NCBI GenBank assembly: GCA_040768745.1
Contig: JAXGMI010000001.1
Coordinates: forward strand, 1,216,001-1,280,000
Direction of reading: 5' to 3'
From: Desulfomicrobium sp.
GTDB lineage: Bacteria > Desulfobacterota > Desulfovibrionia > Desulfovibrionales > Desulfomicrobiaceae
Length of the DNA stretch: 64,000 nucleotides
Positions 1 through 64,000 of the stretch are shown here, piece by piece. Positions within the stretch are counted from its first letter, which is position 1. Each line of letters begins with the position of its first letter. The notes under the pieces are model-generated. The model saw nothing but the letters and a program-made list of their open reading frames with translations. It made no database searches and was not told where the DNA came from. The position numbers and the translations under genes are program-made.

Positions 1-2
1 AC

Positions 3-563
3 TACTTCGGCGCGCCGGGCCGGGAGGTGGTCGAGGGCATCCTGGCCGGGGCAGGGCGCTGGCTGCGCATGAGGGCCCTGACCGGCGGGCCCGGCGACGA
101 GGTCCTGGACCCTTCCCTGTACCGGGGGAGAACCTGGGTGACCCGGCCCAGCGTGCACGTGGACCGCATCGCCTCGGCCTGGCTCATCCGGCGCTTCATC
201 GACCCGCAGGCGGCCTTCCGCTTCGACGCCAGGGTCCATGGCCCGGGGGACATCCGCTTCGACATGACCGAGGCCGAATTCACCCACGAGGGCAGCCAGT
301 GCACCTTCGAGGTCATGGTCCGGCGCTTCGGGTTCGAGTCCGACCCGGCCCTGACGGTCCTGAGCCAGGTCATCCACGACATCGACCTTGACGAGTCCGC
401 CCCGTCGCGCCCCGAGTCGGCCGGCGTGGCCGCCCTGCTGAACGGCATCTGCCTGTGCACGGACAGCGACCTCGAGCGCGTGGAACGGGGCGGAAGCCTC
501 CTGGACGGGCTGTTCGAACACTTCGACCGGACCTGCGGCCGCGCGGGGCGGGAGGGCGCATGA
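3..563 (+). CDS. chrB: Chromate resistance protein ChrB, C-terminal part (5' truncated by window edge)
   Basis: Frame is open from base 3. Motif WVTRPSVHVDRIASAWLIRRFID...FDM..AEFTH.G..CTFE is typical of ChrB_C. Stop overlaps the chrA start (ATGA). Confidence 0.85.
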   Translation, partial: YFGAPGREVVEGILAGAGRWLRMRALTGGPGDEVLDPSLYRGRTWVTRPSVHVDRIASAWLIRRFIDPQAAFRFDARVHGPGDIRFDMTEAEFTHEGSQCTFEVMVRRFGFESDPALTVLSQVIHDIDLDESAPSRPESAGVAALLNGICLCTDSDLERVERGGSLLDGLFEHFDRTCGRAGREGA

Positions 564-1894
564 CGACAACGAACCGGTCGACCCTTGCCGAAGCATTTTG
601 GACCTGGCTGCGCATCGGCTTGCTGAGTTTCGGCGGACCTGCCGGGCAGATCGCCATGATGCACAAGACGCTGGTCGAGGACAAAAAGTGGATCAGCAAC
701 GAACGCTTCCTGCACGCCCTCAACTACTGCCATTTCCTGCCGGGGCCCGAGGCCCAGCAACTGGCGACGTACGTCGGCTGGCTCAAGCACCGGACGCTGG
801 GCGGGCTCATGGCCGGCGGCCTTTTCGTGCTGCCGGGGTTTTTCGTCATCCTGGTGCTGAGCGCCCTGTATGCCGCCTACCGTGAAGTGCCGGCGGTTGA
901 CGCCCTGTTTTACGGTCTCAAACCAGCCGTGCTGGCCATTGTCGTCGGGGCCGTGCTGCGCATGGGGTCCAAGACGTTGAAATCCGGATTCGCCTTGGCT
1001 TTGGCCGCGGTCGCCTTCATGGCCTTGTTCGCGTTTGCCGTGCCGTTCCCCGTGGTGGTCTTCGGTGCGGCCCTGATCGGTTGGGTCCGGTCACGCGGGC
1101 CAGTGGATCAGGCCTGCACCGTTGCCTGCGGGGACGAGGAGGAGGTGCCCGAGCACGCCAAGCCAAGTGCCGCGCGCTCCCTCCGGGTCCTGGTCACCTG
1201 GATTCCCCTGTGGCTCGGTCCGGTGCTGCTCACGGGACTCCTGCTTGGCTGGGACAACGTCTATGCCCGGTTGGCCGTGTTCTTCAGCAAGATGGCCGTG
1301 GTCACCTTCGGCGGGGCCTACGCCGTGCTGAGCTACGTGACCCAGCAGGCGGTGGAGCACTACGCCTGGCTGACCCCGGCGGACATGATCAGCGGGCTGG
1401 CCTTGGCCGAGACCACGCCCGGTCCCCTCATCCTGGTTCTTGAGTACGTCGGCTTCATGGCCGCCTATGCCAGCCCCGGAGCGCTGCATCCCTTCGTCGC
1501 CGGAGCCCTGGGCGCTACCCTGACGGTCTGGGTGACCTTTGCGCCCTGCTTCCTGTGGATCTTTCTCGGCGCGCCCTACATGGAGGCCGTGCGGGCCAAC
1601 CGCAGCCTCTCCGCCGCCCTGTCCGGCGTGACGGCGGCGGTGGTCGGGGTCATCCTGAATCTGTCGGTCTGGTTCGGGCTGCACACGCTCTTCGGCCAGG
1701 TGGGCTCGTGGCATGGCCCCCTGGGGCTGCGCCTGCCGGTTCCCGTCCTGTCCAGCCTGGATTTCTGGGCCCTGGCCCTGGCGGTGGCCGCGACCCTGGC
1801 CATGACCCGCTTCAAGCTCGGCATGGGCGCGACCCTGGCCGGGTGCGCCGGCCTGGGCTGGGCGGTGCGCATGGCGACGCAATCGATCATGTAA
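560..1894 (+). CDS. chrA: Chromate efflux transporter (CHR family, long chain)
   Basis: Two CHR repeats: IGLLSFGGPAGQIAMM...LPGPEAQQLA and VTFGGAYAVL...AETTPGPLI. ATG at 560 follows GGAGG. Confidence 0.92.
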   Translation: MTTTNRSTLAEAFWTWLRIGLLSFGGPAGQIAMMHKTLVEDKKWISNERFLHALNYCHFLPGPEAQQLATYVGWLKHRTLGGLMAGGLFVLPGFFVILVLSALYAAYREVPAVDALFYGLKPAVLAIVVGAVLRMGSKTLKSGFALALAAVAFMALFAFAVPFPVVVFGAALIGWVRSRGPVDQACTVACGDEEEVPEHAKPSAARSLRVLVTWIPLWLGPVLLTGLLLGWDNVYARLAVFFSKMAVVTFGGAYAVLSYVTQQAVEHYAWLTPADMISGLALAETTPGPLILVLEYVGFMAAYASPGALHPFVAGALGATLTVWVTFAPCFLWIFLGAPYMEAVRANRSLSAALSGVTAAVVGVILNLSVWFGLHTLFGQVGSWHGPLGLRLPVPVLSSLDFWALALAVAATLAMTRFKLGMGATLAGCAGLGWAVRMATQSIM

Positions 1895-1903
1895 GGAGAT
1901 AAA

Positions 1904-2158
1904 GTGGAATATCTTGTCATCTGTCTGTCCAGCCTGGCCGTTTCCGGGCTGACCCTCTTTTCGGGCTTTGGCCTGGGCACTGTGCTGACCCCGGTCATGG
2001 CCCTCTTCTTTCCCATCGAGACGGCCGTGGCCGCCACCGCGGTGGTGCATTTCGCAGTAAAGGCCATTGCACGGAGTATGCTGGACGTCACCGTGCCGGT
2101 CTTCCCCATCTGCAGACCGGGCGTTTGGTGCTCCGGGGGGAACCTGCTCGGAAGATGA
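1904..2158 (+). pseudogene. Truncated TSUP/TauE-SafE family membrane protein fragment
   Basis: Good RBS (AAGGAG) and GTG start. First ~50 aa (LTLFSGFGLGTVLTPVMALFFPIETAVAATAVVHF) resemble a TauE/SafE N-terminus, then similarity is lost. The ORF is 84 aa versus roughly 250 aa for the family. Confidence 0.6.
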
Positions 2159-2188
2159 GCCGATCAGACTGAAAAAAGGCGATTTCGG

Positions 2189-2509
2189 CTAAAAATTGAT
2201 GATCCTGTCTGCCAGTTTGACCTGCTCATAAAGGAACTTCATGTTCGACAGCCTGACATGTTCGCTCGCGTCCACACCGTGGACGCCCAGGCATTTACCT
2301 CAGGCGGCGAGGACCCCGTCACTCAAGGCGAAGAGTTTGGCCTGCTCTGCCAAGGGGAAGGCCTCGCTGTCACCCGCATACAGATCGACCGCCGGACCAT
2401 TCAGGAAGAGGGTGACGTCCTCGCCTTCGGCCAGCAAAAAGTTGCCGAACCTGACTGCGTTCCATTTTATTTCCGGATCGTTGCTCGAAAGAATGAGAAG
2501 TATCTGCAT
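2189..2509 (-). CDS. DsrE-family protein, predicted selenoprotein (Sec at TGA 2302-2300, UxxC motif), 106 aa
   Basis: MQILLILSSNDPEIKWNAVRFGNFLLAEGEDVTLFLNGPAVD is DsrE-like. Reading through TGA gives VLAA-U-GKCLGVHGVDASEHVRLSNMKFLYEQVKLADRIINF* (TAG 2191-2189), completing the fold with the usual 'ADriinF' terminus. A hairpin follows the TGA. Confidence 0.85.
2268..2286 (-). promoter_or_regulatory. Putative bacterial SECIS element
   Basis: Minus strand reads GCGTCCAC-GGT-GTGGACGC: a perfect 8-bp stem whose G-starting apical loop lies 21 nt downstream of the in-frame UGA. Confidence 0.7.
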
Positions 2510-2612
2510 TGTCACTCCGCGAGAATGTTGAGTTCAGAAATAGATTATGGATTCTTCAGTGTAAAGGTCTGCGTGCGGCGGCTTCTCTATTGAGGACAGT
2601 AGGGATGTGCGG

Positions 2613-3431
2613 ATGAAGCAACGCCCCTTCGGGACTGGACCGGGCTGGCCCGCGCCCAGTACAGGATTGCCCATGGAAAAAGACGCCCTCGACTGCATCG
2701 GATACTGCCGGGATTGCGGGCAGGAGCACTGCCTGCCCGCCGCCCCGGCTCTGGACGCGGCGCGGGAACTCCTGGCCGACATGGAGAGGCACAGAAGCAT
2801 TGGCCTGGGTATGGATGACGACCCGCGCTTGCATCTGGGCTATCTGTCCGGCCCGGCCCGGGGCCAGATGTTCGGGGTGCTGCTCGCCCGCGACGATTCC
2901 GGGCGGGAACACGTGCTGAAGGCTTTTTCCGGTCAGTACAACGGGGTCTGGGAGGTGCCGGGCTGGGTTCCTCCGATTCTCGATCCGGCCGCATTCGAAC
3001 GGGTCATCCAAAGCGATGAGCCGCGCATCAAGGCCCTGACCCGCGAGATAGACCTTCTCGCTTCCACTGCTCCGGTCCGTGTTCGTTTGATGGCGGAGCG
3101 ACGGCAACTCTCCCAAGGCCTCATGGCCCGCATCTTCGATCTCTACTGGCTGACCAATTTACGGGGCCAGACCCGTTCCCTGGCCGAGATCTTCCTCGGT
3201 TCGGGCATGCCCACGGGCACGGGCGAATGCTGCGCGCCCAAGCTCCTGCATTTTGCGGCCACCCATGGGCTCATACCCGTGGGGCTGGCCGAATTCTACG
3301 TGGGCCGCGAGAACCGCTCCGGCACCCGCAGCCACGGCGAGTTTTATGCCCCATGCGCGGAAAAGTGCCGGCCGATTTTAGGATTTCTGCTTTGCGGCAG
3401 GGATCGTCACGGCGAAGACACATCGCGGTGA
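2613..3431 (+). CDS. Hypothetical protein resembling the N-terminal extension of large RluA-family pseudouridine synthases, without the catalytic domain
   Basis: Motifs GQMFGVLL..., LKAFSGQ...WVPPI, TGECCAPKLL...GLAEFYVG...HGEFYAPCAEKCRPILGFLL. No HRLD motif. Start may be 2673. Confidence 0.65.
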   Translation: MKQRPFGTGPGWPAPSTGLPMEKDALDCIGYCRDCGQEHCLPAAPALDAARELLADMERHRSIGLGMDDDPRLHLGYLSGPARGQMFGVLLARDDSGREHVLKAFSGQYNGVWEVPGWVPPILDPAAFERVIQSDEPRIKALTREIDLLASTAPVRVRLMAERRQLSQGLMARIFDLYWLTNLRGQTRSLAEIFLGSGMPTGTGECCAPKLLHFAATHGLIPVGLAEFYVGRENRSGTRSHGEFYAPCAEKCRPILGFLLCGRDRHGEDTSR

Positions 3432-3543
3432 CGGATTGTGTCTGGCACAAAATGCGGGTTTGAAGGCCTTCGGAGGCGACACGGCTGTTTAACTGGGTTC
3501 TCTGATCCTTGCCACCCTGTCGGTCTTGCGGCAAGCCTTCCCC

Positions 3544-4920
3544 ATGCCAGTCACAACCACCAGGACCATCTACCGGCGCATCCTGAAGGTTTCCATGCCG
3601 CTGGTGGCCAGTCTGGCGGCGACCACGGTCATGGAGTTCACGGACCGCCTGTTTCTGGCCCGCTATTCCCTGGACGCCATTGCCGCCGCCACGCCGGCCG
3701 GAATCATGGCCCTGCTGGCCATGACCATCTTTGTCGGCACGGCCGGGTATGTGGCGGTTTTCGTCGCCCAGTACAAGGGACAGGGGCGCTACGACCTGAT
3801 TGGCCGCATCGTCTGGCAGGGCGTCTATGTCGCGGCTTTGGGCGCCGTGGTTCTGGGGGCGCTGGCCCTGCGTGCCGAGGATATCTTCCGCTGGGGCGGG
3901 CATCCGGAGGTCTTGCGGGATCTGGAGGCGACCTATTTCCGCGTGCTGTGCTGGGGCGCCGGCATCCACCTGCTTGGCGCGGCCCTGGGCGGATTCTTCA
4001 CCGGCCTGGGCCGTACGCGCGTGGTCATGCTGGCCAACGTGACCGGAATGGTCGTGAACATTCCCCTGGACTACTGCCTGATCAACGGCGTCGGTCCATT
4101 TCCGCAGTGGGGCATTTTCGGGGCAGGCTTGGCCACGGCCATGAGCTGGGGGGTAATCACGCTCATCCTGGGTCTGGCCATGCTCCGGCCGGAACACGCC
4201 GGATTTCGCTTCCGCTCGGACTGGGGCTTCCGTTTCCGGCTCTGGCTACGCCTGCTGCGTTACGGTCTGCCCAGCGGCATGGAATTCTTTCTCGACATCC
4301 TCGGTTTCACGGTCTTCGTTTTCGTGGTCGGCCGTCTGGGCACCCTGGAACTGGCCGCGACCAATATCGCCCTCAATGTCAACGCCCTGGCCTTCATGCC
4401 CCTGGTTGGCTTTTCCATGGGCACCAGCACCCTGGTCGGCCAGGCCATGGGCGCGGGCCGTCCGGACGAGGTGCCCATGGTCGTGCGCGCCAGCCTGATC
4501 CTGACCTTTGCCTATCTGGGCGCGCTGTCGGCGATCTTCCTTCTGGCGCCCGGTCCCGTACTGTACCTGTTCCAGCCGCGTGACATGGACCCGGCTGCCT
4601 TTGCTGCCGTGGCCGAGATGGGCCGGGTCCTGCTCATGATCGTGGTCGCCTACCTCTTTTTCGACGGGGTCAGCTTCATCGTCTACGCCGCCCTGAAAGG
4701 GGCCGGGGACACCATGTTTGTCATGGTCTCGCGTCTCGGGCTGGTGCTGGCGGTCATGGTCGGACCACTGGTCCTCGGGGTGTGGCTGGGTCTGGGCCTG
4801 TATTATTTCTGGGGCGTGAGCTGCACCTTTCTGGTGCTCTTGTCCGTGGTCGGCTGGTGGCGCTACAGGCAGGGCAAGTGGCGGAACATGCTGGTGGTCG
4901 AGTGGACGCGACCCCAGTAA
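3544..4920 (+). CDS. MATE family efflux transporter
   Basis: About 12 TM segments. Motifs MEFTDRLFLARYS, GFFTGLGRT, NIPLDYCLING..PQWGIFGAGLAT, LVGQAMGA, ALKGAGDT. Confidence 0.9.
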   Translation: MPVTTTRTIYRRILKVSMPLVASLAATTVMEFTDRLFLARYSLDAIAAATPAGIMALLAMTIFVGTAGYVAVFVAQYKGQGRYDLIGRIVWQGVYVAALGAVVLGALALRAEDIFRWGGHPEVLRDLEATYFRVLCWGAGIHLLGAALGGFFTGLGRTRVVMLANVTGMVVNIPLDYCLINGVGPFPQWGIFGAGLATAMSWGVITLILGLAMLRPEHAGFRFRSDWGFRFRLWLRLLRYGLPSGMEFFLDILGFTVFVFVVGRLGTLELAATNIALNVNALAFMPLVGFSMGTSTLVGQAMGAGRPDEVPMVVRASLILTFAYLGALSAIFLLAPGPVLYLFQPRDMDPAAFAAVAEMGRVLLMIVVAYLFFDGVSFIVYAALKGAGDTMFVMVSRLGLVLAVMVGPLVLGVWLGLGLYYFWGVSCTFLVLLSVVGWWRYRQGKWRNMLVVEWTRPQ

Positions 4921-5063
4921 GTCCAGAAGGCATGGAAAGATTCTGACGGGATGGAAAAACAAAGGGTGACGGGGATGACGGACGGGACCTGAAGGGACCG
5001 CCTCATTCCTGTGACACAGGCATGGCGCGTGAGAGCAGAGTGCCTGGATTGGCTCGGTGGAGG

Positions 5064-5114
5064 ATGTTACAGGAAATTCATGACACTGTCACAATGCTGT
5101 CACACGATTCCCAT
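5064..5114 (+). promoter_or_regulatory. Pho box array upstream of phoB
   Basis: Heptamers at 11-bp period: ATGTTAC 5064, AATTCAT 5075, CTGTCAC 5086, CTGTCAC 5097, TTCCCAT 5108. Core CTGTCACAATGCTGTCAC matches the CTGTCAT-N4-CTGTCAY consensus. Confidence 0.75.
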
Positions 5115-5161
5115 ATGAAAGGACGGTAAAGAAAAAGTCCTGCCGTTAGGAAGGGGGAGGC

Positions 5162-5857
5162 ATGGCCCAGAAGATAGTGGTCGTCGAGGACGAGCCTGAC
5201 ATCGCCAACCTGTTGGCGTTCCATCTGAAGTCCAACGGGTATGACTGTTTTGTCGTCCGCGATGGGAAAAAGGGGCTGCAATTGGCCCAGACCGAACGGC
5301 CGGATCTGGTTTTACTGGACCTCATGCTGCCGGGCATGAGCGGGGTCGATGTCTGCAAGGCGTTGAAAGGCGCTGCCGAAACGTCGCACATTCCTATTGT
5401 CATGCTGACAGCCAGAGGAGATGAAGTGGACCGGATTCTCGGTTTTGAACTCGGGGTCGACGATTACGTGGTCAAGCCATTCAGTCCGCGGGAACTGATG
5501 CTGCGGATCAAGACAGTGCTGCGTCGTAACGCGAACATCCAGCCCAAGGTCGCTCATTGGCAGCGAGAGGGCCTGGTGGCAGATTTCGAGGCCTATGCCT
5601 TGCTGGTGGACGGCGAAGATGCGCATCTGACCCCTACGGAATTCAATCTGCTGGGAGAGTTCATCCGCAACGAGGGCAAGGTTCTGTCCCGCGAGCAGCT
5701 GCTGAGCAATGCCTGGGGCTATGAATTCGAAGGCTACTCGCGCACCGTGGATACCCATGTCCGCCGCCTGCGCAAGAAACTCGGGCCCTATGCCGACTGG
5801 CTGGAGACGGTCCGCGGCATCGGGTACCGCATGAAACGTGAAAATCAGGCGGATTGA
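5162..5857 (+). CDS. phoB: OmpR/PhoB family response regulator
   Basis: REC domain (VVEDE, LLDLMLP, KPFS) plus winged helix (RTVDTHVRRLR, ETVRGIGY). Operon with phoR, pstB, phoU. Confidence 0.9.
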   Translation: MAQKIVVVEDEPDIANLLAFHLKSNGYDCFVVRDGKKGLQLAQTERPDLVLLDLMLPGMSGVDVCKALKGAAETSHIPIVMLTARGDEVDRILGFELGVDDYVVKPFSPRELMLRIKTVLRRNANIQPKVAHWQREGLVADFEAYALLVDGEDAHLTPTEFNLLGEFIRNEGKVLSREQLLSNAWGYEFEGYSRTVDTHVRRLRKKLGPYADWLETVRGIGYRMKRENQAD

Positions 5858-7680
5858 GGCTTGGCATGATAGCAACCACATTTTCCCTCCGTGACCGGCT
5901 GGCCCTGTCATTCGGCCTCATCCTTCTGCTGACCATGGGGCTTCCCTTGTACTATCTGCACCGACATCTGGAGCAGACTGTGGAGCAGGAGGCCAGGGAG
6001 GGCGCGTTGAGGGATCTCCGGGCCGTGGACTGGGTGCTGCTGACCAGCAGGTCGCCCTCGCTGGAAGCGCTGGGGGAGACCCTGCGCACCCTGGCCGCGC
6101 GCATGGATCTGCGCATCACCTACATGGACGAGTCAGGCAGGGTCTTGACTGACTCAGGGATGACCAAGGATCAGGTCGGTCAGCTCGAAAGCCATCTGCA
6201 ACGGCCCGAAGTTGCAGAGGCGGTGGCCCGGGGAGCAGGCACAAGCATGCGCTACAGCGACACCCTGGGGCAGTATTTGATGTATGCGGCCCAGACCCAC
6301 TCCGGCCATGGAGAGGTGTCCATGGGCATACTGCGCATTGCGCGACCCATGAGCCAGATACGGGGCACCACAGACCGCCTCTACGGGCGAGCCGGCTGGG
6401 TAATGGCCGGCAGCATCCTGCTGGCTTTTGCCCTTGCCTCTCTGGTGTCCCGGTATGTTGTCCGGTCCATCTCATCGGTGGCCCAGGCCGCTTCGGATAT
6501 CGGCCAGGGCGACCCGGGCAGGCGCATTCGGATTTCTCCCAGCAAGGAGCTCGCCCCTCTGGTATCGGCATTCAACAACATGGCCGAGCGCATTGAGCTC
6601 AACGTGCAGACCATCACCAAGCAGAAAATGGAGTCCGAGGCCGTCCTGAACGGAATGAAGGCCGGGGTCATCGTGCTGGACGGGAGAGGGCATATCCTGC
6701 GCGGCAACTATGCGGCCCAGGAAATTTTTCCTGGTCTTCCGGCCTACGCCGGCCGGAAGCCCATGGAGGTCGCCCGCATCCAGGATTTGCAGGACGCGTG
6801 CGACGCGGCCTTGTCCCGCCGCAAGGCAGGGGATTTTTCCCAGGCCAGTCTGGAAGTGAATCTGCAGAGCGGGAAATGGTTTGAAGTTTCCATCGTCCCG
6901 ATCAAGGGTGATGCGGAACCTGGGGCCATCATGGTCTTTCACGACATAACCGAGATCAGGCGGGTGGAGCAGATCCGCCGAGACTTCGTAGCCAATGTCT
7001 CCCATGAACTGCGCACGCCGTTGACCTCGATCAAGGGATATGCCGAAACCCTGATGGCCATGGATGCATACGATGCGGAGCTAACGAGATCCTTTCTGGA
7101 AGTCATTCTGCGCAACGGCAACCACATGAACGCCATGCTCGACGACCTGCTGCAGCTTTCCCGCCTGGAGCATGCCAAACAGCGGTTGGACGTGATCGCG
7201 GTGGATCCGTCCTCGGCCATGTATTCGGCCTGGAAAAGCTGTCAGCCCCTGCGCAAGCATATCGATTTCATCAACGACGTGCCCGAGTCCGCCCCACCGG
7301 TGCGTGCCAACTTCGAGCAGTTGGTGCAGGTTTTCCGCAACGTCCTGGAGAACGCGGTCAAGTACGTGCCCGAGGCCAACGCCAGGATTCACGTACATGC
7401 CGCCGTCAACGGTTCCAGTCTGGATATCTGCATTGATGACAACGGGGCGGGCATTCCCCGGGAGGATCAGGCCCGAATTTTCGAACGTTTCTACCGGGTA
7501 GAAAAGGACCGCAACAGCGCTGTGGGCGGTACCGGTCTGGGTCTGGCCATCTGCCGCCACATCATGGTCAACCATGGCGGCCGGATCACGGCCCAGAGCC
7601 CGGTGCCGGAGACGGGCACCGGATCCAGATTCATCATCACATTGCCCCTGGCCGGGCAGAGCGCAGAGGAAAAGTCATGA
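5854..7680 (+). CDS. phoR: Phosphate regulon sensor histidine kinase
   Basis: 2 TM, HAMP, PAS, H-box [24 protein letters not shown] boxes ([23 protein letters not shown]). Start 5854 (TTG) or 5866. Confidence 0.9.
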
Positions 7681-8438
7681 CAGAGCAGGTCAAGGTTTCG
7701 TGCAGAAATCTTCATTTTTACTATTCAGATTTTCACGCCCTGCAGGACATCACATTTGACATGTACCAGCATCAGGCCACGGCCCTGATCGGTCCGTCCG
7801 GATGCGGCAAGTCGACATTCCTGCGCTGCATCAACCGGATGAACGATCTCATTGCCGGGGTCAGGGTCGAAGGGTCATTGACCATGGACGGCCAGGATCT
7901 GAACGATCCTGCCCACGATGTGGTGGTGCTGCGGCGGCGGGTGGGCATGGTCTTCCAGAAGCCCAACCCCTTTCCCAAGAGCATTTACGAAAACGTCGCC
8001 TATGGATTGCGAGTCAACGGGGTCAGCGACCGCAATTTCATCGATACCCGGGTCGAGGAGAGTCTCAAACTGGCCGCACTCTGGGATGAGGTCAAGGACC
8101 GCCTGGATCAGTCGGGTCTGAGTCTGTCAGGGGGGCAGCAGCAGAGGCTGTGCATCGCCAGGGCCATGGCCGTGGAGCCCGAGGTATTGCTCATGGACGA
8201 GCCGGCATCGGCCCTGGATCCCATTGCCACGCAGAAGATCGAGGAACTGATCCACGAACTGAAGAGCAGCTTCACCATCATCATTGTCACGCATTCCATG
8301 CAGCAGGCAGCCCGCGTTTCCGACAGGACGGCTTTTTTCTACATGGGGCGGCTCATCGAGGTCGGTCCCACGAGCAAGCTGTTCACGCGGCCGGAGAACA
8401 AACAGACCGAGGATTACATCACTGGCCGATTCGGCTGA
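7677..8438 (+). CDS. pstB: Phosphate ABC transporter ATP-binding protein
   Basis: [52 protein letters not shown]. Confidence 0.96.
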
Positions 8439-8482
8439 TGCGGCCCTGCGGGGTTGCATGAAATTTTATAAGGATGTGAAAT

Positions 8483-9154
8483 ATGTATACGCATTTGCAT
8501 GAAGAAATCGAGGCATTGAAACTCAAGGTGCTGAAGATGGCGGCCCTGACCGAAGAAGCGGTGGGCAAGGCCGTCAGGTCCTATGTCAAGAAGGATCTGT
8601 ACCTCGCCGAAGAGGTTCAGGACGGGGATGTCCAGGTCAACCGTCTGGATGTGGAGATCGATGAACTGGCCCTCAGGCTTCTGGCCCTGGAGCAACCTGT
8701 GGCCGGGGATCTGCGTTTCATCCTGGGATGCATGCGCATCAGTGTGGATCTGGAGCGCGTCGCCGACGAGGCAGTCAATATCGCGGAGCGATCCATCATG
8801 CTGAGTTCTCGCCCCCCATTGCCTTTTCAGGATGATGTGGCGGAAATGGGAGGGAAGGCCATGGCCATGCTCCAGCATGCGATCCAGGCCTTTACCTCGG
8901 GCAATGTGGAGGCGGCCCTGCAGGTCTGCAGCCTGGACAACGAGGTCGACGTCCTGAACCACAAGAACATGCGCAAGGTCATTGAATACATGATCCATGA
9001 GACACCGGCCATCGAGCGCTCCGTGCACACCATCATCCTGATCCGCCGCCTGGAACGCATCGGGGATCTGGCCACGAATATCGCCGAATCCGTTGTCTTC
9101 ATTTCAGAGGGCGTGAACATCAAGCACAAGCGCTATTTTGACGAGCACCAATAA
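8483..9154 (+). CDS. phoU: Phosphate signalling protein PhoU
   Basis: QPVAGDLR...DLERVAD.AVNIAE and LERIGDLATNIAE repeats. Confidence 0.95.
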   Translation: MYTHLHEEIEALKLKVLKMAALTEEAVGKAVRSYVKKDLYLAEEVQDGDVQVNRLDVEIDELALRLLALEQPVAGDLRFILGCMRISVDLERVADEAVNIAERSIMLSSRPPLPFQDDVAEMGGKAMAMLQHAIQAFTSGNVEAALQVCSLDNEVDVLNHKNMRKVIEYMIHETPAIERSVHTIILIRRLERIGDLATNIAESVVFISEGVNIKHKRYFDEHQ

Positions 9155-9193
9155 CAGGTCCGCGCATGGAAGCGCAGACAGGTCACGGCGAAA

Positions 9194-9225
9194 AATCCCC
9201 GCCAGGAAGTTTCCTGGCGGGGATT
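9194..9225. terminator. Hairpin/terminator after phoU
   Basis: AATCCCCGCCAGGAA-GT-TTCCTGGCGGGGATT perfect inverted repeat. Confidence 0.65.
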
Positions 9226-9386
9226 GTGTTTGCGGACCGGATGGGATTCGCCGGCGGAAGCCGAACCAGACTGGCTTGACCGGGGCATTCTGTGCCGGAC
9301 TCTGGTCGGCGAAGCGATTCCCGATGTTGCCATGCGACAGGCAACGCAGTAGGTGAAGCAAAATTTTTGATAATGGAGGAAAGCGC

Positions 9387-10682
9387 ATGTTCCGCGCCCT
9401 TTTCGCGTGCCTTCTTGTCCTGTCGGGGGTTGTCTCTGCCCATGCCTACGACTATCCGATCAAGGACCCCTATATGGCCACAATCATGGGTACACCTCCG
9501 CAGTATGAGTACCCTTTGGGGGATATCCGACCGGCAACATTCAAGGATCTGAATCCACTCAAGGATCTGGGCGCCATCCGTGGCCGGGAGATACTTTTGA
9601 AGGAGCGGCCGGTGCCGGACATTCTCTGGTACGAGGATACCCTGCAGTACTCCGTGGCCCTGCAGCGCAGAGTGGCTCCCCTGCTTTTCGTCATCGCCGG
9701 GACAGGATCCTCGCATCAGTCAGGCACCTGCCGCTACCTGCAGGACGTGTTCTATCGAGCGGGCTTCCATGTGGTCTGCCTGTCCTCCCCGACGTACCCC
9801 AATTTCGTGGTCAGCGTCTCTTCCACCCAGGTACCGGGCTATATTCCGCATGATGTGGCCGATCTGTACGCAAGCATGGACGCCATCGCCAACGAGATCG
9901 GCCGGGACAGAATCAACGGCTTTCATCTGACCGGATTCAGCCTGGGCGGGACCCAGTCCGCCTTTCTGGCGGAGCTGGACCAGCGGGAAAAGCGTTTTGG
10001 ATTCGGCAAGGTGTTGCTTCTCAATCCGGCTGTGAACCTGCTGACCTCGGTATCCATCCTGGACCACATGCTGGCGGACAACGTCACTGACCGGGCCGAG
10101 GCTGCGCGGATGGTGGCCGCCCTTGTGCAGGAATTGTCTGAAGCCTATCGCTCCAGTGACGAGGTCAATTTCGGGGATGAGTTTCTCTTTACGTTGTTTG
10201 ACAGCCGGCCATTGTCGGAAAAGGAACTGAAGATTCTGATCGGCGTGGCCTTCCGTCTTTCCCTGGCGTCCATGGTCTTTACCAGCGATGTCTGCACCGG
10301 AGCCGGATATATCGTTCCCAGGGGACATGTGGTGACACGGGAGGAGCCTCTTTCGCCCTATCTTGATGCGGCCGTAAGCGTAAGTTTTGACGATTACGTC
10401 GAGGAATACCTGATGCCGTTCCTGGCCTTTCACGACCCGACCATCACTCGCCAGAAGGCTCTGGCCGCATGCAGTCTGGAGGCCATTGCCCCGTTCCTGC
10501 GCACGAGCTCCAATGTGGCGGTCATGACCAACGCTGACGATCCGATCCTGACCCGGGACAATCTGTCCTTTCTCTCCCGAACATTCGGTCCGCGTCTGAC
10601 CCTTTATCCGGTCGGCGGGCACGGCGGCAATCTGCGCTATCGTGACAACGTAGCGGCCATGCTGGATTATTTCCGGAAGTGA
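9387..10682 (+). CDS. Exported alpha/beta-hydrolase fold protein
   Basis: Signal peptide (AHA), nucleophile elbow GFSLGG, NADD, GGHGGN. Overlaps the start of mlaA. Confidence 0.7.
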   Translation: MFRALFACLLVLSGVVSAHAYDYPIKDPYMATIMGTPPQYEYPLGDIRPATFKDLNPLKDLGAIRGREILLKERPVPDILWYEDTLQYSVALQRRVAPLLFVIAGTGSSHQSGTCRYLQDVFYRAGFHVVCLSSPTYPNFVVSVSSTQVPGYIPHDVADLYASMDAIANEIGRDRINGFHLTGFSLGGTQSAFLAELDQREKRFGFGKVLLLNPAVNLLTSVSILDHMLADNVTDRAEAARMVAALVQELSEAYRSSDEVNFGDEFLFTLFDSRPLSEKELKILIGVAFRLSLASMVFTSDVCTGAGYIVPRGHVVTREEPLSPYLDAAVSVSFDDYVEEYLMPFLAFHDPTITRQKALAACSLEAIAPFLRTSSNVAVMTNADDPILTRDNLSFLSRTFGPRLTLYPVGGHGGNLRYRDNVAAMLDYFRK

Positions 10683-10690
10683 GAACGACC

Positions 10691-11446
10691 ATGCGCATAC
10701 TTTTTCTCATTGTTCTGTTTGTCAGTGTCGTTGGTTGTGCAAGTGCTCCCGAACACCGGCCCGGGCCGTTTCAGGCTCCCGTGCATCGGGGTCTGGCAGA
10801 AGATTCGGCAGTGGAGCGTCCGTTCCTGGTGGAAGACCCCTGGGAAGGATTCAACCGCCGTATGTACCATTTCAACGCCCAGCTGGACCGCTACGTCTAT
10901 CTGCCGGTAGTCAATGTGTACGAAGAGATACTACCTGACCCAGTGCAGCAGGGTGTATCCAATATTTTCAACAATCTCAAAGAGATTTCCATCTTCGTGA
11001 ACTCTGTCCTGCAGGGCAAGGCCAAGAAGGCGTCCGTGTCCCTGGGGCGGTTCATATTCAACACGACCATCGGGGTGGGGGGCCTTTTTGACGTGCTCGG
11101 CAACGGGGGCATCCCCCAGGAGCAGGAAGATTTCGGACAGACCCTGGGTTTTTGGGGAGCTCCAGCAGGCCCCTATCTCATCCTTCCGGTGTTCGGCCCC
11201 TCCAATGTCCGCGATACCGGAGGGTTGGCCGTGGATGCGGTCATGAACCTCAACCCTGCGGACATGTTCTTCGATGGCATGGGCTGGGCCGCCCGCAGCA
11301 CGGCCACCACGGGGGTGTATTCAGTCAAGGCCGTGGACGCGCGGCATCAGGTCAAGTTCCGTTACTACGAGACCGGCAGCCCCTTTGAGTATCAACTCGT
11401 CCGATTTTTCTCGAGCAAGAAGCGGGAGTTGGACATCCATAAATAG
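10691..11446 (+). CDS. mlaA: MlaA/VacJ family lipoprotein
   Basis: Lipobox VVGC; DPWEGFNRRMYHFN, RFIFNTTIGVGGLFDV, EDFGQTLG.WG...GPYLILPVFGPSNVRD. Confidence 0.88.
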   Translation: MRILFLIVLFVSVVGCASAPEHRPGPFQAPVHRGLAEDSAVERPFLVEDPWEGFNRRMYHFNAQLDRYVYLPVVNVYEEILPDPVQQGVSNIFNNLKEISIFVNSVLQGKAKKASVSLGRFIFNTTIGVGGLFDVLGNGGIPQEQEDFGQTLGFWGAPAGPYLILPVFGPSNVRDTGGLAVDAVMNLNPADMFFDGMGWAARSTATTGVYSVKAVDARHQVKFRYYETGSPFEYQLVRFFSSKKRELDIHK

Positions 11447-11467
11447 GCCTCGCACATCTCTCCGTCC

Positions 11468-11517
11468 TCCGGCGGGGAAGCCGCGTCGTTGCGGTTTTCC
11501 CGCCGGATTCGTTTTTT
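11468..11517 (+). terminator. Rho-independent terminator after mlaA
   Basis: CCGGCGGGGAAGCCGC...GCGGTTTTCCCGCCGG stem followed by a T-rich tract. Confidence 0.6.
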
Positions 11518-11564
11518 CCGGTCAAACATTGTCCTGCCACGTCGGAGCAGCAGCCCCTGATGCG

Positions 11565-11582
11565 TGCAAACCCAGGTTTGCA
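11565..11582. promoter_or_regulatory. Palindrome, candidate sigma54 enhancer (UAS)
   Basis: TGCAAACC-CA-GGTTTGCA, about 85-100 bp upstream of a sigma54-like promoter. A bEBP is encoded in the same cluster. Confidence 0.5.
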
Positions 11583-11664
11583 ACTGCAAAGGCAAGGTAC
11601 GACCCGTTGATTGCCCTTATTACATAGTCAGCTGTGATTGTTGATGTTTTATGGAGCGGGTGAT

Positions 11665-11680
11665 TGGTACGCCTTTTGAT
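11665..11680 (+). promoter_or_regulatory. Sigma54-like -24/-12 promoter
   Basis: TGGTAC-GCCTT-TTGAT versus consensus TGGCAC-N5-TTGC; the -12 GC is replaced by GA. Confidence 0.45.
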
Positions 11681-11744
11681 AGAAGGATCCTGAGAAGTGC
11701 CCGTAGCGGGAAGGATTTTCAATCAGCAGGAGGAAGAAACACCC

Positions 11745-13487
11745 ATGGCCCAAGACAGCAACGTCGTCATTGACCACGGCAAGAGCCAGTGGTCGGACTT
11801 GTGGAAGAAAGAGGACTACCTGGCCATCTGGCTCGGCTTCATTATCATCGCCGTGTGCATCCTGGCCTACACCAGCTTCGGCCCCAAGGATGAATTCGCC
11901 GCAAAGATCCAGGCCGCCAATGAGATCCAGGCCGCCGAGGCGGCCAAGGCCCCCTTCAAGACCATCGCCTGGTACAAGGCTCAGGACGACAAGGGCAAGC
12001 TCCGGGGGAGTAGCACCCCCTTCGGCAAGTTCGCCGCGCACTGGACCAAGAAGCCGGGTGCCTGGACGTCCAACCCCCTCGACGCTTTGATGCAGAGTGA
12101 AGAGCAGGCCAAGGCCAAGAATGAAAAGGCCATGCCCAAGTATGAAGAGGCCAAGGGCAAGGCCGAGGCCGCGCTGACCGCCGCCGTTGCCGCCGAGGAA
12201 GCCGCCGCTGGCGCCATGTTCAAAGACACGGCCTTGAACGAAGACGCTTCCGCCAAGATCAAGGCCTGGCGTGACGCCAACAAGGCCGCCGGCGACGCCA
12301 AGAAGAAGACCGAGAACAAGGCCTTCAACCTGATCCCCAGTCTCATCGGTTTGTGCGTGTTCCTGGCCCTGGCCTTCGGCGTGGGCATCGCCATGATGGG
12401 CAAGAACATGATGGAGTTCGTACAGGGCTTCACCATGGTCTTCCTGGTCGCCGTTCTGGCCTATGTACTGGGCGGCCAGGCCATCTCCAAGCAGTACGGT
12501 TTCGGCGCCGAGGCCTGGGGCGTGGTCCTGGGCATGCTCATCGCCAACACCGTGGGCACCCCCAAATGGGTGCTGCCGTCCTGCCAGGTCGAGTTCTTCA
12601 TCAAGACCGGCCTCGTGCTCCTGGGCGCCGAGGTCCTCTTCAACAAGATCGTGGCCATCGGCATCCCCGGCATCTTCGTGGCCTGGGTCGTCACGCCCAT
12701 TGTCATCGTCGTGACCTACGCTTTTGGTCAGACCATACTGAAGATGCCTTCGCGGACCCTGAACATCGTCATCTCCGCCGACATGTCGGTCTGCGGCACC
12801 TCCGCGGCCATCGCCACGGCGGCGGCCTGCCGGGCCAAGAAGGAGGAGCTGACCCTGTCCATCGGCCTGTCCCTGGTCTTCACCGCCATCATGATGATCG
12901 CCATGCCGGCCTTCATCAAGGCCGTGGGCATGCCCGAGGTCCTTGGCGGGGCCTGGATGGGCGGCACCATCGACTCCACCGGCGCGGTGGCCGCGGCCGG
13001 CGCGTTCCTGGGACAGAAGGCCATGTACGTGGCCGCGACCATCAAGATGATCCAGAACGTCATGATCGGCGTGACGGCCTTCTGCGTCGCGCTCTACTGG
13101 GTCACCAAGGTCGAGGCCACCGAAACGGGCCACACCGTCGGGGCTGGCGAAATCTGGCATCGCTTCCCCAAGTTCGTGCTGGGCTTCATCGCCGCATCCA
13201 TCATGTTCTCGATCCTGGATCAGGGCATGGGCAAGGACCTGGGCGACGCGGTCATGGAACATGGCATCGTGCGCGGCGGGACCAGGCTCCTGCGCGACTG
13301 GTTCTTCGCCCTGTCCTTCGCCGCCATCGGCCTGTCCACCAACTTCCGCGAGCTGGCCAAGTACTTCAAGGGCGGCAAGCCGGTCATCCTGTACGTCTGC
13401 GGCCAGAGCTTCAACCTGGCCCTGACCCTGGCCATGGCCTACGTCATGTTCTACGTGGTCTTCCCGGAAATCACGGCCAAGATCTAA
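11745..13487 (+). CDS. YeiH/UPF0324 (putative sulfate exporter) family membrane protein with long Ala/Lys-rich N-terminal loop
   Basis: [73 protein letters not shown]. Confidence 0.88.
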
Positions 13488-13497
13488 AACCACATAT

Positions 13498-13525
13498 CGG
13501 CCGGGAGGGTTCGCCCTCCCGGCCG
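13498..13525 (+). other. Intercistronic GC hairpin with TTCG loop (no U-tract)
   Basis: CGGCCGGGAGGG-TTCG-CCCTCCCGGCCG, perfect 12-bp stem. Confidence 0.6.
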
Positions 13526-13541
13526 CACAGGACCCCAAGCC

Positions 13542-13775
13542 ATGAACCCACAAAGCTTGCCCGTGCGACTGAGGAATTTCGTCCTGGCCCTGGGCATGGC
13601 CCTGGCCTTCGTCTATCTCTTCCTGCCCATGCTGACCAACTCCGTCGGGGTGCTGCACCGCATGTCTCTGTACCTGGCGGACAACGGCATCGACCCCACG
13701 CGGTACTACTACACCGACGTGGAGCAGGTGAAGGAAGGGGAGAACTATCTGTACGAGGTTCTCAAGCAGCGATGA
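13542..13775 (+). CDS. Small membrane protein (77 aa), unknown function
   Basis: One TM helix followed by GIDPTRYYYTDVE. Codon usage matches the neighbouring genes; RBS AGGA. Confidence 0.7.
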   Translation: MNPQSLPVRLRNFVLALGMALAFVYLFLPMLTNSVGVLHRMSLYLADNGIDPTRYYYTDVEQVKEGENYLYEVLKQR

Positions 13776-13939
13776 ACGCCACCGCTCCCGGCCGGCCGCC
13801 TCGTCCGGCCCTTGCCAGTCCACCCCGTCTCGTCTAATCGAATTCGTGAGGCGCCCGTCCACCGGCGGCGCGCCCTCCCGGCCCGATCATCTCCGTCCGC
13901 CGCTCCTCCGCCGAAGCGGCACTGGTCCCAGGCAGGCCC

Positions 13940-16357
13940 ATGCATATCCCGAAGCCTTTGAGAATACAGACCAAGTTCGTCTCCGGCCTGCTCGTTGCCG
14001 CCCTCATCCTGGGCATCGGTTTCTCCACCGGGTTCTACCTGCACATGAAGAACGTCCTCGAGGAGGAGGTCCAGGACAAGGCCCTGCTCATCTTCAAGAA
14101 CGTGGACTCCATCCAGCACTACGTGCGCGACGTGCTCCGGCCGGCCATGTACGAGCGCCTGCCGGCGACCTTCGTCATCGAGGCCATGTCCTCCTCCTAC
14201 ATCTCCCGGACCATCATGGCCTCCATCAACGACGACCACGAGGGCGTGGTCTACCGCCGCGTGGCCATCGAGGCGCGCAACCCGGCCTATGAGGCCAACG
14301 TCCACGAGCGGGACCTGATCGGCTATTTCCGCGCCAATCCGGAACAGACCCTCTGGCAGGGCTACAAGACCATGGACGACGAGAGGTACTACATCAAGGC
14401 CCGCGCCGTGCGCTTCGACGAGAGCTGCATGTACTGCCACGGGCAGCCCGAGGACGCGCCGCCCGAGCTGGCCTCTCTCTACGGGGGCAGAGGGTTCGGC
14501 AAGGAGCTGGGCGCCATCGCCGGCGTGGATTTCGTGGGCATCTCCGTGCACAGCAGCGTGGGCCGTGTGCAGCAGACCATCCTGACCTACTTCTCCTTTT
14601 TCGCCTTCGGGGCTCTTCTCTTTTTTTCGGCCACCAACGTCCTGTTCCGGGTGCTCGTGGTCAACAACCTGAAGCGTCTGAACAACGTCTTCCGGCGCAA
14701 CGTGGCCGACGCCGAGGGGTCGGCCATCCTGCGCAAGCTGGAACAGGGCGACGAGATCGAGGAACTGGTCGAAGGCATGGAGCAGATGGGGGATCACCTC
14801 TACGAGGCCCGGCGCCAGCTTCAGGACTACGCCGAGAACCTGCGTCGCATGGTCGACGAACGCACCGACGAGCTGTCCCACGAGGCGGCCGCCCGACAGG
14901 CCGACGTGCAGCTCTTTGTCAGCCTCCTCGACGACATGCGCCGCAGCGGTTCGCGCTCCGAGCTGTGGCGCCTGGCCCTGCCCCAGATTTGCAGGAGGTT
15001 CGAGGCCAGCCGCATCGCCTATGTCTGCACCATGGCCTCCCAGAATTATTTCGTCTGGCCCGAGTCGGACGAGAGCCCCGAGATGCCCGAGGATTTCGTT
15101 GGGGCGCTGACCAGCAGCGCCTGCGTGCTGTCCGGTTCGAGGATATTCGTGCCCGTCGAATCCAGTTCGGGCAACGCCGAGGGCATTCTCTGCCTGTACT
15201 GGGAGACCGAGGCCGAAGCCTCCCGCCACGACCAGGGCGTGCTGCAGGCCCTGGGCCGCCAGCTCGGCACGGCGGCGGAAAACCTGACAGCCATCGACAG
15301 CCTCATCCGGCAGATGAACGTGCTGGAGACTATCGTCGAGGGCATCACCGACCCCCTGGCCCTCATGGATTCGAGTTGCGCCGTGCTGACCGTGAACCAG
15401 GCCGCCCGCAACCTGACCTCGGAACTGACGGACGGGCAGCGCACGGACGGGAACATGCTGGCCATCTTCTACGACCCCGAGGTCGGGCAGTGCCCCATGC
15501 TGGAGGCCATCCGCCGCGGGACCCCGGACCAGCGTGAAGTGGAGCTGCCCGGCGGGCGCTCCTTCTCCCTGTCCATGTACCCGGCCCGCGGCCAGGGCGG
15601 CCAGACGGACTGCGTGGTGGTCTACGTGCGGGAGACCACGATGGAGAAGCGGATGCGCGCCCAGGTCTGGCATTCCGAGAAGATGGCCACCGTGGGCAAG
15701 CTCACGGCCGGTCTGGCCCACGAGATCAACAACCCCCTCGGGGTCATCCTCTGCTACGCCGGCCTCCTGCGGCAGGTCATCACGGACCCGCAGCAGGTCG
15801 CGGACCTGGATGTCATCGAGCGCCACACCCGGCAGGCGCAGCGCGTCCTGCAGGAGCTCCTCAACTTCGCCCGGCCCAAGACTGCCGGTTCGGGCACGGC
15901 CGACGCCTGCGGCGTGGCCGCCTCGGTCCGGGACGTCTTTTCCGTGCAAGCGGCCAAAAAAAGCGCGCGGCTCTGGCTTGATTGTCCGGCCGAGCCGCTC
16001 ATGGTCCGCATGGGCATCGGGGAACTCGAGCAGGTCGTCAGCAACCTCGTCATCAACGCCGTGGACGCGGTGGCCGAGGAGGGCGGCGAGATCGCGATCC
16101 GTGTCCGGTCGGCGGACAGCCGGGTGGCCATCATCGTGGAGGACAACGGTCCGGGCGTGTCTGCCGAGGATGCGCCGCACTTATTCGACCCCTTCTATTC
16201 CACCAAGGCCATCGGCGCCGGCACTGGCCTGGGCCTGACCGTGGTCTACGGCATGGTCCGCGACGCGGACGGCGAGGTCGCCGTGGAGCGCTCGCCCATG
16301 GGCGGGGCACGGTTCACGGTCCTGCTCCCGCCGGCCGCGGCCGAAGCCCTGCAGTGA
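13940..16357 (+). CDS. Sensor histidine kinase with periplasmic c-type heme (DUF3365/Tll0287-like) domain
   Basis: TM-periplasmic domain with ARNP.YEA and CMYCHG heme motif-TM-HAMP-like-GAF-like-PAS; H-box AGLAHEINNPL; GTGLGL. Confidence 0.88.
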   Translation: MHIPKPLRIQTKFVSGLLVAALILGIGFSTGFYLHMKNVLEEEVQDKALLIFKNVDSIQHYVRDVLRPAMYERLPATFVIEAMSSSYISRTIMASINDDHEGVVYRRVAIEARNPAYEANVHERDLIGYFRANPEQTLWQGYKTMDDERYYIKARAVRFDESCMYCHGQPEDAPPELASLYGGRGFGKELGAIAGVDFVGISVHSSVGRVQQTILTYFSFFAFGALLFFSATNVLFRVLVVNNLKRLNNVFRRNVADAEGSAILRKLEQGDEIEELVEGMEQMGDHLYEARRQLQDYAENLRRMVDERTDELSHEAAARQADVQLFVSLLDDMRRSGSRSELWRLALPQICRRFEASRIAYVCTMASQNYFVWPESDESPEMPEDFVGALTSSACVLSGSRIFVPVESSSGNAEGILCLYWETEAEASRHDQGVLQALGRQLGTAAENLTAIDSLIRQMNVLETIVEGITDPLALMDSSCAVLTVNQAARNLTSELTDGQRTDGNMLAIFYDPEVGQCPMLEAIRRGTPDQREVELPGGRSFSLSMYPARGQGGQTDCVVVYVRETTMEKRMRAQVWHSEKMATVGKLTAGLAHEINNPLGVILCYAGLLRQVITDPQQVADLDVIERHTRQAQRVLQELLNFARPKTAGSGTADACGVAASVRDVFSVQAAKKSARLWLDCPAEPLMVRMGIGELEQVVSNLVINAVDAVAEEGGEIAIRVRSADSRVAIIVEDNGPGVSAEDAPHLFDPFYSTKAIGAGTGLGLTVVYGMVRDADGEVAVERSPMGGARFTVLLPPAAAEALQ

Positions 16358-16370
16358 GGATGCCCGACAC

Positions 16371-17810
16371 ATGAACATGACAGCAGCGAACCATCACATT
16401 CAAGGGTTGCGGGTCGTCATCGTCGACGACGAGGCGGATTTCGCGCGCGGCCTGGCACGACTCGTCGGGGGCCGTTTTCCCGGTCTCGACGCGGTCGCCG
16501 TGCACAGCGGCGGCGAGGCGTTGCGCGTGCTGGCGGAAAAGCCGGCCCAGCTCATGATCACGGACCTGCGCATGCCGGAGATGACCGGGTTGCAACTCCT
16601 GAACCAGGCATTGGCCGTGCAGCCAGAGTTGAGCATGGTCGTACTCACGGCCTACGGGACCATCGAGACGGCCGTGGAGGCCCTGCGGGCCGGGGCCTAT
16701 GATTTCCTGACCAAGCCCATCGAACAGGATCAGCTCATCCGGGTGGTCGAGAAGGGGCTGGAGCGCAGCCGGCTGCTGGAGGAAAACAGCCGTCTGCGCC
16801 AGATTCTGGCCAGCAAGGAAGCGGGAGGGGAGCTGATCGGCGAGGGAACGGCCATGCGGCAGCTGAAGCGGACCATCGCGGCCGTGGCCCAGTCGGAGTA
16901 CACGGTCCTGGTCCGGGGTGAATCGGGCACGGGCAAGGAACTGGTGGCGCGCATGATCCATCATCTGGGGTCGAGGGCGGCTAGGCCGTTCCTGGCGGTC
17001 AACTGCCCGTCCATCCCCGAGAATCTGCTCGAAAGCGAGCTTTTCGGCCACGCCAAGGGATCCTTCACCGGCGCCGACCGCGACCACAAGGGGCTTTTCG
17101 CCGCCGCCGACAAGGGGACCATCCACCTCGACGAAATCGGCGACATCTCCCCGGCCGTGCAGACCAAGCTTCTGCGCGTGCTGCAGGAGGGCGAGGTCCG
17201 GCCCGTGGGTTCGAACCGCTCCGTGAAGGTCGACGTGCGCGTCATAGCCTCCACCAATCAGGACCTCGAGGCCGCCCTGAAGGCCAAGACCTTCCGGGAG
17301 GACCTCTACTACCGTCTGAACGTGCTCTCCATCACCCTGTTGCCCCTGCGGGACCGGTCCGAGGACATCCCGCTCCTGGCCGGGCATTTCTTCCGCGTGG
17401 CCTGCCGCGAGATGGGGCTGGCCGAGAAGACGGTGGACCCGGAGGTCCTGCACTGGATGGCGGGCAACCCCTGGCCCGGCAACGTGCGCGAACTGCAGAA
17501 CTTCGTGCGCCGGCTGACGGTCTTCGCCCCTTCGGACCGCGTGGACATGGGCCTAGTCCGTCTGGTGTGCCAGGACGGGTGCCTGCCCGTCCCCATGCCG
17601 GTCTGCGTTCCCGCGCCGCAGGCGCCCCTGGGGGATTACAAGGCCGCCAAGGCCGAGGTCGTCAACGCCTTCACCCTGGCCTACGTGCACGAGGTGCTGG
17701 CCCAGACCAAGGGCAACGTGTCGGAGGCCGCCAGGATCTCCGGCCTGTCGCGCGTGGCCCTGCAGAAGATTCTGGCCCGTCTGGGCGAGGATGCCTGGAA
17801 ATTTCGCTGA
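16371..17810 (+). CDS. Sigma54-dependent (NtrC-type) response regulator
   Basis: REC, GESGTGKE, ESELFGHAKGSFTGA, WPGNVREL, Fis-type HTH GNVSEAARISG. Confidence 0.93.
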   Translation: MNMTAANHHIQGLRVVIVDDEADFARGLARLVGGRFPGLDAVAVHSGGEALRVLAEKPAQLMITDLRMPEMTGLQLLNQALAVQPELSMVVLTAYGTIETAVEALRAGAYDFLTKPIEQDQLIRVVEKGLERSRLLEENSRLRQILASKEAGGELIGEGTAMRQLKRTIAAVAQSEYTVLVRGESGTGKELVARMIHHLGSRAARPFLAVNCPSIPENLLESELFGHAKGSFTGADRDHKGLFAAADKGTIHLDEIGDISPAVQTKLLRVLQEGEVRPVGSNRSVKVDVRVIASTNQDLEAALKAKTFREDLYYRLNVLSITLLPLRDRSEDIPLLAGHFFRVACREMGLAEKTVDPEVLHWMAGNPWPGNVRELQNFVRRLTVFAPSDRVDMGLVRLVCQDGCLPVPMPVCVPAPQAPLGDYKAAKAEVVNAFTLAYVHEVLAQTKGNVSEAARISGLSRVALQKILARLGEDAWKFR

Positions 17811-17970
17811 ACGACACCCTGCGTCCTGAACTCTCCGGCCCAGGTCCAGGGCTGATGAGAAGCTGTGTTGAGCAGGACCCCGGCCGAACCGGACCGGCGT
17901 TCCGGACGATTCCGTGCATGGGCGGTGGCCCGATCGCACCGTGATCTTCCAGGACTCAATGTCGGCCAAT

Positions 17971-18462
17971 CTAAATCCGCTCACCCAGGTCTTCGCTGTC
18001 CCGGAAAACGACCCCCCTGATTCTCCTGTCTCGCGCCATTTTGAATGTCGACGTGAATTCGAGCACCGGCCGTTCCTGTTCATTGTAAACTATCGCCTGT
18101 CCCTGCACGATCCTGTCTTCCTGCGACACTACCCGGGCTCTGGCAATGACAACTCCCTGTTTGACCGGATACAGAAATACGGTTTCCAGAGAAATCGTTG
18201 CAAAATGGGTCCCCGGAGGCACAAGGCTCTTGATTGCCATGACGACGGCGGTATCCGCCAGGCTGACAAGTGCCCCGCCGTGCATCAGTCCGGCTCCCTG
18301 GGCGAGGTCGATGCGAAAAGGCATGGACAACACCGCACGTCCTCCAGCCGCTTCGACAATTTTCATATCCAGCAATCGTTCGAACGGTGCGCAACTGATC
18401 CAGGCCCCCATCTCGATCAGGTGCGGTCCTGTAAGCCCGGCGGGTTCTGATTTATCCTCCAC
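17971..18462 (-). CDS. PaaI family (hotdog fold) thioesterase
   Basis: APFERLL...AQGAGLMHGGALVSLADTAV motif. GTG start after an AG-rich RBS; start is uncertain. Confidence 0.8.
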   Translation of the reverse strand: MEDKSEPAGLTGPHLIEMGAWISCAPFERLLDMKIVEAAGGRAVLSMPFRIDLAQGAGLMHGGALVSLADTAVVMAIKSLVPPGTHFATISLETVFLYPVKQGVVIARARVVSQEDRIVQGQAIVYNEQERPVLEFTSTFKMARDRRIRGVVFRDSEDLGERI

Positions 18463-18772
18463 ACTCCTCTCCTCATATGTTGCAGAAACCATCACACGGA
18501 TACCCTGCATGCCCGAGGGGACCACAGCACGAACAAGTTGTGCAAACCAGCCCCGCCAAGATCTTCGTATGATTTAACGTAATGTCATTTCTCACGATAA
18601 GCGCAAGCATAAAGGTGGGCTGCTTGTGGTACAGCAGCGGGAGGGAAACCGATCATTGGGCAGAGCGGCAGCTCCCCATCGGATGACGCTGGCTGACAGG
18701 AGCACAAGCCAAGGCTTTGCTTTTCAAGGCGAGAGCAATGTTCTATAAAATACGCACATACAGGGAGGTAGC

Positions 18773-19327
18773 ATGATCACATTTCTTGTTCTTCTGGGAT
18801 TGGTGGCCGGGATAGTGCTGTGGGCCATTGGCATTTACAATGGCCTGGTACGCAAGCGGAACATGGTTGAAGAGGCCTGGAGCGGCATCGATGTGCAGCT
18901 CAAGAGGCGCACGGACCTGATTCCGAACCTGGTGTCCACGGTCAAGGCCTATGCGGCCCATGAAAAGGAAACCCTGGAAGAGGTGGTGCGGCTGCGAAAT
19001 CTGGCCCAGAACGCCCATGGCGTGGGGGAAACGGCCCAGGCCCAGGGGCTGCTGGGAGCGGCCTTGGGTAAGCTCATCGCCCTGGCAGAGAGCTATCCGG
19101 ATTTGAAGGCCAATACGAATTTTGCGCAACTTCAATCCACGTTGCAGGAAATCGAGGAGCAGATCCAGCTTTCCCGCCGCTACTACAACGGGGCGGCGCG
19201 CGATCTGAACATTGCCGTGGAATCTTTCCCGTCCAACCTGGTGGCCGGGCGTTTCGGGTTCGAGAAGGCGGAGTTCTTCGAGCTGGAGAACCTGGCCGAC
19301 CGGGCAGTTCCCTCCGTGGGGTTCTAG
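18773..19327 (+). CDS. lemA: LemA family protein
   Basis: YNGLV..RN.VEEAWSGIDVQLKRRTDLIPNLV, ESYPDLKA, RRYYN, FPSNLVA. Confidence 0.93.
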   Translation: MITFLVLLGLVAGIVLWAIGIYNGLVRKRNMVEEAWSGIDVQLKRRTDLIPNLVSTVKAYAAHEKETLEEVVRLRNLAQNAHGVGETAQAQGLLGAALGKLIALAESYPDLKANTNFAQLQSTLQEIEEQIQLSRRYYNGAARDLNIAVESFPSNLVAGRFGFEKAEFFELENLADRAVPSVGF

Positions 19328-19332
19328 AAGCG

Positions 19333-21207
19333 ATGCTGCCACGCCGGATTGTCCTCTTCGCCCTCCTGGCGCTGCTGACTGCAGCTTCGCCTCTCGGGGC
19401 CGAAACCGAACGCATCCTCGATTTTTCCTCCACGGTGATCGTCAATGCAGACAGTTCTCTGCTCGTGTCCGAGACCATCACGGTGCTGGCCACGGGAGAT
19501 CAGATCAAGCGCGGCATCGTGCGGGAGTTCCCGACCGTCTACACCACGTCATCAGGCCAGACGGTCCGGGTCGGTTTCGATTTGGTGGACGTGCACCGCG
19601 ACGGACATGCCGAACCCTATCACACGGAAGACCGCATCAACGGCGTGGCCATCTACGTCGGGGACAAGAACGTGTTCCTCAGTCCCGGCTCCTATACATA
19701 CACCCTGGTATACAAGACCACGCGGCAGCTTGGTTTTTTCGAGAACTATGACGAATTGTACTGGAACGTGAACGGCAATGGCTGGCGCCTGCCTTTGGAC
19801 AAGGTCAGCTGCGAGGTCCATTTGCCGGACGGGGCCAAGGTTCTGGAGGCCGTGTCCTACGAAGGACCACAAGGAAGCACGGAAAGCCGCCGATTCAAGG
19901 GGGGGGAAAGCAGTATCACCATGGCTTCCTCGCGCCCCTACGGACTGGGCGAAGGGCTGACCATTGCCGTGTCCTGGCCCAAGGGTTTCGTGACCCCTCC
20001 CACGGCATCGGAACTGGCCAAGGGGTACGTTTCCGGTCGCGGGGCGTTGGTGCCTGCCGTGGGAGGTGGAGCGCTGCTGCTGCTCTATTACGTCCTCGCC
20101 TGGCTGAAGGTGGGGCGAGACCCGGCCAAGGGGGTCATCATCCCCCGCTTTGAGCCGCCCAAGGGATTTTCTCCAGCCATGGTCCGCATGCTCTGGAGCA
20201 TGAAGTTCGACAACACCGCCTTCACCGCCGGCATCGTGAACATGGCGGTCAAAGGCGGACTGGTCATCAGGGAGGATGATCAGATGCGCCTCGAGCTCGC
20301 CAAACAGCCACCAGCTCGGCTTTCCGCCGGGGAAAAGGCGGCCTGGGACGAGTTGCGCAAGGCGGGCGGGAGCATCGTGCTCAAGAACACCAACCATCAG
20401 GTCCTGAACAGGGCCCGGCAGGTGATGAAGGACAAGTTGCACAAGGAGCTGGCCCAGAACTATTTCGTGACCAATTCTGGTTGGGTTGCTCCAGGGGTCG
20501 TCATCACCCTGGCTACCGTCGCGGCCATGGCCTGGACCGCTCCGGAGCCCATGGCTCTGCTTTTCATCAGCGTTTGGCTGACGGGATGGACGTTCGGGTG
20601 CTCCTTGTTGCTCCGACAGGCGTGGCGGGCCTGGCAGGCCAGGGGCGTGATGGGCAAGGTGTCGGCCCTGTTCCTTTCTCTCTTCTCCATTCCGTTTCTG
20701 ACTGGAGAGGTGGCCGGGCTGAGCTTTTTCGGGATGCAGGCCGGCTTGCCGCCGACGTTCGTGTTCCTGGTCATGGTTCTGATGAATGCCCTCTTTTATG
20801 AGCTCCTCAAAGCGCCGACGCGCATTGGTCGCCAGGTCCTGGACGAGATTGAGGGGCTCAGGGCCTATCTCTCGGTGGCTGAGGAAGACCGTCTCAATTT
20901 CATTCATCCACCGGAAGAAACCCCTGAACTTTTTGAAAAATTTTTGCCGTATGCCATGGCTCTGGGGGTGGAGAACGAATGGGGCGAGCGTTTCGCCGGC
21001 ATCCTGAGTCGGGCCGGGTATGCACCGGGGTGGTATGCAGGGCCGCTCTGGAGCCACATGCATCCTGGCGGGTTCGCCTCAGGCCTGAGCAGCGGGATTT
21101 CGTCGTCCGTGTCCTCGGCCTCGGCAGCGCCGGGCTCGTCCTCGGGCACCAGCGGCGGCGGCTCCTCTGGTGGAGGCGGTGGCGGTGGCGGTGGCGGTGG
21201 ATGGTAA
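19333..21207 (+). CDS. DUF2207 domain membrane protein
   Basis: ERILDFSS...ETITV...RGIVR, DELYWNVNG, FEKFLPYAMALGV, Ser/Gly tail ending GGGGGGGW. Usual partner of lemA. Confidence 0.9.
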   Translation: MLPRRIVLFALLALLTAASPLGAETERILDFSSTVIVNADSSLLVSETITVLATGDQIKRGIVREFPTVYTTSSGQTVRVGFDLVDVHRDGHAEPYHTEDRINGVAIYVGDKNVFLSPGSYTYTLVYKTTRQLGFFENYDELYWNVNGNGWRLPLDKVSCEVHLPDGAKVLEAVSYEGPQGSTESRRFKGGESSITMASSRPYGLGEGLTIAVSWPKGFVTPPTASELAKGYVSGRGALVPAVGGGALLLLYYVLAWLKVGRDPAKGVIIPRFEPPKGFSPAMVRMLWSMKFDNTAFTAGIVNMAVKGGLVIREDDQMRLELAKQPPARLSAGEKAAWDELRKAGGSIVLKNTNHQVLNRARQVMKDKLHKELAQNYFVTNSGWVAPGVVITLATVAAMAWTAPEPMALLFISVWLTGWTFGCSLLLRQAWRAWQARGVMGKVSALFLSLFSIPFLTGEVAGLSFFGMQAGLPPTFVFLVMVLMNALFYELLKAPTRIGRQVLDEIEGLRAYLSVAEEDRLNFIHPPEETPELFEKFLPYAMALGVENEWGERFAGILSRAGYAPGWYAGPLWSHMHPGGFASGLSSGISSSVSSASAAPGSSSGTSGGGSSGGGGGGGGGGGW

Positions 21208-21255
21208 AAATTGTTCCAGGAGAGGAGCCGCTTCTCTGGGGCGGCCTTTTTTCTG

Positions 21256-21432
21256 TCAAATCCCCAGGCCTTTGATGTAGGCCACGTAATCCTCCAGGAT
21301 CACCTCCAGCCCAGCGGCCTTGATGTCCAAGAGTTCAAGCTGAACGGCCTCAGGACTGGTGGCCAAGTCCAGATCCGGGGTGTGCTTGGCGCCGATGCCC
21401 GCCTTGGCCAGGGTTTTGGCCAGACTGACCAT
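21256..21432 (-). pseudogene. Possible gene remnant (58 aa, HDOD C-terminus-like)
   Basis: MVSLAKTLAKAGIGAKHTPDLDLATSPEAVQLELLDIKAAGLEVILEDYVAYIKGLGI* has coding-like codon usage. The frame is closed just upstream. Confidence 0.3.
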
Positions 21433-21500
21433 GAGGCCGATAATCCATGATGTTCATGGCTGCTTGGTTTGGGCCCTGAGACACGACCAGACGAAGACTG

Positions 21501-23237
21501 TCATAGATTGTGGTCGCTTGCAGCATGCCGCGGCAGGCGGACATGAAAGGCCGTGCCATGGCCAGGGACGGAATCGACCGAGATGGAAGCCCCCATGCCG
21601 GCCAGGATGTCCCGGCAGATGGCCAGACCCAGTCCTGTGCCCTTGCCCATGGGTTTGGTGGTGAAAAAGGGTTCGAAAATCCGGGGCAGGACATCTGCAG
21701 GTATTCCCTGTCCGGTATCTTCCACATCGATGCTGATATAGTCGCTGTCCTGCCGGGCCCGAAGAAGCACCCTGCCACCTGGTCCGGCAATGGCGTCGAT
21801 GGCGTTGTTGACTAGGTTGAGAATGACCTGCTGCAGTTCAGTGGCGGAGGCAACCACCTCTCCCAGGTCATGACCGAGATCCAGGGTCACCGCCACGCCC
21901 TGCTGCTTGGCCTTGTGACGGGTAAACCCGACGATATCCTGGAGCAGGGCATGGACCTGGACCAAGGGGGTCATGCTGTCGGTTTTACGGGCAAAGTTCA
22001 GAAGCTTCTGAGTGATATCCCGACAGCGGTGACCCTGGGTGACGATGGTTTTCAGGGAGGCATGGATCTCGGTCATGTTCTCCTCGCTTTGAGGGTCGTC
22101 GGACTTGAGCAAGTCTTCAATCCAGCCCGAATTTTCCATCATGATGGCCAGGGGGTTGTTAATCTCGTGGGCGATGTTGGCCGCCAGTTCGCCGATGGAA
22201 GCCAGTTTTCCCGCCTCGACCATCTGCCTCTGCATCTGCTGTTGCAGGAGTTCGGCCTTGCGCAGACGGTCCTCCTTACGTCTGACGGCAATGAGGGCGG
22301 TGGTTGCGATGCCGAGGCCGCCGAGCAGGATGGCCGCCGCAGTCAGGATGCGGATCGTGCCCAGGGCACCCAGGGCCTCGGACTTGGGCTGCCGGAAGAC
22401 CAGAATGCTTCCGTCGGTTCTGAGGGGGGCACACGCATACCATTGGGCTTCGCCTCGGGCATCGTCCATTTCCACCACGGTGGGCCGATTTTCCGGAAAA
22501 ACCTGTCTGGACAGGGATTGGGCGGTTGCCAGGGAGGTGGAGTCCTGGTCGGCAGCAGCCACGCCAAAGGTTCCGCTCTGCCCCAGGATGAAGGCATTGC
22601 CAGATCCGCCAGGATAGAAGACGCGGATTTTATCCACGATCTGTCGCGGATCCAGGTGTGCACGCAGGACCCACGCAGTCTTTTGATCCGGTATGCGCAC
22701 CGAGACAAAAACAGGGGAATTCCCTGAGGAAATGCCGCTGACAAGAGTGGGGCGGGTCACGGCCTGTTGAAACCACGATTCCTTGGATTGATCCGGCTCG
22801 TCGGGGTGGGCTCCGGCGTGGGCGATAACCTGTCCCGATGCGTTGAGGAGATCCAGGTCCGTGAAGAGCCCAGGATGTACATGCTGCAGCGCGAGCAGGC
22901 GGTCACGCAGGATGTTGGGTTGGGCGAGGGTCTCCACCGGAGAGAAAGATGCCTCCTGCAGGAGGCTGGAGATCTTTTCCGCCAGAAACGAATCAATGGC
23001 CCGGGCGCTCCGCAGGGTCTGGTCGCCAAGCAGGGTCTTTGCTTTTTCCAGATACGCGATGTCATAGAAGACAGCGAGTGCCCCCAGGCACAGGAGGGGC
23101 AGGATCCCGGCCATGAGCACAATGATCGACAGGTGGCCGGTTACGAGGCGGGGGGTACTTCTTTTTCCACGGCCTGCGCGGGATGTCTCGATCGGGATGG
23201 TTTGTGGAGTTGGGCTGCTGGGGGGAAGGCTGCTCAT
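21501..23237 (-). CDS. Membrane sensor histidine kinase (Cache-like periplasmic domain), no cognate regulator adjacent
   Basis: 2 TM; KLASIGELAANIAHEINNPL; NLVNNAIDA; EPFFTTKPMGKGTGLGL. Confidence 0.88.
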   Translation of the reverse strand: MSSLPPSSPTPQTIPIETSRAGRGKRSTPRLVTGHLSIIVLMAGILPLLCLGALAVFYDIAYLEKAKTLLGDQTLRSARAIDSFLAEKISSLLQEASFSPVETLAQPNILRDRLLALQHVHPGLFTDLDLLNASGQVIAHAGAHPDEPDQSKESWFQQAVTRPTLVSGISSGNSPVFVSVRIPDQKTAWVLRAHLDPRQIVDKIRVFYPGGSGNAFILGQSGTFGVAAADQDSTSLATAQSLSRQVFPENRPTVVEMDDARGEAQWYACAPLRTDGSILVFRQPKSEALGALGTIRILTAAAILLGGLGIATTALIAVRRKEDRLRKAELLQQQMQRQMVEAGKLASIGELAANIAHEINNPLAIMMENSGWIEDLLKSDDPQSEENMTEIHASLKTIVTQGHRCRDITQKLLNFARKTDSMTPLVQVHALLQDIVGFTRHKAKQQGVAVTLDLGHDLGEVVASATELQQVILNLVNNAIDAIAGPGGRVLLRARQDSDYISIDVEDTGQGIPADVLPRIFEPFFTTKPMGKGTGLGLAICRDILAGMGASISVDSVPGHGTAFHVRLPRHAASDHNL

Positions 23238-23485
23238 GGGTCCCGGTTTTTTATGTTGTTCCGCCAGGCATTGAGGGGGGCGCAACATCCCTGGCCGGTA
23301 TGCTGATTACGGCGGATCGTGTCCCCCGATTCTTTCTCCGTCATGGTCTGGCAGAGATATCTTCCTGCTTCCTCGCTCCAGAACAGCTCCGGGCAACGGG
23401 GCAGATACCCGTGCCGATGCAGTGAATCGGTACACTGATCGTGCAAGCAGCACCACCCGCATCCAACGCAGGGGAGATACGTCAT
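23234..23485 (-). CDS. Small cysteine-rich protein (83 aa), putative metal/Fe-S binding
   Basis: MTYLPCVGCGWCCLHDQC...RCPELFW...RYLC...GQGCCAPLN. RBS GAGGAG; stop overlaps the kinase start (ATGA). Confidence 0.7.
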   Translation of the reverse strand: MTYLPCVGCGWCCLHDQCTDSLHRHGYLPRCPELFWSEEAGRYLCQTMTEKESGDTIRRNQHTGQGCCAPLNAWRNNIKNRDP

Positions 23486-23676
23486 GGCGATTCTCCTCTG
23501 GATGTGGGGGGGAAGCGTCGGGCGCAACGGGATTCCGATGGAACCTTGGAAAAAGGCTAACCCAAGGCCGTTGAGGGGTAAAGGAGTTTCTGTTCTGTGG
23601 TGGCAAGTGTGCAGGCCATATGCATTCTCGAGGGAGGGTCCGCCCGGACCGAAGGCGGTCCGGGCGGACGGGGGCG

Positions 23677-26319
23677 TCATTTGCCGCCCAGGATGTTGGG
23701 GTGGTGGAACTCGTCCAGCATTTCCTCGGTGTGGCACACGGCGCAGTTGCCACCCGAGCCAATGGGACCCGGAGCACCCTGGTACTGCAGGGGCTGGATG
23801 GCATCGAGGTCGGGGTGGAACGGGTTCACGGCCGGGTACTCGGCGTGGGTCGGTCCGTGGCAGGCCTCGCACATGAGCCCCGCGTCGTCGCTGCGGGTGC
23901 GGTAGAGCCCCTCGGGGCCGCGCACCCAGTGGTTGAAGGCCGAGTCGCCCTGCGGGGCGGCGAAGTCCAGGTGGCAGGTCAGGCAGTCGGGCTCGTCCTT
24001 CCAGGGTTGGCGCGGCGAGATCTCCTCCACCGTGGCCACGAGTCTGGGCTTGATATGCCGCATGAGCCGGTCGGCCTTGGCCTTGCCCGCTTCTTTCTCG
24101 GCCTTCAGCAGGGACAGAGCGTGGTCTTCCAGGGTGCCGTGACAGTTGACGCAGGTCAGTCCGGCCTGCGAGGCGTGCACGCCGCGGGCGCAGCGCGTGT
24201 GGCTGTCCGGACCCGTGGGGTGGCAGGCGTGGCAGGCCAGGGCGTCTTCCATGCCGGTCATGTAGTTGGCGTGGAAGCCGTGGATGGAGGCGGGCAGATT
24301 CAGTAGTTCCGGCTTGCCGGCGGCGTTCAGCAGCGGGTCCGGGTGGCAGCTCTGGCAGAGCACGGGCTTGCCGCCTTCGGCCTGAATCAGCAGGTTAGTC
24401 TTGTGCCGGCGGTCGTGTCGGGCCAGGACGTCCGAGGCGGTCAGGGCGGAGATGCCCGTGACCCCGTCGCGCCGCCATTCGCCGCCGTGGCATTTGCGGC
24501 AGCCGATCTCCGTGGAGATGGGCGCCACGACCCTGGTCATGGCCAGGAGTTCGCCGCTGGAGGCGTCCCGGGCCTCAATGGTAAAGACGGGGTAGGGGTT
24601 GACCCCGCCACCGTCGGGGTAGGGCAGCACAGGGATGCCGTCGGCCACGAAGGTCAGGTTCTTTTCATTGAGCTTCATCTCGCCCGACAGACCCAGCCCC
24701 TTGGCGCTCACGTTGGCCGGCAGCTCCTTGCCAAGCAGGGACGGCGCATATTTCCAGAAGTCTACGTGCTTGCTTGGGTTTTCGAAGCCCGCCGGCGGGA
24801 GGTAGGTGAGCTTCACGGCCTGGGTCACGATCTCGGGCCGCGTGTCGCGGCGTACGAGCTGGGCCACCAGGGCACTGCCCGGAGGGAGAAAGGAGAAATG
24901 CGCGTCGCTGTCGGAGATGCACTTTTCGCCGAGGGTGCACCAGGCCAGCAGCACGTACTTGCAGTTCTCCGCATCGAAGGGCGGGATTTCGAGGGCGGCT
25001 TCGGGACGCGCGAGGGCTTCCGCGGCCGCGGTTTTTTTGCCGTGCAATCCCTCCACGATATACGAAGCCAGGGCGCCCCGCTCCAGTTCCGTGCCGGCGA
25101 AACGCGGCATGTAGGAGTGGATCTTGCCCATGCCGCGGATCATGGACTCCATGGCGAACCGGCCGAACACGGCTGTCAGGGGCTTGATGTCGTTCAGGGG
25201 GCCGCCGATGGAGTGGCAGGAGGCGCACTGGCCTCGGAAGATCTCTTTCCCAGCGTCCAGGGCGTTATCGGGGGTGACTTCCTGGTTGCGGTTCCAGCCC
25301 GACGTTGCCAGGAAGCCCTGCTTGGAGATGGCCTCCTCGGTCCCGGCCAGGATGGCGTTGGAGTACATGTGTCCGTAGATGAGGTACGGCCTGCGGCCGG
25401 CTTCACGCATCCACTCGAAGCAGCCCATGTACAGGAGGCCGATGACGAGCAGGGTCACGGCCATGGGGCGCTTGACGGCGGCCGGCATGCGGATGGCCAT
25501 GGCGAGGCCGCCGGCGAAGAGCAGGGCGGAGATCTGGACGAAGCCCTTGAGGAAGGGCGCGATCTCGGGGTTAGCGCCGAGGATCATGGCCCTGGGCCCT
25601 TCAGGCAGGACCTGCAGGTACCACCATCCCGACAGGAGCAGCACCCCGAAGGGCAGCAGGAGCCACAGGGCGCAGTAGCGGACCATGGTTTCGCGGGTCG
25701 GCGCGTCCTTTTCCCAGGTGGCCGTGACGAAGCCGTAGAGCCCGGCGAACATCAGGGCGATGCAGGTTCTGAAGACCAGGGCCGGCCAGAAGGTCGGGTT
25801 GAAGAAGCCGTCCCAGAAGTCCCGCGTGGCCGGCCAGTCGCCGGGGGTGAGCATGAAGCCGATGATGCCGTTGATCATGAACAGCGACATCCAGCCGAAG
25901 AAGAAATAGAGCCAGCCCATGGCGAGGTGGTTGCGGCGGCTCATCCTGCCGAAGGTGTAGTAGTAGATGAACAGGGACACGATTTCGCCGAGGAAGAAGA
26001 CCCATTCGATGGCCCATCCGAAGACGAAGGTGTGGATGAGGCTCACGGTGGCCGCCGGTGCGACCAGGGAAATGATGAACCAGATGCCGACGCCGGTGAT
26101 GCCGCCCAGGACCATGGTCACCAGCAGGAAGAATTTGGTGTGCCGTTTGGCGTAGTCCATGATTTCCGGCGACTGGCGCCGGTAGGCCAGAAGTTCCGTC
26201 AACACGAGGAAAAGGCCGCCGCCCACGGCGAAGTGGGCGATGTAGACGTGAAAGACGGAAATCAGGGCGATGAGCAGGCCGCCGCCGGCCCAGTGGAGTT
26301 CCCAGATCGGAAAGTTCAT
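23677..26319 (-). CDS. Cytochrome bd subunit I (CydA)-like protein fused to an octaheme cytochrome c domain
   Basis: N-terminal HVYIAHFAVGGG, GGITGVGIWF, WAIEWVFF, FEWMREAGRRPY. Eight CxxCH motifs: CASCH, CRKCH, CQSCH, CHACH, CVNCH, CLTCH, CEACH, CAVCH. Confidence 0.85.
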   Translation of the reverse strand: MNFPIWELHWAGGGLLIALISVFHVYIAHFAVGGGLFLVLTELLAYRRQSPEIMDYAKRHTKFFLLVTMVLGGITGVGIWFIISLVAPAATVSLIHTFVFGWAIEWVFFLGEIVSLFIYYYTFGRMSRRNHLAMGWLYFFFGWMSLFMINGIIGFMLTPGDWPATRDFWDGFFNPTFWPALVFRTCIALMFAGLYGFVTATWEKDAPTRETMVRYCALWLLLPFGVLLLSGWWYLQVLPEGPRAMILGANPEIAPFLKGFVQISALLFAGGLAMAIRMPAAVKRPMAVTLLVIGLLYMGCFEWMREAGRRPYLIYGHMYSNAILAGTEEAISKQGFLATSGWNRNQEVTPDNALDAGKEIFRGQCASCHSIGGPLNDIKPLTAVFGRFAMESMIRGMGKIHSYMPRFAGTELERGALASYIVEGLHGKKTAAAEALARPEAALEIPPFDAENCKYVLLAWCTLGEKCISDSDAHFSFLPPGSALVAQLVRRDTRPEIVTQAVKLTYLPPAGFENPSKHVDFWKYAPSLLGKELPANVSAKGLGLSGEMKLNEKNLTFVADGIPVLPYPDGGGVNPYPVFTIEARDASSGELLAMTRVVAPISTEIGCRKCHGGEWRRDGVTGISALTASDVLARHDRRHKTNLLIQAEGGKPVLCQSCHPDPLLNAAGKPELLNLPASIHGFHANYMTGMEDALACHACHPTGPDSHTRCARGVHASQAGLTCVNCHGTLEDHALSLLKAEKEAGKAKADRLMRHIKPRLVATVEEISPRQPWKDEPDCLTCHLDFAAPQGDSAFNHWVRGPEGLYRTRSDDAGLMCEACHGPTHAEYPAVNPFHPDLDAIQPLQYQGAPGPIGSGGNCAVCHTEEMLDEFHHPNILGGK

Positions 26320-27380
26320 GAGCGCACCTCCGTGTCGGTGGAAGCCGTTTTGAGCATCCAGGCGACGATGACGAGTCCGGCCGCCAGGGTCAGGACGAAA
26401 AGGACGAAGGGCAGGTATTCGCCGGTCACGACGCGGTCGCTGACCTGGAAATACGGGCTCAGGTACGCATCCCGGACCATGTCACGCAGGTAGACCATGA
26501 GCGAAATGGTGGTCACGGAGATGATGGCCGTGGTGCGAACGTTGTAGCGCAGGGCGTTGCTGATGCTGAAGATTCCGAGGGTTGCGCCAGCGGCGAAGAC
26601 CAGCGTGTGGGGCAGGGAGCCGCCCAGCAGGAGGTGCGAGATGCGCTCGGGCAGGGCCGTGAGGAACCACAGCCCCAGGGCCATCTGTACAACCGTGGAG
26701 AAGGCGTACCAGTTCATGCCGTGCCGGATCCAGTGCGTGGCCTGCGGGTCGCTCGTGCGGCACGAGTAGATCAGGGCCAGGGCCAGGCCGCCCAGGGCCG
26801 TGGACGAGGCGACGATGTGCAGGAAGCGCGGCAGCACGGTCGGATCCGAGAGGTTGAGGATGGTCCCGCCGGGATTGTCGAAATATCCGGTCCAGGTCTC
26901 GGGGTTCAGCATGAGGGTCATGTTGTTGGTGAAAATGAAGGCCGTGGCCAGCAGGCAGGCGGTCGTCACGCCGATGAATACGGTCTTCAGCCCGCCCAGG
27001 GACGGGTAGCGGAAGTCGTAGATGTAGGCGCTGCCGTACGCGGCGATGACCAGTCCGACGACGGCCAACCAGTAGACGGCCATGAGCACGCTGCTCGTGT
27101 ACAGGAACTGCCCGTAGAGGACCTGCATGAAGAGCAGCGGCGCCACGCCGAAGTTGACGGCGAAGGCGATGGTGAAGGGCAGCTTGACGGAGATGGTCGT
27201 GGTCAGGGGCTCGGTCTCCCGTTTCCCGCGCAGGTGGTGGACCAGAGCGATGATAGATGCCCCGAGCATGACATTCATGACCAGGATGTGGAGGATGAAC
27301 GTGAGCACCTGGAAGAGGTAGAACCAGCCCCACTCCACGGGAATGGGGAGGGCTTGGGGAATGAGACGAGTGGGGTCCAT
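26316..27380 (-). CDS. CydA-like polytopic partner subunit
   Basis: About 9 TM; TFILHILVMNVMLG, FAVNFGVAPLLFMQVLYG, PRFLH. Translationally coupled to the heme fusion gene. Confidence 0.75.
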   Translation of the reverse strand: MDPTRLIPQALPIPVEWGWFYLFQVLTFILHILVMNVMLGASIIALVHHLRGKRETEPLTTTISVKLPFTIAFAVNFGVAPLLFMQVLYGQFLYTSSVLMAVYWLAVVGLVIAAYGSAYIYDFRYPSLGGLKTVFIGVTTACLLATAFIFTNNMTLMLNPETWTGYFDNPGGTILNLSDPTVLPRFLHIVASSTALGGLALALIYSCRTSDPQATHWIRHGMNWYAFSTVVQMALGLWFLTALPERISHLLLGGSLPHTLVFAAGATLGIFSISNALRYNVRTTAIISVTTISLMVYLRDMVRDAYLSPYFQVSDRVVTGEYLPFVLFVLTLAAGLVIVAWMLKTASTDTEVRS

Positions 27381-27603
27381 GGGCCTCTCCTTGTTGAAAT
27401 GTACGCCGCATCAGGAATTGCCAAGATCAGGATGATCCTGATTATCCTATTTGTCGATCTGCGTCAAAAATTGCTGAGTTGGAGCACACTTGCGGCTGTG
27501 AAAACTCTGCGCTCGCAGCCGGAGTGTCCCGTGGGCATGAAGGTTGGATCGCGGGCTGTCAGCCAAGAAAAAACCCGCGCTTGTGGCACGGGCGTGATTT
27601 CTG

Positions 27604-27681
27604 TGGCGTCCCCAAGGGGATTTGAACCCCTGTTATCGGCGTGAAAGGCCGGTGTCCTGGACCTAGCTAGACGATGGGGAC
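27604..27681 (-). tRNA. tRNA-Glu (TTC)
   Basis: GTCCCCA...anticodon loop CT-TTC-AC...GGTTCAAATCC...TGGGGACGCCA. Confidence 0.95.
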
Positions 27682-27702
27682 GCAGGCTGCGTCGAGAAAA
27701 AG

Positions 27703-27778
27703 TGGCGTCCCCAAGGGGGTTTGAACCCCTGTTAGCGGCGTGAGAGGCCGCCGTCCTAGGCCACTAGACGATGGGGAC
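27703..27778 (-). tRNA. tRNA-Glu (CTC)
   Basis: GTCCCCA...GCGGC-CT-CTC-AC-GCCGC...GGTTCAAACC...CCA. Confidence 0.95.
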
Positions 27779-27787
27779 GCATGTATT

Positions 27788-27863
27788 TGGTGGGCCGTGA
27801 AGGGATCGAACCTTCGACTCTCTGCTTAAAAGGCAGATACTCTACCGTCTGAGTTAACGGCCC
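27788..27863 (-). tRNA. tRNA-Lys (TTT)
   Basis: GGGCCGT...TCTGC-CT-TTT-AA-GCAGA...GGTTCGATCC...ACGGCCCACCA. Confidence 0.95.
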
Positions 27864-27923
27864 CGAAAGAGAAAACGCTTCTATAGGGGGCCGCCGTTCC
27901 TTGTCAAGCCGGAAAACAGGATT

Positions 27924-29198
27924 TCACATCCCTATCCGTTCCAGCCCGCCCAGATAGGGGCGCAAGATTTCAGGGACGATGATGGAGCCGTCAGCCTGCT
28001 GATAATTTTCCAGGATTGCTACCATGGTCCGGCCAACAGCCAGGCCCGAGCCGTTCAGGGTGTGCACCAGCCTGCTCTTCTTGGCTCCGGCAGGCTTGAA
28101 GCGGATGCCGGCCCGACGGGCCTGGAAATCCTCGAAATTGGAGCAGGATGAAATCTCCCTGTACTTGTTTTGGCCAGGGAGCCAGACCTCGATGTCGTAG
28201 GTCTTGGCCGAGGAGAAGCCCAGATCCCCCGAGCACAGGGTGACCACCCGGTAGTGCAGACCCAGCTTCTGCAGGATGCTTTCGGCATGGCCCAGGAGTT
28301 TTTCCAGTTCGGCATAGGAGGAGTCCGGGTGAACAAAGCGCACCAATTCGACCTTGTCGAATTGGTGCTGGCGGATCATGCCCTTGGTGTCCTTGCCGTA
28401 GGAACCTGCTTCGGACCGGAAGCACGGGGTGAAGGCGCAGATGGTCACGGGCAGTTGGCTTTCGGCCAGGGTCTCGTCCCGGTAGATGTTTGTGACCGGC
28501 ACCTCGGCCGTGGGGATGAGGTAGTAGTTCGTGTTTTCGAGATGGAAGAGGTCTTCTTCAAATTTGGGCAACTGGCCCGTACCCATGAGGCTTTCGCGGT
28601 TGACAATGACCGGGGGCATAACTTCATTATACCCGTTTTCCCGCGTCTGCACATCGAGCATAAAGCTGATGAGGGCCCGTTCCATGCGTGCAGCCCAGCC
28701 CTTGAGGATGACGAACCGGCTGCCCGTGATCTTGGCTGCGGTTTCGAAGTCGAGTCCGCCCAGGGCCGTCCCCAGTTCCCAGTGCTCTTTGGGCTGAAAA
28801 TCGAAGGCAGGTTTCTGACCCCACATCTTGACCTGCACATTGCTGCTTTCATCGTTCCCTTCGGGGACCGACGGGTGCGGCACATTGGGGATGGACATGA
28901 TCCATTCCAGGGTCTGCTCGTCGATGTCCTTGAGCTTCTCGTCCAACGCCTTGATCCGAGTAGCCATGGCGCCGAGTTCCTCCAGCAGATCGTCAGCGCT
29001 TTCCCCGGTCTTTTTTCTGCGGCTGATTTCTCCCGAGGCCTGGTTGCGGTTGGCCTTCAAGTCCTCAACTTCCAGGAGCAGGTCACGGCGCTTCTGATCG
29101 ATGGCCAGAAACTGGTCCAGATCGAGCGAGCTGCGCCGCTTGCGCAGGGCGTCGCGTACGTCATGGGTATTGGAACGAACAAATTTGATGTCCAGCAT
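27924..29198 (-). CDS. serS: Serine--tRNA ligase
   Basis: [63 protein letters not shown]. Confidence 0.98.
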
Positions 29199-29408
29199 GG
29201 AGAGGTCCTTGTCGTGGTTTCGAGGCCGCCTCAGTGTTCGGCGGATGTGGTTTTGCGGCGAAATGAATAGCCTGCCTCGGGCTGGACCACAAGCAGGTGA
29301 TTCTGCGTGACGTGATTTTTTTTCGTTTCTTCCCTTGACTTCCCTTTGCCAGGGATTAATTGGGCCTCTGTCTTGTGCGGGCTGGAGTCGGATTTCCAGC
29401 CTTGTACG

Positions 29409-29435
29409 TTGGCACTCTCAAGGTCGAAGTGCCAA
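29409..29435 (+). promoter_or_regulatory. CIRCE element (HrcA operator)
   Basis: TTGGCACTC-N9-AAGTGCCAA versus consensus TTAGCACTC-N9-GAGTGCTAA, directly upstream of groES. Confidence 0.85.
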
Positions 29436-29483
29436 GAATAGTACCTATACGGAAGAAATTCTTAAACATCTTGGAGGAAAAAC

Positions 29484-29774
29484 ATGAAGCTCAGACCTCT
29501 GCACGACCGTATTCTGGTCAAGCGTCTCGACGAGGAACAGGTCACCAAGGGTGGCATCATCATTCCCGATTCCGCAAAGGAAAAGCCCATCAAGGGTGAA
29601 GTCGTTGCCGCCGGTCCCGGCAAGACCGCGGATGACGGAAAGCTGATCGCGATGAACGTGAAGGTTGGCGACAAGGTCATCTTCAACAAGTATGCAGGAA
29701 CCGAAGTGAAGATCGACGGCGATGAAATGCTCATCATGCGCGAAGACGACATTCTTGCTGTAATCGAAGCCTAA
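29484..29774 (+). CDS. groES: Co-chaperonin GroES
   Basis: [14 protein letters not shown]...[13 protein letters not shown]...KYAGTEVK. Confidence 0.98.
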
Positions 29775-29780
29775 ATTTAA

Positions 29781-31430
<1,650 letters not shown>

Positions 31431-31447
31431 TCCCCCCTTTCACACAG

Positions 31448-31480
31448 ATGAAAAAGGCCGGCTTTCCGGCCTTTTTCATT
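31448..31480. terminator. Bidirectional Rho-independent terminator after groEL
   Basis: ATGAAAAAGGCCGG-CTTT-CCGGCCTTTTTCAT. Confidence 0.85.
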
Positions 31481-31602
31481 TCTTGGGTCCGGGCTGAGAA
31501 TATCTCAACCGCAGGCACAGGACCTCGCGCCGTCACAGACACCCTCTCCCAGATATCCGGTCTTGAGTTAGCAGTCTGGCACCTGGAGGAATAGGCCCAG
31601 AT

Positions 31603-31791
31603 CTATTTATCGACAATTTTACACTCTGGGTTGGGGCACCACCATTCCTCGCCATCCCCGGAGATGGCCTTCACTTCGTTCGACTCAAGCATGGCGGCAG
31701 ATTGGCCGTCTAATTCTTTGCATTTTCGACCGGTGAGCTTCTTTTTGTTGTCTCCGGCCAGGGGCAGCTTCTGCATTTGTTTTTCCGACAT
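31603..31791 (-). CDS. Small hypothetical protein (62 aa)
   Basis: Strong RBS AAGGAGG 6 nt before ATG. C-terminal GDGEEWWCPNPEC motif. Confidence 0.6.
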   Translation of the reverse strand: MSEKQMQKLPLAGDNKKKLTGRKCKELDGQSAAMLESNEVKAISGDGEEWWCPNPECKIVDK

Positions 31792-32181
31792 GGCAAACCT
31801 CCTTGGAATTGCAAACTATATAATGATATGCACTGGAGCGCAGGAAGACAACATGGTGCGGATGGGGCAAAATCTGGCCATAGAAGGCTGACCTTGGTTG
31901 ATATCTTTCCTCGTCTATCGGGAAACAGGCATCAGGTTGTACTCCCCGCCTTGGAGCGGTGGCATGGATGGTCATGGATGCTGCCGAACTTTCGAAAGGA
32001 CAGTCGCCGGGCCACGCGTAACAAGTCAGGCAACTCCGGATCGATACGACAAAATGTGCAGGTTCATGGCTCGTGAGGCTGGAATTTGAGGGCAGGAGCC
32101 AATTTTTTGTTTGTCATTCGGCCTGCAGTGATTAGTAGCTGTCAAAGAGAAAGAGAGAAAGTATTTCAGGAGGAAACACTC

Positions 32182-32454
32182 ATGAAAAATATGAATACAC
32201 TCTTGCACTTCATGCGCTATTTCGAACCACACTGCATTGAGAACGCTGGTCAGAAAGTCTGTTATGTATCCGCCCTGGAATATCCGGATAAGGACGAGGC
32301 CTTGGAAGCCCTGGGCGGCAACGGGTGGATTGCCAGTGGACCAAGTAATATTGAGCTCAAATACGCCGGGTTGGTGCGGACTGATGACGGCGAGAGGTGG
32401 CAACTGACCGATGAGCAGTTGCCGGGGTCATATCCTGTCTGGGAAGCCAGATAA
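32182..32454 (+). CDS. Hypothetical protein (90 aa)
   Basis: RBS AGGAGG upstream of ATG 32182. First gene of an apparent three-gene unit ending in msrA. Confidence 0.55.
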   Translation: MKNMNTLLHFMRYFEPHCIENAGQKVCYVSALEYPDKDEALEALGGNGWIASGPSNIELKYAGLVRTDDGERWQLTDEQLPGSYPVWEAR

Positions 32455-32483
32455 ACGTCACGTGAATGCAGACGGAGGGACGG

Positions 32484-32954
32484 ATGCGACGAGTCATGCA
32501 GCTGTTGCTGTGCGGGGTGTTTTTTGTTGTTCTGTCCGGATGCGCGCATCTGGGACGACCTGTGGAACCACCCACTGTGCGCCTTGTCAATATCATGCCT
32601 GCCGGGAGCTCCCTTTTCGAACAGCGTTTGCGCCTGACCTTGCGGGTGACCAACCCCAACGAATTCGCCCTTTCCTGGAGCGGTTGCAAGGTGAACACCC
32701 GTTTCAACGACATGGATTTGCTTCCGGCCGTATCCAAGGAAAACGGCTCGGTGGAGGGTCTTGGTGAAGCGGAAATAAAGGTCGAAGCGACCGTCTCGAC
32801 TTTCGATGTTCTGCGGCAGATCATCAGCCTGAAGGGCGGTCAGGGCAAGCTGGCCTACGACATGGACGGGGTGCTGTTCCTCAGTGGCCTTCGCGCGGGG
32901 CAGATGCCCTTCACCTCCAAGGGGACACTCTGGGATTCCGGGGCTGTCAAATAA
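32484..32954 (+). CDS. LEA type 2 / WHy domain lipoprotein
   Basis: Lipobox LSGC; PPTVRLVNI...LFEQRLRLTLRVTNPN. Confidence 0.8.
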   Translation: MRRVMQLLLCGVFFVVLSGCAHLGRPVEPPTVRLVNIMPAGSSLFEQRLRLTLRVTNPNEFALSWSGCKVNTRFNDMDLLPAVSKENGSVEGLGEAEIKVEATVSTFDVLRQIISLKGGQGKLAYDMDGVLFLSGLRAGQMPFTSKGTLWDSGAVK

Positions 32955-32963
32955 GGAGAGGCG

Positions 32964-33566
32964 ATGCGCGCGGTTTTCTTTGCAGCTGTTATGGTTGTTG
33001 TGTTGTCAGGAGGGAGTATGAGCGCACAAACCAGGGAAGCCGTTTTTGCGGGCGGATGTTTCTGGTGTTTGGAATTGCCTTTTGACGCCCTGCCCGGAGT
33101 ACTCGAAACCGAAGTCGGCTACACAGGGGGTTCTGTGCCCAACCCCACTTACGAGATTGTCTCCTCCGGAACCAGCGGACATGTGGAGGCGATCCGGGTG
33201 GTCTATGATCCGCAGAAGGTCGATTTTGCGGGCCTGCTGGACGTGTTCTGGCGAAATATCGACCCCACAGACGGTGGAGGGCAGTTCTGTGACCGCGGTC
33301 CGCAGTACCGTTCTGCAGTGTTTGTTGCAGGAGCCGAAGAGGAGGGGACGGCGCGCGCATCCATGGAAAGTTTGGCCCGGGTCAAGGGGCTGAAGATCGC
33401 GACAGAGATCCTGCCCAAAACCACGTTCTATCCTGCCGAGGACTATCATCAGGACTATTACAAAAAGAATCCCATCAGATACCATTTTTATCGCCAGGCC
33501 TGCGGGAGGGATCAGCAACTGAACCGGATCTGGGGCGAGGGGGCGGGGTCTGATAAAACCCCCTGA
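32964..33566 (+). CDS. msrA: Peptide-methionine (S)-S-oxide reductase, exported
   Basis: FAGGCFWC, VGYTGG..PNPTYE.V, GQFCDRG.QYRS, FYPAEDYHQDYY. N-terminal signal peptide. Confidence 0.95.
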   Translation: MRAVFFAAVMVVVLSGGSMSAQTREAVFAGGCFWCLELPFDALPGVLETEVGYTGGSVPNPTYEIVSSGTSGHVEAIRVVYDPQKVDFAGLLDVFWRNIDPTDGGGQFCDRGPQYRSAVFVAGAEEEGTARASMESLARVKGLKIATEILPKTTFYPAEDYHQDYYKKNPIRYHFYRQACGRDQQLNRIWGEGAGSDKTP

Positions 33567-33641
33567 TGGCGAGCCGTTCAACGGCCCCCAAGGCAGGTCA
33601 TCTCCAGGTGGAGGTCCTGCCTTTTTTCGTGCAGAGGCCGA

Positions 33642-35774
33642 TCATTCCTCATGCAATTCACACTCGCTCATGAAGCCTCTGCCATAGCGGGCCCAGATGT
33701 CGAGCGCCATGTTCAGGGGTTTGACCATGGGCACGGTGTAGGTGTGGAAACGATGGGCATAGAGGGCTTCCCGAAACCGGGCCATGTGGGTGGACAGCCC
33801 GCGCGGAGAGACAATGAAGGGTTTTGGGGTTGCGCGTCGGAATTCCACGAGCCGCTCTGGCAGATATTCTGAGAGGTAGGGGACCTGCAGGTACACTGCG
33901 GCCATGATCACGTCCGTGTTCGGGTCGTCGGCGATGATTTCCAGGGCACGAATCAGGCGGCGGTCGTCGCAGTTGCCGAAGAGGTCCATGGGGTTGTTGC
34001 CAATGTTGACGAGCATGAGTTCCAGATCGTCAGGGCGGGCGGCCTTGACGTTCTCCCGCAACAGGTCTTGGAGCCGTTGCCGGGTTTGGGGGGCGAAGTT
34101 GGCAAGTTCCATGCCTTCGGCAGTGATCTGGTCCGCCAGCAGTACTGCCGCGCCTCCGCCCACGCTGACCACGGCCGTTCGCTTGCCCATGGCCGGGGGC
34201 TGCGTGGTCAGGATGGACAGGACATTGACCATGATCTTGGGGTCCTCGGTCAGCTCCTCTATGAGATAAAATCCAGCCTGGGAGCAGCAGGCCCGGAAGG
34301 CCTCGTGGCTACCGGCCAGAGAGGCTGTGTGGGACATGGTCGCCTCGCGGCCCCCGCCGGAACCACCCTTGATGATGATGACAGGCTTCTGGGCCGAGAC
34401 CTTTTTCCCCACTTCCATGAGTTTGAGACCCTCGGACAACCCCTCAAGATAGATGGCGATGATACTGATGCGCGGATCTTGATCCATGTGGGCCAGGATT
34501 TCGGCCACACCGACGCTGCTGGAGTTGCCACAGGAGACCCATTTGCCCATGCCGACCCGATCCGCATGGAGCATTTCCATCAATTCCAAACCAATGCCGC
34601 CACTCTGTGAAATGATTCCAATACCGTTCTGTTCTCGGATGACTCCGGTGCGGTGGTCGGGAATGAACATGGTGTTCACGCCGGAAAAATTGTCGATGAT
34701 CCCCAGGCAGTTCGGGCCGATATAAGCCACATCGTGGGCGAGGCTCAGTTCTCGCAGTCGATCTTCCAGTTCCCTGCGGCCTGATTCGGCGAATCCGTCG
34801 CTGATGACAATGGCCCCCTTGCCTCCGGCCTGGCAGAATTTCTCGAATTCCCGCACAACGGTTTCGGAATTGACCACGAAGACGGCCAGATCCGGCACCG
34901 CTGGCAGGCTGGCCAGATCAGGGTAGCAGGTCATCCCCTGCAGCGATGTCACACGAGGGTTGATGGGATAGACCGTGCAGCGGCGGCGCAAGTTCTTGAG
35001 CACGATACCGCCTACAGTCCCGGTGTTGGAAGCCCCGAACACGGCTACGGACCCGGGATTGAAAATGGTTTCCAGGCTCCGCATTTTGCCCGGAGAAACA
35101 TCGGTTTGTTTCGGATAATGCACGGGGTCGCCGACAATGACGCGGGCATCGACCAGGGCAAAGCCTTCTTCATAGACGATTATCGGGTTCAGATCGAGTT
35201 CGTGAACCTCTGGATGCTCGCTCATGAGGCGGGAAACGTTCACGGCCAGCCGGATTACTGCGTTCTTGTCCAGGGAGGGGCCCCGAAATCCGTCCATGAT
35301 GCGTCCGGCCTGGGTTCTGGCCAGCATGCCGCGCACGTCATCCTCGTTCAGCGCGCCGATGCCTGGCATGACATCGGCAAGGAGCTCCACCAGCCTGCCG
35401 CCCGAGCCGACCATGGTCATGGGACCGAAACTCGGATCCTGTGTGGCGCCGATGAGGATTTCCAGGCCTGGCCGGACCAAGGGCTGAATCAGCAGCCCTT
35501 CCGGCTCATTGAATCCGGCCACGCGGATATTCTCCAGCATACGGTCGTGGGCCGCGCGCAGGTCGGCCTCGCTGAAAATATTCAGGAATACGCAGCCAAC
35601 GTCGGTCTTATGGAGGATCTGGCTTGAAACAGCCTTCAGGACCACGGGAAAGCCCATGGCCCGGGCTGCCTTCACTGCCTGGTCCAGAGTTCGGAGCCCA
35701 CGACCCAGGACAGGAATATCATATTGCTTCAGTAAGTTGCGACTCTGTTCAAAATCGAGCTGCTGCGGGGTCAT
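33642..35774 (-). CDS. ADP-forming acyl-CoA synthetase (acetate--CoA ligase family), single chain with the ATP-grasp domain first
   Basis: GFPVVLKAVS..ILHKTDVG, ELDLNPI, then FNPGSVAVFGAS, YPINP, IGPNCLG, ISQSGG, SHTASLAG. Confidence 0.85.
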   Translation of the reverse strand: MTPQQLDFEQSRNLLKQYDIPVLGRGLRTLDQAVKAARAMGFPVVLKAVSSQILHKTDVGCVFLNIFSEADLRAAHDRMLENIRVAGFNEPEGLLIQPLVRPGLEILIGATQDPSFGPMTMVGSGGRLVELLADVMPGIGALNEDDVRGMLARTQAGRIMDGFRGPSLDKNAVIRLAVNVSRLMSEHPEVHELDLNPIIVYEEGFALVDARVIVGDPVHYPKQTDVSPGKMRSLETIFNPGSVAVFGASNTGTVGGIVLKNLRRRCTVYPINPRVTSLQGMTCYPDLASLPAVPDLAVFVVNSETVVREFEKFCQAGGKGAIVISDGFAESGRRELEDRLRELSLAHDVAYIGPNCLGIIDNFSGVNTMFIPDHRTGVIREQNGIGIISQSGGIGLELMEMLHADRVGMGKWVSCGNSSSVGVAEILAHMDQDPRISIIAIYLEGLSEGLKLMEVGKKVSAQKPVIIIKGGSGGGREATMSHTASLAGSHEAFRACCSQAGFYLIEELTEDPKIMVNVLSILTTQPPAMGKRTAVVSVGGGAAVLLADQITAEGMELANFAPQTRQRLQDLLRENVKAARPDDLELMLVNIGNNPMDLFGNCDDRRLIRALEIIADDPNTDVIMAAVYLQVPYLSEYLPERLVEFRRATPKPFIVSPRGLSTHMARFREALYAHRFHTYTVPMVKPLNMALDIWARYGRGFMSECELHEE

Positions 35775-35961
35775 GCGCTTCTCCTTGGATGAGTATTGTG
35801 CATCATCATGAAGGGCTGTCCCTTTTTTGGCAAGGACCGAGGTGGTCTGCTTTTCGCAGTCGCCCCGTTGTCTTGCTGCGCGGATGAGACGCGTTGCGGG
35901 AACCAGCCTCTTACAGTAGATCTGCATGCATTCCGCTCCTTCGTTTCCCGTGGAGAAGCCC

Positions 35962-38925
35962 ATGCCCTGCACCTCGGTCCTGAATCCCGTGGCCCAAGAC
36001 TCCGAATTCCGGAAATTTCATGATCTCATGGCCCGTAAGGTCCAGAACATCCTCCTCGTGTCCACGGCGTACGATGCTTGGGTCATGGAGGAGGACTGTA
36101 AGCTGTCTGAACGCATCGTGTCCGAATACCGCGGTTTGAACCTGAGCCGTCCGCCGCGCCTGACCTGGGCGTCCAGCGCTGAAGAGGCCCTGGATTGCCT
36201 TGCCAACCGCCCTTTCGAGTTGATCATCCTCATCCCGCAGATGACCGGAGGTGAGTCGATGGGGTTGGCCCGGCGGATCAAAGGCCTCAACCTGGGTATC
36301 CCTGTCTATCTTCTGGCCCACCGCGAGATCACTGAGACCCATGACCGTCAGGTCGAAGGCATTGACCAGCATTTTGTCTGGACCGGGAATGCGGATTTGC
36401 TGGTGGCCCTGGTTAAATACGCGGAAGATTTCATGAATGCGGATTTCGACACCAAGGCGGTGGGTGTCAGGGTCATTATCGTGGTCGAGGATTCGCCGGT
36501 CTATCTGTCCAGCCTGCTTCCCGCCCTGTACCGGGAACTGGTGGTCCAGACCCAGGACGTCATCCGGGAAGGCCTCAACCAGGAACACCGCCTGCTGACC
36601 ATGCGCTGCAGGCCCAAGATTCTGCTGGCCCGCACCTATGAAGAGGCTTTGGCCCTGTTCGAGAAGTACGAACCATTTGTCCTTGGTATGCTTTCGGACG
36701 CGTGTTTGCCTCGAAGGGGAGAGCTCGATCCGGAGGCAGGAGTGGATCTGTTGCGCACGGTCGGGACCAAACGCTTCGACATCCCGCTGCTTCTGATGAG
36801 CAGCGAGCCCGAAAACAAACGTCGCGCAGAGGACATATCCGCCACCTTCGTGGACAAGAATGCCCCCACCCTTCTGGCTGAGGTCCGGCGTTTCGTGCTG
36901 GAGCGGTTGGGGTTCGGCGAATTCATCTTCCGGCGGGCGGATGGGGAGGAGATTGTCCGGGCCGGGAATCTCTTCGCCCTGGAGGAGAGGTTGCAGGCCG
37001 TCCAGGCGGAGGTACTCATCCGCCACGCCCGGCTCAATGATTTTTCACGCTGGTTCTACGCCCGCACCGAATTCGAGCTGGCTGAACGGCTTCGCCCCAT
37101 GACAGAGCAGGATTTCTCCTCGCCTGAGCAGCTGCGAGGCAGTCTTGCAGAGATGATCCGCGCCCGCCGGGAACTGCGCCAGCGGGGAATCATCGCCAGC
37201 TTCAGCCCTGGAGATTTCGATCCGGCCACAGATTTTTTCAAAATTGGCGAAGGGTCACTGGGAGGAAAGGGGCGGGGTCTGGCATTTCTCTACTCCCTCA
37301 TGAGCCGGCTGCCGGCTCTGCGGGACAAATACCCGCAGGTTGATTTTGTCATGCCCAAGACCCTGGCTTTGGCCACCGAATGCTTTGATGGCTTTCTGAA
37401 GCGAAACGGTCTGAAGAGTTTTTCCCGCATGGACGTCTCCGACAAAGAGGTGTTGGTCCAGTTCGGGAAGGGCAGTTTTTCCAGACGCCTGAGGCAGCAG
37501 CTCGGGTCCTATCTCACCCATGTCCAGCGCCCGTTGGCGGTGCGCTCGTCGAGCCTGCTGGAAGACGCCCAGTTCCAGGCCTACGCTGGTCTCTATTCGA
37601 CCGTGATGCTTCCCAACAACAACCCAGATCTTCAAATCAGGTTGCAGGAACTCCTTCTGGCCATCAAACATGTCTATGCCTCGACCTTTTTTCAAGCCCC
37701 CAAGACGTTTTCCCGCCGTGTCAGCCTGCGCACCGAAGAGGAAAAGATGGGCGTGCTCATCCAGCAGGTCGTGGGTGAGGAATATGGGGGGTATTTGTAC
37801 CCGGCTATTTCCGGGGTAGCCCAGTCCTACAACTATTATCCTTCCGGGCGCATCAAGCCCGAGGATGGAGTGGCCACCATCGCCATGGGTCTGGGGAAGA
37901 CAGTGGTTGATGGCGGTCAGGCGCTGCGCTTTTCGCCCAGGCATCCCCATGTTCTGCCCCAGTGTCTGACAGTGGAACTGGCCTTGCGTACGACCCAAAC
38001 CGATTTTTACAGTCTTCCGCTGCATGGCCGGCCCTGGCCGGACACGGATTTCCTCCTTTCACGGCGGAACATCGTAGAGGCGGCAGGGGATGGGCCATTG
38101 GATCTCGTGTCATCGACATTTCTGGCGGAAGAAAGGCGCATCCGGGATACAACCTCCATCCCTGGCCAACGGGTTCTCCTCTTTGCCCAGGTCCTGAAAC
38201 ACAGAACCTTGCCCCTGGCCGAGATCCTGTGCGACCTGTTGGCCGTCGCCGAAGGGGCCATGGGCTGCCCGGTGGAATTGGAATTCGCCTGCAATCTCTA
38301 TAAGGACAAGACCCGCAAGCCGAATTTTTCCCTTTTGCAGCTTCGTCCCATGACCGCCCGGGCCGCGATGCATCGGGTGACAATCACGGGCCCGGACCGG
38401 GAGAAGGCTTTCTGTATTTCCTCCCATGCGCTGGGCAATGCGGAAAAAAGTGATGTGAGCGACATTGTTTTTGTGTCTCCTGAAACATTCGCCGTGGACC
38501 GAACGGTCGAGATTGCACGGGAGATTGCAGATATGAATGCCCGTCTGACGGCCGCGGGACGTAAGTATCTCCTGGTCGGACCGGGAAGATGGGGTTCTTC
38601 AGACCGCTGGCTGGGCATACCGGTTGGCTGGAATGACATCTGCGGGGTGGCAGCCATTGTCGAGACCACTGTGTCCCAGTTGCGGGTCGAACCATCTCAA
38701 GGGTCTCATTTTTTTCATAATATTACGACATTGGGCATCAACTACATCATGGTTTCCGGCAAAGAAGGGGAACGATTTGACTGGGAGTGGCTGGAAGGGA
38801 GGGCCGGGGCGGTCCGGAATGGACACGTCGTCCACGTTCGTTTGTCGAAACCTCTGCTCATCAAGGTGGATGGCCGGACGTCGTGCGGCGTTATCCTTCC
38901 TGACGAGGGTCTGGAGGAGCAATGA
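35962..38925 (+). CDS. PEP synthase/PPDK ATP-binding (PPDK_N) domain protein with N-terminal receiver-like domains
   Basis: IGEGSLGGKGRGLAF, PLAVRSSSLLED, EKMGVLIQQVVG, MGCPVELEFA, GPGRWGSSD, SQGSHFFHN. No C-terminal PEP-binding barrel is evident. Confidence 0.8.
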   Translation: MPCTSVLNPVAQDSEFRKFHDLMARKVQNILLVSTAYDAWVMEEDCKLSERIVSEYRGLNLSRPPRLTWASSAEEALDCLANRPFELIILIPQMTGGESMGLARRIKGLNLGIPVYLLAHREITETHDRQVEGIDQHFVWTGNADLLVALVKYAEDFMNADFDTKAVGVRVIIVVEDSPVYLSSLLPALYRELVVQTQDVIREGLNQEHRLLTMRCRPKILLARTYEEALALFEKYEPFVLGMLSDACLPRRGELDPEAGVDLLRTVGTKRFDIPLLLMSSEPENKRRAEDISATFVDKNAPTLLAEVRRFVLERLGFGEFIFRRADGEEIVRAGNLFALEERLQAVQAEVLIRHARLNDFSRWFYARTEFELAERLRPMTEQDFSSPEQLRGSLAEMIRARRELRQRGIIASFSPGDFDPATDFFKIGEGSLGGKGRGLAFLYSLMSRLPALRDKYPQVDFVMPKTLALATECFDGFLKRNGLKSFSRMDVSDKEVLVQFGKGSFSRRLRQQLGSYLTHVQRPLAVRSSSLLEDAQFQAYAGLYSTVMLPNNNPDLQIRLQELLLAIKHVYASTFFQAPKTFSRRVSLRTEEEKMGVLIQQVVGEEYGGYLYPAISGVAQSYNYYPSGRIKPEDGVATIAMGLGKTVVDGGQALRFSPRHPHVLPQCLTVELALRTTQTDFYSLPLHGRPWPDTDFLLSRRNIVEAAGDGPLDLVSSTFLAEERRIRDTTSIPGQRVLLFAQVLKHRTLPLAEILCDLLAVAEGAMGCPVELEFACNLYKDKTRKPNFSLLQLRPMTARAAMHRVTITGPDREKAFCISSHALGNAEKSDVSDIVFVSPETFAVDRTVEIAREIADMNARLTAAGRKYLLVGPGRWGSSDRWLGIPVGWNDICGVAAIVETTVSQLRVEPSQGSHFFHNITTLGINYIMVSGKEGERFDWEWLEGRAGAVRNGHVVHVRLSKPLLIKVDGRTSCGVILPDEGLEEQ

Positions 38926-39065
38926 TATCATGGGCATCGTCCATGCCGACATGAAAAAGAAGGCTTGCTTTATGCGTTCCTGTGTGACCAAAACGCAGGC
39001 CGCATCGCCTGCAGAGAGAGTGTCTCCGCAGTGTGTAAACATCAACCCTGATACTCGGGTATCCT

Positions 39066-39617
39066 ATGAATGTAACGTTGACTGATATCCCCGGCGTGCT
39101 GCTCATAAAGCCGAATGTCTTCGGCGACCATCGCGGCTCTTTTTGTGAAACCTATAGCCGTCGCCAGTTTGCCGCCCATGGCCTGGACATTGATTTTGTT
39201 CAGGACAATCAAGTTATTTCTACAAGAGCTGGTGTATTGCGAGGACTGCATTTTCAAATTCCGCCCATGGCCCAGGCCAAGCTTGTGCGGGTGACCAGGG
39301 GCGCGGTTTTTGATGTGGTGGTGGACCTGCGCAAGGGCTCGGCTACATTCGGCAAGTGGCAGGGGTTTACCCTGTCAGCAGAGAATTTTCTTCAGCTTCT
39401 GGTTCCCAAGGGCATGGCGCATGGGTACATGACCCTTACCGGACATGTGGAATTTCTCTACAAGGTGGATGCTCCTTATGCCCCAGGGCACGAAGGAGGA
39501 ATTCGCTGGAACGATCCTGATCTGAACATCGCGTGGCCTGATCTGCCGCCAATCCTCTCGGACAAGGACCTGCGCCTGCCGCTGTGGGCAGAATCGGGGA
39601 TTCAGTTTTCCATTTGA
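39066..39617 (+). CDS. rfbC: dTDP-4-dehydrorhamnose 3,5-epimerase
   Basis: FGDHRGSF, FVQDN, GVLRGLHFQ, QAKLVRV, DVVVDLRKGS, P.GMAHG, LSDKD. Confidence 0.95.
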   Translation: MNVTLTDIPGVLLIKPNVFGDHRGSFCETYSRRQFAAHGLDIDFVQDNQVISTRAGVLRGLHFQIPPMAQAKLVRVTRGAVFDVVVDLRKGSATFGKWQGFTLSAENFLQLLVPKGMAHGYMTLTGHVEFLYKVDAPYAPGHEGGIRWNDPDLNIAWPDLPPILSDKDLRLPLWAESGIQFSI

Positions 39618-39823
39618 ACGTGAGATGCATTGTCGATCATTCAGGTGGGAATAGTCCGTTTCGCCACGGAAATCTTCGTCTTTCGAGGGGGTTATTCCTA
39701 TTCGGAAGATCGTGATTTTTTTCATTATCTCTTGACACGGGCAGACCCTCTTGAATACAGAAGGGCAATTATTCTGAGGGATTTTTTTCATATCTCATTT
39801 CAACGCGGTAGGAGGAGAGGACT

Positions 39824-40366
39824 GTGGCAAAATGCAAAAGCTGCGTGGTGCTGCCATTCCTGGTCGGCTTGGTGGCATCGATCGTGCTTGGTTGGTGGGG
39901 CTTCCCCAAAGTCCTGTACAGTCAGAAGGCCCAACCCATCCGGTTCGATCACGTCGTGCATGTGGAAGGCCAGGCCATGGCATGTGAGGATTGTCATGCG
40001 TTTCGGGAGAATGGCTCCTTCACCGGGTTGCCTACCAATGCAAATTGTGTCGGGTGTCATGAGGACGTCCAGGGGGAGGATCCAGAAGAGGCCCGTTTCG
40101 TAACCGAGTACGTGCAGAAGGAAAAGGAAGTGGAATGGCTGGCCTACCAGAAACAGCCAGATAACGTGTACTTCTCCCATATCGCGCACAAGGAAAAATT
40201 TGAGTGCAAAACGTGTCACCACGATGTGTCCACGATGAGCACCCCGCCCGTCTACCATGAAAACAGGCTCTCGGGCTACAGCAAGGACACCATGAAGATG
40301 TGGCAGTGTGAAGAATGCCATGCCAAGAATGGCGCCAGCAACGCCTGCTTTGTGTGCCACAAATAA
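39824..40366 (+). CDS. qrcA: Qrc complex multiheme cytochrome c subunit
   Basis: N-terminal TM, QPIRFDHVVH, five CxxCH motifs, QPDNVYFSH. Confidence 0.9.
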   Translation: MAKCKSCVVLPFLVGLVASIVLGWWGFPKVLYSQKAQPIRFDHVVHVEGQAMACEDCHAFRENGSFTGLPTNANCVGCHEDVQGEDPEEARFVTEYVQKEKEVEWLAYQKQPDNVYFSHIAHKEKFECKTCHHDVSTMSTPPVYHENRLSGYSKDTMKMWQCEECHAKNGASNACFVCHK

Positions 40367-40384
40367 GAGAGGAGTGGATTTACG

Positions 40385-42445
40385 ATGGGACTCGACAGAA
40401 GAAGCTTTATTTCTTTGGTGACTGGCGGCGTCGTAGGCAGCCTCTTCACTCCCGTGGTTTGGAAATCCCTTGATGACGTGTCCATCTGGACCCAGAATTG
40501 GTCGTGGGTTCCCCGTCTGAACTACGGCGAGGAAGTGAAGGTTCCGGCATTATGCAAGCTGGGTGCCGATGCATACGGCATCAAGGTCAAAACCGTGGCT
40601 GGGAAGCCGGTCGGGGCTGAGGGCAATCCTGACCATCCGCTGAGCCTGGGTGGGATATGCCCCCTGGGCGCAGCCAGTGTGCAACTCCTGTACAGTCCTT
40701 CCAGGGTGAAAAATCCCAAGGTCAAGGACGGTGATAAATTTAAGGATATCAGCTGGGAAGAGGCCGAGAATCTGTTGGTCGAAAAGCTGAAGGCCGCGGG
40801 ATCAAGCGTGGCGATGATCAGCGGTGACGAGACCGGCTCCGTGTCCGACGTGCTGGCAGGCCTCGTAGGCAAGGCCGGCTCAGACAAGGCGTTCTTCATG
40901 CCCGGTGAAAGCGCCCCTGCGGCGGCGGCGCTAGCCATGCTCGGGGGGGATGGCCAGGTCGGCTACGACATTGAAAATGCGAGCCATGTCCTTCTGCTCG
41001 GGGCCGACGCCTTGGGCTCTTGGGGCAATGTGGCCCGGAATGGTCGGGCCTTCTCCGCCAGCCGGGACAAAAAGATCAAGTACGTATATGTCGGACCGGC
41101 CCAGAACGGGACCTCGGCCGTGGGCGATGTCTGGGTGCCATGCAACGCCGGCACAGAGCCCATTCTGGCCCTGGGTTTGGCTTCCGTGATCCTCAAGGAG
41201 GGCCGCGACCGCTCGACCTGGCCTGGCTACGCCAATTTTGCGAAGTTCCTGGAGGCTCACTACAAGCCGGAACAGGTGTCCGCATTGACTGGTGTTTCCG
41301 CCGAAGTGATCAAAGGGCTGGCTTTGGACCTGATCAAGGCCGGTCGCCCGCTGGTATTGGCGGCATCCGAGTCTGGGCAGGGCCTGGGCGCCATGGAGGC
41401 CGTTGCAGGAATGTATGTGAACATGCTCCTGGAGCGGATCAACGTGGTTGGTGGGGTGCGGGTTCTGCCATGGGCCCCGAAAGTCGTGCAGGCCGCAGCG
41501 AGCAAAAAGGCACTCCTCGGCAATGACCTTGCAGCCTTCTTGTCGACTGTGGCGGATGGCGGGTCAGATGCTCCGGCCGTGCTCCTTGTTCACTCCGCCA
41601 ATCCGGCCTACGCCATGCCGAATCTGGCCAAGGCCCAGGCGGCCATCGACAAGGCGGGTTTTGTGGTGTCCTTCAGCCCCTTCATGGACGAGACCGCAAC
41701 CATGGCCGACCTGATCATGCCCGATTGCTACGCGTTCGAGCGTCTGGATGACGCATATTCACCCTATGGCTCGGGTCAGCCCAACTATACGGTCGCCGCG
41801 GCGGTCATCAAGCCCGTATTCGACACCAAGCCGGCCGGCGACGTCCTGCTCTCTGTCGCTGCCAAGGCCGGTCTGGACCTGGGCTTCGAGAAGTTCGAGG
41901 ACGTGGTCAAGGCCAAGGCCGAGGCCCTGGGTGCCGAAATGGATTCCCTGCTGGAAGGCACTCCGTGGATCGGCAAGGAATACCCTGCCCAGGACCTGGC
42001 CCTGTGGACGAAACCCATGCAGGAAATTCCTGTCGCCTCCGCGGATGGCAAGTCCCTGGCCCTGTCTGCGGTGACGCGTTTGAAGATCGGCAGCGCCAAA
42101 ATCGCCACCCCGCCCTTTGGGACCAACGCCATCCGTTTCAACGAGATGTTTGGCAACGACATGTACGTGCTGGTCAACGGGGCCACGGCCAAGAACCTGG
42201 GTCTGAAAAAGGACGACCTGGTCAAGTTGGCAAATGCCGGCGGCGAGTGCAAAGCCAGAGTCGGCATCTTTGAGGGAGTGATGAACGATACCGTGGTGGC
42301 TCCGTTGGGTTTTGGCCACACTGCCTGGGACGGTTTTTCCAGAGGCAAGGGAGATAACGTCTTCAAGCTCTTGACCGCAGAAGTTGAGGCCAAGACCGGT
42401 ATTTCACGGCTTGGCGCGGTTCGGGTCACTGTCAGCAAGGCGTAA
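40385..42445 (+). CDS. qrcB: Qrc complex molybdopterin-oxidoreductase-like subunit
   Basis: Tat-like DRRSF, WKSLDDVSIWTQNW, GNPDHPLSLGGICPLG, FMDETA..ADLIMP. Confidence 0.9.
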   Translation: MGLDRRSFISLVTGGVVGSLFTPVVWKSLDDVSIWTQNWSWVPRLNYGEEVKVPALCKLGADAYGIKVKTVAGKPVGAEGNPDHPLSLGGICPLGAASVQLLYSPSRVKNPKVKDGDKFKDISWEEAENLLVEKLKAAGSSVAMISGDETGSVSDVLAGLVGKAGSDKAFFMPGESAPAAAALAMLGGDGQVGYDIENASHVLLLGADALGSWGNVARNGRAFSASRDKKIKYVYVGPAQNGTSAVGDVWVPCNAGTEPILALGLASVILKEGRDRSTWPGYANFAKFLEAHYKPEQVSALTGVSAEVIKGLALDLIKAGRPLVLAASESGQGLGAMEAVAGMYVNMLLERINVVGGVRVLPWAPKVVQAAASKKALLGNDLAAFLSTVADGGSDAPAVLLVHSANPAYAMPNLAKAQAAIDKAGFVVSFSPFMDETATMADLIMPDCYAFERLDDAYSPYGSGQPNYTVAAAVIKPVFDTKPAGDVLLSVAAKAGLDLGFEKFEDVVKAKAEALGAEMDSLLEGTPWIGKEYPAQDLALWTKPMQEIPVASADGKSLALSAVTRLKIGSAKIATPPFGTNAIRFNEMFGNDMYVLVNGATAKNLGLKKDDLVKLANAGGECKARVGIFEGVMNDTVVAPLGFGHTAWDGFSRGKGDNVFKLLTAEVEAKTGISRLGAVRVTVSKA

Positions 42446-42485
42446 CGTTTCTTGAGCACCTGGAGAAAAGAAGAGGATACCCACA

Positions 42486-43256
42486 ATGCAAGCAAAAGAA
42501 TTCAAGGTGAAATGGGGCATGGTCATTGACCTTGACAAGTGCACCGGCTGCGGCGCCTGCGCCGTGGCCTGCAAGGCGGAGAACAACCTGCCCCCGGAAG
42601 TCGACGCGTCCAACAAGCTGCGGACCACCGACTGGATGAACATATATGAGCTGTCAAACGAGAAACCCTTTCCCGAACACCAGGTCGCCTATCTGCCCAG
42701 GCCGTGCATGCAGTGCGGCAAGCCATCCTGCTCCACGGTCTGTCCCGTGGTGGCGACCTTGAAGGACGAAGAGGGCGGCATCGTCAGCCAGATCTATCCC
42801 CGTTGTATCGGGTGCCGGTACTGTATGGCGGCCTGTCCGTATCATGCCCGTTATTTCAACTGGTTTGATCCGATCTGGCCCGAGGGTATGGAAAAGACCT
42901 TGACCCCGTATGTTTCGGCACGTCCACGTGGCGTGGTGGAGAAGTGTACATTCTGCCATCATCGTTTCAACGCAGCCAAGGAACAGGCGCGCATGAACGG
43001 AGAAAACCCGACGGAGCTGCCAGAGAATGCGTATATCCCGGCGTGCGCGGAGATCTGCCCGACCGGAGCCATCAAATTCGGCAACCTCAACAATCCCGAG
43101 CACGAAGTTAGCAAGCTGGCCGCGTCCAAGAACGCTTTCCGCCTGCTGGCCAAGCTCGGCACCGACCCGCAGGTGTACTACTACTCCAAGCGTGAATGGG
43201 TGCGCAAACTCGGGGACAACTACCTGAAGAACGCGAAGGGGGGAGAACATGTCTGA
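42486..43256 (+). CDS. qrcC: Qrc complex Fe-S subunit
   Basis: WGMVIDLDKCTGCGACAVAC, CMQCGKPSC..VCP, CIGCRYCMAACPY, EKCTFC...C.EICP. Confidence 0.92.
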   Translation: MQAKEFKVKWGMVIDLDKCTGCGACAVACKAENNLPPEVDASNKLRTTDWMNIYELSNEKPFPEHQVAYLPRPCMQCGKPSCSTVCPVVATLKDEEGGIVSQIYPRCIGCRYCMAACPYHARYFNWFDPIWPEGMEKTLTPYVSARPRGVVEKCTFCHHRFNAAKEQARMNGENPTELPENAYIPACAEICPTGAIKFGNLNNPEHEVSKLAASKNAFRLLAKLGTDPQVYYYSKREWVRKLGDNYLKNAKGGEHV

Positions 43257-44484
43257 TAGAGCGTACTGGCCCGAAGGGGTGGAACGGTGTTCTGTTGGAA
43301 AGTTCCTGGCCTGGCTGGGCGTGATCAGTATCTTCCTCGCCTGGGGCGGATACGGGGCGTTCAAGGTCCTGGGAACCGGTATCGGCGTGACGGGTCTGGA
43401 CAACTATTTCGGGTTCGGCCTGTGGATCACCTTTGACTTGGCGGTCATCGCCCTGGGCGCCGGAGCCTTTTTCTCCGGCTTCCTGCGTTACATCATCCGC
43501 ATCGATGAGCTGAAAAACATCATCAACCTGGCGGTCATTGTCGGATTCCTGTGCTATTCCGGCGCCATGCTCGTCCTGGTGCTCGACGTCGGGCAGCCCC
43601 TGCGGGCCTGGTTCGGCTACTGGCACCCCAACGTCCATTCCATGCTGACGGAAGTCATCTTCTGTATCACCTGTTACTTGACCGTCCTGATCATCGAGTA
43701 CGTGCCGATCATCCTGGAAAACCGCAAGATCAACGAGAACAAGTTCTGCCACCACCTGGCCCACAACTTCCATGTGTACATGCCGCTCTTCGCCGGCATC
43801 GGCACTTTCCTGTCCTTCTTCCATCAGGGTTCCCTGGGCGGTATGTACGGTGTGCTCTTCGGCCGCCCGTTCGTGTATCGCGAAGGCTTCTTCATCTGGC
43901 CCTGGACGTTCTTCCTGTTCATCTCCTCGGCCATCGCCACGGGCCCCGGCTTCACCATGCTCTGTGCCACGCTGATGGAAACCATCACCGGCCGCAAACT
44001 GGTCAGTTACGAAACCAAGAAGCTCATGGGCAAGATTTCCGGTCTGCTCCTGTGCTTTTACATGTTCTTCAAGATTCTGGACACGTATGCCTGGGCCAAG
44101 GGCATCCTGCCCGGCATGGGTCTGACCTTCGAGCAGATGTACAACAGCGAGTACGGCTATGGCATCGGTTTGCTGTGGGCTGAACTGGTTGTGTGCGGGC
44201 TGCTGCCAGCCCTCATGCTCATCCTGCCCGCGGTGCGCAACCGTCCGGCGCTGATGTACATTGCCGCGGTCCTGGCAGCCATCGGCGTGACCATCAACCG
44301 GTTCGTCTTCACGGTGCAAGGCCTGGCCATCCCGGTCATGCCCTTTGACCGCTGGACCTCCTACATGCCCAACTGGGCCGAGTGGTCCACATCCCTCATG
44401 ATCGTGGCCTACGGATTCCTGGTCATGAGCCTGTCCTACCGCTACCTGCCGATCTTCCCTCAGGAAGTGAAGCTGAACAAGTAG
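43249..44484 (+). CDS. qrcD: Qrc complex NrfD/PsrC family membrane subunit
   Basis: GLWITFDLAVIALGAGAFF, DVGQPLRAWF, HSMLTEVIFC, FHQGSLGG. Confidence 0.92.
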   Translation: MSDRAYWPEGVERCSVGKFLAWLGVISIFLAWGGYGAFKVLGTGIGVTGLDNYFGFGLWITFDLAVIALGAGAFFSGFLRYIIRIDELKNIINLAVIVGFLCYSGAMLVLVLDVGQPLRAWFGYWHPNVHSMLTEVIFCITCYLTVLIIEYVPIILENRKINENKFCHHLAHNFHVYMPLFAGIGTFLSFFHQGSLGGMYGVLFGRPFVYREGFFIWPWTFFLFISSAIATGPGFTMLCATLMETITGRKLVSYETKKLMGKISGLLLCFYMFFKILDTYAWAKGILPGMGLTFEQMYNSEYGYGIGLLWAELVVCGLLPALMLILPAVRNRPALMYIAAVLAAIGVTINRFVFTVQGLAIPVMPFDRWTSYMPNWAEWSTSLMIVAYGFLVMSLSYRYLPIFPQEVKLNK

Positions 44485-44500
44485 GGTGCGTGCGCTCCCC

Positions 44501-44530
44501 ACAAAAAAGGCCCTGCGGGGCCTTTTTTGT
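44501..44530. terminator. Rho-independent terminator after qrcD
   Basis: ACAAAAAAGGCCC-TGCG-GGGCCTTTTTTGT. Confidence 0.85.
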
Positions 44531-44655
44531 TCCCCTTTCGTAAAGGGGTTCCGTGTTGTCGCGGATACGGGATGATCGAGAAGGGCATTGCGCCAAGCAT
44601 AACAAAAGGATGAACAAGCGTCGTGGGATCTGATGTGCGGGAGGCGCGGGGCGAT

Positions 44656-45846
44656 ATGAGCACAGTCCTGTCGGCTTCCATTCTCAAGTTGAACGTGTTC
44701 GCGGCCCTGAAGATGACCCTTTTCCCCATGGCCGTGATCACCATCTTCTGGAAGGACCGGATCGGTCTGTCCCTTACCGAGATACTGATGCTGCAGGCCT
44801 TTTTTTCGGCAGCCAGCGTGGTCATGGAGTACCCTTCCGGGTATGTCAGCGACAGACTGGGATATCGCCGCGCTTTGATTGTGGCCTGTATCCTCGGCAT
44901 CCTCGGGTGGGGCTGGTATCTTGTGGCGACCTCGTTTTGGGGGGTCTTGGGAGCTGAATTGCTTTTGGGCGTGTCCTATGCATTCATCAGCGGTTCGGAT
45001 ACGGCCTTGCTCTTTGAGATCCTGCAGGCCGAGAACCGTGTTGAGCTCTACACCCGTTGCGACGGTCGGATGGTGAGCTGGGCCCAGGGTGGGGAGGCTG
45101 CCGGGGCCCTCGCTGCAGGGATCATGTACAGCACATCCCCCCTCCTGCCTTTTGTGGCCCAGACCGGCGTATGGGTGCTGGCCCTTGGCCTGTGCCTGAC
45201 TCTGCACGAGCCCCGGGCCAAGACCTTGAGGCCGGTCACATCCCATCTTTCCGAGGCCCTGGGCGTATGCAGGTACGCCCTGCGCGAAAATTCGGGCATC
45301 CGCTCGACCATGCTGCATGGCATGCTTCTGGGGCTGGCCTCGTTTTACCTGGTCTGGCTCATCCAACCGTACATGCAGTACTGTGGAGTGCCCCTGGACT
45401 GGTTCGGCCCGGCATGGGCCGGGGCCAATCTGGTGGTGGCCCTGGCAGCGGCAAACAGCCATCGGGTGCAGTCCTGCCTGGGCCTGGCAGGCATGAACAT
45501 CCTTTTTTTCGTCCTTGTCGTTACGGCCTATGCTGGCCTGGGGCTGACTGCGGCGCCAGGCGGGTTCCTCTTTTACTATCTGCTGACGGCCATGCGCGGG
45601 CTGCAGGGGCCTCTCATGCGCGCCCGCCTGCAGAACGCCAGCGAGCGCAGCAACAGGGCAAGCATCCTGTCCCTGCACAGCCTGCTTTTCCGTCTTGGTT
45701 TTGTCCTGACCGGCCCCTTGGTGGGCGGTCTTGCTGATGGCCAGGGGCTTCCCGTCACCTTTTTCGTTGTGGGCGGCCTGTTTGCCGTTATCCTCCCGGT
45801 CAGCGGGAGGGTATTTGTGCGTCACAATGCATCTGCCAGCGGCTGA
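44656..45846 (+). CDS. MFS transporter
   Basis: EYPSGYVSDRLGYRRAL (motif A), AFISGSDTALLFE; about 12 TM. Confidence 0.88.
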   Translation: MSTVLSASILKLNVFAALKMTLFPMAVITIFWKDRIGLSLTEILMLQAFFSAASVVMEYPSGYVSDRLGYRRALIVACILGILGWGWYLVATSFWGVLGAELLLGVSYAFISGSDTALLFEILQAENRVELYTRCDGRMVSWAQGGEAAGALAAGIMYSTSPLLPFVAQTGVWVLALGLCLTLHEPRAKTLRPVTSHLSEALGVCRYALRENSGIRSTMLHGMLLGLASFYLVWLIQPYMQYCGVPLDWFGPAWAGANLVVALAAANSHRVQSCLGLAGMNILFFVLVVTAYAGLGLTAAPGGFLFYYLLTAMRGLQGPLMRARLQNASERSNRASILSLHSLLFRLGFVLTGPLVGGLADGQGLPVTFFVVGGLFAVILPVSGRVFVRHNASASG

Positions 45847-45924
45847 AAAGGCTGTTTTCACCCTGTGAGCAGACCTGTGGAAAAGGTTTTGGTTGCGGCA
45901 GGGCTTGCGTTGCATTATACAGCT

Positions 45925-46080
45925 TATGTTCTGCATAACACCTTCGGGTGTAAGGGAATCCGGTGCAAGCCCGGAACGGTCCCGCCGCTGTGACCCTGCA
46001 CATGCCGCGCATCACATGCCACTGCCGATTCCGGTGGGAAGGCGATGTGTGGCGGGGGAGTCAGAAAACCTGCCTGAAGC
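45925..46080 (+). ncRNA. Cobalamin (AdoCbl) riboswitch
   Basis: AAGGGAATCCGGTGCAAGCCCGGAACGGTCCCGCCGCTGTGA...GCCACTG...GGGAAGGC...GAGTCAGAAAACCTGCC (B12 box). Preceded by TTGCGG-17-TATACA at 45893-45921. Ends are approximate. Confidence 0.9.
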
Positions 46081-46149
46081 ATTTCTCGTAACCCTCTGCA
46101 CGCGGATGCAGGGTGTTGGGACATTCACCAATCATCACGTTGAGAACTC

Positions 46150-46773
46150 ATGGCTGACACGACCCCGGCCTGGGAGCGCGTGCGCGGCATTGTCCCGGTA
46201 AGTCTTTGCGACTGGCCGGGAAAGATCGTGTGCGTCCTTTTTGCCGGAGGATGCAACCTGCGCTGCCCGACATGCCACAATCCGACCCTGGCCTGGAACT
46301 GGCAGATGCTGCCGACCCTTGGCCGCGATGGAGTGTTGACTGACTTGCGTCGCCGCAGGCGCTGGCTGGACGGACTCACCCTATCGGGAGGCGAGCCGAC
46401 AGCTTTGGAAGGGCTGGAGGAGCTGCTGAACGATCTGGCCGCAGCCGGTCTGCCCATCAAACTGGATACCAACGGCTCTGCTCCGGCGGTGTTGGAGCGG
46501 TTGTTGCGTGCCGGCCTGGTCCAGACCCTGGCCGTGGACGTGAAAGGTCCGTGGGAGTTGTACCCGGACTTAACCGGCCAGACAATGTCGGCCATGGATG
46601 CGTTGGGCCGCCTGGAGCAGATCTTCGAGTTGGCCCGGGAGTTTCCGGATCGGATTTACTTCCGCTGCACCAAGGTGCCGCGCCTTTCGGAAGCCGACCT
46701 TGTCCGGACCAGGGCCCAGGTCCCGTCGGATCTGCCCCTTGTGTTTCAGGATTTCGTTCCGGCGATGACGTGA
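46150..46773 (+). CDS. nrdG: Anaerobic ribonucleotide reductase activating enzyme (radical SAM)
   Basis: SLCDWPG...GCNLRCPTCHN (CxxxCxxC), SGGEPT, KLDTNGS, DVKGP. Confidence 0.9.
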   Translation: MADTTPAWERVRGIVPVSLCDWPGKIVCVLFAGGCNLRCPTCHNPTLAWNWQMLPTLGRDGVLTDLRRRRRWLDGLTLSGGEPTALEGLEELLNDLAAAGLPIKLDTNGSAPAVLERLLRAGLVQTLAVDVKGPWELYPDLTGQTMSAMDALGRLEQIFELAREFPDRIYFRCTKVPRLSEADLVRTRAQVPSDLPLVFQDFVPAMT

Positions 46774-46815
46774 TTTTTCGTGAACCCAGTACTGCCGACC
46801 AAAATTGGAGAATAC

Positions 46816-48876
46816 ATGCCTCAGCATATTGTCAAACGTGATGGCCGGATCGAAACGTGGTCTTTGGACCGCATCACCCAGGCAATCCTGAAGTCTCTCA
46901 ACGCGAGCGGAATCAAGGATCCCCTCCTGGCCAAGCGTCTTGCCGGCAAGGTCGAAGCCAAGCTGGAGGGTCTGTCCAGCCCTGAGCAGGAAATGGTCCA
47001 GGATACGGTTGAGCAGGTTTTGATGGAGTCCCGGCTCTACCATGTGGCCCGGCGTTACATCGTCTATCGCGAGAAGAGGCGTCAGATCCGCAGTCAGACC
47101 GAGACATTTCTGGATGTGACCGAGACCATCGACAGCTACCTGAACAAATCCGACTGGCGGGTCAGTGAAAACGCCAACATGGCCCACTCGTTTCAGGGGC
47201 TCATGCTGCATCTGTCTGGGTCTGTGCAGGCCAGATACACCTTGGAAAAATATCCGGAGGAAATCCGGCAGGCCCATGAGCACGGCTATTTTCATATTCA
47301 TGACTTGTCCTTTGGCCTGGCCGGATACTGCGCTGGCTGGTCTCTGCGCGACCTGTTGCTGGAAGGCTTCAACCTGGAGGGCCGCTGCTCGTCCGGGCCT
47401 CCGCGTCATTTCGACGCAGCCATGGGCCAGATGGTCAATTTTCTTGGCACGTTGCAAAATGAATGGGCCGGGGCCCAGGCGTTCAACAACGTGGACACCT
47501 ACCTCGCCCCATTCGTCCGTCACGATGGGCTGAGTTACGACGAGGTCAAGCAGGCCATGCAGAAGTTCGTGTTCAACCTGAACACGACCTCGCGTTGGGG
47601 TGGACAAAGTCCTTTCACCAACCTGACTTTCGATCTGACCCCGCCGGCCCATATCGCCGCCGAGGCGGTCATTATTGGCGGCAGCCTCCAGGACAGCACG
47701 TACGGCGAGTTCACGGCAGAAATGGAGATGATCAATCGGGCCTTTCTGGAAGTCATGCTCAAGGGTGACTACCACGGACGGATTTTTTCCTTTCCCATCC
47801 CGACCTACAACGTGACCCCGGATTTTCCCTGGGAATCCGAGGTGGGCGAACTTTTGTTGAGGCTCACGGCCAAGTATGGGGCACCCTATTTCCAGAATTT
47901 CATCAATTCAGACCTGAAACCCGAAGATGTGCGGTCCATGTGCTGCCGTTTGCAGATGGATCTGCGGGAACTCAGGAAGCGCACGGGCGGGCTGTTCGGA
48001 GCAGGCGATCTGACCGGATCCATCGGGGTGGTGACCTTGAACCTGCCCAAGCTGGCCTATCTGGCCCAGGGCGAGGAGGATTTTCTGGATCTGGTCGGAG
48101 AATACGCCGGCCTGGCCAAGGATTCCCTGGAGTTCAAGCGCAAGATGGTGGTGGACAACATGGACAAGGGCATGTTCCCTTTTTCCCAGAGGTACCTGAA
48201 AAGCGGCTTCCGCAACCACTTCAGTACAATCGGGTTGCTGGGTGGCCACGAGGCGTGTCTGAACCTGCTGGGCAAGGGCATAGACACCGAGGCCGGGATC
48301 CGGCTCATGATCCGAACCCTTGATTACCTGCGGGGACTGACCGCACATTTCCAGGAAGAAACCGGCAACCTCTACAATCTGGAGGCCACTCCTGCCGAGG
48401 GAACCAGTTACCGTCTGGCCAAGATAGACAAGAAGCTCTACGCCGACATCCAGGTTTCGGGCAACGGTGTCCCGTACTACACCAATTCTACCCTGCTGCC
48501 CGTGGGGCACACGGCCGATGTGTTCACGGCCCTGGAGCATCAGAACAGGCTTCAGCCGCTGTACACGGGCGGCACGGTGTTCCACAGCTTTCTGGGCGAG
48601 TCGGTGCCGGATGTCGCGGCCCTGCGCAGCTTCATTGTCAGGGCGCTGAGCGAAACAAAGATACCCTATATCTCCATCACCCCGACGTTTTCGGTGTGCA
48701 AGGATCATGGGTACTTGACCGGGGAGCAGTCCACGTGCCCGCGGTGCGGTCAGGAGACCGAAGTCTACACGCGGGTTGTGGGTTACTACCGGCCGGTGAA
48801 GATGTGGAACAAGGGCAAGCAGGCAGAGTACAAGGACCGGGTCGAATATTCCCCGTCCTCGTGCTTCAGGACGTAA
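46816..48876 (+). CDS. nrdD: Class III anaerobic ribonucleoside-triphosphate reductase with ATP cone
   Basis: IVKRDGR ATP cone, HIHDL, GYC, SMCCRL finger loop, EATPAEG, C..H...CPRC zinc site, RVVGYY glycyl-radical motif. Confidence 0.95.
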   Translation: MPQHIVKRDGRIETWSLDRITQAILKSLNASGIKDPLLAKRLAGKVEAKLEGLSSPEQEMVQDTVEQVLMESRLYHVARRYIVYREKRRQIRSQTETFLDVTETIDSYLNKSDWRVSENANMAHSFQGLMLHLSGSVQARYTLEKYPEEIRQAHEHGYFHIHDLSFGLAGYCAGWSLRDLLLEGFNLEGRCSSGPPRHFDAAMGQMVNFLGTLQNEWAGAQAFNNVDTYLAPFVRHDGLSYDEVKQAMQKFVFNLNTTSRWGGQSPFTNLTFDLTPPAHIAAEAVIIGGSLQDSTYGEFTAEMEMINRAFLEVMLKGDYHGRIFSFPIPTYNVTPDFPWESEVGELLLRLTAKYGAPYFQNFINSDLKPEDVRSMCCRLQMDLRELRKRTGGLFGAGDLTGSIGVVTLNLPKLAYLAQGEEDFLDLVGEYAGLAKDSLEFKRKMVVDNMDKGMFPFSQRYLKSGFRNHFSTIGLLGGHEACLNLLGKGIDTEAGIRLMIRTLDYLRGLTAHFQEETGNLYNLEATPAEGTSYRLAKIDKKLYADIQVSGNGVPYYTNSTLLPVGHTADVFTALEHQNRLQPLYTGGTVFHSFLGESVPDVAALRSFIVRALSETKIPYISITPTFSVCKDHGYLTGEQSTCPRCGQETEVYTRVVGYYRPVKMWNKGKQAEYKDRVEYSPSSCFRT

Positions 48877-49023
48877 GGTCGCTCACTATCCGGGAATCAG
48901 ATATCAATGAACGGCCGGGCTGGGTTGCAGTCCGGCCGTTTCGCGTTTTCATCCGCCCTGCCGCGGTGCGTCAGCCGTGCTGCTCAAGGATGCCGAAGGC
49001 AGGTGGTGCGGGAAATCGTCTGG

Positions 49024-49737
49024 TCACTTGTTAACCAGCGAGAATTTTTTGAGCTGCACGGCGCCCGGCGGGGGTTGCTCCACATAATGCGGCCACTGGG
49101 CGCTCTCGACATAAAAGATGCTCGAATCCCGATACAGGTAGGAGCCCTGGTAGGTGAAGGAGGAGTTGACCTGGATTTCGCCGTCAGGAGTCTGGGCCGA
49201 GAATTGGCCACTTTCCTCGGCGACCAGGGGGAGGGGCCGATAGGCACCCTGGTCGTCCTTGAGCTGCCTGAATCCTGGCTCCAGGGACATCCGCACACCC
49301 TCCGCGGTCTTGGTCAGGGTGCGGGCATGGGCGAGAAAATTGACATTGACCTCCAGGATAATCGCCCCTTCAGGGGAGGGGGCTGTTGGCACACCGTACG
49401 CCACGAGGTGGGTGAGCAGGGACTCCCGCAGGGCCTTTGCAAAGGGCGTATGGCCAGCTTGAGGGACAAAGACCGCAACCCCGCCCTGGGGGAAAAAATG
49501 CCCCAACGCTTTGCTGCCGTGTTCGGCCACCTTGGCGGCCAGGTTGTCCCAATGCTGCAGGGCCTGCATCTTGGGTTGGGTGCTGAGCAGGTATCCGGTG
49601 GGGACAGGTACCTGGGCTGTGGCCATCAGGCGCGCATTGCTTGAGTCCGTCCGCAGGGACGAACACCCGACCAGGGCGTTATGAACCAGCAGGACCAGCA
49701 GGATCATGGGCGTGAAGAACTTGGTGTCTTTGTTCAT
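49024..49737 (-). CDS. Hypothetical lipoprotein
   Basis: Signal peptide with lipobox LVGC; QPKMQALQHWD.LA motif. Divergent from a FlgO-like gene. Confidence 0.65.
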   Translation of the reverse strand: MNKDTKFFTPMILLVLLVHNALVGCSSLRTDSSNARLMATAQVPVPTGYLLSTQPKMQALQHWDNLAAKVAEHGSKALGHFFPQGGVAVFVPQAGHTPFAKALRESLLTHLVAYGVPTAPSPEGAIILEVNVNFLAHARTLTKTAEGVRMSLEPGFRQLKDDQGAYRPLPLVAEESGQFSAQTPDGEIQVNSSFTYQGSYLYRDSSIFYVESAQWPHYVEQPPPGAVQLKKFSLVNK

Positions 49738-49783
49738 GCTGAAGGAATCGGCGAAAACGGGAAAAACTTTAGACGCAGCGGGT

Positions 49784-49799
49784 TGGCACAGGGTGTGCT
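49784..49799 (+). promoter_or_regulatory. Sigma54 promoter
   Basis: TGGCAC-AGGGT-GTGCT with correct GG-N10-GC spacing, about 40 bp upstream of ATG 49841. Confidence 0.6.
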
Positions 49800-49840
49800 T
49801 TGCAAGTGCCGGATGTCATTTTTTTGCCGGAGGGTCCATC

Positions 49841-50413
49841 ATGCCCAAATTCTTTGCCGCTATTTTTCTCGTCATCCTGGCCGCATGCACGTCTTTGACG
49901 GGCATCACCCCGGCTGATTCAGGGAACAGTGAACCCAACCTGATGGAGGTGTCCTACAAAGCCGCCGACCATCTGCACGGGCAACTGGCCGGCAGCGGGG
50001 TGGCCGCATATCCCATGCTGGCAGCTGCGTTTGTCGATTCGGCCGATGTCGGGATCACCAATGATGCAGGTCGCCTCATTTCGGAACAGATCGCCTCACG
50101 TTTGAGCCAGCTCGGCTATTCACTGGCCGAAGTCCAACTGCGGGCGGATCAGCTGGCCGTGCTGCCCGGGGGTGGGGTCTTTGCCCTGTCCAGGGATCTG
50201 ACCCGGATCAATGCCGACGCATACGCCTATTCCATCCTGCTCGGGACGTATACGGTCGTTGGCCGCCAGATTTACTTCAATGCCAGGGTGTTGCGGACCA
50301 GCGATGGCGTGGCTCTGGCCTCGTCTGACTTTTCCCTGCCGTATGTCCGCCTGCCCCGCTCTGCGCGCGGGAGTGTCGTCGCCCTGCCGTCGGTCGGTAC
50401 CCGGCTGGAATGA
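49841..50413 (+). CDS. FlgO family outer-membrane lipoprotein
   Basis: Lipobox LAAC; GRLISEQIASRLSQLG...FALSRD...ILLGTY...NARVL...G..LAS. Confidence 0.7.
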   Translation: MPKFFAAIFLVILAACTSLTGITPADSGNSEPNLMEVSYKAADHLHGQLAGSGVAAYPMLAAAFVDSADVGITNDAGRLISEQIASRLSQLGYSLAEVQLRADQLAVLPGGGVFALSRDLTRINADAYAYSILLGTYTVVGRQIYFNARVLRTSDGVALASSDFSLPYVRLPRSARGSVVALPSVGTRLE

Positions 50414-50459
50414 TTTTTTGAGTTGGAGGTCCCTTTCGGGCTTGTTTTTAAGTCTCCCA

Positions 50460-50485
50460 TGACATATTATAATTAACATATGTCA
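50460..50485. promoter_or_regulatory. Palindromic candidate operator upstream of tupA
   Basis: TGACATAT-N10-ATATGTCA enclosing a TATAAT hexamer. Confidence 0.6.
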
Positions 50486-50508
50486 CACTTCACCTATTGG
50501 GAGGAATT

Positions 50509-51375
50509 ATGCGAAAAATTCTGGCATTGGTGCTTTTCCTGTTGGCATTTCCGGCTCTGGTCTGCGCCCAGGATCAGGTTCTCAAGATGTCCACCACCAC
50601 CAGCACGGAACAGTCTGGCCTGCTGGGGGTCCTGCTGCCCGAGTTCAAGAAGGACACGGGCATAGACGTCAAGGTCCTGGCCAAGGGTACGGGAGCGGCA
50701 ATCAAGGATGGGGAGGACGGCAATGTGGACGTGATCTTCGTGCACGACCCTGCGCGCGAGGAAAAGTTCGTGGCCTCCGGCTTTGGGACCAAGCGCTACT
50801 ACGTCATGTACAATGACTTTCTCATTATCGGCCCGGCCTCTGACCCGGCCAAGGCCAAAGGCAAGGATGGAGCCGCGGCAATGAAGAAGATCGCCGAGTC
50901 CGGCGCGGTGTTCGTGTCCCGCGGCGATGCCAGCGGCACCCATGCCAAGGAGCAGGAACTTTGGAAGGCCACCGGTCTGGCCCTGAAGGAAGAGGAGACG
51001 ATCTTGAAGGATATGACCGTCAAGGCGGTCCACCCCGATCAGATGAAGGGCTATATGTCCATTGGACAGGGCATGGGCAAGACCCTGGTTTTTGCCGAGG
51101 AAAAGCAGGGCTACACCATCACGGACCGTGGCACGTATATCCAATACAAGTATGGCCGTCCGGAGAGCCTGCAGCTTGAGCCCATCTCTGAAGGCGATGT
51201 CAAGCTGTTCAATCCCTACGGGGTCATCCCGGTCAATCCTGCCAAACACCCCCACGTCCGGTTCGACCTGGCTGACAAGTTCGCCCAGTGGCTGGTGTCC
51301 GAACGCGGACAGAAGGTCATCGGTGACTACAAACTTCTTGACAAGCAGCTTTTCTTTCCTGACGCGAAGAAGTGA
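50509..51375 (+). CDS. tupA: Tungstate ABC transporter substrate-binding protein
   Basis: TTTS signature (STTTSTEQSGLL), GTGAA, VH, MYNDF, FVSRGD.SGTH, DRGTY, LFNPY. Confidence 0.92.
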   Translation: MRKILALVLFLLAFPALVCAQDQVLKMSTTTSTEQSGLLGVLLPEFKKDTGIDVKVLAKGTGAAIKDGEDGNVDVIFVHDPAREEKFVASGFGTKRYYVMYNDFLIIGPASDPAKAKGKDGAAAMKKIAESGAVFVSRGDASGTHAKEQELWKATGLALKEEETILKDMTVKAVHPDQMKGYMSIGQGMGKTLVFAEEKQGYTITDRGTYIQYKYGRPESLQLEPISEGDVKLFNPYGVIPVNPAKHPHVRFDLADKFAQWLVSERGQKVIGDYKLLDKQLFFPDAKK

Positions 51376-51410
51376 TCGGCACGACTGACATGCCGTTGCA
51401 CAGCAAATGA

Positions 51411-51441
51411 TAATCGGCCCGCCACCAGAGCGGGCCGATTA
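51411..51441 (+). other. Intercistronic hairpin between tupA and tupB
   Basis: TAATCGGCCCGC-N7-GCGGGCCGATTA. Confidence 0.55.
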
Positions 51442-51485
51442 TTCCCTGGGGGTTCGACCCGCTTTCTTCCCTGAGGTTTTTTGTC

Positions 51486-52178
51486 ATGTATTTTTTTGAC
51501 AGCTTGTATTCCGCATTGATGCTGCTTGGTCAATTCGACGCCGAACTGCTGTTCATCGTCGGCGTGTCCCTAAACATCAGCTTCTGGTCCACGGTCGCGG
51601 CCTGTCTGGTCGGGATACCAATGGGATTCGTCATCGGCATCAGCAGTTTCCGCGGCAAACAAGCTGCGATCACTTTTTTCAATACCATGCTGGCCCTGCC
51701 CACCGTGGTCATCGGCCTGGTCGTCTATACCCTGCTGTCCCGGCGTGGGGTGTTCGGCTCCCTTGGCTGGCTCTATACCCAGAAAGCCATGATCATCGGC
51801 CAGATCATACTCATCACCCCCATCATCGTGGCCTTCACCATTGCGGCCGTAGGCCGCATCGACGACCGCTACCGGCGCACAGCCCTGGCCCTGGGCGCAT
51901 CATCCTGGCAGGTGGCCATGGTCATCCTGCGCGAGGCCCGCTTCAGCATCATGGCCGCAGTGGTGGCCGCCTTCGGGCGGGTCATTTCCGAGATCGGCAT
52001 CTCCATGATGCTCGGCGGCAACGCCAAGGGATTCACCCGGACCATGACCACGGCCATGGCCCTGGAATACGACAAGGGCGAGTTCGTGCTTTCCCTGGCC
52101 CTGGGCATCGTCCTGCTGGCCATCAGCCTGACCGTGAACACTGCCCTGGGTTATGTGCAGGGGAAGACGTTGCGATGA
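51486..52178 (+). CDS. tupB: Tungstate ABC transporter permease
   Basis: LPTVVIGL...LSRRG..G, AFGRVISEIG.SMMLGGN...TRTMTTA...E...G. Confidence 0.92.
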   Translation: MYFFDSLYSALMLLGQFDAELLFIVGVSLNISFWSTVAACLVGIPMGFVIGISSFRGKQAAITFFNTMLALPTVVIGLVVYTLLSRRGVFGSLGWLYTQKAMIIGQIILITPIIVAFTIAAVGRIDDRYRRTALALGASSWQVAMVILREARFSIMAAVVAAFGRVISEIGISMMLGGNAKGFTRTMTTAMALEYDKGEFVLSLALGIVLLAISLTVNTALGYVQGKTLR

Positions 52179-53179
52179 ATATCTATACCCTCTCGCAAGT
52201 GTCGGTAACCCATGGCGGCAGGCGGATCCTTGATGTCGATGCTCTTTCCCTGGAGCGGGGTCTGACCTATTCCCTGCAGGGCCCCAACGGGGCTGGAAAA
52301 TCCACTCTGCTCGGGATCCTGTCTTTTTTGAGCCCGCCCCACGATGGCGAGGTCCGTTTCGAGGATACGCCCGTGGTGTGGACCGAAACATACCTCAGGC
52401 CTTTGCGGCGGCAGGTGGGTCTGGTGGATCAGCATCCGGTCATGTTCAGCCGCAGCGTACGGGAAAATGTGGGGTTCGGCCTGAAAATGCGTGGCTACTC
52501 CGGGAAGGAACTGGACGATCGGGTGCTGCGGGCCCTGGACAGGGTCGGTCTGGCCCACATGGCCGATACCTTCGCGCCCCGCCTTTCCGGCGGAGAAACC
52601 CAGCGCGTGGCCATTGCCCGCGCCCTGGCATGCGAGACCAAGATTCTGCTTCTGGACGAGCCAACGGCCAGTGTGGATGCTCAGCATCGATCGGTCATTG
52701 AACAGATCGTTGCCGACCTGCGTGATGCCAGGGAGACGACCATCATCCTCTGCACACACAACCGCTATCAGGCCTGGGCCCTGTGCCCCAATGTCATTTA
52801 TCTTGAGGACGGGCGTTTGGCCACCAGACCCCTGACCAATTCATATGCCTGCGATTTTGTGGAACAGGATGGCCACACCTGGTGCCGGATTACGGATCGG
52901 TTCGGGGTCGCGGCTCCCTTTGCCGCCACAGGGCGTGGCCGGGTGGTCATCGAGCCCGAACGCGTGAAGGTTGCACCGGTCGCCCAGCCAGGTCTGAACA
53001 ATGGTGTTGTCACCCAGGTTCAGCTCGAGGCGGGGATCGTCTCCATGACCGTGGATCTGGGTTTGCCGTTATGCGTGCGCCTGGGGATGAAGGACTTTCA
53101 GAGTCTGAGCGCATGTGTGGGGGAACTGGTCCGGGTCGAAATATCTCCCGAGTCTGTTGATTTCTGCCGGAAATGTTGA
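52175..53179 (+). CDS. tupC: Tungstate ABC transporter ATPase with C-terminal TOBE-like extension
   Basis: GPNGAGKST, LSGGETQRVAIARA, LLLDEPTAS. Confidence 0.85.
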   Translation: MNIYTLSQVSVTHGGRRILDVDALSLERGLTYSLQGPNGAGKSTLLGILSFLSPPHDGEVRFEDTPVVWTETYLRPLRRQVGLVDQHPVMFSRSVRENVGFGLKMRGYSGKELDDRVLRALDRVGLAHMADTFAPRLSGGETQRVAIARALACETKILLLDEPTASVDAQHRSVIEQIVADLRDARETTIILCTHNRYQAWALCPNVIYLEDGRLATRPLTNSYACDFVEQDGHTWCRITDRFGVAAPFAATGRGRVVIEPERVKVAPVAQPGLNNGVVTQVQLEAGIVSMTVDLGLPLCVRLGMKDFQSLSACVGELVRVEISPESVDFCRKC

Positions 53180-53254
53180 AGGCCCCTTGCCTCCAGTCAG
53201 AACACACACGGGCCTGCTGCCCGTGTCCCGTAGCGCACGCCGGTGGGGACGCAC

Positions 53255-53989
53255 TCAATTTCCGAGGTACATATAATTGTCGATGTCACATCTGAACCTG
53301 TATTTGTCCCCGCGATAGAGAGAATACGCATATTCAACGGCCCTGCCGGCATCGTTGAAAACAACGCTTTCGACCCACAGGCATGCATTCGTGCTGGAAA
53401 TTTTCAGAATCTTCCGGTCAGATTCCTCTGGCAGAATGGCCCCAATTTCCTGACTCGAATGCATCAGTTTCATTCCATACTCTTCCCGGATCACGTTGTA
53501 TAAAATACCGTTGAGATTCTTGTCCAATATGTCAGGAAACAATTCTTCAGGAAGATAGCAATGCTCCAGAACCAGAGGGACATTGTTGGCCAGCATCAGT
53601 CTTTTCAGAAATATGATCTGCTCTCCGGCCTGCAATCCCAATTTCTCTGCGGTCTCTTCACAGGGATCCTGGATCATTGCCTGGATCGTTTTGTATTTCG
53701 GCTCAAGCCCTGCCCTCACAATATCATCGTAGTACGTTGAGATGCCTGCCAGTGATCTGGTCAGCACAGGCGTTTTTTCCGAAAGGAGAAATGTCCCTTT
53801 CCCGCGTGTGCGGATCAGCATGTGGTTGTTGACCAGCTTATCAATGGCCTGCCGAACAGTCATCCTGTGGACATTGAACTTTGCAGCGATCTCTGTTTCA
53901 TTTGGTATTTTGTCTCCAGGAACAAAGACTTTGTTGCTTATCTGCTCTGAAAGCCAGTTGTATATCTTTACGTATTTCGCTTCTGACAT
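53255..53989 (-). CDS. GntR family regulator, HutC subfamily (wHTH + UTRA)
   Basis: PGDKIPNE.EIA.KFNVHRMTVRQAI...RGKGTF; C-terminal UTRA domain ending VEY..S.YRGDKYRF. Confidence 0.9.
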   Translation of the reverse strand: MSEAKYVKIYNWLSEQISNKVFVPGDKIPNETEIAAKFNVHRMTVRQAIDKLVNNHMLIRTRGKGTFLLSEKTPVLTRSLAGISTYYDDIVRAGLEPKYKTIQAMIQDPCEETAEKLGLQAGEQIIFLKRLMLANNVPLVLEHCYLPEELFPDILDKNLNGILYNVIREEYGMKLMHSSQEIGAILPEESDRKILKISSTNACLWVESVVFNDAGRAVEYAYSLYRGDKYRFRCDIDNYMYLGN

Positions 53990-54196
53990 GAACGGATCCT
54001 TTTCGAGTTTCCAGTGAGTGATTTTGAATTCCGTGATTTTTGTAAAAAATACTCAAGAGAATGAATCAAGATCACATTGATTCATCGGGTGTTCGGACAA
54101 ATCTATGCGGTCGGTCAGCCTGGCGTATCATCCGGTTGTCGTCCAGATCGGGGCGTGGACCGGTGCATGACTAAGTTCTCTCTATACTTTTTGATT

Positions 54197-54212
54197 AAAA
54201 GTCTAGACTTTT
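54197..54212. promoter_or_regulatory. HutC/PhnF-type operator upstream of the GntR gene
   Basis: Perfect palindrome AAAAGTCTAGACTTTT. The same core recurs at 56385, 56618 and 56675. Confidence 0.7.
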
Positions 54213-54278
54213 CGATGATTTTTATTGCACCTGCAGGATCGGTATGCCGCAGCGGCAGGGGCCAGCGGACTGCGAAAT

Positions 54279-54317
54279 AAGAACACCCCGGCGGGAATTT
54301 CCCGCCGGGGTGTTCTT
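54279..54317 (-). terminator. Terminator hairpin after xsc
   Basis: AAGAACACCCCGGCGGGAA-T-TTCCCGCCGGGGTGTTCTT. Confidence 0.75.
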
Positions 54318-54340
54318 GTACCGTATAACAGGCTGCGGAG

Positions 54341-56119
54341 TTAGCAGTTCATTTCGGGACGCATGTCCTCTTTCTTGATGCCGGCAACCACTTCAGGCTT
54401 CTTCATGGCGTCGCGGCGGAAAGGATCGCCCAGTTCCTGATTGAGGATGACCTCAATGAAGGTGGTCTGCTTGTTTTCCATCTGGTCCTTGATGGCCTTG
54501 GTCAGGGCAGCGTTCAACTCCTCGCGAGTTCTGACCTGAACACCCTTCATGCCGCAGGCTTCAGCGATTTTAGCATAGCTGGTATCGCGGTCCTGTTCAG
54601 TGCCGACAAAGTTGTCGTTGAACCAGAGCGTGGAATTACGCTTTTCAGCACCCCACTGGTAGTTTCTGAAGATGACCTGGGTGATGGGCGGCCACCATTC
54701 GCGACCGCAAGTGGTCATCTCGTTCATGGAGATGCCATAGGCACCATCACCGGCAAAGCCGACCACCGGGACGTCCGGGCAGGCGATCTTGGCGCCGATG
54801 ATGGCCGGGAAGCCGTAGCCGCAGGGGCCGAACAAGCCAGGGGCCAAGTACTTACGCCCTTCCTCGAAGGTCGGGTAGGCGTTGCCGATGGCGCAATTGT
54901 TGCCAATGTCGGAGGAGGTGATGGTATTCTTGGGCAGCACCTTCATGATTTCCCGCCAGGCCATTCTTACGGACATCAGGTTCGGGTCCTTGGCGCGGGC
55001 GCGCTGGTTCCAGGTAGTGCCCGGGTCGTCGTTTTCATGATCCATGGTGGCCAATTCAGCAGCCCACTGGGCCTTGGTCTTTTTGATCAGTTCTTCGCGT
55101 TCCTTGCGGCCCGCATCGCCGGCATTGGGGGTCAAGGCAGCGAGAATGCGTTTGGCCACGGGGGCGGCGCCACCCTGGATACCGACGGTGACGGGCTTGG
55201 TCAGGCCGATGCGGTCGGCGTTGATGTCGACCTGGATCAGCTTCACGTTCTTCGGCCAGTAGTCCATGTTGTAGCTGGGCAGGGTCGAGAAGGGGTTGAG
55301 CCGGGTGCCCAGGGCCAGGACCACATCGGCCTTGCTGATCAGTTCCATGGCGGCCTTGGACCCGTTGTAACCCAGGGGGCCCGCAAACAGGGGATGGGAG
55401 CCGGGGAAGGCGTCGTTGTGCTGGTAGTTGCAGCAGACCGGAGCGCTGAGGCGTTCGGCCAGGGCCTTGGATGCATCGATGGCATTGCCGACGATGACAC
55501 CATAGCCGTTGAGGATGACCGGGAACTTGGCGTTGGAAAGCAGTTTTGCGGCTTCGGCAATGGCTTCGTCACCGCCGGAGGGATGTTCGAAACGGACGAT
55601 CTGCGGCAATTCGATATCGACGACCTGGGTGAACATGTCGCGGGGAATGTTGATCTGTGCCGGGGCGGAAAAACGACGGGCTTTTTCGATGACGCGGTTG
55701 AGCACCTCGGCGACGCGGGAGGGATCACGCACTTCTTCCTGGTAGCAGACCATGTCCTGGAACAGGGCCATCTGGGGAATCTCCTGGAATCCACCCTGTC
55801 CGATGGTTTTGTTGGCGCACTGGGGGGTGATCAGCAGCAGGGGGGTGTGGTTCCAGTAAGCGGTTTTGACCGGGGTGACCAGGTTGGTGATGCCAGGGCC
55901 GTTCTGGGCCACGATCATGGACATCTTGCCCGAGGAGCGAGTGTATCCGTCGGCCATCATGCCGGCGTTACATTCGTGGGCGACGTCCCAGAAGGTGATG
56001 CCTGCGCTGGGGAAAAGGTTGGAAATCGGCATGAAGGCGGAGCCGATAATGCCGAAACCGTGCTCGATTCCCTGCATTTGCAGAACTTTGACGAATGCTT
56101 CTTCTGTGGTCATTCTCAT
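54341..56119 (-). CDS. xsc: Sulfoacetaldehyde acetyltransferase (ThDP-dependent)
   Basis: MTTEEAFVKVLQ..GIEH.FGIIGSAFM, AQNGPGITN, GPLGYNGSKAAM, SDIGNNC, GDGA...N ThDP motif, QWGAEKRN, ELGDPFRRDAM are characteristic of Xsc. Confidence 0.93.
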   Translation of the reverse strand: MRMTTEEAFVKVLQMQGIEHGFGIIGSAFMPISNLFPSAGITFWDVAHECNAGMMADGYTRSSGKMSMIVAQNGPGITNLVTPVKTAYWNHTPLLLITPQCANKTIGQGGFQEIPQMALFQDMVCYQEEVRDPSRVAEVLNRVIEKARRFSAPAQINIPRDMFTQVVDIELPQIVRFEHPSGGDEAIAEAAKLLSNAKFPVILNGYGVIVGNAIDASKALAERLSAPVCCNYQHNDAFPGSHPLFAGPLGYNGSKAAMELISKADVVLALGTRLNPFSTLPSYNMDYWPKNVKLIQVDINADRIGLTKPVTVGIQGGAAPVAKRILAALTPNAGDAGRKEREELIKKTKAQWAAELATMDHENDDPGTTWNQRARAKDPNLMSVRMAWREIMKVLPKNTITSSDIGNNCAIGNAYPTFEEGRKYLAPGLFGPCGYGFPAIIGAKIACPDVPVVGFAGDGAYGISMNEMTTCGREWWPPITQVIFRNYQWGAEKRNSTLWFNDNFVGTEQDRDTSYAKIAEACGMKGVQVRTREELNAALTKAIKDQMENKQTTFIEVILNQELGDPFRRDAMKKPEVVAGIKKEDMRPEMNC

Positions 56120-56384
56120 AAAAATACTCCTTGTAATGGCCTCGTTAAGGGTTTGTACCTACGTTGCTCTTCAAGTCTCGAAAGGTTCTCCATCTTGCGT
56201 CCCGATGTGCCGGGCTGGATCATTCCGAAACTTTTAATTCCTGACGGTGTGTCCCGCTGACAAGGCGGTCGTGACAGATTTTCAAAACATCTCTCGTTAC
56301 GATGTGGAAAATCAGTCCATGGATGTGGCGACCCAGGCTTTCCCATCGCGTTATGGATCGGAAATAGCTCGGTCCAGAAAAAAT

Positions 56385-56682
56385 GTCTAGACTAAATTTT
56401 GATTGTCATCGAAAAAAAATCCATATTCCGCGCGAAAGTTGGATGCCCGCATTCCTGTTTCACATAAATTTCAATAAAAATGAATAGAATAGTTCTAGTC
56501 ATAATTTTTGGCTCAAAAATGGGCTCGAAAAAACAAATGGAAAGTAGAAATGTAACATGCTGGAAAACATGGATAAAAAATAACTGCAATCCGGGTGTGA
56601 TTTTTTTCTCAAAAAATGTCTAGATTTTTTTAAAAATCAGCTTGACAGGAAAAGAGCGTGCTCGATAGTACTAGGTCTAGAC
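56385..56682. promoter_or_regulatory. Divergent xsc/tpa control region with three GTCTAGA(C/T) operators and a sigma70 -35
   Basis: GTCTAGAC 56385-56392, GTCTAGAT 56618-56625, GTCTAGAC 56675-56682. TTGACA at 56642-56647 lies between the last two. The region is AT-rich. Confidence 0.7.
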
Positions 56683-56816
56683 AAATGTGGCAACCCGAGG
56701 TTTCTGGTGCAGGCAGGGAAAGCCGAGCCGCCTCTGTCTCAAAACAAATTTCTGCGAGACAGGCAAACGTGGCGAGTGGCAGCGTGTTTCTCACTTTTAA
56801 ATCAAGGAGTAGGGCT

Positions 56817-58196
56817 ATGGGCCAGGGCAAGAATCTTGACGCCTCTAAGTATATCGAAGCCGATAAGGCGCATGTGTGGCATCATCTTTTGCAGCATCAG
56901 GCGATTGCTGCCAAGGGACCGATGATTGTCGTCGAGGGGACGGGCCTCCGGATTAAGGATGTCAATGGCAAGGAGTACCTGGATGCCACCTCTGGCGGGG
57001 TGTGGTGTGTGAATGTGGGCTACGGCCGCGACAGCATCGCCAACGCCGTGTGCGAGCAGTTGAAGAAAATGCCCTACTACGCGGGCACCGCGGGCAACAT
57101 TCCGCATATCGAATATTCCGAGAAGCTGATTGGCTACATGCCCGGGCTGTCCAGGGTCTATCTGTCCAACAGCGGTTCCGAGGCCAACGAGAAGGCCTTC
57201 AAAATGATCCGCTCCCTGGCGCACATCAAAGGGAACCCCGAGAAGAAGAAGATTATTTTCCGCAACCGCGACTATCACGGGACGACCATCGCCGCCCTCA
57301 GCGCCACGGGCCAGCCCGAGCGCAAGGAGTGGTTCGGGCCTTTCGTGCCTGGTTTCGTCGAATTCCCGCATGCATGCTGCTACCGTTGCGCCTTCAACAA
57401 GACCTATCCCGGGTGCAACATCGAATGTGCCAGGGCCCTGGAGACGGTCATTAAAGAGGAAGGTCCGGACACAGTGGGCGGCGTGATCGTGGAGCCCATC
57501 ACCGCCGGTGGCGGCGTCATCCCGCCGGTGCCCGAGTATTATCCCATTCTGCAGGAAATCTGCCGCAAGTACGATGTGCTGCTGATCATGGACGAGGTGG
57601 TCTGCGGAGTTGGCCGTACCGGCAAAATGTTCGGCTACCAGAACTACGACGTCAAGCCCGATATCGTGACCATGGCCAAGGGTGTGGCCAGTGCGTACAT
57701 GCCCATTTCCGTGACGGTGACCACCGAAGAAGTCTTCCGCTCTTTCCTGCATGATCCCGCCGACCCGATGAGCTACTTCAGGGATATCAGCACATTCGGC
57801 GGCTGCGCCGGCGCCTGTACCGCTGCCATCGAGAACCTGAACATCATCGAGCGGGAGAATCTCCTCGAAAACGTGACGAACATGGGACAGTACATGATCG
57901 AAGGCCTGCGCGACCTTCTCGAGCTGCCCAATGTCGGTGACGTACGTGGCCGGGGTCTTTTCTGCGGAGTGGAAATGGTTGTGGACAAAAAGACCAAGCA
58001 GCCAGCCCCCGAAGGGAAGGTGGCCCAGATCGCCGGGGAAATGGCCGCCAATGGCGTCCTGGTCGGGCGGACAAACCGCAGTCTCCCTGGTCTGAACAAC
58101 ACCATCAACCTTGCCCCCGCCTATGTCGCCACCAAGGCAGACATCGACATCATCGTCTCGACGCTGCGCAAGGCAATCACCAAGATTTTTGCATAA
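56817..58196 (+). CDS. tpa: Taurine:pyruvate aminotransferase (class III PLP)
   Basis: DKAHVWHHLLQH, LDATSGGVWCVNVGYGR, SRVYLSNSGSEANEKAFK, RDYHGTT, DEVVCG.GRTG, TMAKGVAS, YFRDISTFGGC closely follow Tpa as recalled. Context: xsc and ald. RBS AAGGAG. Confidence 0.88.
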   Translation: MGQGKNLDASKYIEADKAHVWHHLLQHQAIAAKGPMIVVEGTGLRIKDVNGKEYLDATSGGVWCVNVGYGRDSIANAVCEQLKKMPYYAGTAGNIPHIEYSEKLIGYMPGLSRVYLSNSGSEANEKAFKMIRSLAHIKGNPEKKKIIFRNRDYHGTTIAALSATGQPERKEWFGPFVPGFVEFPHACCYRCAFNKTYPGCNIECARALETVIKEEGPDTVGGVIVEPITAGGGVIPPVPEYYPILQEICRKYDVLLIMDEVVCGVGRTGKMFGYQNYDVKPDIVTMAKGVASAYMPISVTVTTEEVFRSFLHDPADPMSYFRDISTFGGCAGACTAAIENLNIIERENLLENVTNMGQYMIEGLRDLLELPNVGDVRGRGLFCGVEMVVDKKTKQPAPEGKVAQIAGEMAANGVLVGRTNRSLPGLNNTINLAPAYVATKADIDIIVSTLRKAITKIFA

Positions 58197-58260
58197 CATC
58201 GGGCGCTAAAGCGCTGATGTATGTAATTGATACTGTAACTACTCAGTGAGGAAACAAAAA

Positions 58261-59376
58261 ATGATCGTTGGAGTTCTGAAAGAGATCAAGGCACAAGAAA
58301 ACCGCGTCTGCATGACCCCGAGCGGCGTGGAAGTGTTGAAACAGAACGGGCACACCGTTCTGGTGGAAACTGCAGCCGGTGTGGGCAGCAACTTTTCCGA
58401 TGACCAATACAAGGCGGCCGGCGCGACCATCGTCTCCACCCCGGCCGAAGTGTATGCCAAGTCCGACATGGTCATGCACGTCAAGGAGCCGCTGCCTTCC
58501 GAGTACGGCATGGTCCGTCCCGGTCAGATCGTGTTCACCTATTTTCATTTCGCGGCAGACGAAAAGTTGACCCGTGAGTTCATGAAGACCGGCTCCGTCT
58601 CCATCGCCTACGAGACCGTGACCGGCCCGAACGGCATGGGCCTGCCCCTGCTGACTCCCATGAGCGAAGTCGCCGGTCGCATGGCGGCCCAGGAAGCGGC
58701 CAAATACAACGAGCGCGTGCATGGCGGCCGCGGCATCCTGCTCGGCGGTGTGACCGGTGTTGCCCCGGCCACCGTCCTGGTCCTGGGTGGCGGCATCGTC
58801 GGCACCAATGCGGCCTTGATGGCTGCAGGCCTGGGCGCCCGCGTCTTCATCCTGGACATGAACCTGGACCGCCTGCGCTACCTGTCCGAGGTCATGCCCA
58901 AGAACGTCACCCCGCTGATGAGCTCACCGTCCGTGGTACGCGAGCTGTCCAAACAGGCCGACGCCATCATCGGCGCGGTTCTGGTGGTTGGCGCCAAGGC
59001 CCCCAAGCTGGTCACCCGCGCCATGCTGAAGGACATGAAACCCGGTTGCGTGATGGTCGACGTGGCCATTGACCAGGGTGGCTGCTTCGAGACTTCCAAG
59101 CCCACGACCCATTCCGATCCGGTTTACGAGGTTGACGGCATCATCCACTACTGCGTGGCCAACATGCCCGGCGGCGTGCCCAGCACCTCGACCATGGCCC
59201 TGACCAACGCCACCCTGCCCTATGCCGTGCAGATCGCGAACAAGGGCTGGAAGCAGGCCTGCCTGGACAGCCCGGGTCTGAAGAACGGCCTGAACATGGT
59301 CGGCGACAAGATCACCTTCAAGGGTGTGTCCGATGCCTTTGGCCTGCCGTACACCCCTGCTGACAGCGTACTGTAG
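58261..59376 (+). CDS. ald: Alanine dehydrogenase
   Basis: GVLKEIKAQENRV, VKEP, FTYFH, LLTPMSEVAGR, DVAIDQGGC.ETS.PTTH, HYCVANMPG. Confidence 0.96.
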   Translation: MIVGVLKEIKAQENRVCMTPSGVEVLKQNGHTVLVETAAGVGSNFSDDQYKAAGATIVSTPAEVYAKSDMVMHVKEPLPSEYGMVRPGQIVFTYFHFAADEKLTREFMKTGSVSIAYETVTGPNGMGLPLLTPMSEVAGRMAAQEAAKYNERVHGGRGILLGGVTGVAPATVLVLGGGIVGTNAALMAAGLGARVFILDMNLDRLRYLSEVMPKNVTPLMSSPSVVRELSKQADAIIGAVLVVGAKAPKLVTRAMLKDMKPGCVMVDVAIDQGGCFETSKPTTHSDPVYEVDGIIHYCVANMPGGVPSTSTMALTNATLPYAVQIANKGWKQACLDSPGLKNGLNMVGDKITFKGVSDAFGLPYTPADSVL

Positions 59377-59459
59377 GATTTCTTACAACAAAGAGCTGGG
59401 AGGGACATCATGAAGTTGCATACGCGCCAAGGATGTCACTCCCCCAGCAGCCAGAATAT

Positions 59460-59502
59460 GGCCCGCTTTCTTTTCGTTACGTAAAGGAGGCGGGCCTTTT
59501 TT
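59460..59502 (+). terminator. Rho-independent terminator after ald
   Basis: GGCCCGCTT...AGGCGGGCC followed by a T-run. Confidence 0.7.
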
Positions 59503-59783
59503 TGGATTTTTGTACTGGTGTATCACTGACAAGATCAATTGTGACACGCAATACTGCTGTTTGAGTAGAGAGGAAAGAAATTCCTCGTTTTGAAAGAATA
59601 CTACTTTTTATGTATTGTTTTTATATTGTTGCGTATTTATTTTTTATGAATACTATTTTCTCCTGTAGTGAATCAATTTTATTTTTATAATTACGATTTA
59701 TATGAACATATTTGCGTATGAGCGCGTCTCCTCCTCAACTCGACGCATGAACAGATATATTCTAACCCAAGACCGGAGGAAAA

Positions 59784-60332
59784 ATGGTTAAAAAATTCTT
59801 CACATCTTTGCTCGACCATTTTGAAAGCTATATTTGCCAAGTACTTCTTGTTTTCTTTGTGGTCATACTGTTTGTTCAGATTGTTCTGCGGGCCATCAAC
59901 ATGTCGTTGTCCTGGACAGAAGAGATCGCACGCTACGCCTTTCTGTGGTTCATCCTGTTTGGCGCCTGCTACGCCACCCGTCTTGCATGCCTGAACCGCG
60001 TCACCATGCAGTTCGCCAAATTTCCCAAATGGGTCACTTCCGCATCTCTTCTTCTCAGCGATTTTGTGTGGTTCTGCTTCTGCCTGGCCATGGCCTGGTA
60101 CGGGTACAAGGCGTACATGGACCTGGTGGAATTCCCCTACCATACCCCGGCCCTGGATTGGGACCTGAGCAGGATTTACCTCGTATTTCCCATCAGCTTT
60201 CTGCTCATGGCCATCCGGATCATCCAGGTCAATGTCATCAAATATGTGCTGAAGGAAGAACTTGTCGACCCGGAACAGGAGGCCCTGAAGGAGAGTCAGA
60301 AAACCCTCATCGCACACGAAGGAGGTGAGTAA
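59784..60332 (+). CDS. dctQ: TRAP transporter small permease (DctQ/TauL-like)
   Basis: 4 TM; QIVLR...SLSWTEEIARYAFLW..FG. Confidence 0.9.
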   Translation: MVKKFFTSLLDHFESYICQVLLVFFVVILFVQIVLRAINMSLSWTEEIARYAFLWFILFGACYATRLACLNRVTMQFAKFPKWVTSASLLLSDFVWFCFCLAMAWYGYKAYMDLVEFPYHTPALDWDLSRIYLVFPISFLLMAIRIIQVNVIKYVLKEELVDPEQEALKESQKTLIAHEGGE

Positions 60333-61639
60333 TGGGCGCGATATCCCCCGCCGAAGTTGCATTGGTGCTGTTTGGCGTTTTCTTTGCCGTGCTTCTCATC
60401 GGCAGTCCGATCATGGTGGCCCTGGGCGTCGCGGCCATGGCCTCCTTTGCCATGGTGGGAACGGACCTCGGGGCCATGATCGAAATGGCGGCTTCATCCT
60501 TGACATCCTTTCCGCTTATGGCGCTGCCGTGCTTTGTGCTGGCAGGGTCGCTCATGGAGGCCGCCGGAGTTTCGCGAAGGCTGGTGCATATCGCCGAGAA
60601 CATCGTCGGCCCGATTCCGGGCGGTCTGGCCGTCTCCACTGCGCTGGCCTGCGTGTTTTTCGGGGCCATTTCCGGCTCGGGCCCGGCCACGACCGCGGCT
60701 GTGGGCATGCTCATGATCCCGGCCATGGTCAACCGCGGGTATGACAAGGGGTACGCGGCCGCCGCAACGGCAACTGCCGGCGGAATCGGCATCATCATTC
60801 CGCCGAGCATACCCATGGTCATTTACGGTGTTTCCGGTCAGCAGAGCATTGCCAAAATGTTCATGGGCGGGTTCATTCCCGGCACAATGATCGCTCTGGC
60901 TTTCAGTGCCGCGCATCTGTATTTTTGCAGAAATCTCGATACCAGCGGGCTGCAGCGTTGGTCTGTATCCAGCCTGCTGCGGGCGCTGAAGGACGGCATT
61001 TGGTCCATGCTGGCGCCCATAATCATCCTGGGCGGCATTTACGCTGGGTTCTTCACGCCGACCGAAGCCGCCGTAGTCGCCATTTTCTATACCCTCTTCG
61101 TGGGCGTATTCATTCACAGGGAATTGAAATTCCATGAATTCATGAGCGCATTGAAGACAACGTCGTGGCTCACTGGCCGAGTCCTGGTCATTGTCTTCAC
61201 CGCATATGCCTTTGGCCGTCTGCTGACCGAGTACCGCATCCCCATAATGATTGCGGACTGGATACTGGGATTTACAACCCAGGTGTATGTGGTGTGGTTC
61301 TTTGTTGTCGCTCTGCTCATCTTCCTGGGCATGTTCATGGAAACATTGGCCATAATCCTGCTGGTGACGCCGGTGCTCCTGCCTGTCATGGTCGCCTATG
61401 GAGTCGATCCCATTCACTTCGGTGTTGTCTTGATCTGCTGCGTGGCTGTTGGTTTCTCCACTCCTCCCCTTGGGGAAAACATTTTCATCGCATCCGGCAT
61501 CTCGGATATGTCTCTCGAACAAATCGCGTTGAAAGCCCTGCCCTTTGTTTTGATCAACATCGCTGTCATAGCGCTATTGATCATCTTCCCGGATCTTGTC
61601 CTGTATTTGCCGAGCCTGATTGATGTCACTCTGCAATAA
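60332..61639 (+). CDS. dctM: TRAP transporter large permease (DctM/TauM-like)
   Basis: SFPLMALP.FVLAG, FGAISGSG.AT, IIPPSIPMVIYG, GFFTPTEAA, GVDPIHFG, TPPLG. Confidence 0.93.
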   Translation: MGAISPAEVALVLFGVFFAVLLIGSPIMVALGVAAMASFAMVGTDLGAMIEMAASSLTSFPLMALPCFVLAGSLMEAAGVSRRLVHIAENIVGPIPGGLAVSTALACVFFGAISGSGPATTAAVGMLMIPAMVNRGYDKGYAAAATATAGGIGIIIPPSIPMVIYGVSGQQSIAKMFMGGFIPGTMIALAFSAAHLYFCRNLDTSGLQRWSVSSLLRALKDGIWSMLAPIIILGGIYAGFFTPTEAAVVAIFYTLFVGVFIHRELKFHEFMSALKTTSWLTGRVLVIVFTAYAFGRLLTEYRIPIMIADWILGFTTQVYVVWFFVVALLIFLGMFMETLAIILLVTPVLLPVMVAYGVDPIHFGVVLICCVAVGFSTPPLGENIFIASGISDMSLEQIALKALPFVLINIAVIALLIIFPDLVLYLPSLIDVTLQ

Positions 61640-61740
61640 TGGTGTTGGTGTTTTGTGGAATGGAGACATATGCGCAGGTTCAATTTCGGGAGTGGTTCTC
61701 GACCAGGGGCCTTGGCGCAAATAACTGCAAGGAGATTTGA

Positions 61741-62748
61741 ATGAAAAGAAGCATCGTTCTCATCGTGATGGCATTGTTCGTCGTCTGTTCAACGGCCGCA
61801 TGGGCCGCTCCGAGTCTGGTTCTCAAAATGGCTGCCGGCGATCCCAAGGATTCGGAAATGGGCGTGGTCGGGGATGCGTTCAAGAAATACGTCGAAGAGA
61901 AATCCAAAGGCGCCATAGAGGTTCAGACTTTTTATTCCGGAGCCCTTGGCGATGAAACCGAAACCATCCACAACGTGCGACGCGGCACCCTGGACCTGAC
62001 CTGCGTGGGCATTGCCAACGCCGTTCCTTTCGTCAAGGAACTGGGCATGCTGACCCTGCCCTACATGTTCAGCAACCTGGATGAAGTTGTGGCGGCCACG
62101 AATGGCGAGTCGGCAAAAATCCTGACTGACTATTCTCTGAAAGGCGGTTTCCGTCCCCTGACCTGGACCTATACCGACTTCCGCTACATTTCCAATGCCA
62201 AGCGTCCCATCACGAAAATGTCTGATGTCGTGGGCTTGAAGTTCCGCGTGCCCCAGAGCGCCGTGCTGCTTGCCGCCTACAAGTCCTGGGGCGCCAGCCC
62301 GGTTCCGATCTCCTGGGCGGAAACCTTCACCGCCCTGCAGCAGGGCGTGGTCGACGGCCAGTGCTATGGCTACATCGGATTCCGGGCCATGAAGTTCAAT
62401 GAGGCCAACCAGAAGTATATCACGGAGATCCACTATACCTATCAGCTGCAACCGCTGCTCATGAGCGAACGCGTGTTCAAGAAGATGACCCCTGAGCAGC
62501 AGCAGCTCATGATCGATGCGGGCAAGGCCGCGCAGGATGCAGTGCTCAAGTACCAGATCGAACAATCCTCCAAGGCCAAAGAAGACCTTGTCAAGGTGGG
62601 GGTTGTGGTCTCCCAGCTGGAAAATGAAGAGGAGTGGAAAAAGGCGGCTGTGGGAAAGGTGTGGCCAGAGATGGCAGATTTTGTCGGCGGCAAGGACGCC
62701 ATCAATGCATTCCTGAAGAGCTTCGGCAAGCCGGAGTGGAAGCCTTAA
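61741..62748 (+). CDS. dctP: TRAP transporter substrate-binding protein (DctP/TauK-like)
   Basis: Signal peptide; LPYMF, GLKFRVP, WGASPVPISWAETFTALQQGVVDGQ. Confidence 0.92.
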   Translation: MKRSIVLIVMALFVVCSTAAWAAPSLVLKMAAGDPKDSEMGVVGDAFKKYVEEKSKGAIEVQTFYSGALGDETETIHNVRRGTLDLTCVGIANAVPFVKELGMLTLPYMFSNLDEVVAATNGESAKILTDYSLKGGFRPLTWTYTDFRYISNAKRPITKMSDVVGLKFRVPQSAVLLAAYKSWGASPVPISWAETFTALQQGVVDGQCYGYIGFRAMKFNEANQKYITEIHYTYQLQPLLMSERVFKKMTPEQQQLMIDAGKAAQDAVLKYQIEQSSKAKEDLVKVGVVVSQLENEEEWKKAAVGKVWPEMADFVGGKDAINAFLKSFGKPEWKP

Positions 62749-62814
62749 CTCACTGAAGAGTTTGCCGGTCCGACTTCGCAGGAAGCTGGACCGGCAAGTT
62801 TCATGGGAGAATGT

Positions 62815-63645
62815 ATGTCACACGCCTCTTCTGACGAGCCTTTCTCCTGTTTGCAGGCCGTCGTCATGGACTGGGCCGGCACGACAGTTGATTTCGGTTG
62901 CCAGGGCCCGGTGCAGGCCTTTGTGGAATGCTTTGCTGCTTTTGGGGTTGAGGTAACCGTGGCCGAAGCCCGGGAGCCCATGGGTATGGGTAAAAGGGAA
63001 CACGTGGCCGCCATGTGCGCCATGCCGCGCATAGCCGATGCGTGGAGGACGGTGCATGGAGCGCCCCCATCCGTTGCGGATATCGATCGTATCTACAAGC
63101 GGGTGGAAAGCGTCATGGTCGAAGTCATCCAGCGCTACAGTGTGCCCATGCCAGGTGTGGTGGATGCCGTGGCGGCCATGCGGCGGCAGGGACTGCGCAT
63201 TGGTTCCTGCACAGGGTATCCCAGGTCCGTGGGCGAGATTCTCGCGGAACGCGCCCGGGAATTTGGTTATGAGCCTGATGTGCTGGTCTGTGCGACTGAT
63301 GTGTCCCACGGCAGGCCGGAGCCTGACATGTGTTTGAAGGCACTGAAGGACATGAACCTTCAGGACCCTGCCCGGGCCGTGAAGATCGGCGATACGGTCA
63401 ATGATGTCCTTGAAGGGCTGCGGGCCGGAATGTGGGTGATAGGGCTGACTTTGTCCGGGAGTCTGGCCGGCTTGACAGAGGAAGAGCTGCGGCAGCTCCC
63501 TGAAGCGCAGAAGTGGCTGATGCACAACAAGATTGGTGACCTTCTGGCGAATGCCGGAGCGCATTTCACCGCGCCGGATCTGCCTTCGTGTCTCTCCATT
63601 CTGAGCAAAATAGACGAGCACTGCCAGAATAACTACACGCCATAA
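62815..63645 (+). CDS. phnX: Phosphonoacetaldehyde hydrolase (phosphonatase, HAD family)
   Basis: DWAGTTVDFG nucleophile motif, AREPMGMGKREH with the Schiff-base Lys, IGSCTGY, GRPEP, VKIGDTVNDVLEGLRAGMW. Confidence 0.93.
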   Translation: MSHASSDEPFSCLQAVVMDWAGTTVDFGCQGPVQAFVECFAAFGVEVTVAEAREPMGMGKREHVAAMCAMPRIADAWRTVHGAPPSVADIDRIYKRVESVMVEVIQRYSVPMPGVVDAVAAMRRQGLRIGSCTGYPRSVGEILAERAREFGYEPDVLVCATDVSHGRPEPDMCLKALKDMNLQDPARAVKIGDTVNDVLEGLRAGMWVIGLTLSGSLAGLTEEELRQLPEAQKWLMHNKIGDLLANAGAHFTAPDLPSCLSILSKIDEHCQNNYTP

Positions 63646-63789
63646 CCAATCCATCGGCATCAGATTGCTCGTAAACATGATCGACCGATCAGATTGATGG
63701 CTGTATGACAGGAATTTTGGCATCGCAGCGATGTCTGTGCGAGCGTCCGACGTTGCCGATCCAAGAAACGTATCACGCTCATCCTCCTG

Positions 63790-63824
63790 GGGCCTTTGGA
63801 CCGATGTCCAGGGCCCTTTTTTTT
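63790..63824 (+). terminator. Rho-independent terminator downstream of phnX
   Basis: GGGCCTTTGGAC-CGAT-GTCCAGGGCCC followed by T8. Confidence 0.65.
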
Positions 63825-64000
63825 CGCAGTTTTTGGCTGCAGTTTTCGGCACCTACCCATAAATAAGCCTGCTTTGTGCCGGATTGGCGAAATTCCCTCC
63901 GCCTTGTGCGCAGGAGGGCACCCCAAGTTTGACAGCAATATCGAGCTTATTTGTTTAAAATTAGGATATTATCGCTTCGGCGCTAGTTGGAGTTTACACT

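Follow-up and report, generated by a model that had tools for sequence, protein, structure and literature searches.

The window, a 64,000-nucleotide stretch of Desulfomicrobium sp. DNA, contains a phosphonoacetaldehyde hydrolase gene (phnX) within a cluster that likely respires taurine via Tpa, Ald and Xsc, and the linkage of phnX to xsc was found to recur in other genomes far above chance. We propose, with a probability of roughly 55%, that PhnX removes phosphonoacetaldehyde, formed when the sulfonate entry enzymes act on phosphonate analogues, and would thereby protect Xsc. A preliminary description of this DNA had put forward one TRAP importer and one aminotransferase feeding two nutrients, with clearance of phosphonoacetaldehyde that could inhibit Xsc as an alternative. 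This proposed alternative fits the comparative data better than dual use does.

All eight open reading frames were recovered where the preliminary description had placed them. On the reverse strand are a gene for a GntR/HutC-type (UTRA) regulator (53255..53989; PF00392 and PF07702) and xsc, encoding sulfoacetaldehyde acetyltransferase (EC 2.3.3.15; 54341..56119; TIGR03457 score 904.9, cut-off 676.4). The Xsc protein has three TPP Pfam domains, its ThDP domains are full-length, it is 75% identical to the annotated Xsc of Cereibacter and Paracoccus, and it likely turns sulfoacetaldehyde into acetyl phosphate with release of sulfite. On the forward strand, a class III aminotransferase gene (56805..58196; PF00202; NF005812 score 495.8, cut-off 488) is followed by the alanine dehydrogenase gene ald (58246..59376, likely start 58258; TIGR00518 score 493.3, cut-off 391.85), the TRAP genes dctQ (small subunit, 59784..60332; PF04290), dctM (large subunit, 60332..61639; TIGR00786 score 380.5, cut-off 268.45) and dctP (binding protein, 61741..62748; PF03480), and phnX (62815..63645; TIGR01422 score 308.7, cut-off 220). 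No NCBIfam model gives the aminotransferase the name Tpa, and no solved Tpa turned up for comparison; it is nevertheless likely to be taurine:pyruvate aminotransferase, judging from its family, its context and its 56-94% identity to genes in other clusters with xsc or tpa-ald. An assignment as PbfA was discarded, given that the PbfA model reached only 240 of 525. Tpa converts taurine to sulfoacetaldehyde, Ald recycles alanine to pyruvate, and Xsc yields sulfite and acetyl phosphate, the sulfite being reduced by DsrAB. The class III aminotransferase, ald and xsc are accompanied in the genome by a sulfite sink, dsrA.

The phnX gene begins 66 bp past the dctP stop, at a likely start of 62815 preceded by GGGAGA. 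Co-transcription of the two genes is supported by digester RNA, in which contigs bridged both genes in 4 of 4 runs; the depths of these contigs and their gaps in cover (in the xsc-tpa spacer, in gntR and beyond phnX) were given no weight. A terminator-like hairpin with a run of 7 T follows ald (59460..59503, forward strand; hairpin 59460-59496, -24.3 kcal/mol), suggesting that dctQMP-phnX is a separate unit. A strong GC-rich hairpin without a clear T run lies between dctP and phnX (62755..62802, forward strand); all four dctP-phnX spacers that were folded have a hairpin in the same place (-24.5 to -39.8 kcal/mol), which likely reduces the phnX message relative to that of dctP. The terminator noted previously after phnX was also located, as a terminator-like site (63790..63825, forward strand) with a hairpin and T run at 63794-63813. 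The promoter and terminator scan as a whole gave no excess over shuffled sequences.

The earlier statement that the catalytic motifs of PhnX are intact held up in an alignment to the Bacillus cereus enzyme, in which D12, C22, M49, G50, K53, H56, T126, G127, Y128, R160, D186 and D190 of B. cereus PhnX were all matched. D19, K60, H63, T133-G134-Y135, R167, D193 and D197 of the window protein align with their B. cereus counterparts, which we take to be the Asp nucleophile, the cap Lys and His, the Thr-Gly-Tyr motif, the Arg and the two Mg-binding Asp. PhnX converts phosphonoacetaldehyde to acetaldehyde and Pi, and from its sequence the window protein likely does the same. It is encoded by the sole phnX copy in this genome (genome-wide search; genome 99.99% complete). 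All 16 active-site positions checked were retained in 31 of 32 xsc-linked PhnX proteins, and a column scan found no active-site column that distinguishes xsc-linked from phnW-linked PhnX, which indicates an ordinary PhnX substrate. Moreover, a single-clade origin of xsc-linked PhnX was rejected (AU p 5.3e-7; tree of 11 xsc-linked and 25 other rows), and a PhnX tree of 113 rows contained 7 label changes, at least 5 of them forced. The tree and the column scan together ruled out a specialised xsc-linked subfamily. One Peribacillus phnX copy (L151) is broken into two overlapping frames.

Conservation of the linkage was evident in 28 distinct loci besides the window (all fetched loci, excluding two duplicate rows of one genome, G059) in which phnX lies within 9 kb of xsc. 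The two genes are adjacent on one strand in 19 of them; 15 loci have a Tpa-like gene, 6 have SauS and none has phnW. Related genomes in these counts are kin and not independent. Within the genus, 7 of 24 other genomes carry phnX, and the same 7 carry xsc. Across 261 sampled genomes of family f6, the 46 phnX copies comprise 30 beside phnW and 16 beside xsc, with none beside both and none beside neither; four genomes (G657, G683, G738 and G455) retain the xsc-linked copy alongside a phnW-phnX operon. When the loci were compared, phnX adjoined xsc more often than tpa or an importer, and where it does so tpa is frequently in another operon; in five genomes of genus g16, xsc-phnX stands on its own, with tpa-ald on a different contig in 4 of 4 checked. 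Importers at xsc-linked phnX loci are of the TRAP, ABC, TTT or APC type, and entry is by taurine or by sulfoacetate. Six loci combine phnX with the sulfoacetate route (SauCD/SauS), in a second architecture, xsc-sauS-sauCD-tctABC, with a GRE closest to isethionate sulfite-lyase. In four genomes of this type (88-99% complete), searches for Tpa (at 1e-60) and for PhnW gave no match. Because importers and entry routes vary, Xsc is the constant partner of PhnX, rather than the importer or Tpa. In the window itself, phnX comes after the importer genes and is separated from xsc by 6.7 kb, on the opposite strand, a point against the proposed protection of Xsc.

Broader sampling showed that PhnX is dispensable for the xsc pathway, since most xsc genomes are without phnX, and this counts against a role in clearing an inhibitor. 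Of 37 xsc genomes in a sample of 401 from the same phylum, 31 had no phnX; 5 of 8 xsc loci had none in a sample of the order Bacillales, whose centre genome was chosen for carrying phnX; and in 241 Pseudomonadota genomes the linkage occurred in 0 of 14 xsc genomes, including 2 with both genes. A scan of genome contigs took in 16 of 64 parts, and among the 80 of 592 matches listed, a sample, a PhnW-like gene accompanied 45, xsc accompanied 5 and both together accompanied none; a metagenome contig scan gave 19 loci, just two of them close, both short.

The ligand of DctP is likely taurine, as judged from its relatives. DctP is about 69% identical to proteins whose names refer to Bilophila and Mailhella, and in G017, G012 and G204 its orthologues neighbour tpa or xsc-tpa-ald with no phnX there. 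Its structure model was of high confidence (pLDDT 92), although the fold matches were tied and name no ligand; identity to IseP was 26%, tied with many DctP folds, and the best PDB sequence matches, 24GG and 24GH, are given without a ligand name.

The preliminary description had allowed for a phnW operon downstream that might claim phnX. No phnW was found just beyond base 64000, where an IS1634 transposase lies instead, nor elsewhere in the genome: the best genome-wide match to the PhnW model scored 163 of 360.8 bits and is a class V enzyme whose gene neighbours argC and polA. The genome also contained no PF01266 oxidase of the PbfD type (search at 1e-15), no match to a PbfA-like query taken from a putative frame of L210, no PepM, and hence no context for phosphonate synthesis of its own, and no PhnJ, and hence no C-P lyase context. 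It is rich in IS elements, one of them immediately downstream of phnX.

In the role that we propose, the importer and Tpa would let in some 2-aminoethylphosphonate (AEP), and SauCD/SauS at sulfoacetate-type loci would similarly admit phosphonoacetate. The resulting phosphonoacetaldehyde, an isostere of sulfoacetaldehyde, would form an adduct with ThDP, the cofactor of Xsc; this adduct would hardly expel its phosphorus group, and Xsc would stall. PhnX, co-produced with the pathway, would take the aldehyde away, and as a by-product AEP would be broken down to Pi, ammonium and acetaldehyde with no need for PhnW. Such slippage is plausible because SauCD of B. wadsworthia takes malonate at 7% and 3-sulfopropanoate at 20%; phosphonoacetate is absent from the substrates tried in the available portion of that report (PMC10413351). 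PhnX as a supplier of Pi for Xsc was considered as well; this is weak, and was ruled out on stoichiometry, because Pi is recycled through acetyl phosphate.

The main rival reading is selected dual catabolism, in which DctP and Tpa are deliberately broad, AEP provides P, N and electrons through Tpa and PhnX, and Xsc is unharmed. We regard this as possible but doubtful. It accords with a genome that has no other phosphonate route, with the position of phnX after dctP on shared RNA contigs, and with an AckA-like match and five AOR-like matches in the genome, which could use acetate units and acetaldehyde. G204 likewise carries phnX with a PhnS-like ABC importer and two Tpa homologues, without PhnW. 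In G017 and G012, phnX is found with a further copy of dctP, whose product is 71% identical to the tpa-linked DctP of the same genomes, and xsc is elsewhere (1.39 Mb away in G017); this favours an import-coupled role, against clearance on behalf of Xsc. However, the importer type differs between loci, the four sulfoacetate-type genomes described above lack a Tpa match and PhnW, four genomes retain the xsc-linked copy despite having a full phnWX operon, and phnX is beside xsc (19 of 28) oftener than beside tpa or an importer. The cluster spacers also lack a Pho box: none was present at 9 of 10 matches in the four spacers scanned, and as a control a perfect box was found ahead of phoB (window position 5087). 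This last point is weak evidence, because many phnWX operons are also Pi-independent. One importer and one aminotransferase feeding two nutrients thus finds no support as the principal account.

A different substrate for PhnX within the sulfonate pathway, either sulfoacetaldehyde (cleaved to acetaldehyde and sulfate as an overflow valve) or acetyl phosphate, would explain why phnX is so closely tied to xsc regardless of the entry route, including at the transaminase-free sulfoacetate loci, and would do so without environmental phosphonates. Yet xsc-linked PhnX shares its Schiff-base lysine, its cap histidine and every phosphonate-binding residue with canonical PhnX, about six lineages share no convergent change, and forming sulfate or wasting acetyl phosphate would presumably cost a sulfite respirer ATP; we consider this reading unlikely. 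Its specific form, cleavage of sulfoacetaldehyde by the same Schiff-base chemistry as an overflow beside Xsc, strikes us as very improbable, though such enzymes would be the first phosphonatases to hydrolyse a C-S bond. It is equally unlikely, in our judgement, that the place of phnX beside taurine genes is functionally meaningless, the gene being a mere passenger or its enzyme receiving substrate from an unrecognised enzyme encoded elsewhere. The lack of phnX in most xsc clusters, the IS-rich genome with an IS directly downstream, and the split Peribacillus copy would all suit such a gene, but the recurrence of the linkage disfavours it: about six independent PhnX lineages adjoin xsc, the phnX copies of family f6 that are not beside phnW are beside xsc in 16 of 16 cases, and reading frames and active sites are preserved.

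Among known systems, the taurine cluster of the sulfite-respiring anaerobe Taurinivorans muris LT0009 resembles the window in its Tpa, Ald, Xsc and DctPQM importers, with DsrAB and AckA, and the window adds PhnX; the main text of that report has no phosphonate term, and the tables of 11 of its 14 supplementary files have no phnX (PMC10507020). The PhnW-PhnX pathway for AEP and its PbfA and PbfB/C/D-PhnX variants employ the same PhnX family and active site, and PhnX can pair there with an aldehyde source other than PhnW, namely PbfD2; the window differs in having no PhnW, PbfA or PF01266 oxidase, with a class III taurine aminotransferase as candidate feeder and Xsc as neighbour, and the xsc-phnX pairing is not described in the available text (PMC10590968). 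The SauXYZ-SauCD-SauS pathway with Xsc or IseG matches the second architecture of the relatives, six of whose loci end in phnX, whereas the window itself has the taurine route; in the available text the word hydrolase occurs 0 times and phnX is not mentioned (PMC10413351). Targeted literature searches found no paper on the xsc-phnX pairing.

HAD-family hydrolases that serve in metabolite repair or house-cleaning are a known concept. The proposed role resembles theirs, in that an accessory hydrolase made along with a pathway clears an inhibitory analogue, and differs in that PhnX would break a C-P bond and shield a ThDP desulfonase. Among small natural compounds, taurine is the commonest sulfonate and AEP the commonest phosphonate, and the two co-occur in guts, sediments and digesters. 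If PhnX regularly accompanies Xsc, sulfonate respirers, gut-type sulfide producers among them, would cleave C-P bonds without PhnW and could degrade natural phosphonates; surveys that count phnW or demand phnWX would overlook such organisms and misread a lone phnX. It would also follow that phosphonoacetaldehyde, or its precursor AEP, inhibits the Xsc route to sulfide where PhnX is absent. The xsc-phnX pairing offers a cheap, direct handle on how the sulfur and phosphorus cycles influence each other.

Candidate regulatory elements were also present around the divergent genes. The palindrome GTCTAGAC occurs before gntR (54200..54209) and in the divergent spacer, on the side towards xsc (56384..56393); both sites are predicted as likely operators, the former for GntR, and presumably resemble those of the HutC family. 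A sigma70-like tpa promoter (56642-56669, forward strand), identified by consensus matches only, is flanked by two GTCTAGA(C/T) boxes (56617-56626 and 56674-56683; whole element 56617..56683). Allowing one mismatch, the 10-letter box showed no enrichment across the window as a whole (5 versus 2.2); exact octamers cluster locally, with 3 of the genome's 8 within 2.5 kb, and of these statistics the local clustering alone carries weight. Two such palindrome boxes are also present in the corresponding spacer of G005 (L041), and relatives of the GntR protein (58-64%) are encoded directly after xsc-phnX in genus g328 and in G657.

Linkage of phnX to xsc proved to recur well beyond the window. Besides the window, 28 distinct loci (two duplicate rows removed) held xsc and phnX within 9 kb of each other, with same-strand adjacency in 19, a gene for a Tpa-like class III aminotransferase in 15, SauS in 6 and phnW in none. 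Within the genus, phnX was present in 7 of 24 other genomes and xsc in the identical 7. When 401 genomes of the phylum were sampled, xsc was found in 37, phnX in 14, both in 6, and the two linked in 5. A sample of 261 genomes from one family of the same order as the window's organism, presumably Desulfovibrionaceae, contained 46 phnX copies in 43 genomes; phnW adjoined 30 copies and xsc 16 (for 2 of the 16, the evidence is an incomplete xsc where the contig ends), none having both or neither, in a tally that takes in six loci fetched separately. A scan over 16 of the 64 parts of the species-genome collection listed 80 of 592 matches; among these 80 phnX loci, a PhnW-like gene accompanied 45 and xsc accompanied 5, with no locus having both. 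The five belong to three Peribacillus-type genomes, Desulfofustis glycolicus and one Desulfobacteraceae bin. In the order of genome G455 (151 genomes), xsc occurred in 8, with phnX adjacent in 3, one being G455 itself, chosen as the centre of the sample. No linkage was found among 241 Pseudomonadota genomes (xsc in 14, phnX in 21), including the 2 carrying both genes. The xsc-phnX pairing is real and conserved, between known enzymes, and we regard it as improbable that phnX is a passenger gene. The pairing is apparently undescribed so far: targeted searches of open literature found no description of xsc or the taurine pathway together with phnX, and subscription papers may hold substrate tests.

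The layouts were diverse. They comprised the window type with its TRAP importer; xsc-sauS-sauCD-tctABC-phnX, often adjoining an isethionate-lyase-like glycyl radical enzyme; bare xsc-phnX, with tpa-ald on a separate contig; xsc-phnX-gntR opposite tpa-ald-ABC importer; APC permease-phnX-xsc-aminotransferase in Peribacillus; and xsc-tpa-ald-gntR-phnX in Desulfofustis. PhnW was absent from all 12 tested genomes with this xsc-plus-phnX pattern and present in 8 of the 13 remaining tested phnX genomes; four sulfoacetate-type genomes had no Tpa match either. Four genomes (G657, G683, G738 and G455) carried a phnW-phnX operon plus a separate xsc-linked phnX. The same cluster types also occur without phnX (G039, G204, G415, G029 and G032). 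In Peribacillus butanolivorans, the xsc-linked phnX is broken into two overlapping reading frames (L151:9995-10832).

In the window, ORFs were located where the preliminary description had placed the eight genes (53255..63645), and its 66-bp spacing between dctP and phnX was confirmed. Xsc, Ald, DctM and PhnX each passed curated models in profile searches, the aminotransferase passed NF005812, and the regulator was of the GntR-UTRA type by domain search. End-to-end alignment of PhnX with the B. cereus phosphonatase bore out the claim of intact motifs: every catalytic residue checked was kept. The expected terminator-like site follows phnX; a strong hairpin lies between dctP and phnX, 5' of the phnX start. 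With a second terminator-like site after ald, the cluster would comprise three units: xsc (and gntR), tpa-ald, and dctQMP-phnX. The exact GTCTAGAC palindrome occurs eight times in the genome, three of these around xsc and tpa and none upstream of dctQ, and two recur in the corresponding spacer of a compared genome (G005); on the basis of the GntR operator consensus, we read these palindromes as putative GntR operators. A scan of four spacers of the cluster detected no Pho box. Elsewhere in the window (5085-9154), a phoB-phoR-pstB-phoU run is preceded by a perfect Pho box, in which a pair of TGTCA repeats is spaced 11 bp apart.

The genome (3.09 Mb, 99.99% complete, dsrA present) contains a single phnX. 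Genome-wide searches detected no PhnW (best profile match, 163 of 360.8 bits), PF01266 oxidase, PepM or PhnJ. Where a phnW operon might have claimed phnX from directly downstream, IS1634 stands instead; given this element and the lack of PhnW, no other system claims the cluster phnX. The IS1634 transposase gene begins at the window's right edge, directly 3' of the phnX terminator (L001:4995-6665), and a matching copy lies inside an interrupted tctA gene (L204:8127-9797). In four digester metatranscriptome runs from one study, contigs covered xsc, tpa-ald and dctQM, and dctP-phnX was bridged in all four, a bridging contig being no proof of a single transcript. As a control, a region in which an IS interrupts a gene had almost no contig cover in the same runs, which speaks for an origin of the cluster contigs in RNA rather than DNA.

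Xsc-linked PhnX proteins shared 36-59% identity across layouts. A single clade of them was rejected (AU p 5.3e-7; 36-row subset, 11 vs 25). The 113-row FastTree phylogeny, which excludes the 36 rows labelled 'other' and in which long branches meet in places, contained 7 label changes, at least 5 of them forced by well-supported branches. All 16 checked positions were kept in 31 of 32 xsc-linked proteins, a set that takes in the window as well as three dctP-phnX loci with no xsc nearby (in G005 it is on a separate contig, in G012 and G017 at a long distance); the only column flagged was position 79, outside the active-site positions. By these comparisons, ordinary phosphonatases have become partners of xsc on several occasions, with no retuning visible, and their substrate is therefore most likely still phosphonoacetaldehyde; we regard action on a new substrate, such as sulfoacetaldehyde, as improbable.

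It is known that Tpa, Ald and Xsc convert taurine to sulfite, acetyl phosphate and ammonium (PMC6386719, PMC10507020), that PhnX yields acetaldehyde and Pi and can have feeders other than PhnW (PMC10590968), and that SauCD accepts malonate and 3-sulfopropanoate (PMC10413351). We favor, at a probability of roughly 0.55, the reading that PhnX removes phosphonoacetaldehyde arising in the sulfonate pathway and thereby spares Xsc. Sulfonate entry enzymes would slip on phosphonate analogues; phosphonoacetaldehyde would bind Xsc as the true substrate does, but without a good leaving group; and PhnX, co-produced with the pathway, would remove it. Such protection accounts for phnX keeping to xsc whatever the importer or entry route, as well as for the second phnX copies and the absent Pho box. 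Against it, the majority of xsc genomes lack phnX, and T. muris respires taurine via Xsc, no phnX being named in the 11 searched supplementary files (of 14) of PMC10507020. Selected dual use of both substrates, as proposed in the preliminary description, would involve identical chemistry and is favored by the pairing of dctP with phnX in the window and in G012 and G017; we consider it possible but distinctly less probable than protection of Xsc.

Several other loci were recorded. L074:2744-9997 (G204) holds phnX, GntR and a PhnS-like ABC importer; G204 has no PhnW and two Tpa homologues away from this phnX, making an unlinked Tpa-fed AEP route possible. In G370, which lacks PhnW and Xsc, a succinate-CoA-ligase-like gene pair directly precedes phnX (L085:3732-7034); this is either a candidate route through phosphonoacetate-CoA or proximity by chance. 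Relatives' tpa-ald operons (L179:5337-8390, L072:15248-17755) include transhydrogenase beta-subunit ORFs of 835-1017 aa in which 3-4 stretches match PNTB, as though the C-terminal domain were repeated. In the window's genome, L206:3341-12693 (contig C2, ~196-206 kb) encodes a second, TauABC-like importer, its permease 75% identical to one in the G039 xsc-tpa cluster, with an aldehyde dehydrogenase, a Rid-like protein and a D-serine-dehydratase-like PLP enzyme; this may represent a further importer of sulfonates or amines. L205:3948-17784 (contig C1, ~592-606 kb) is broken up by IS elements and encodes TTT and TRAP importers, a dehydrogenase and an unassigned ThDP enzyme 29% identical to Xsc. 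At L204:10107-16181 (C1, ~694-700 kb), a glycyl radical enzyme gene adjoining its activase is split in two; insertion-like ORFs separate and flank the parts, and RNA contig cover is almost nil. Left of the cluster (window 40385-53179), ORF reading and profile search identified genes for a Qrc-type respiratory complex, an anaerobic ribonucleotide reductase with its activase, and a TupABC-like tungstate importer.
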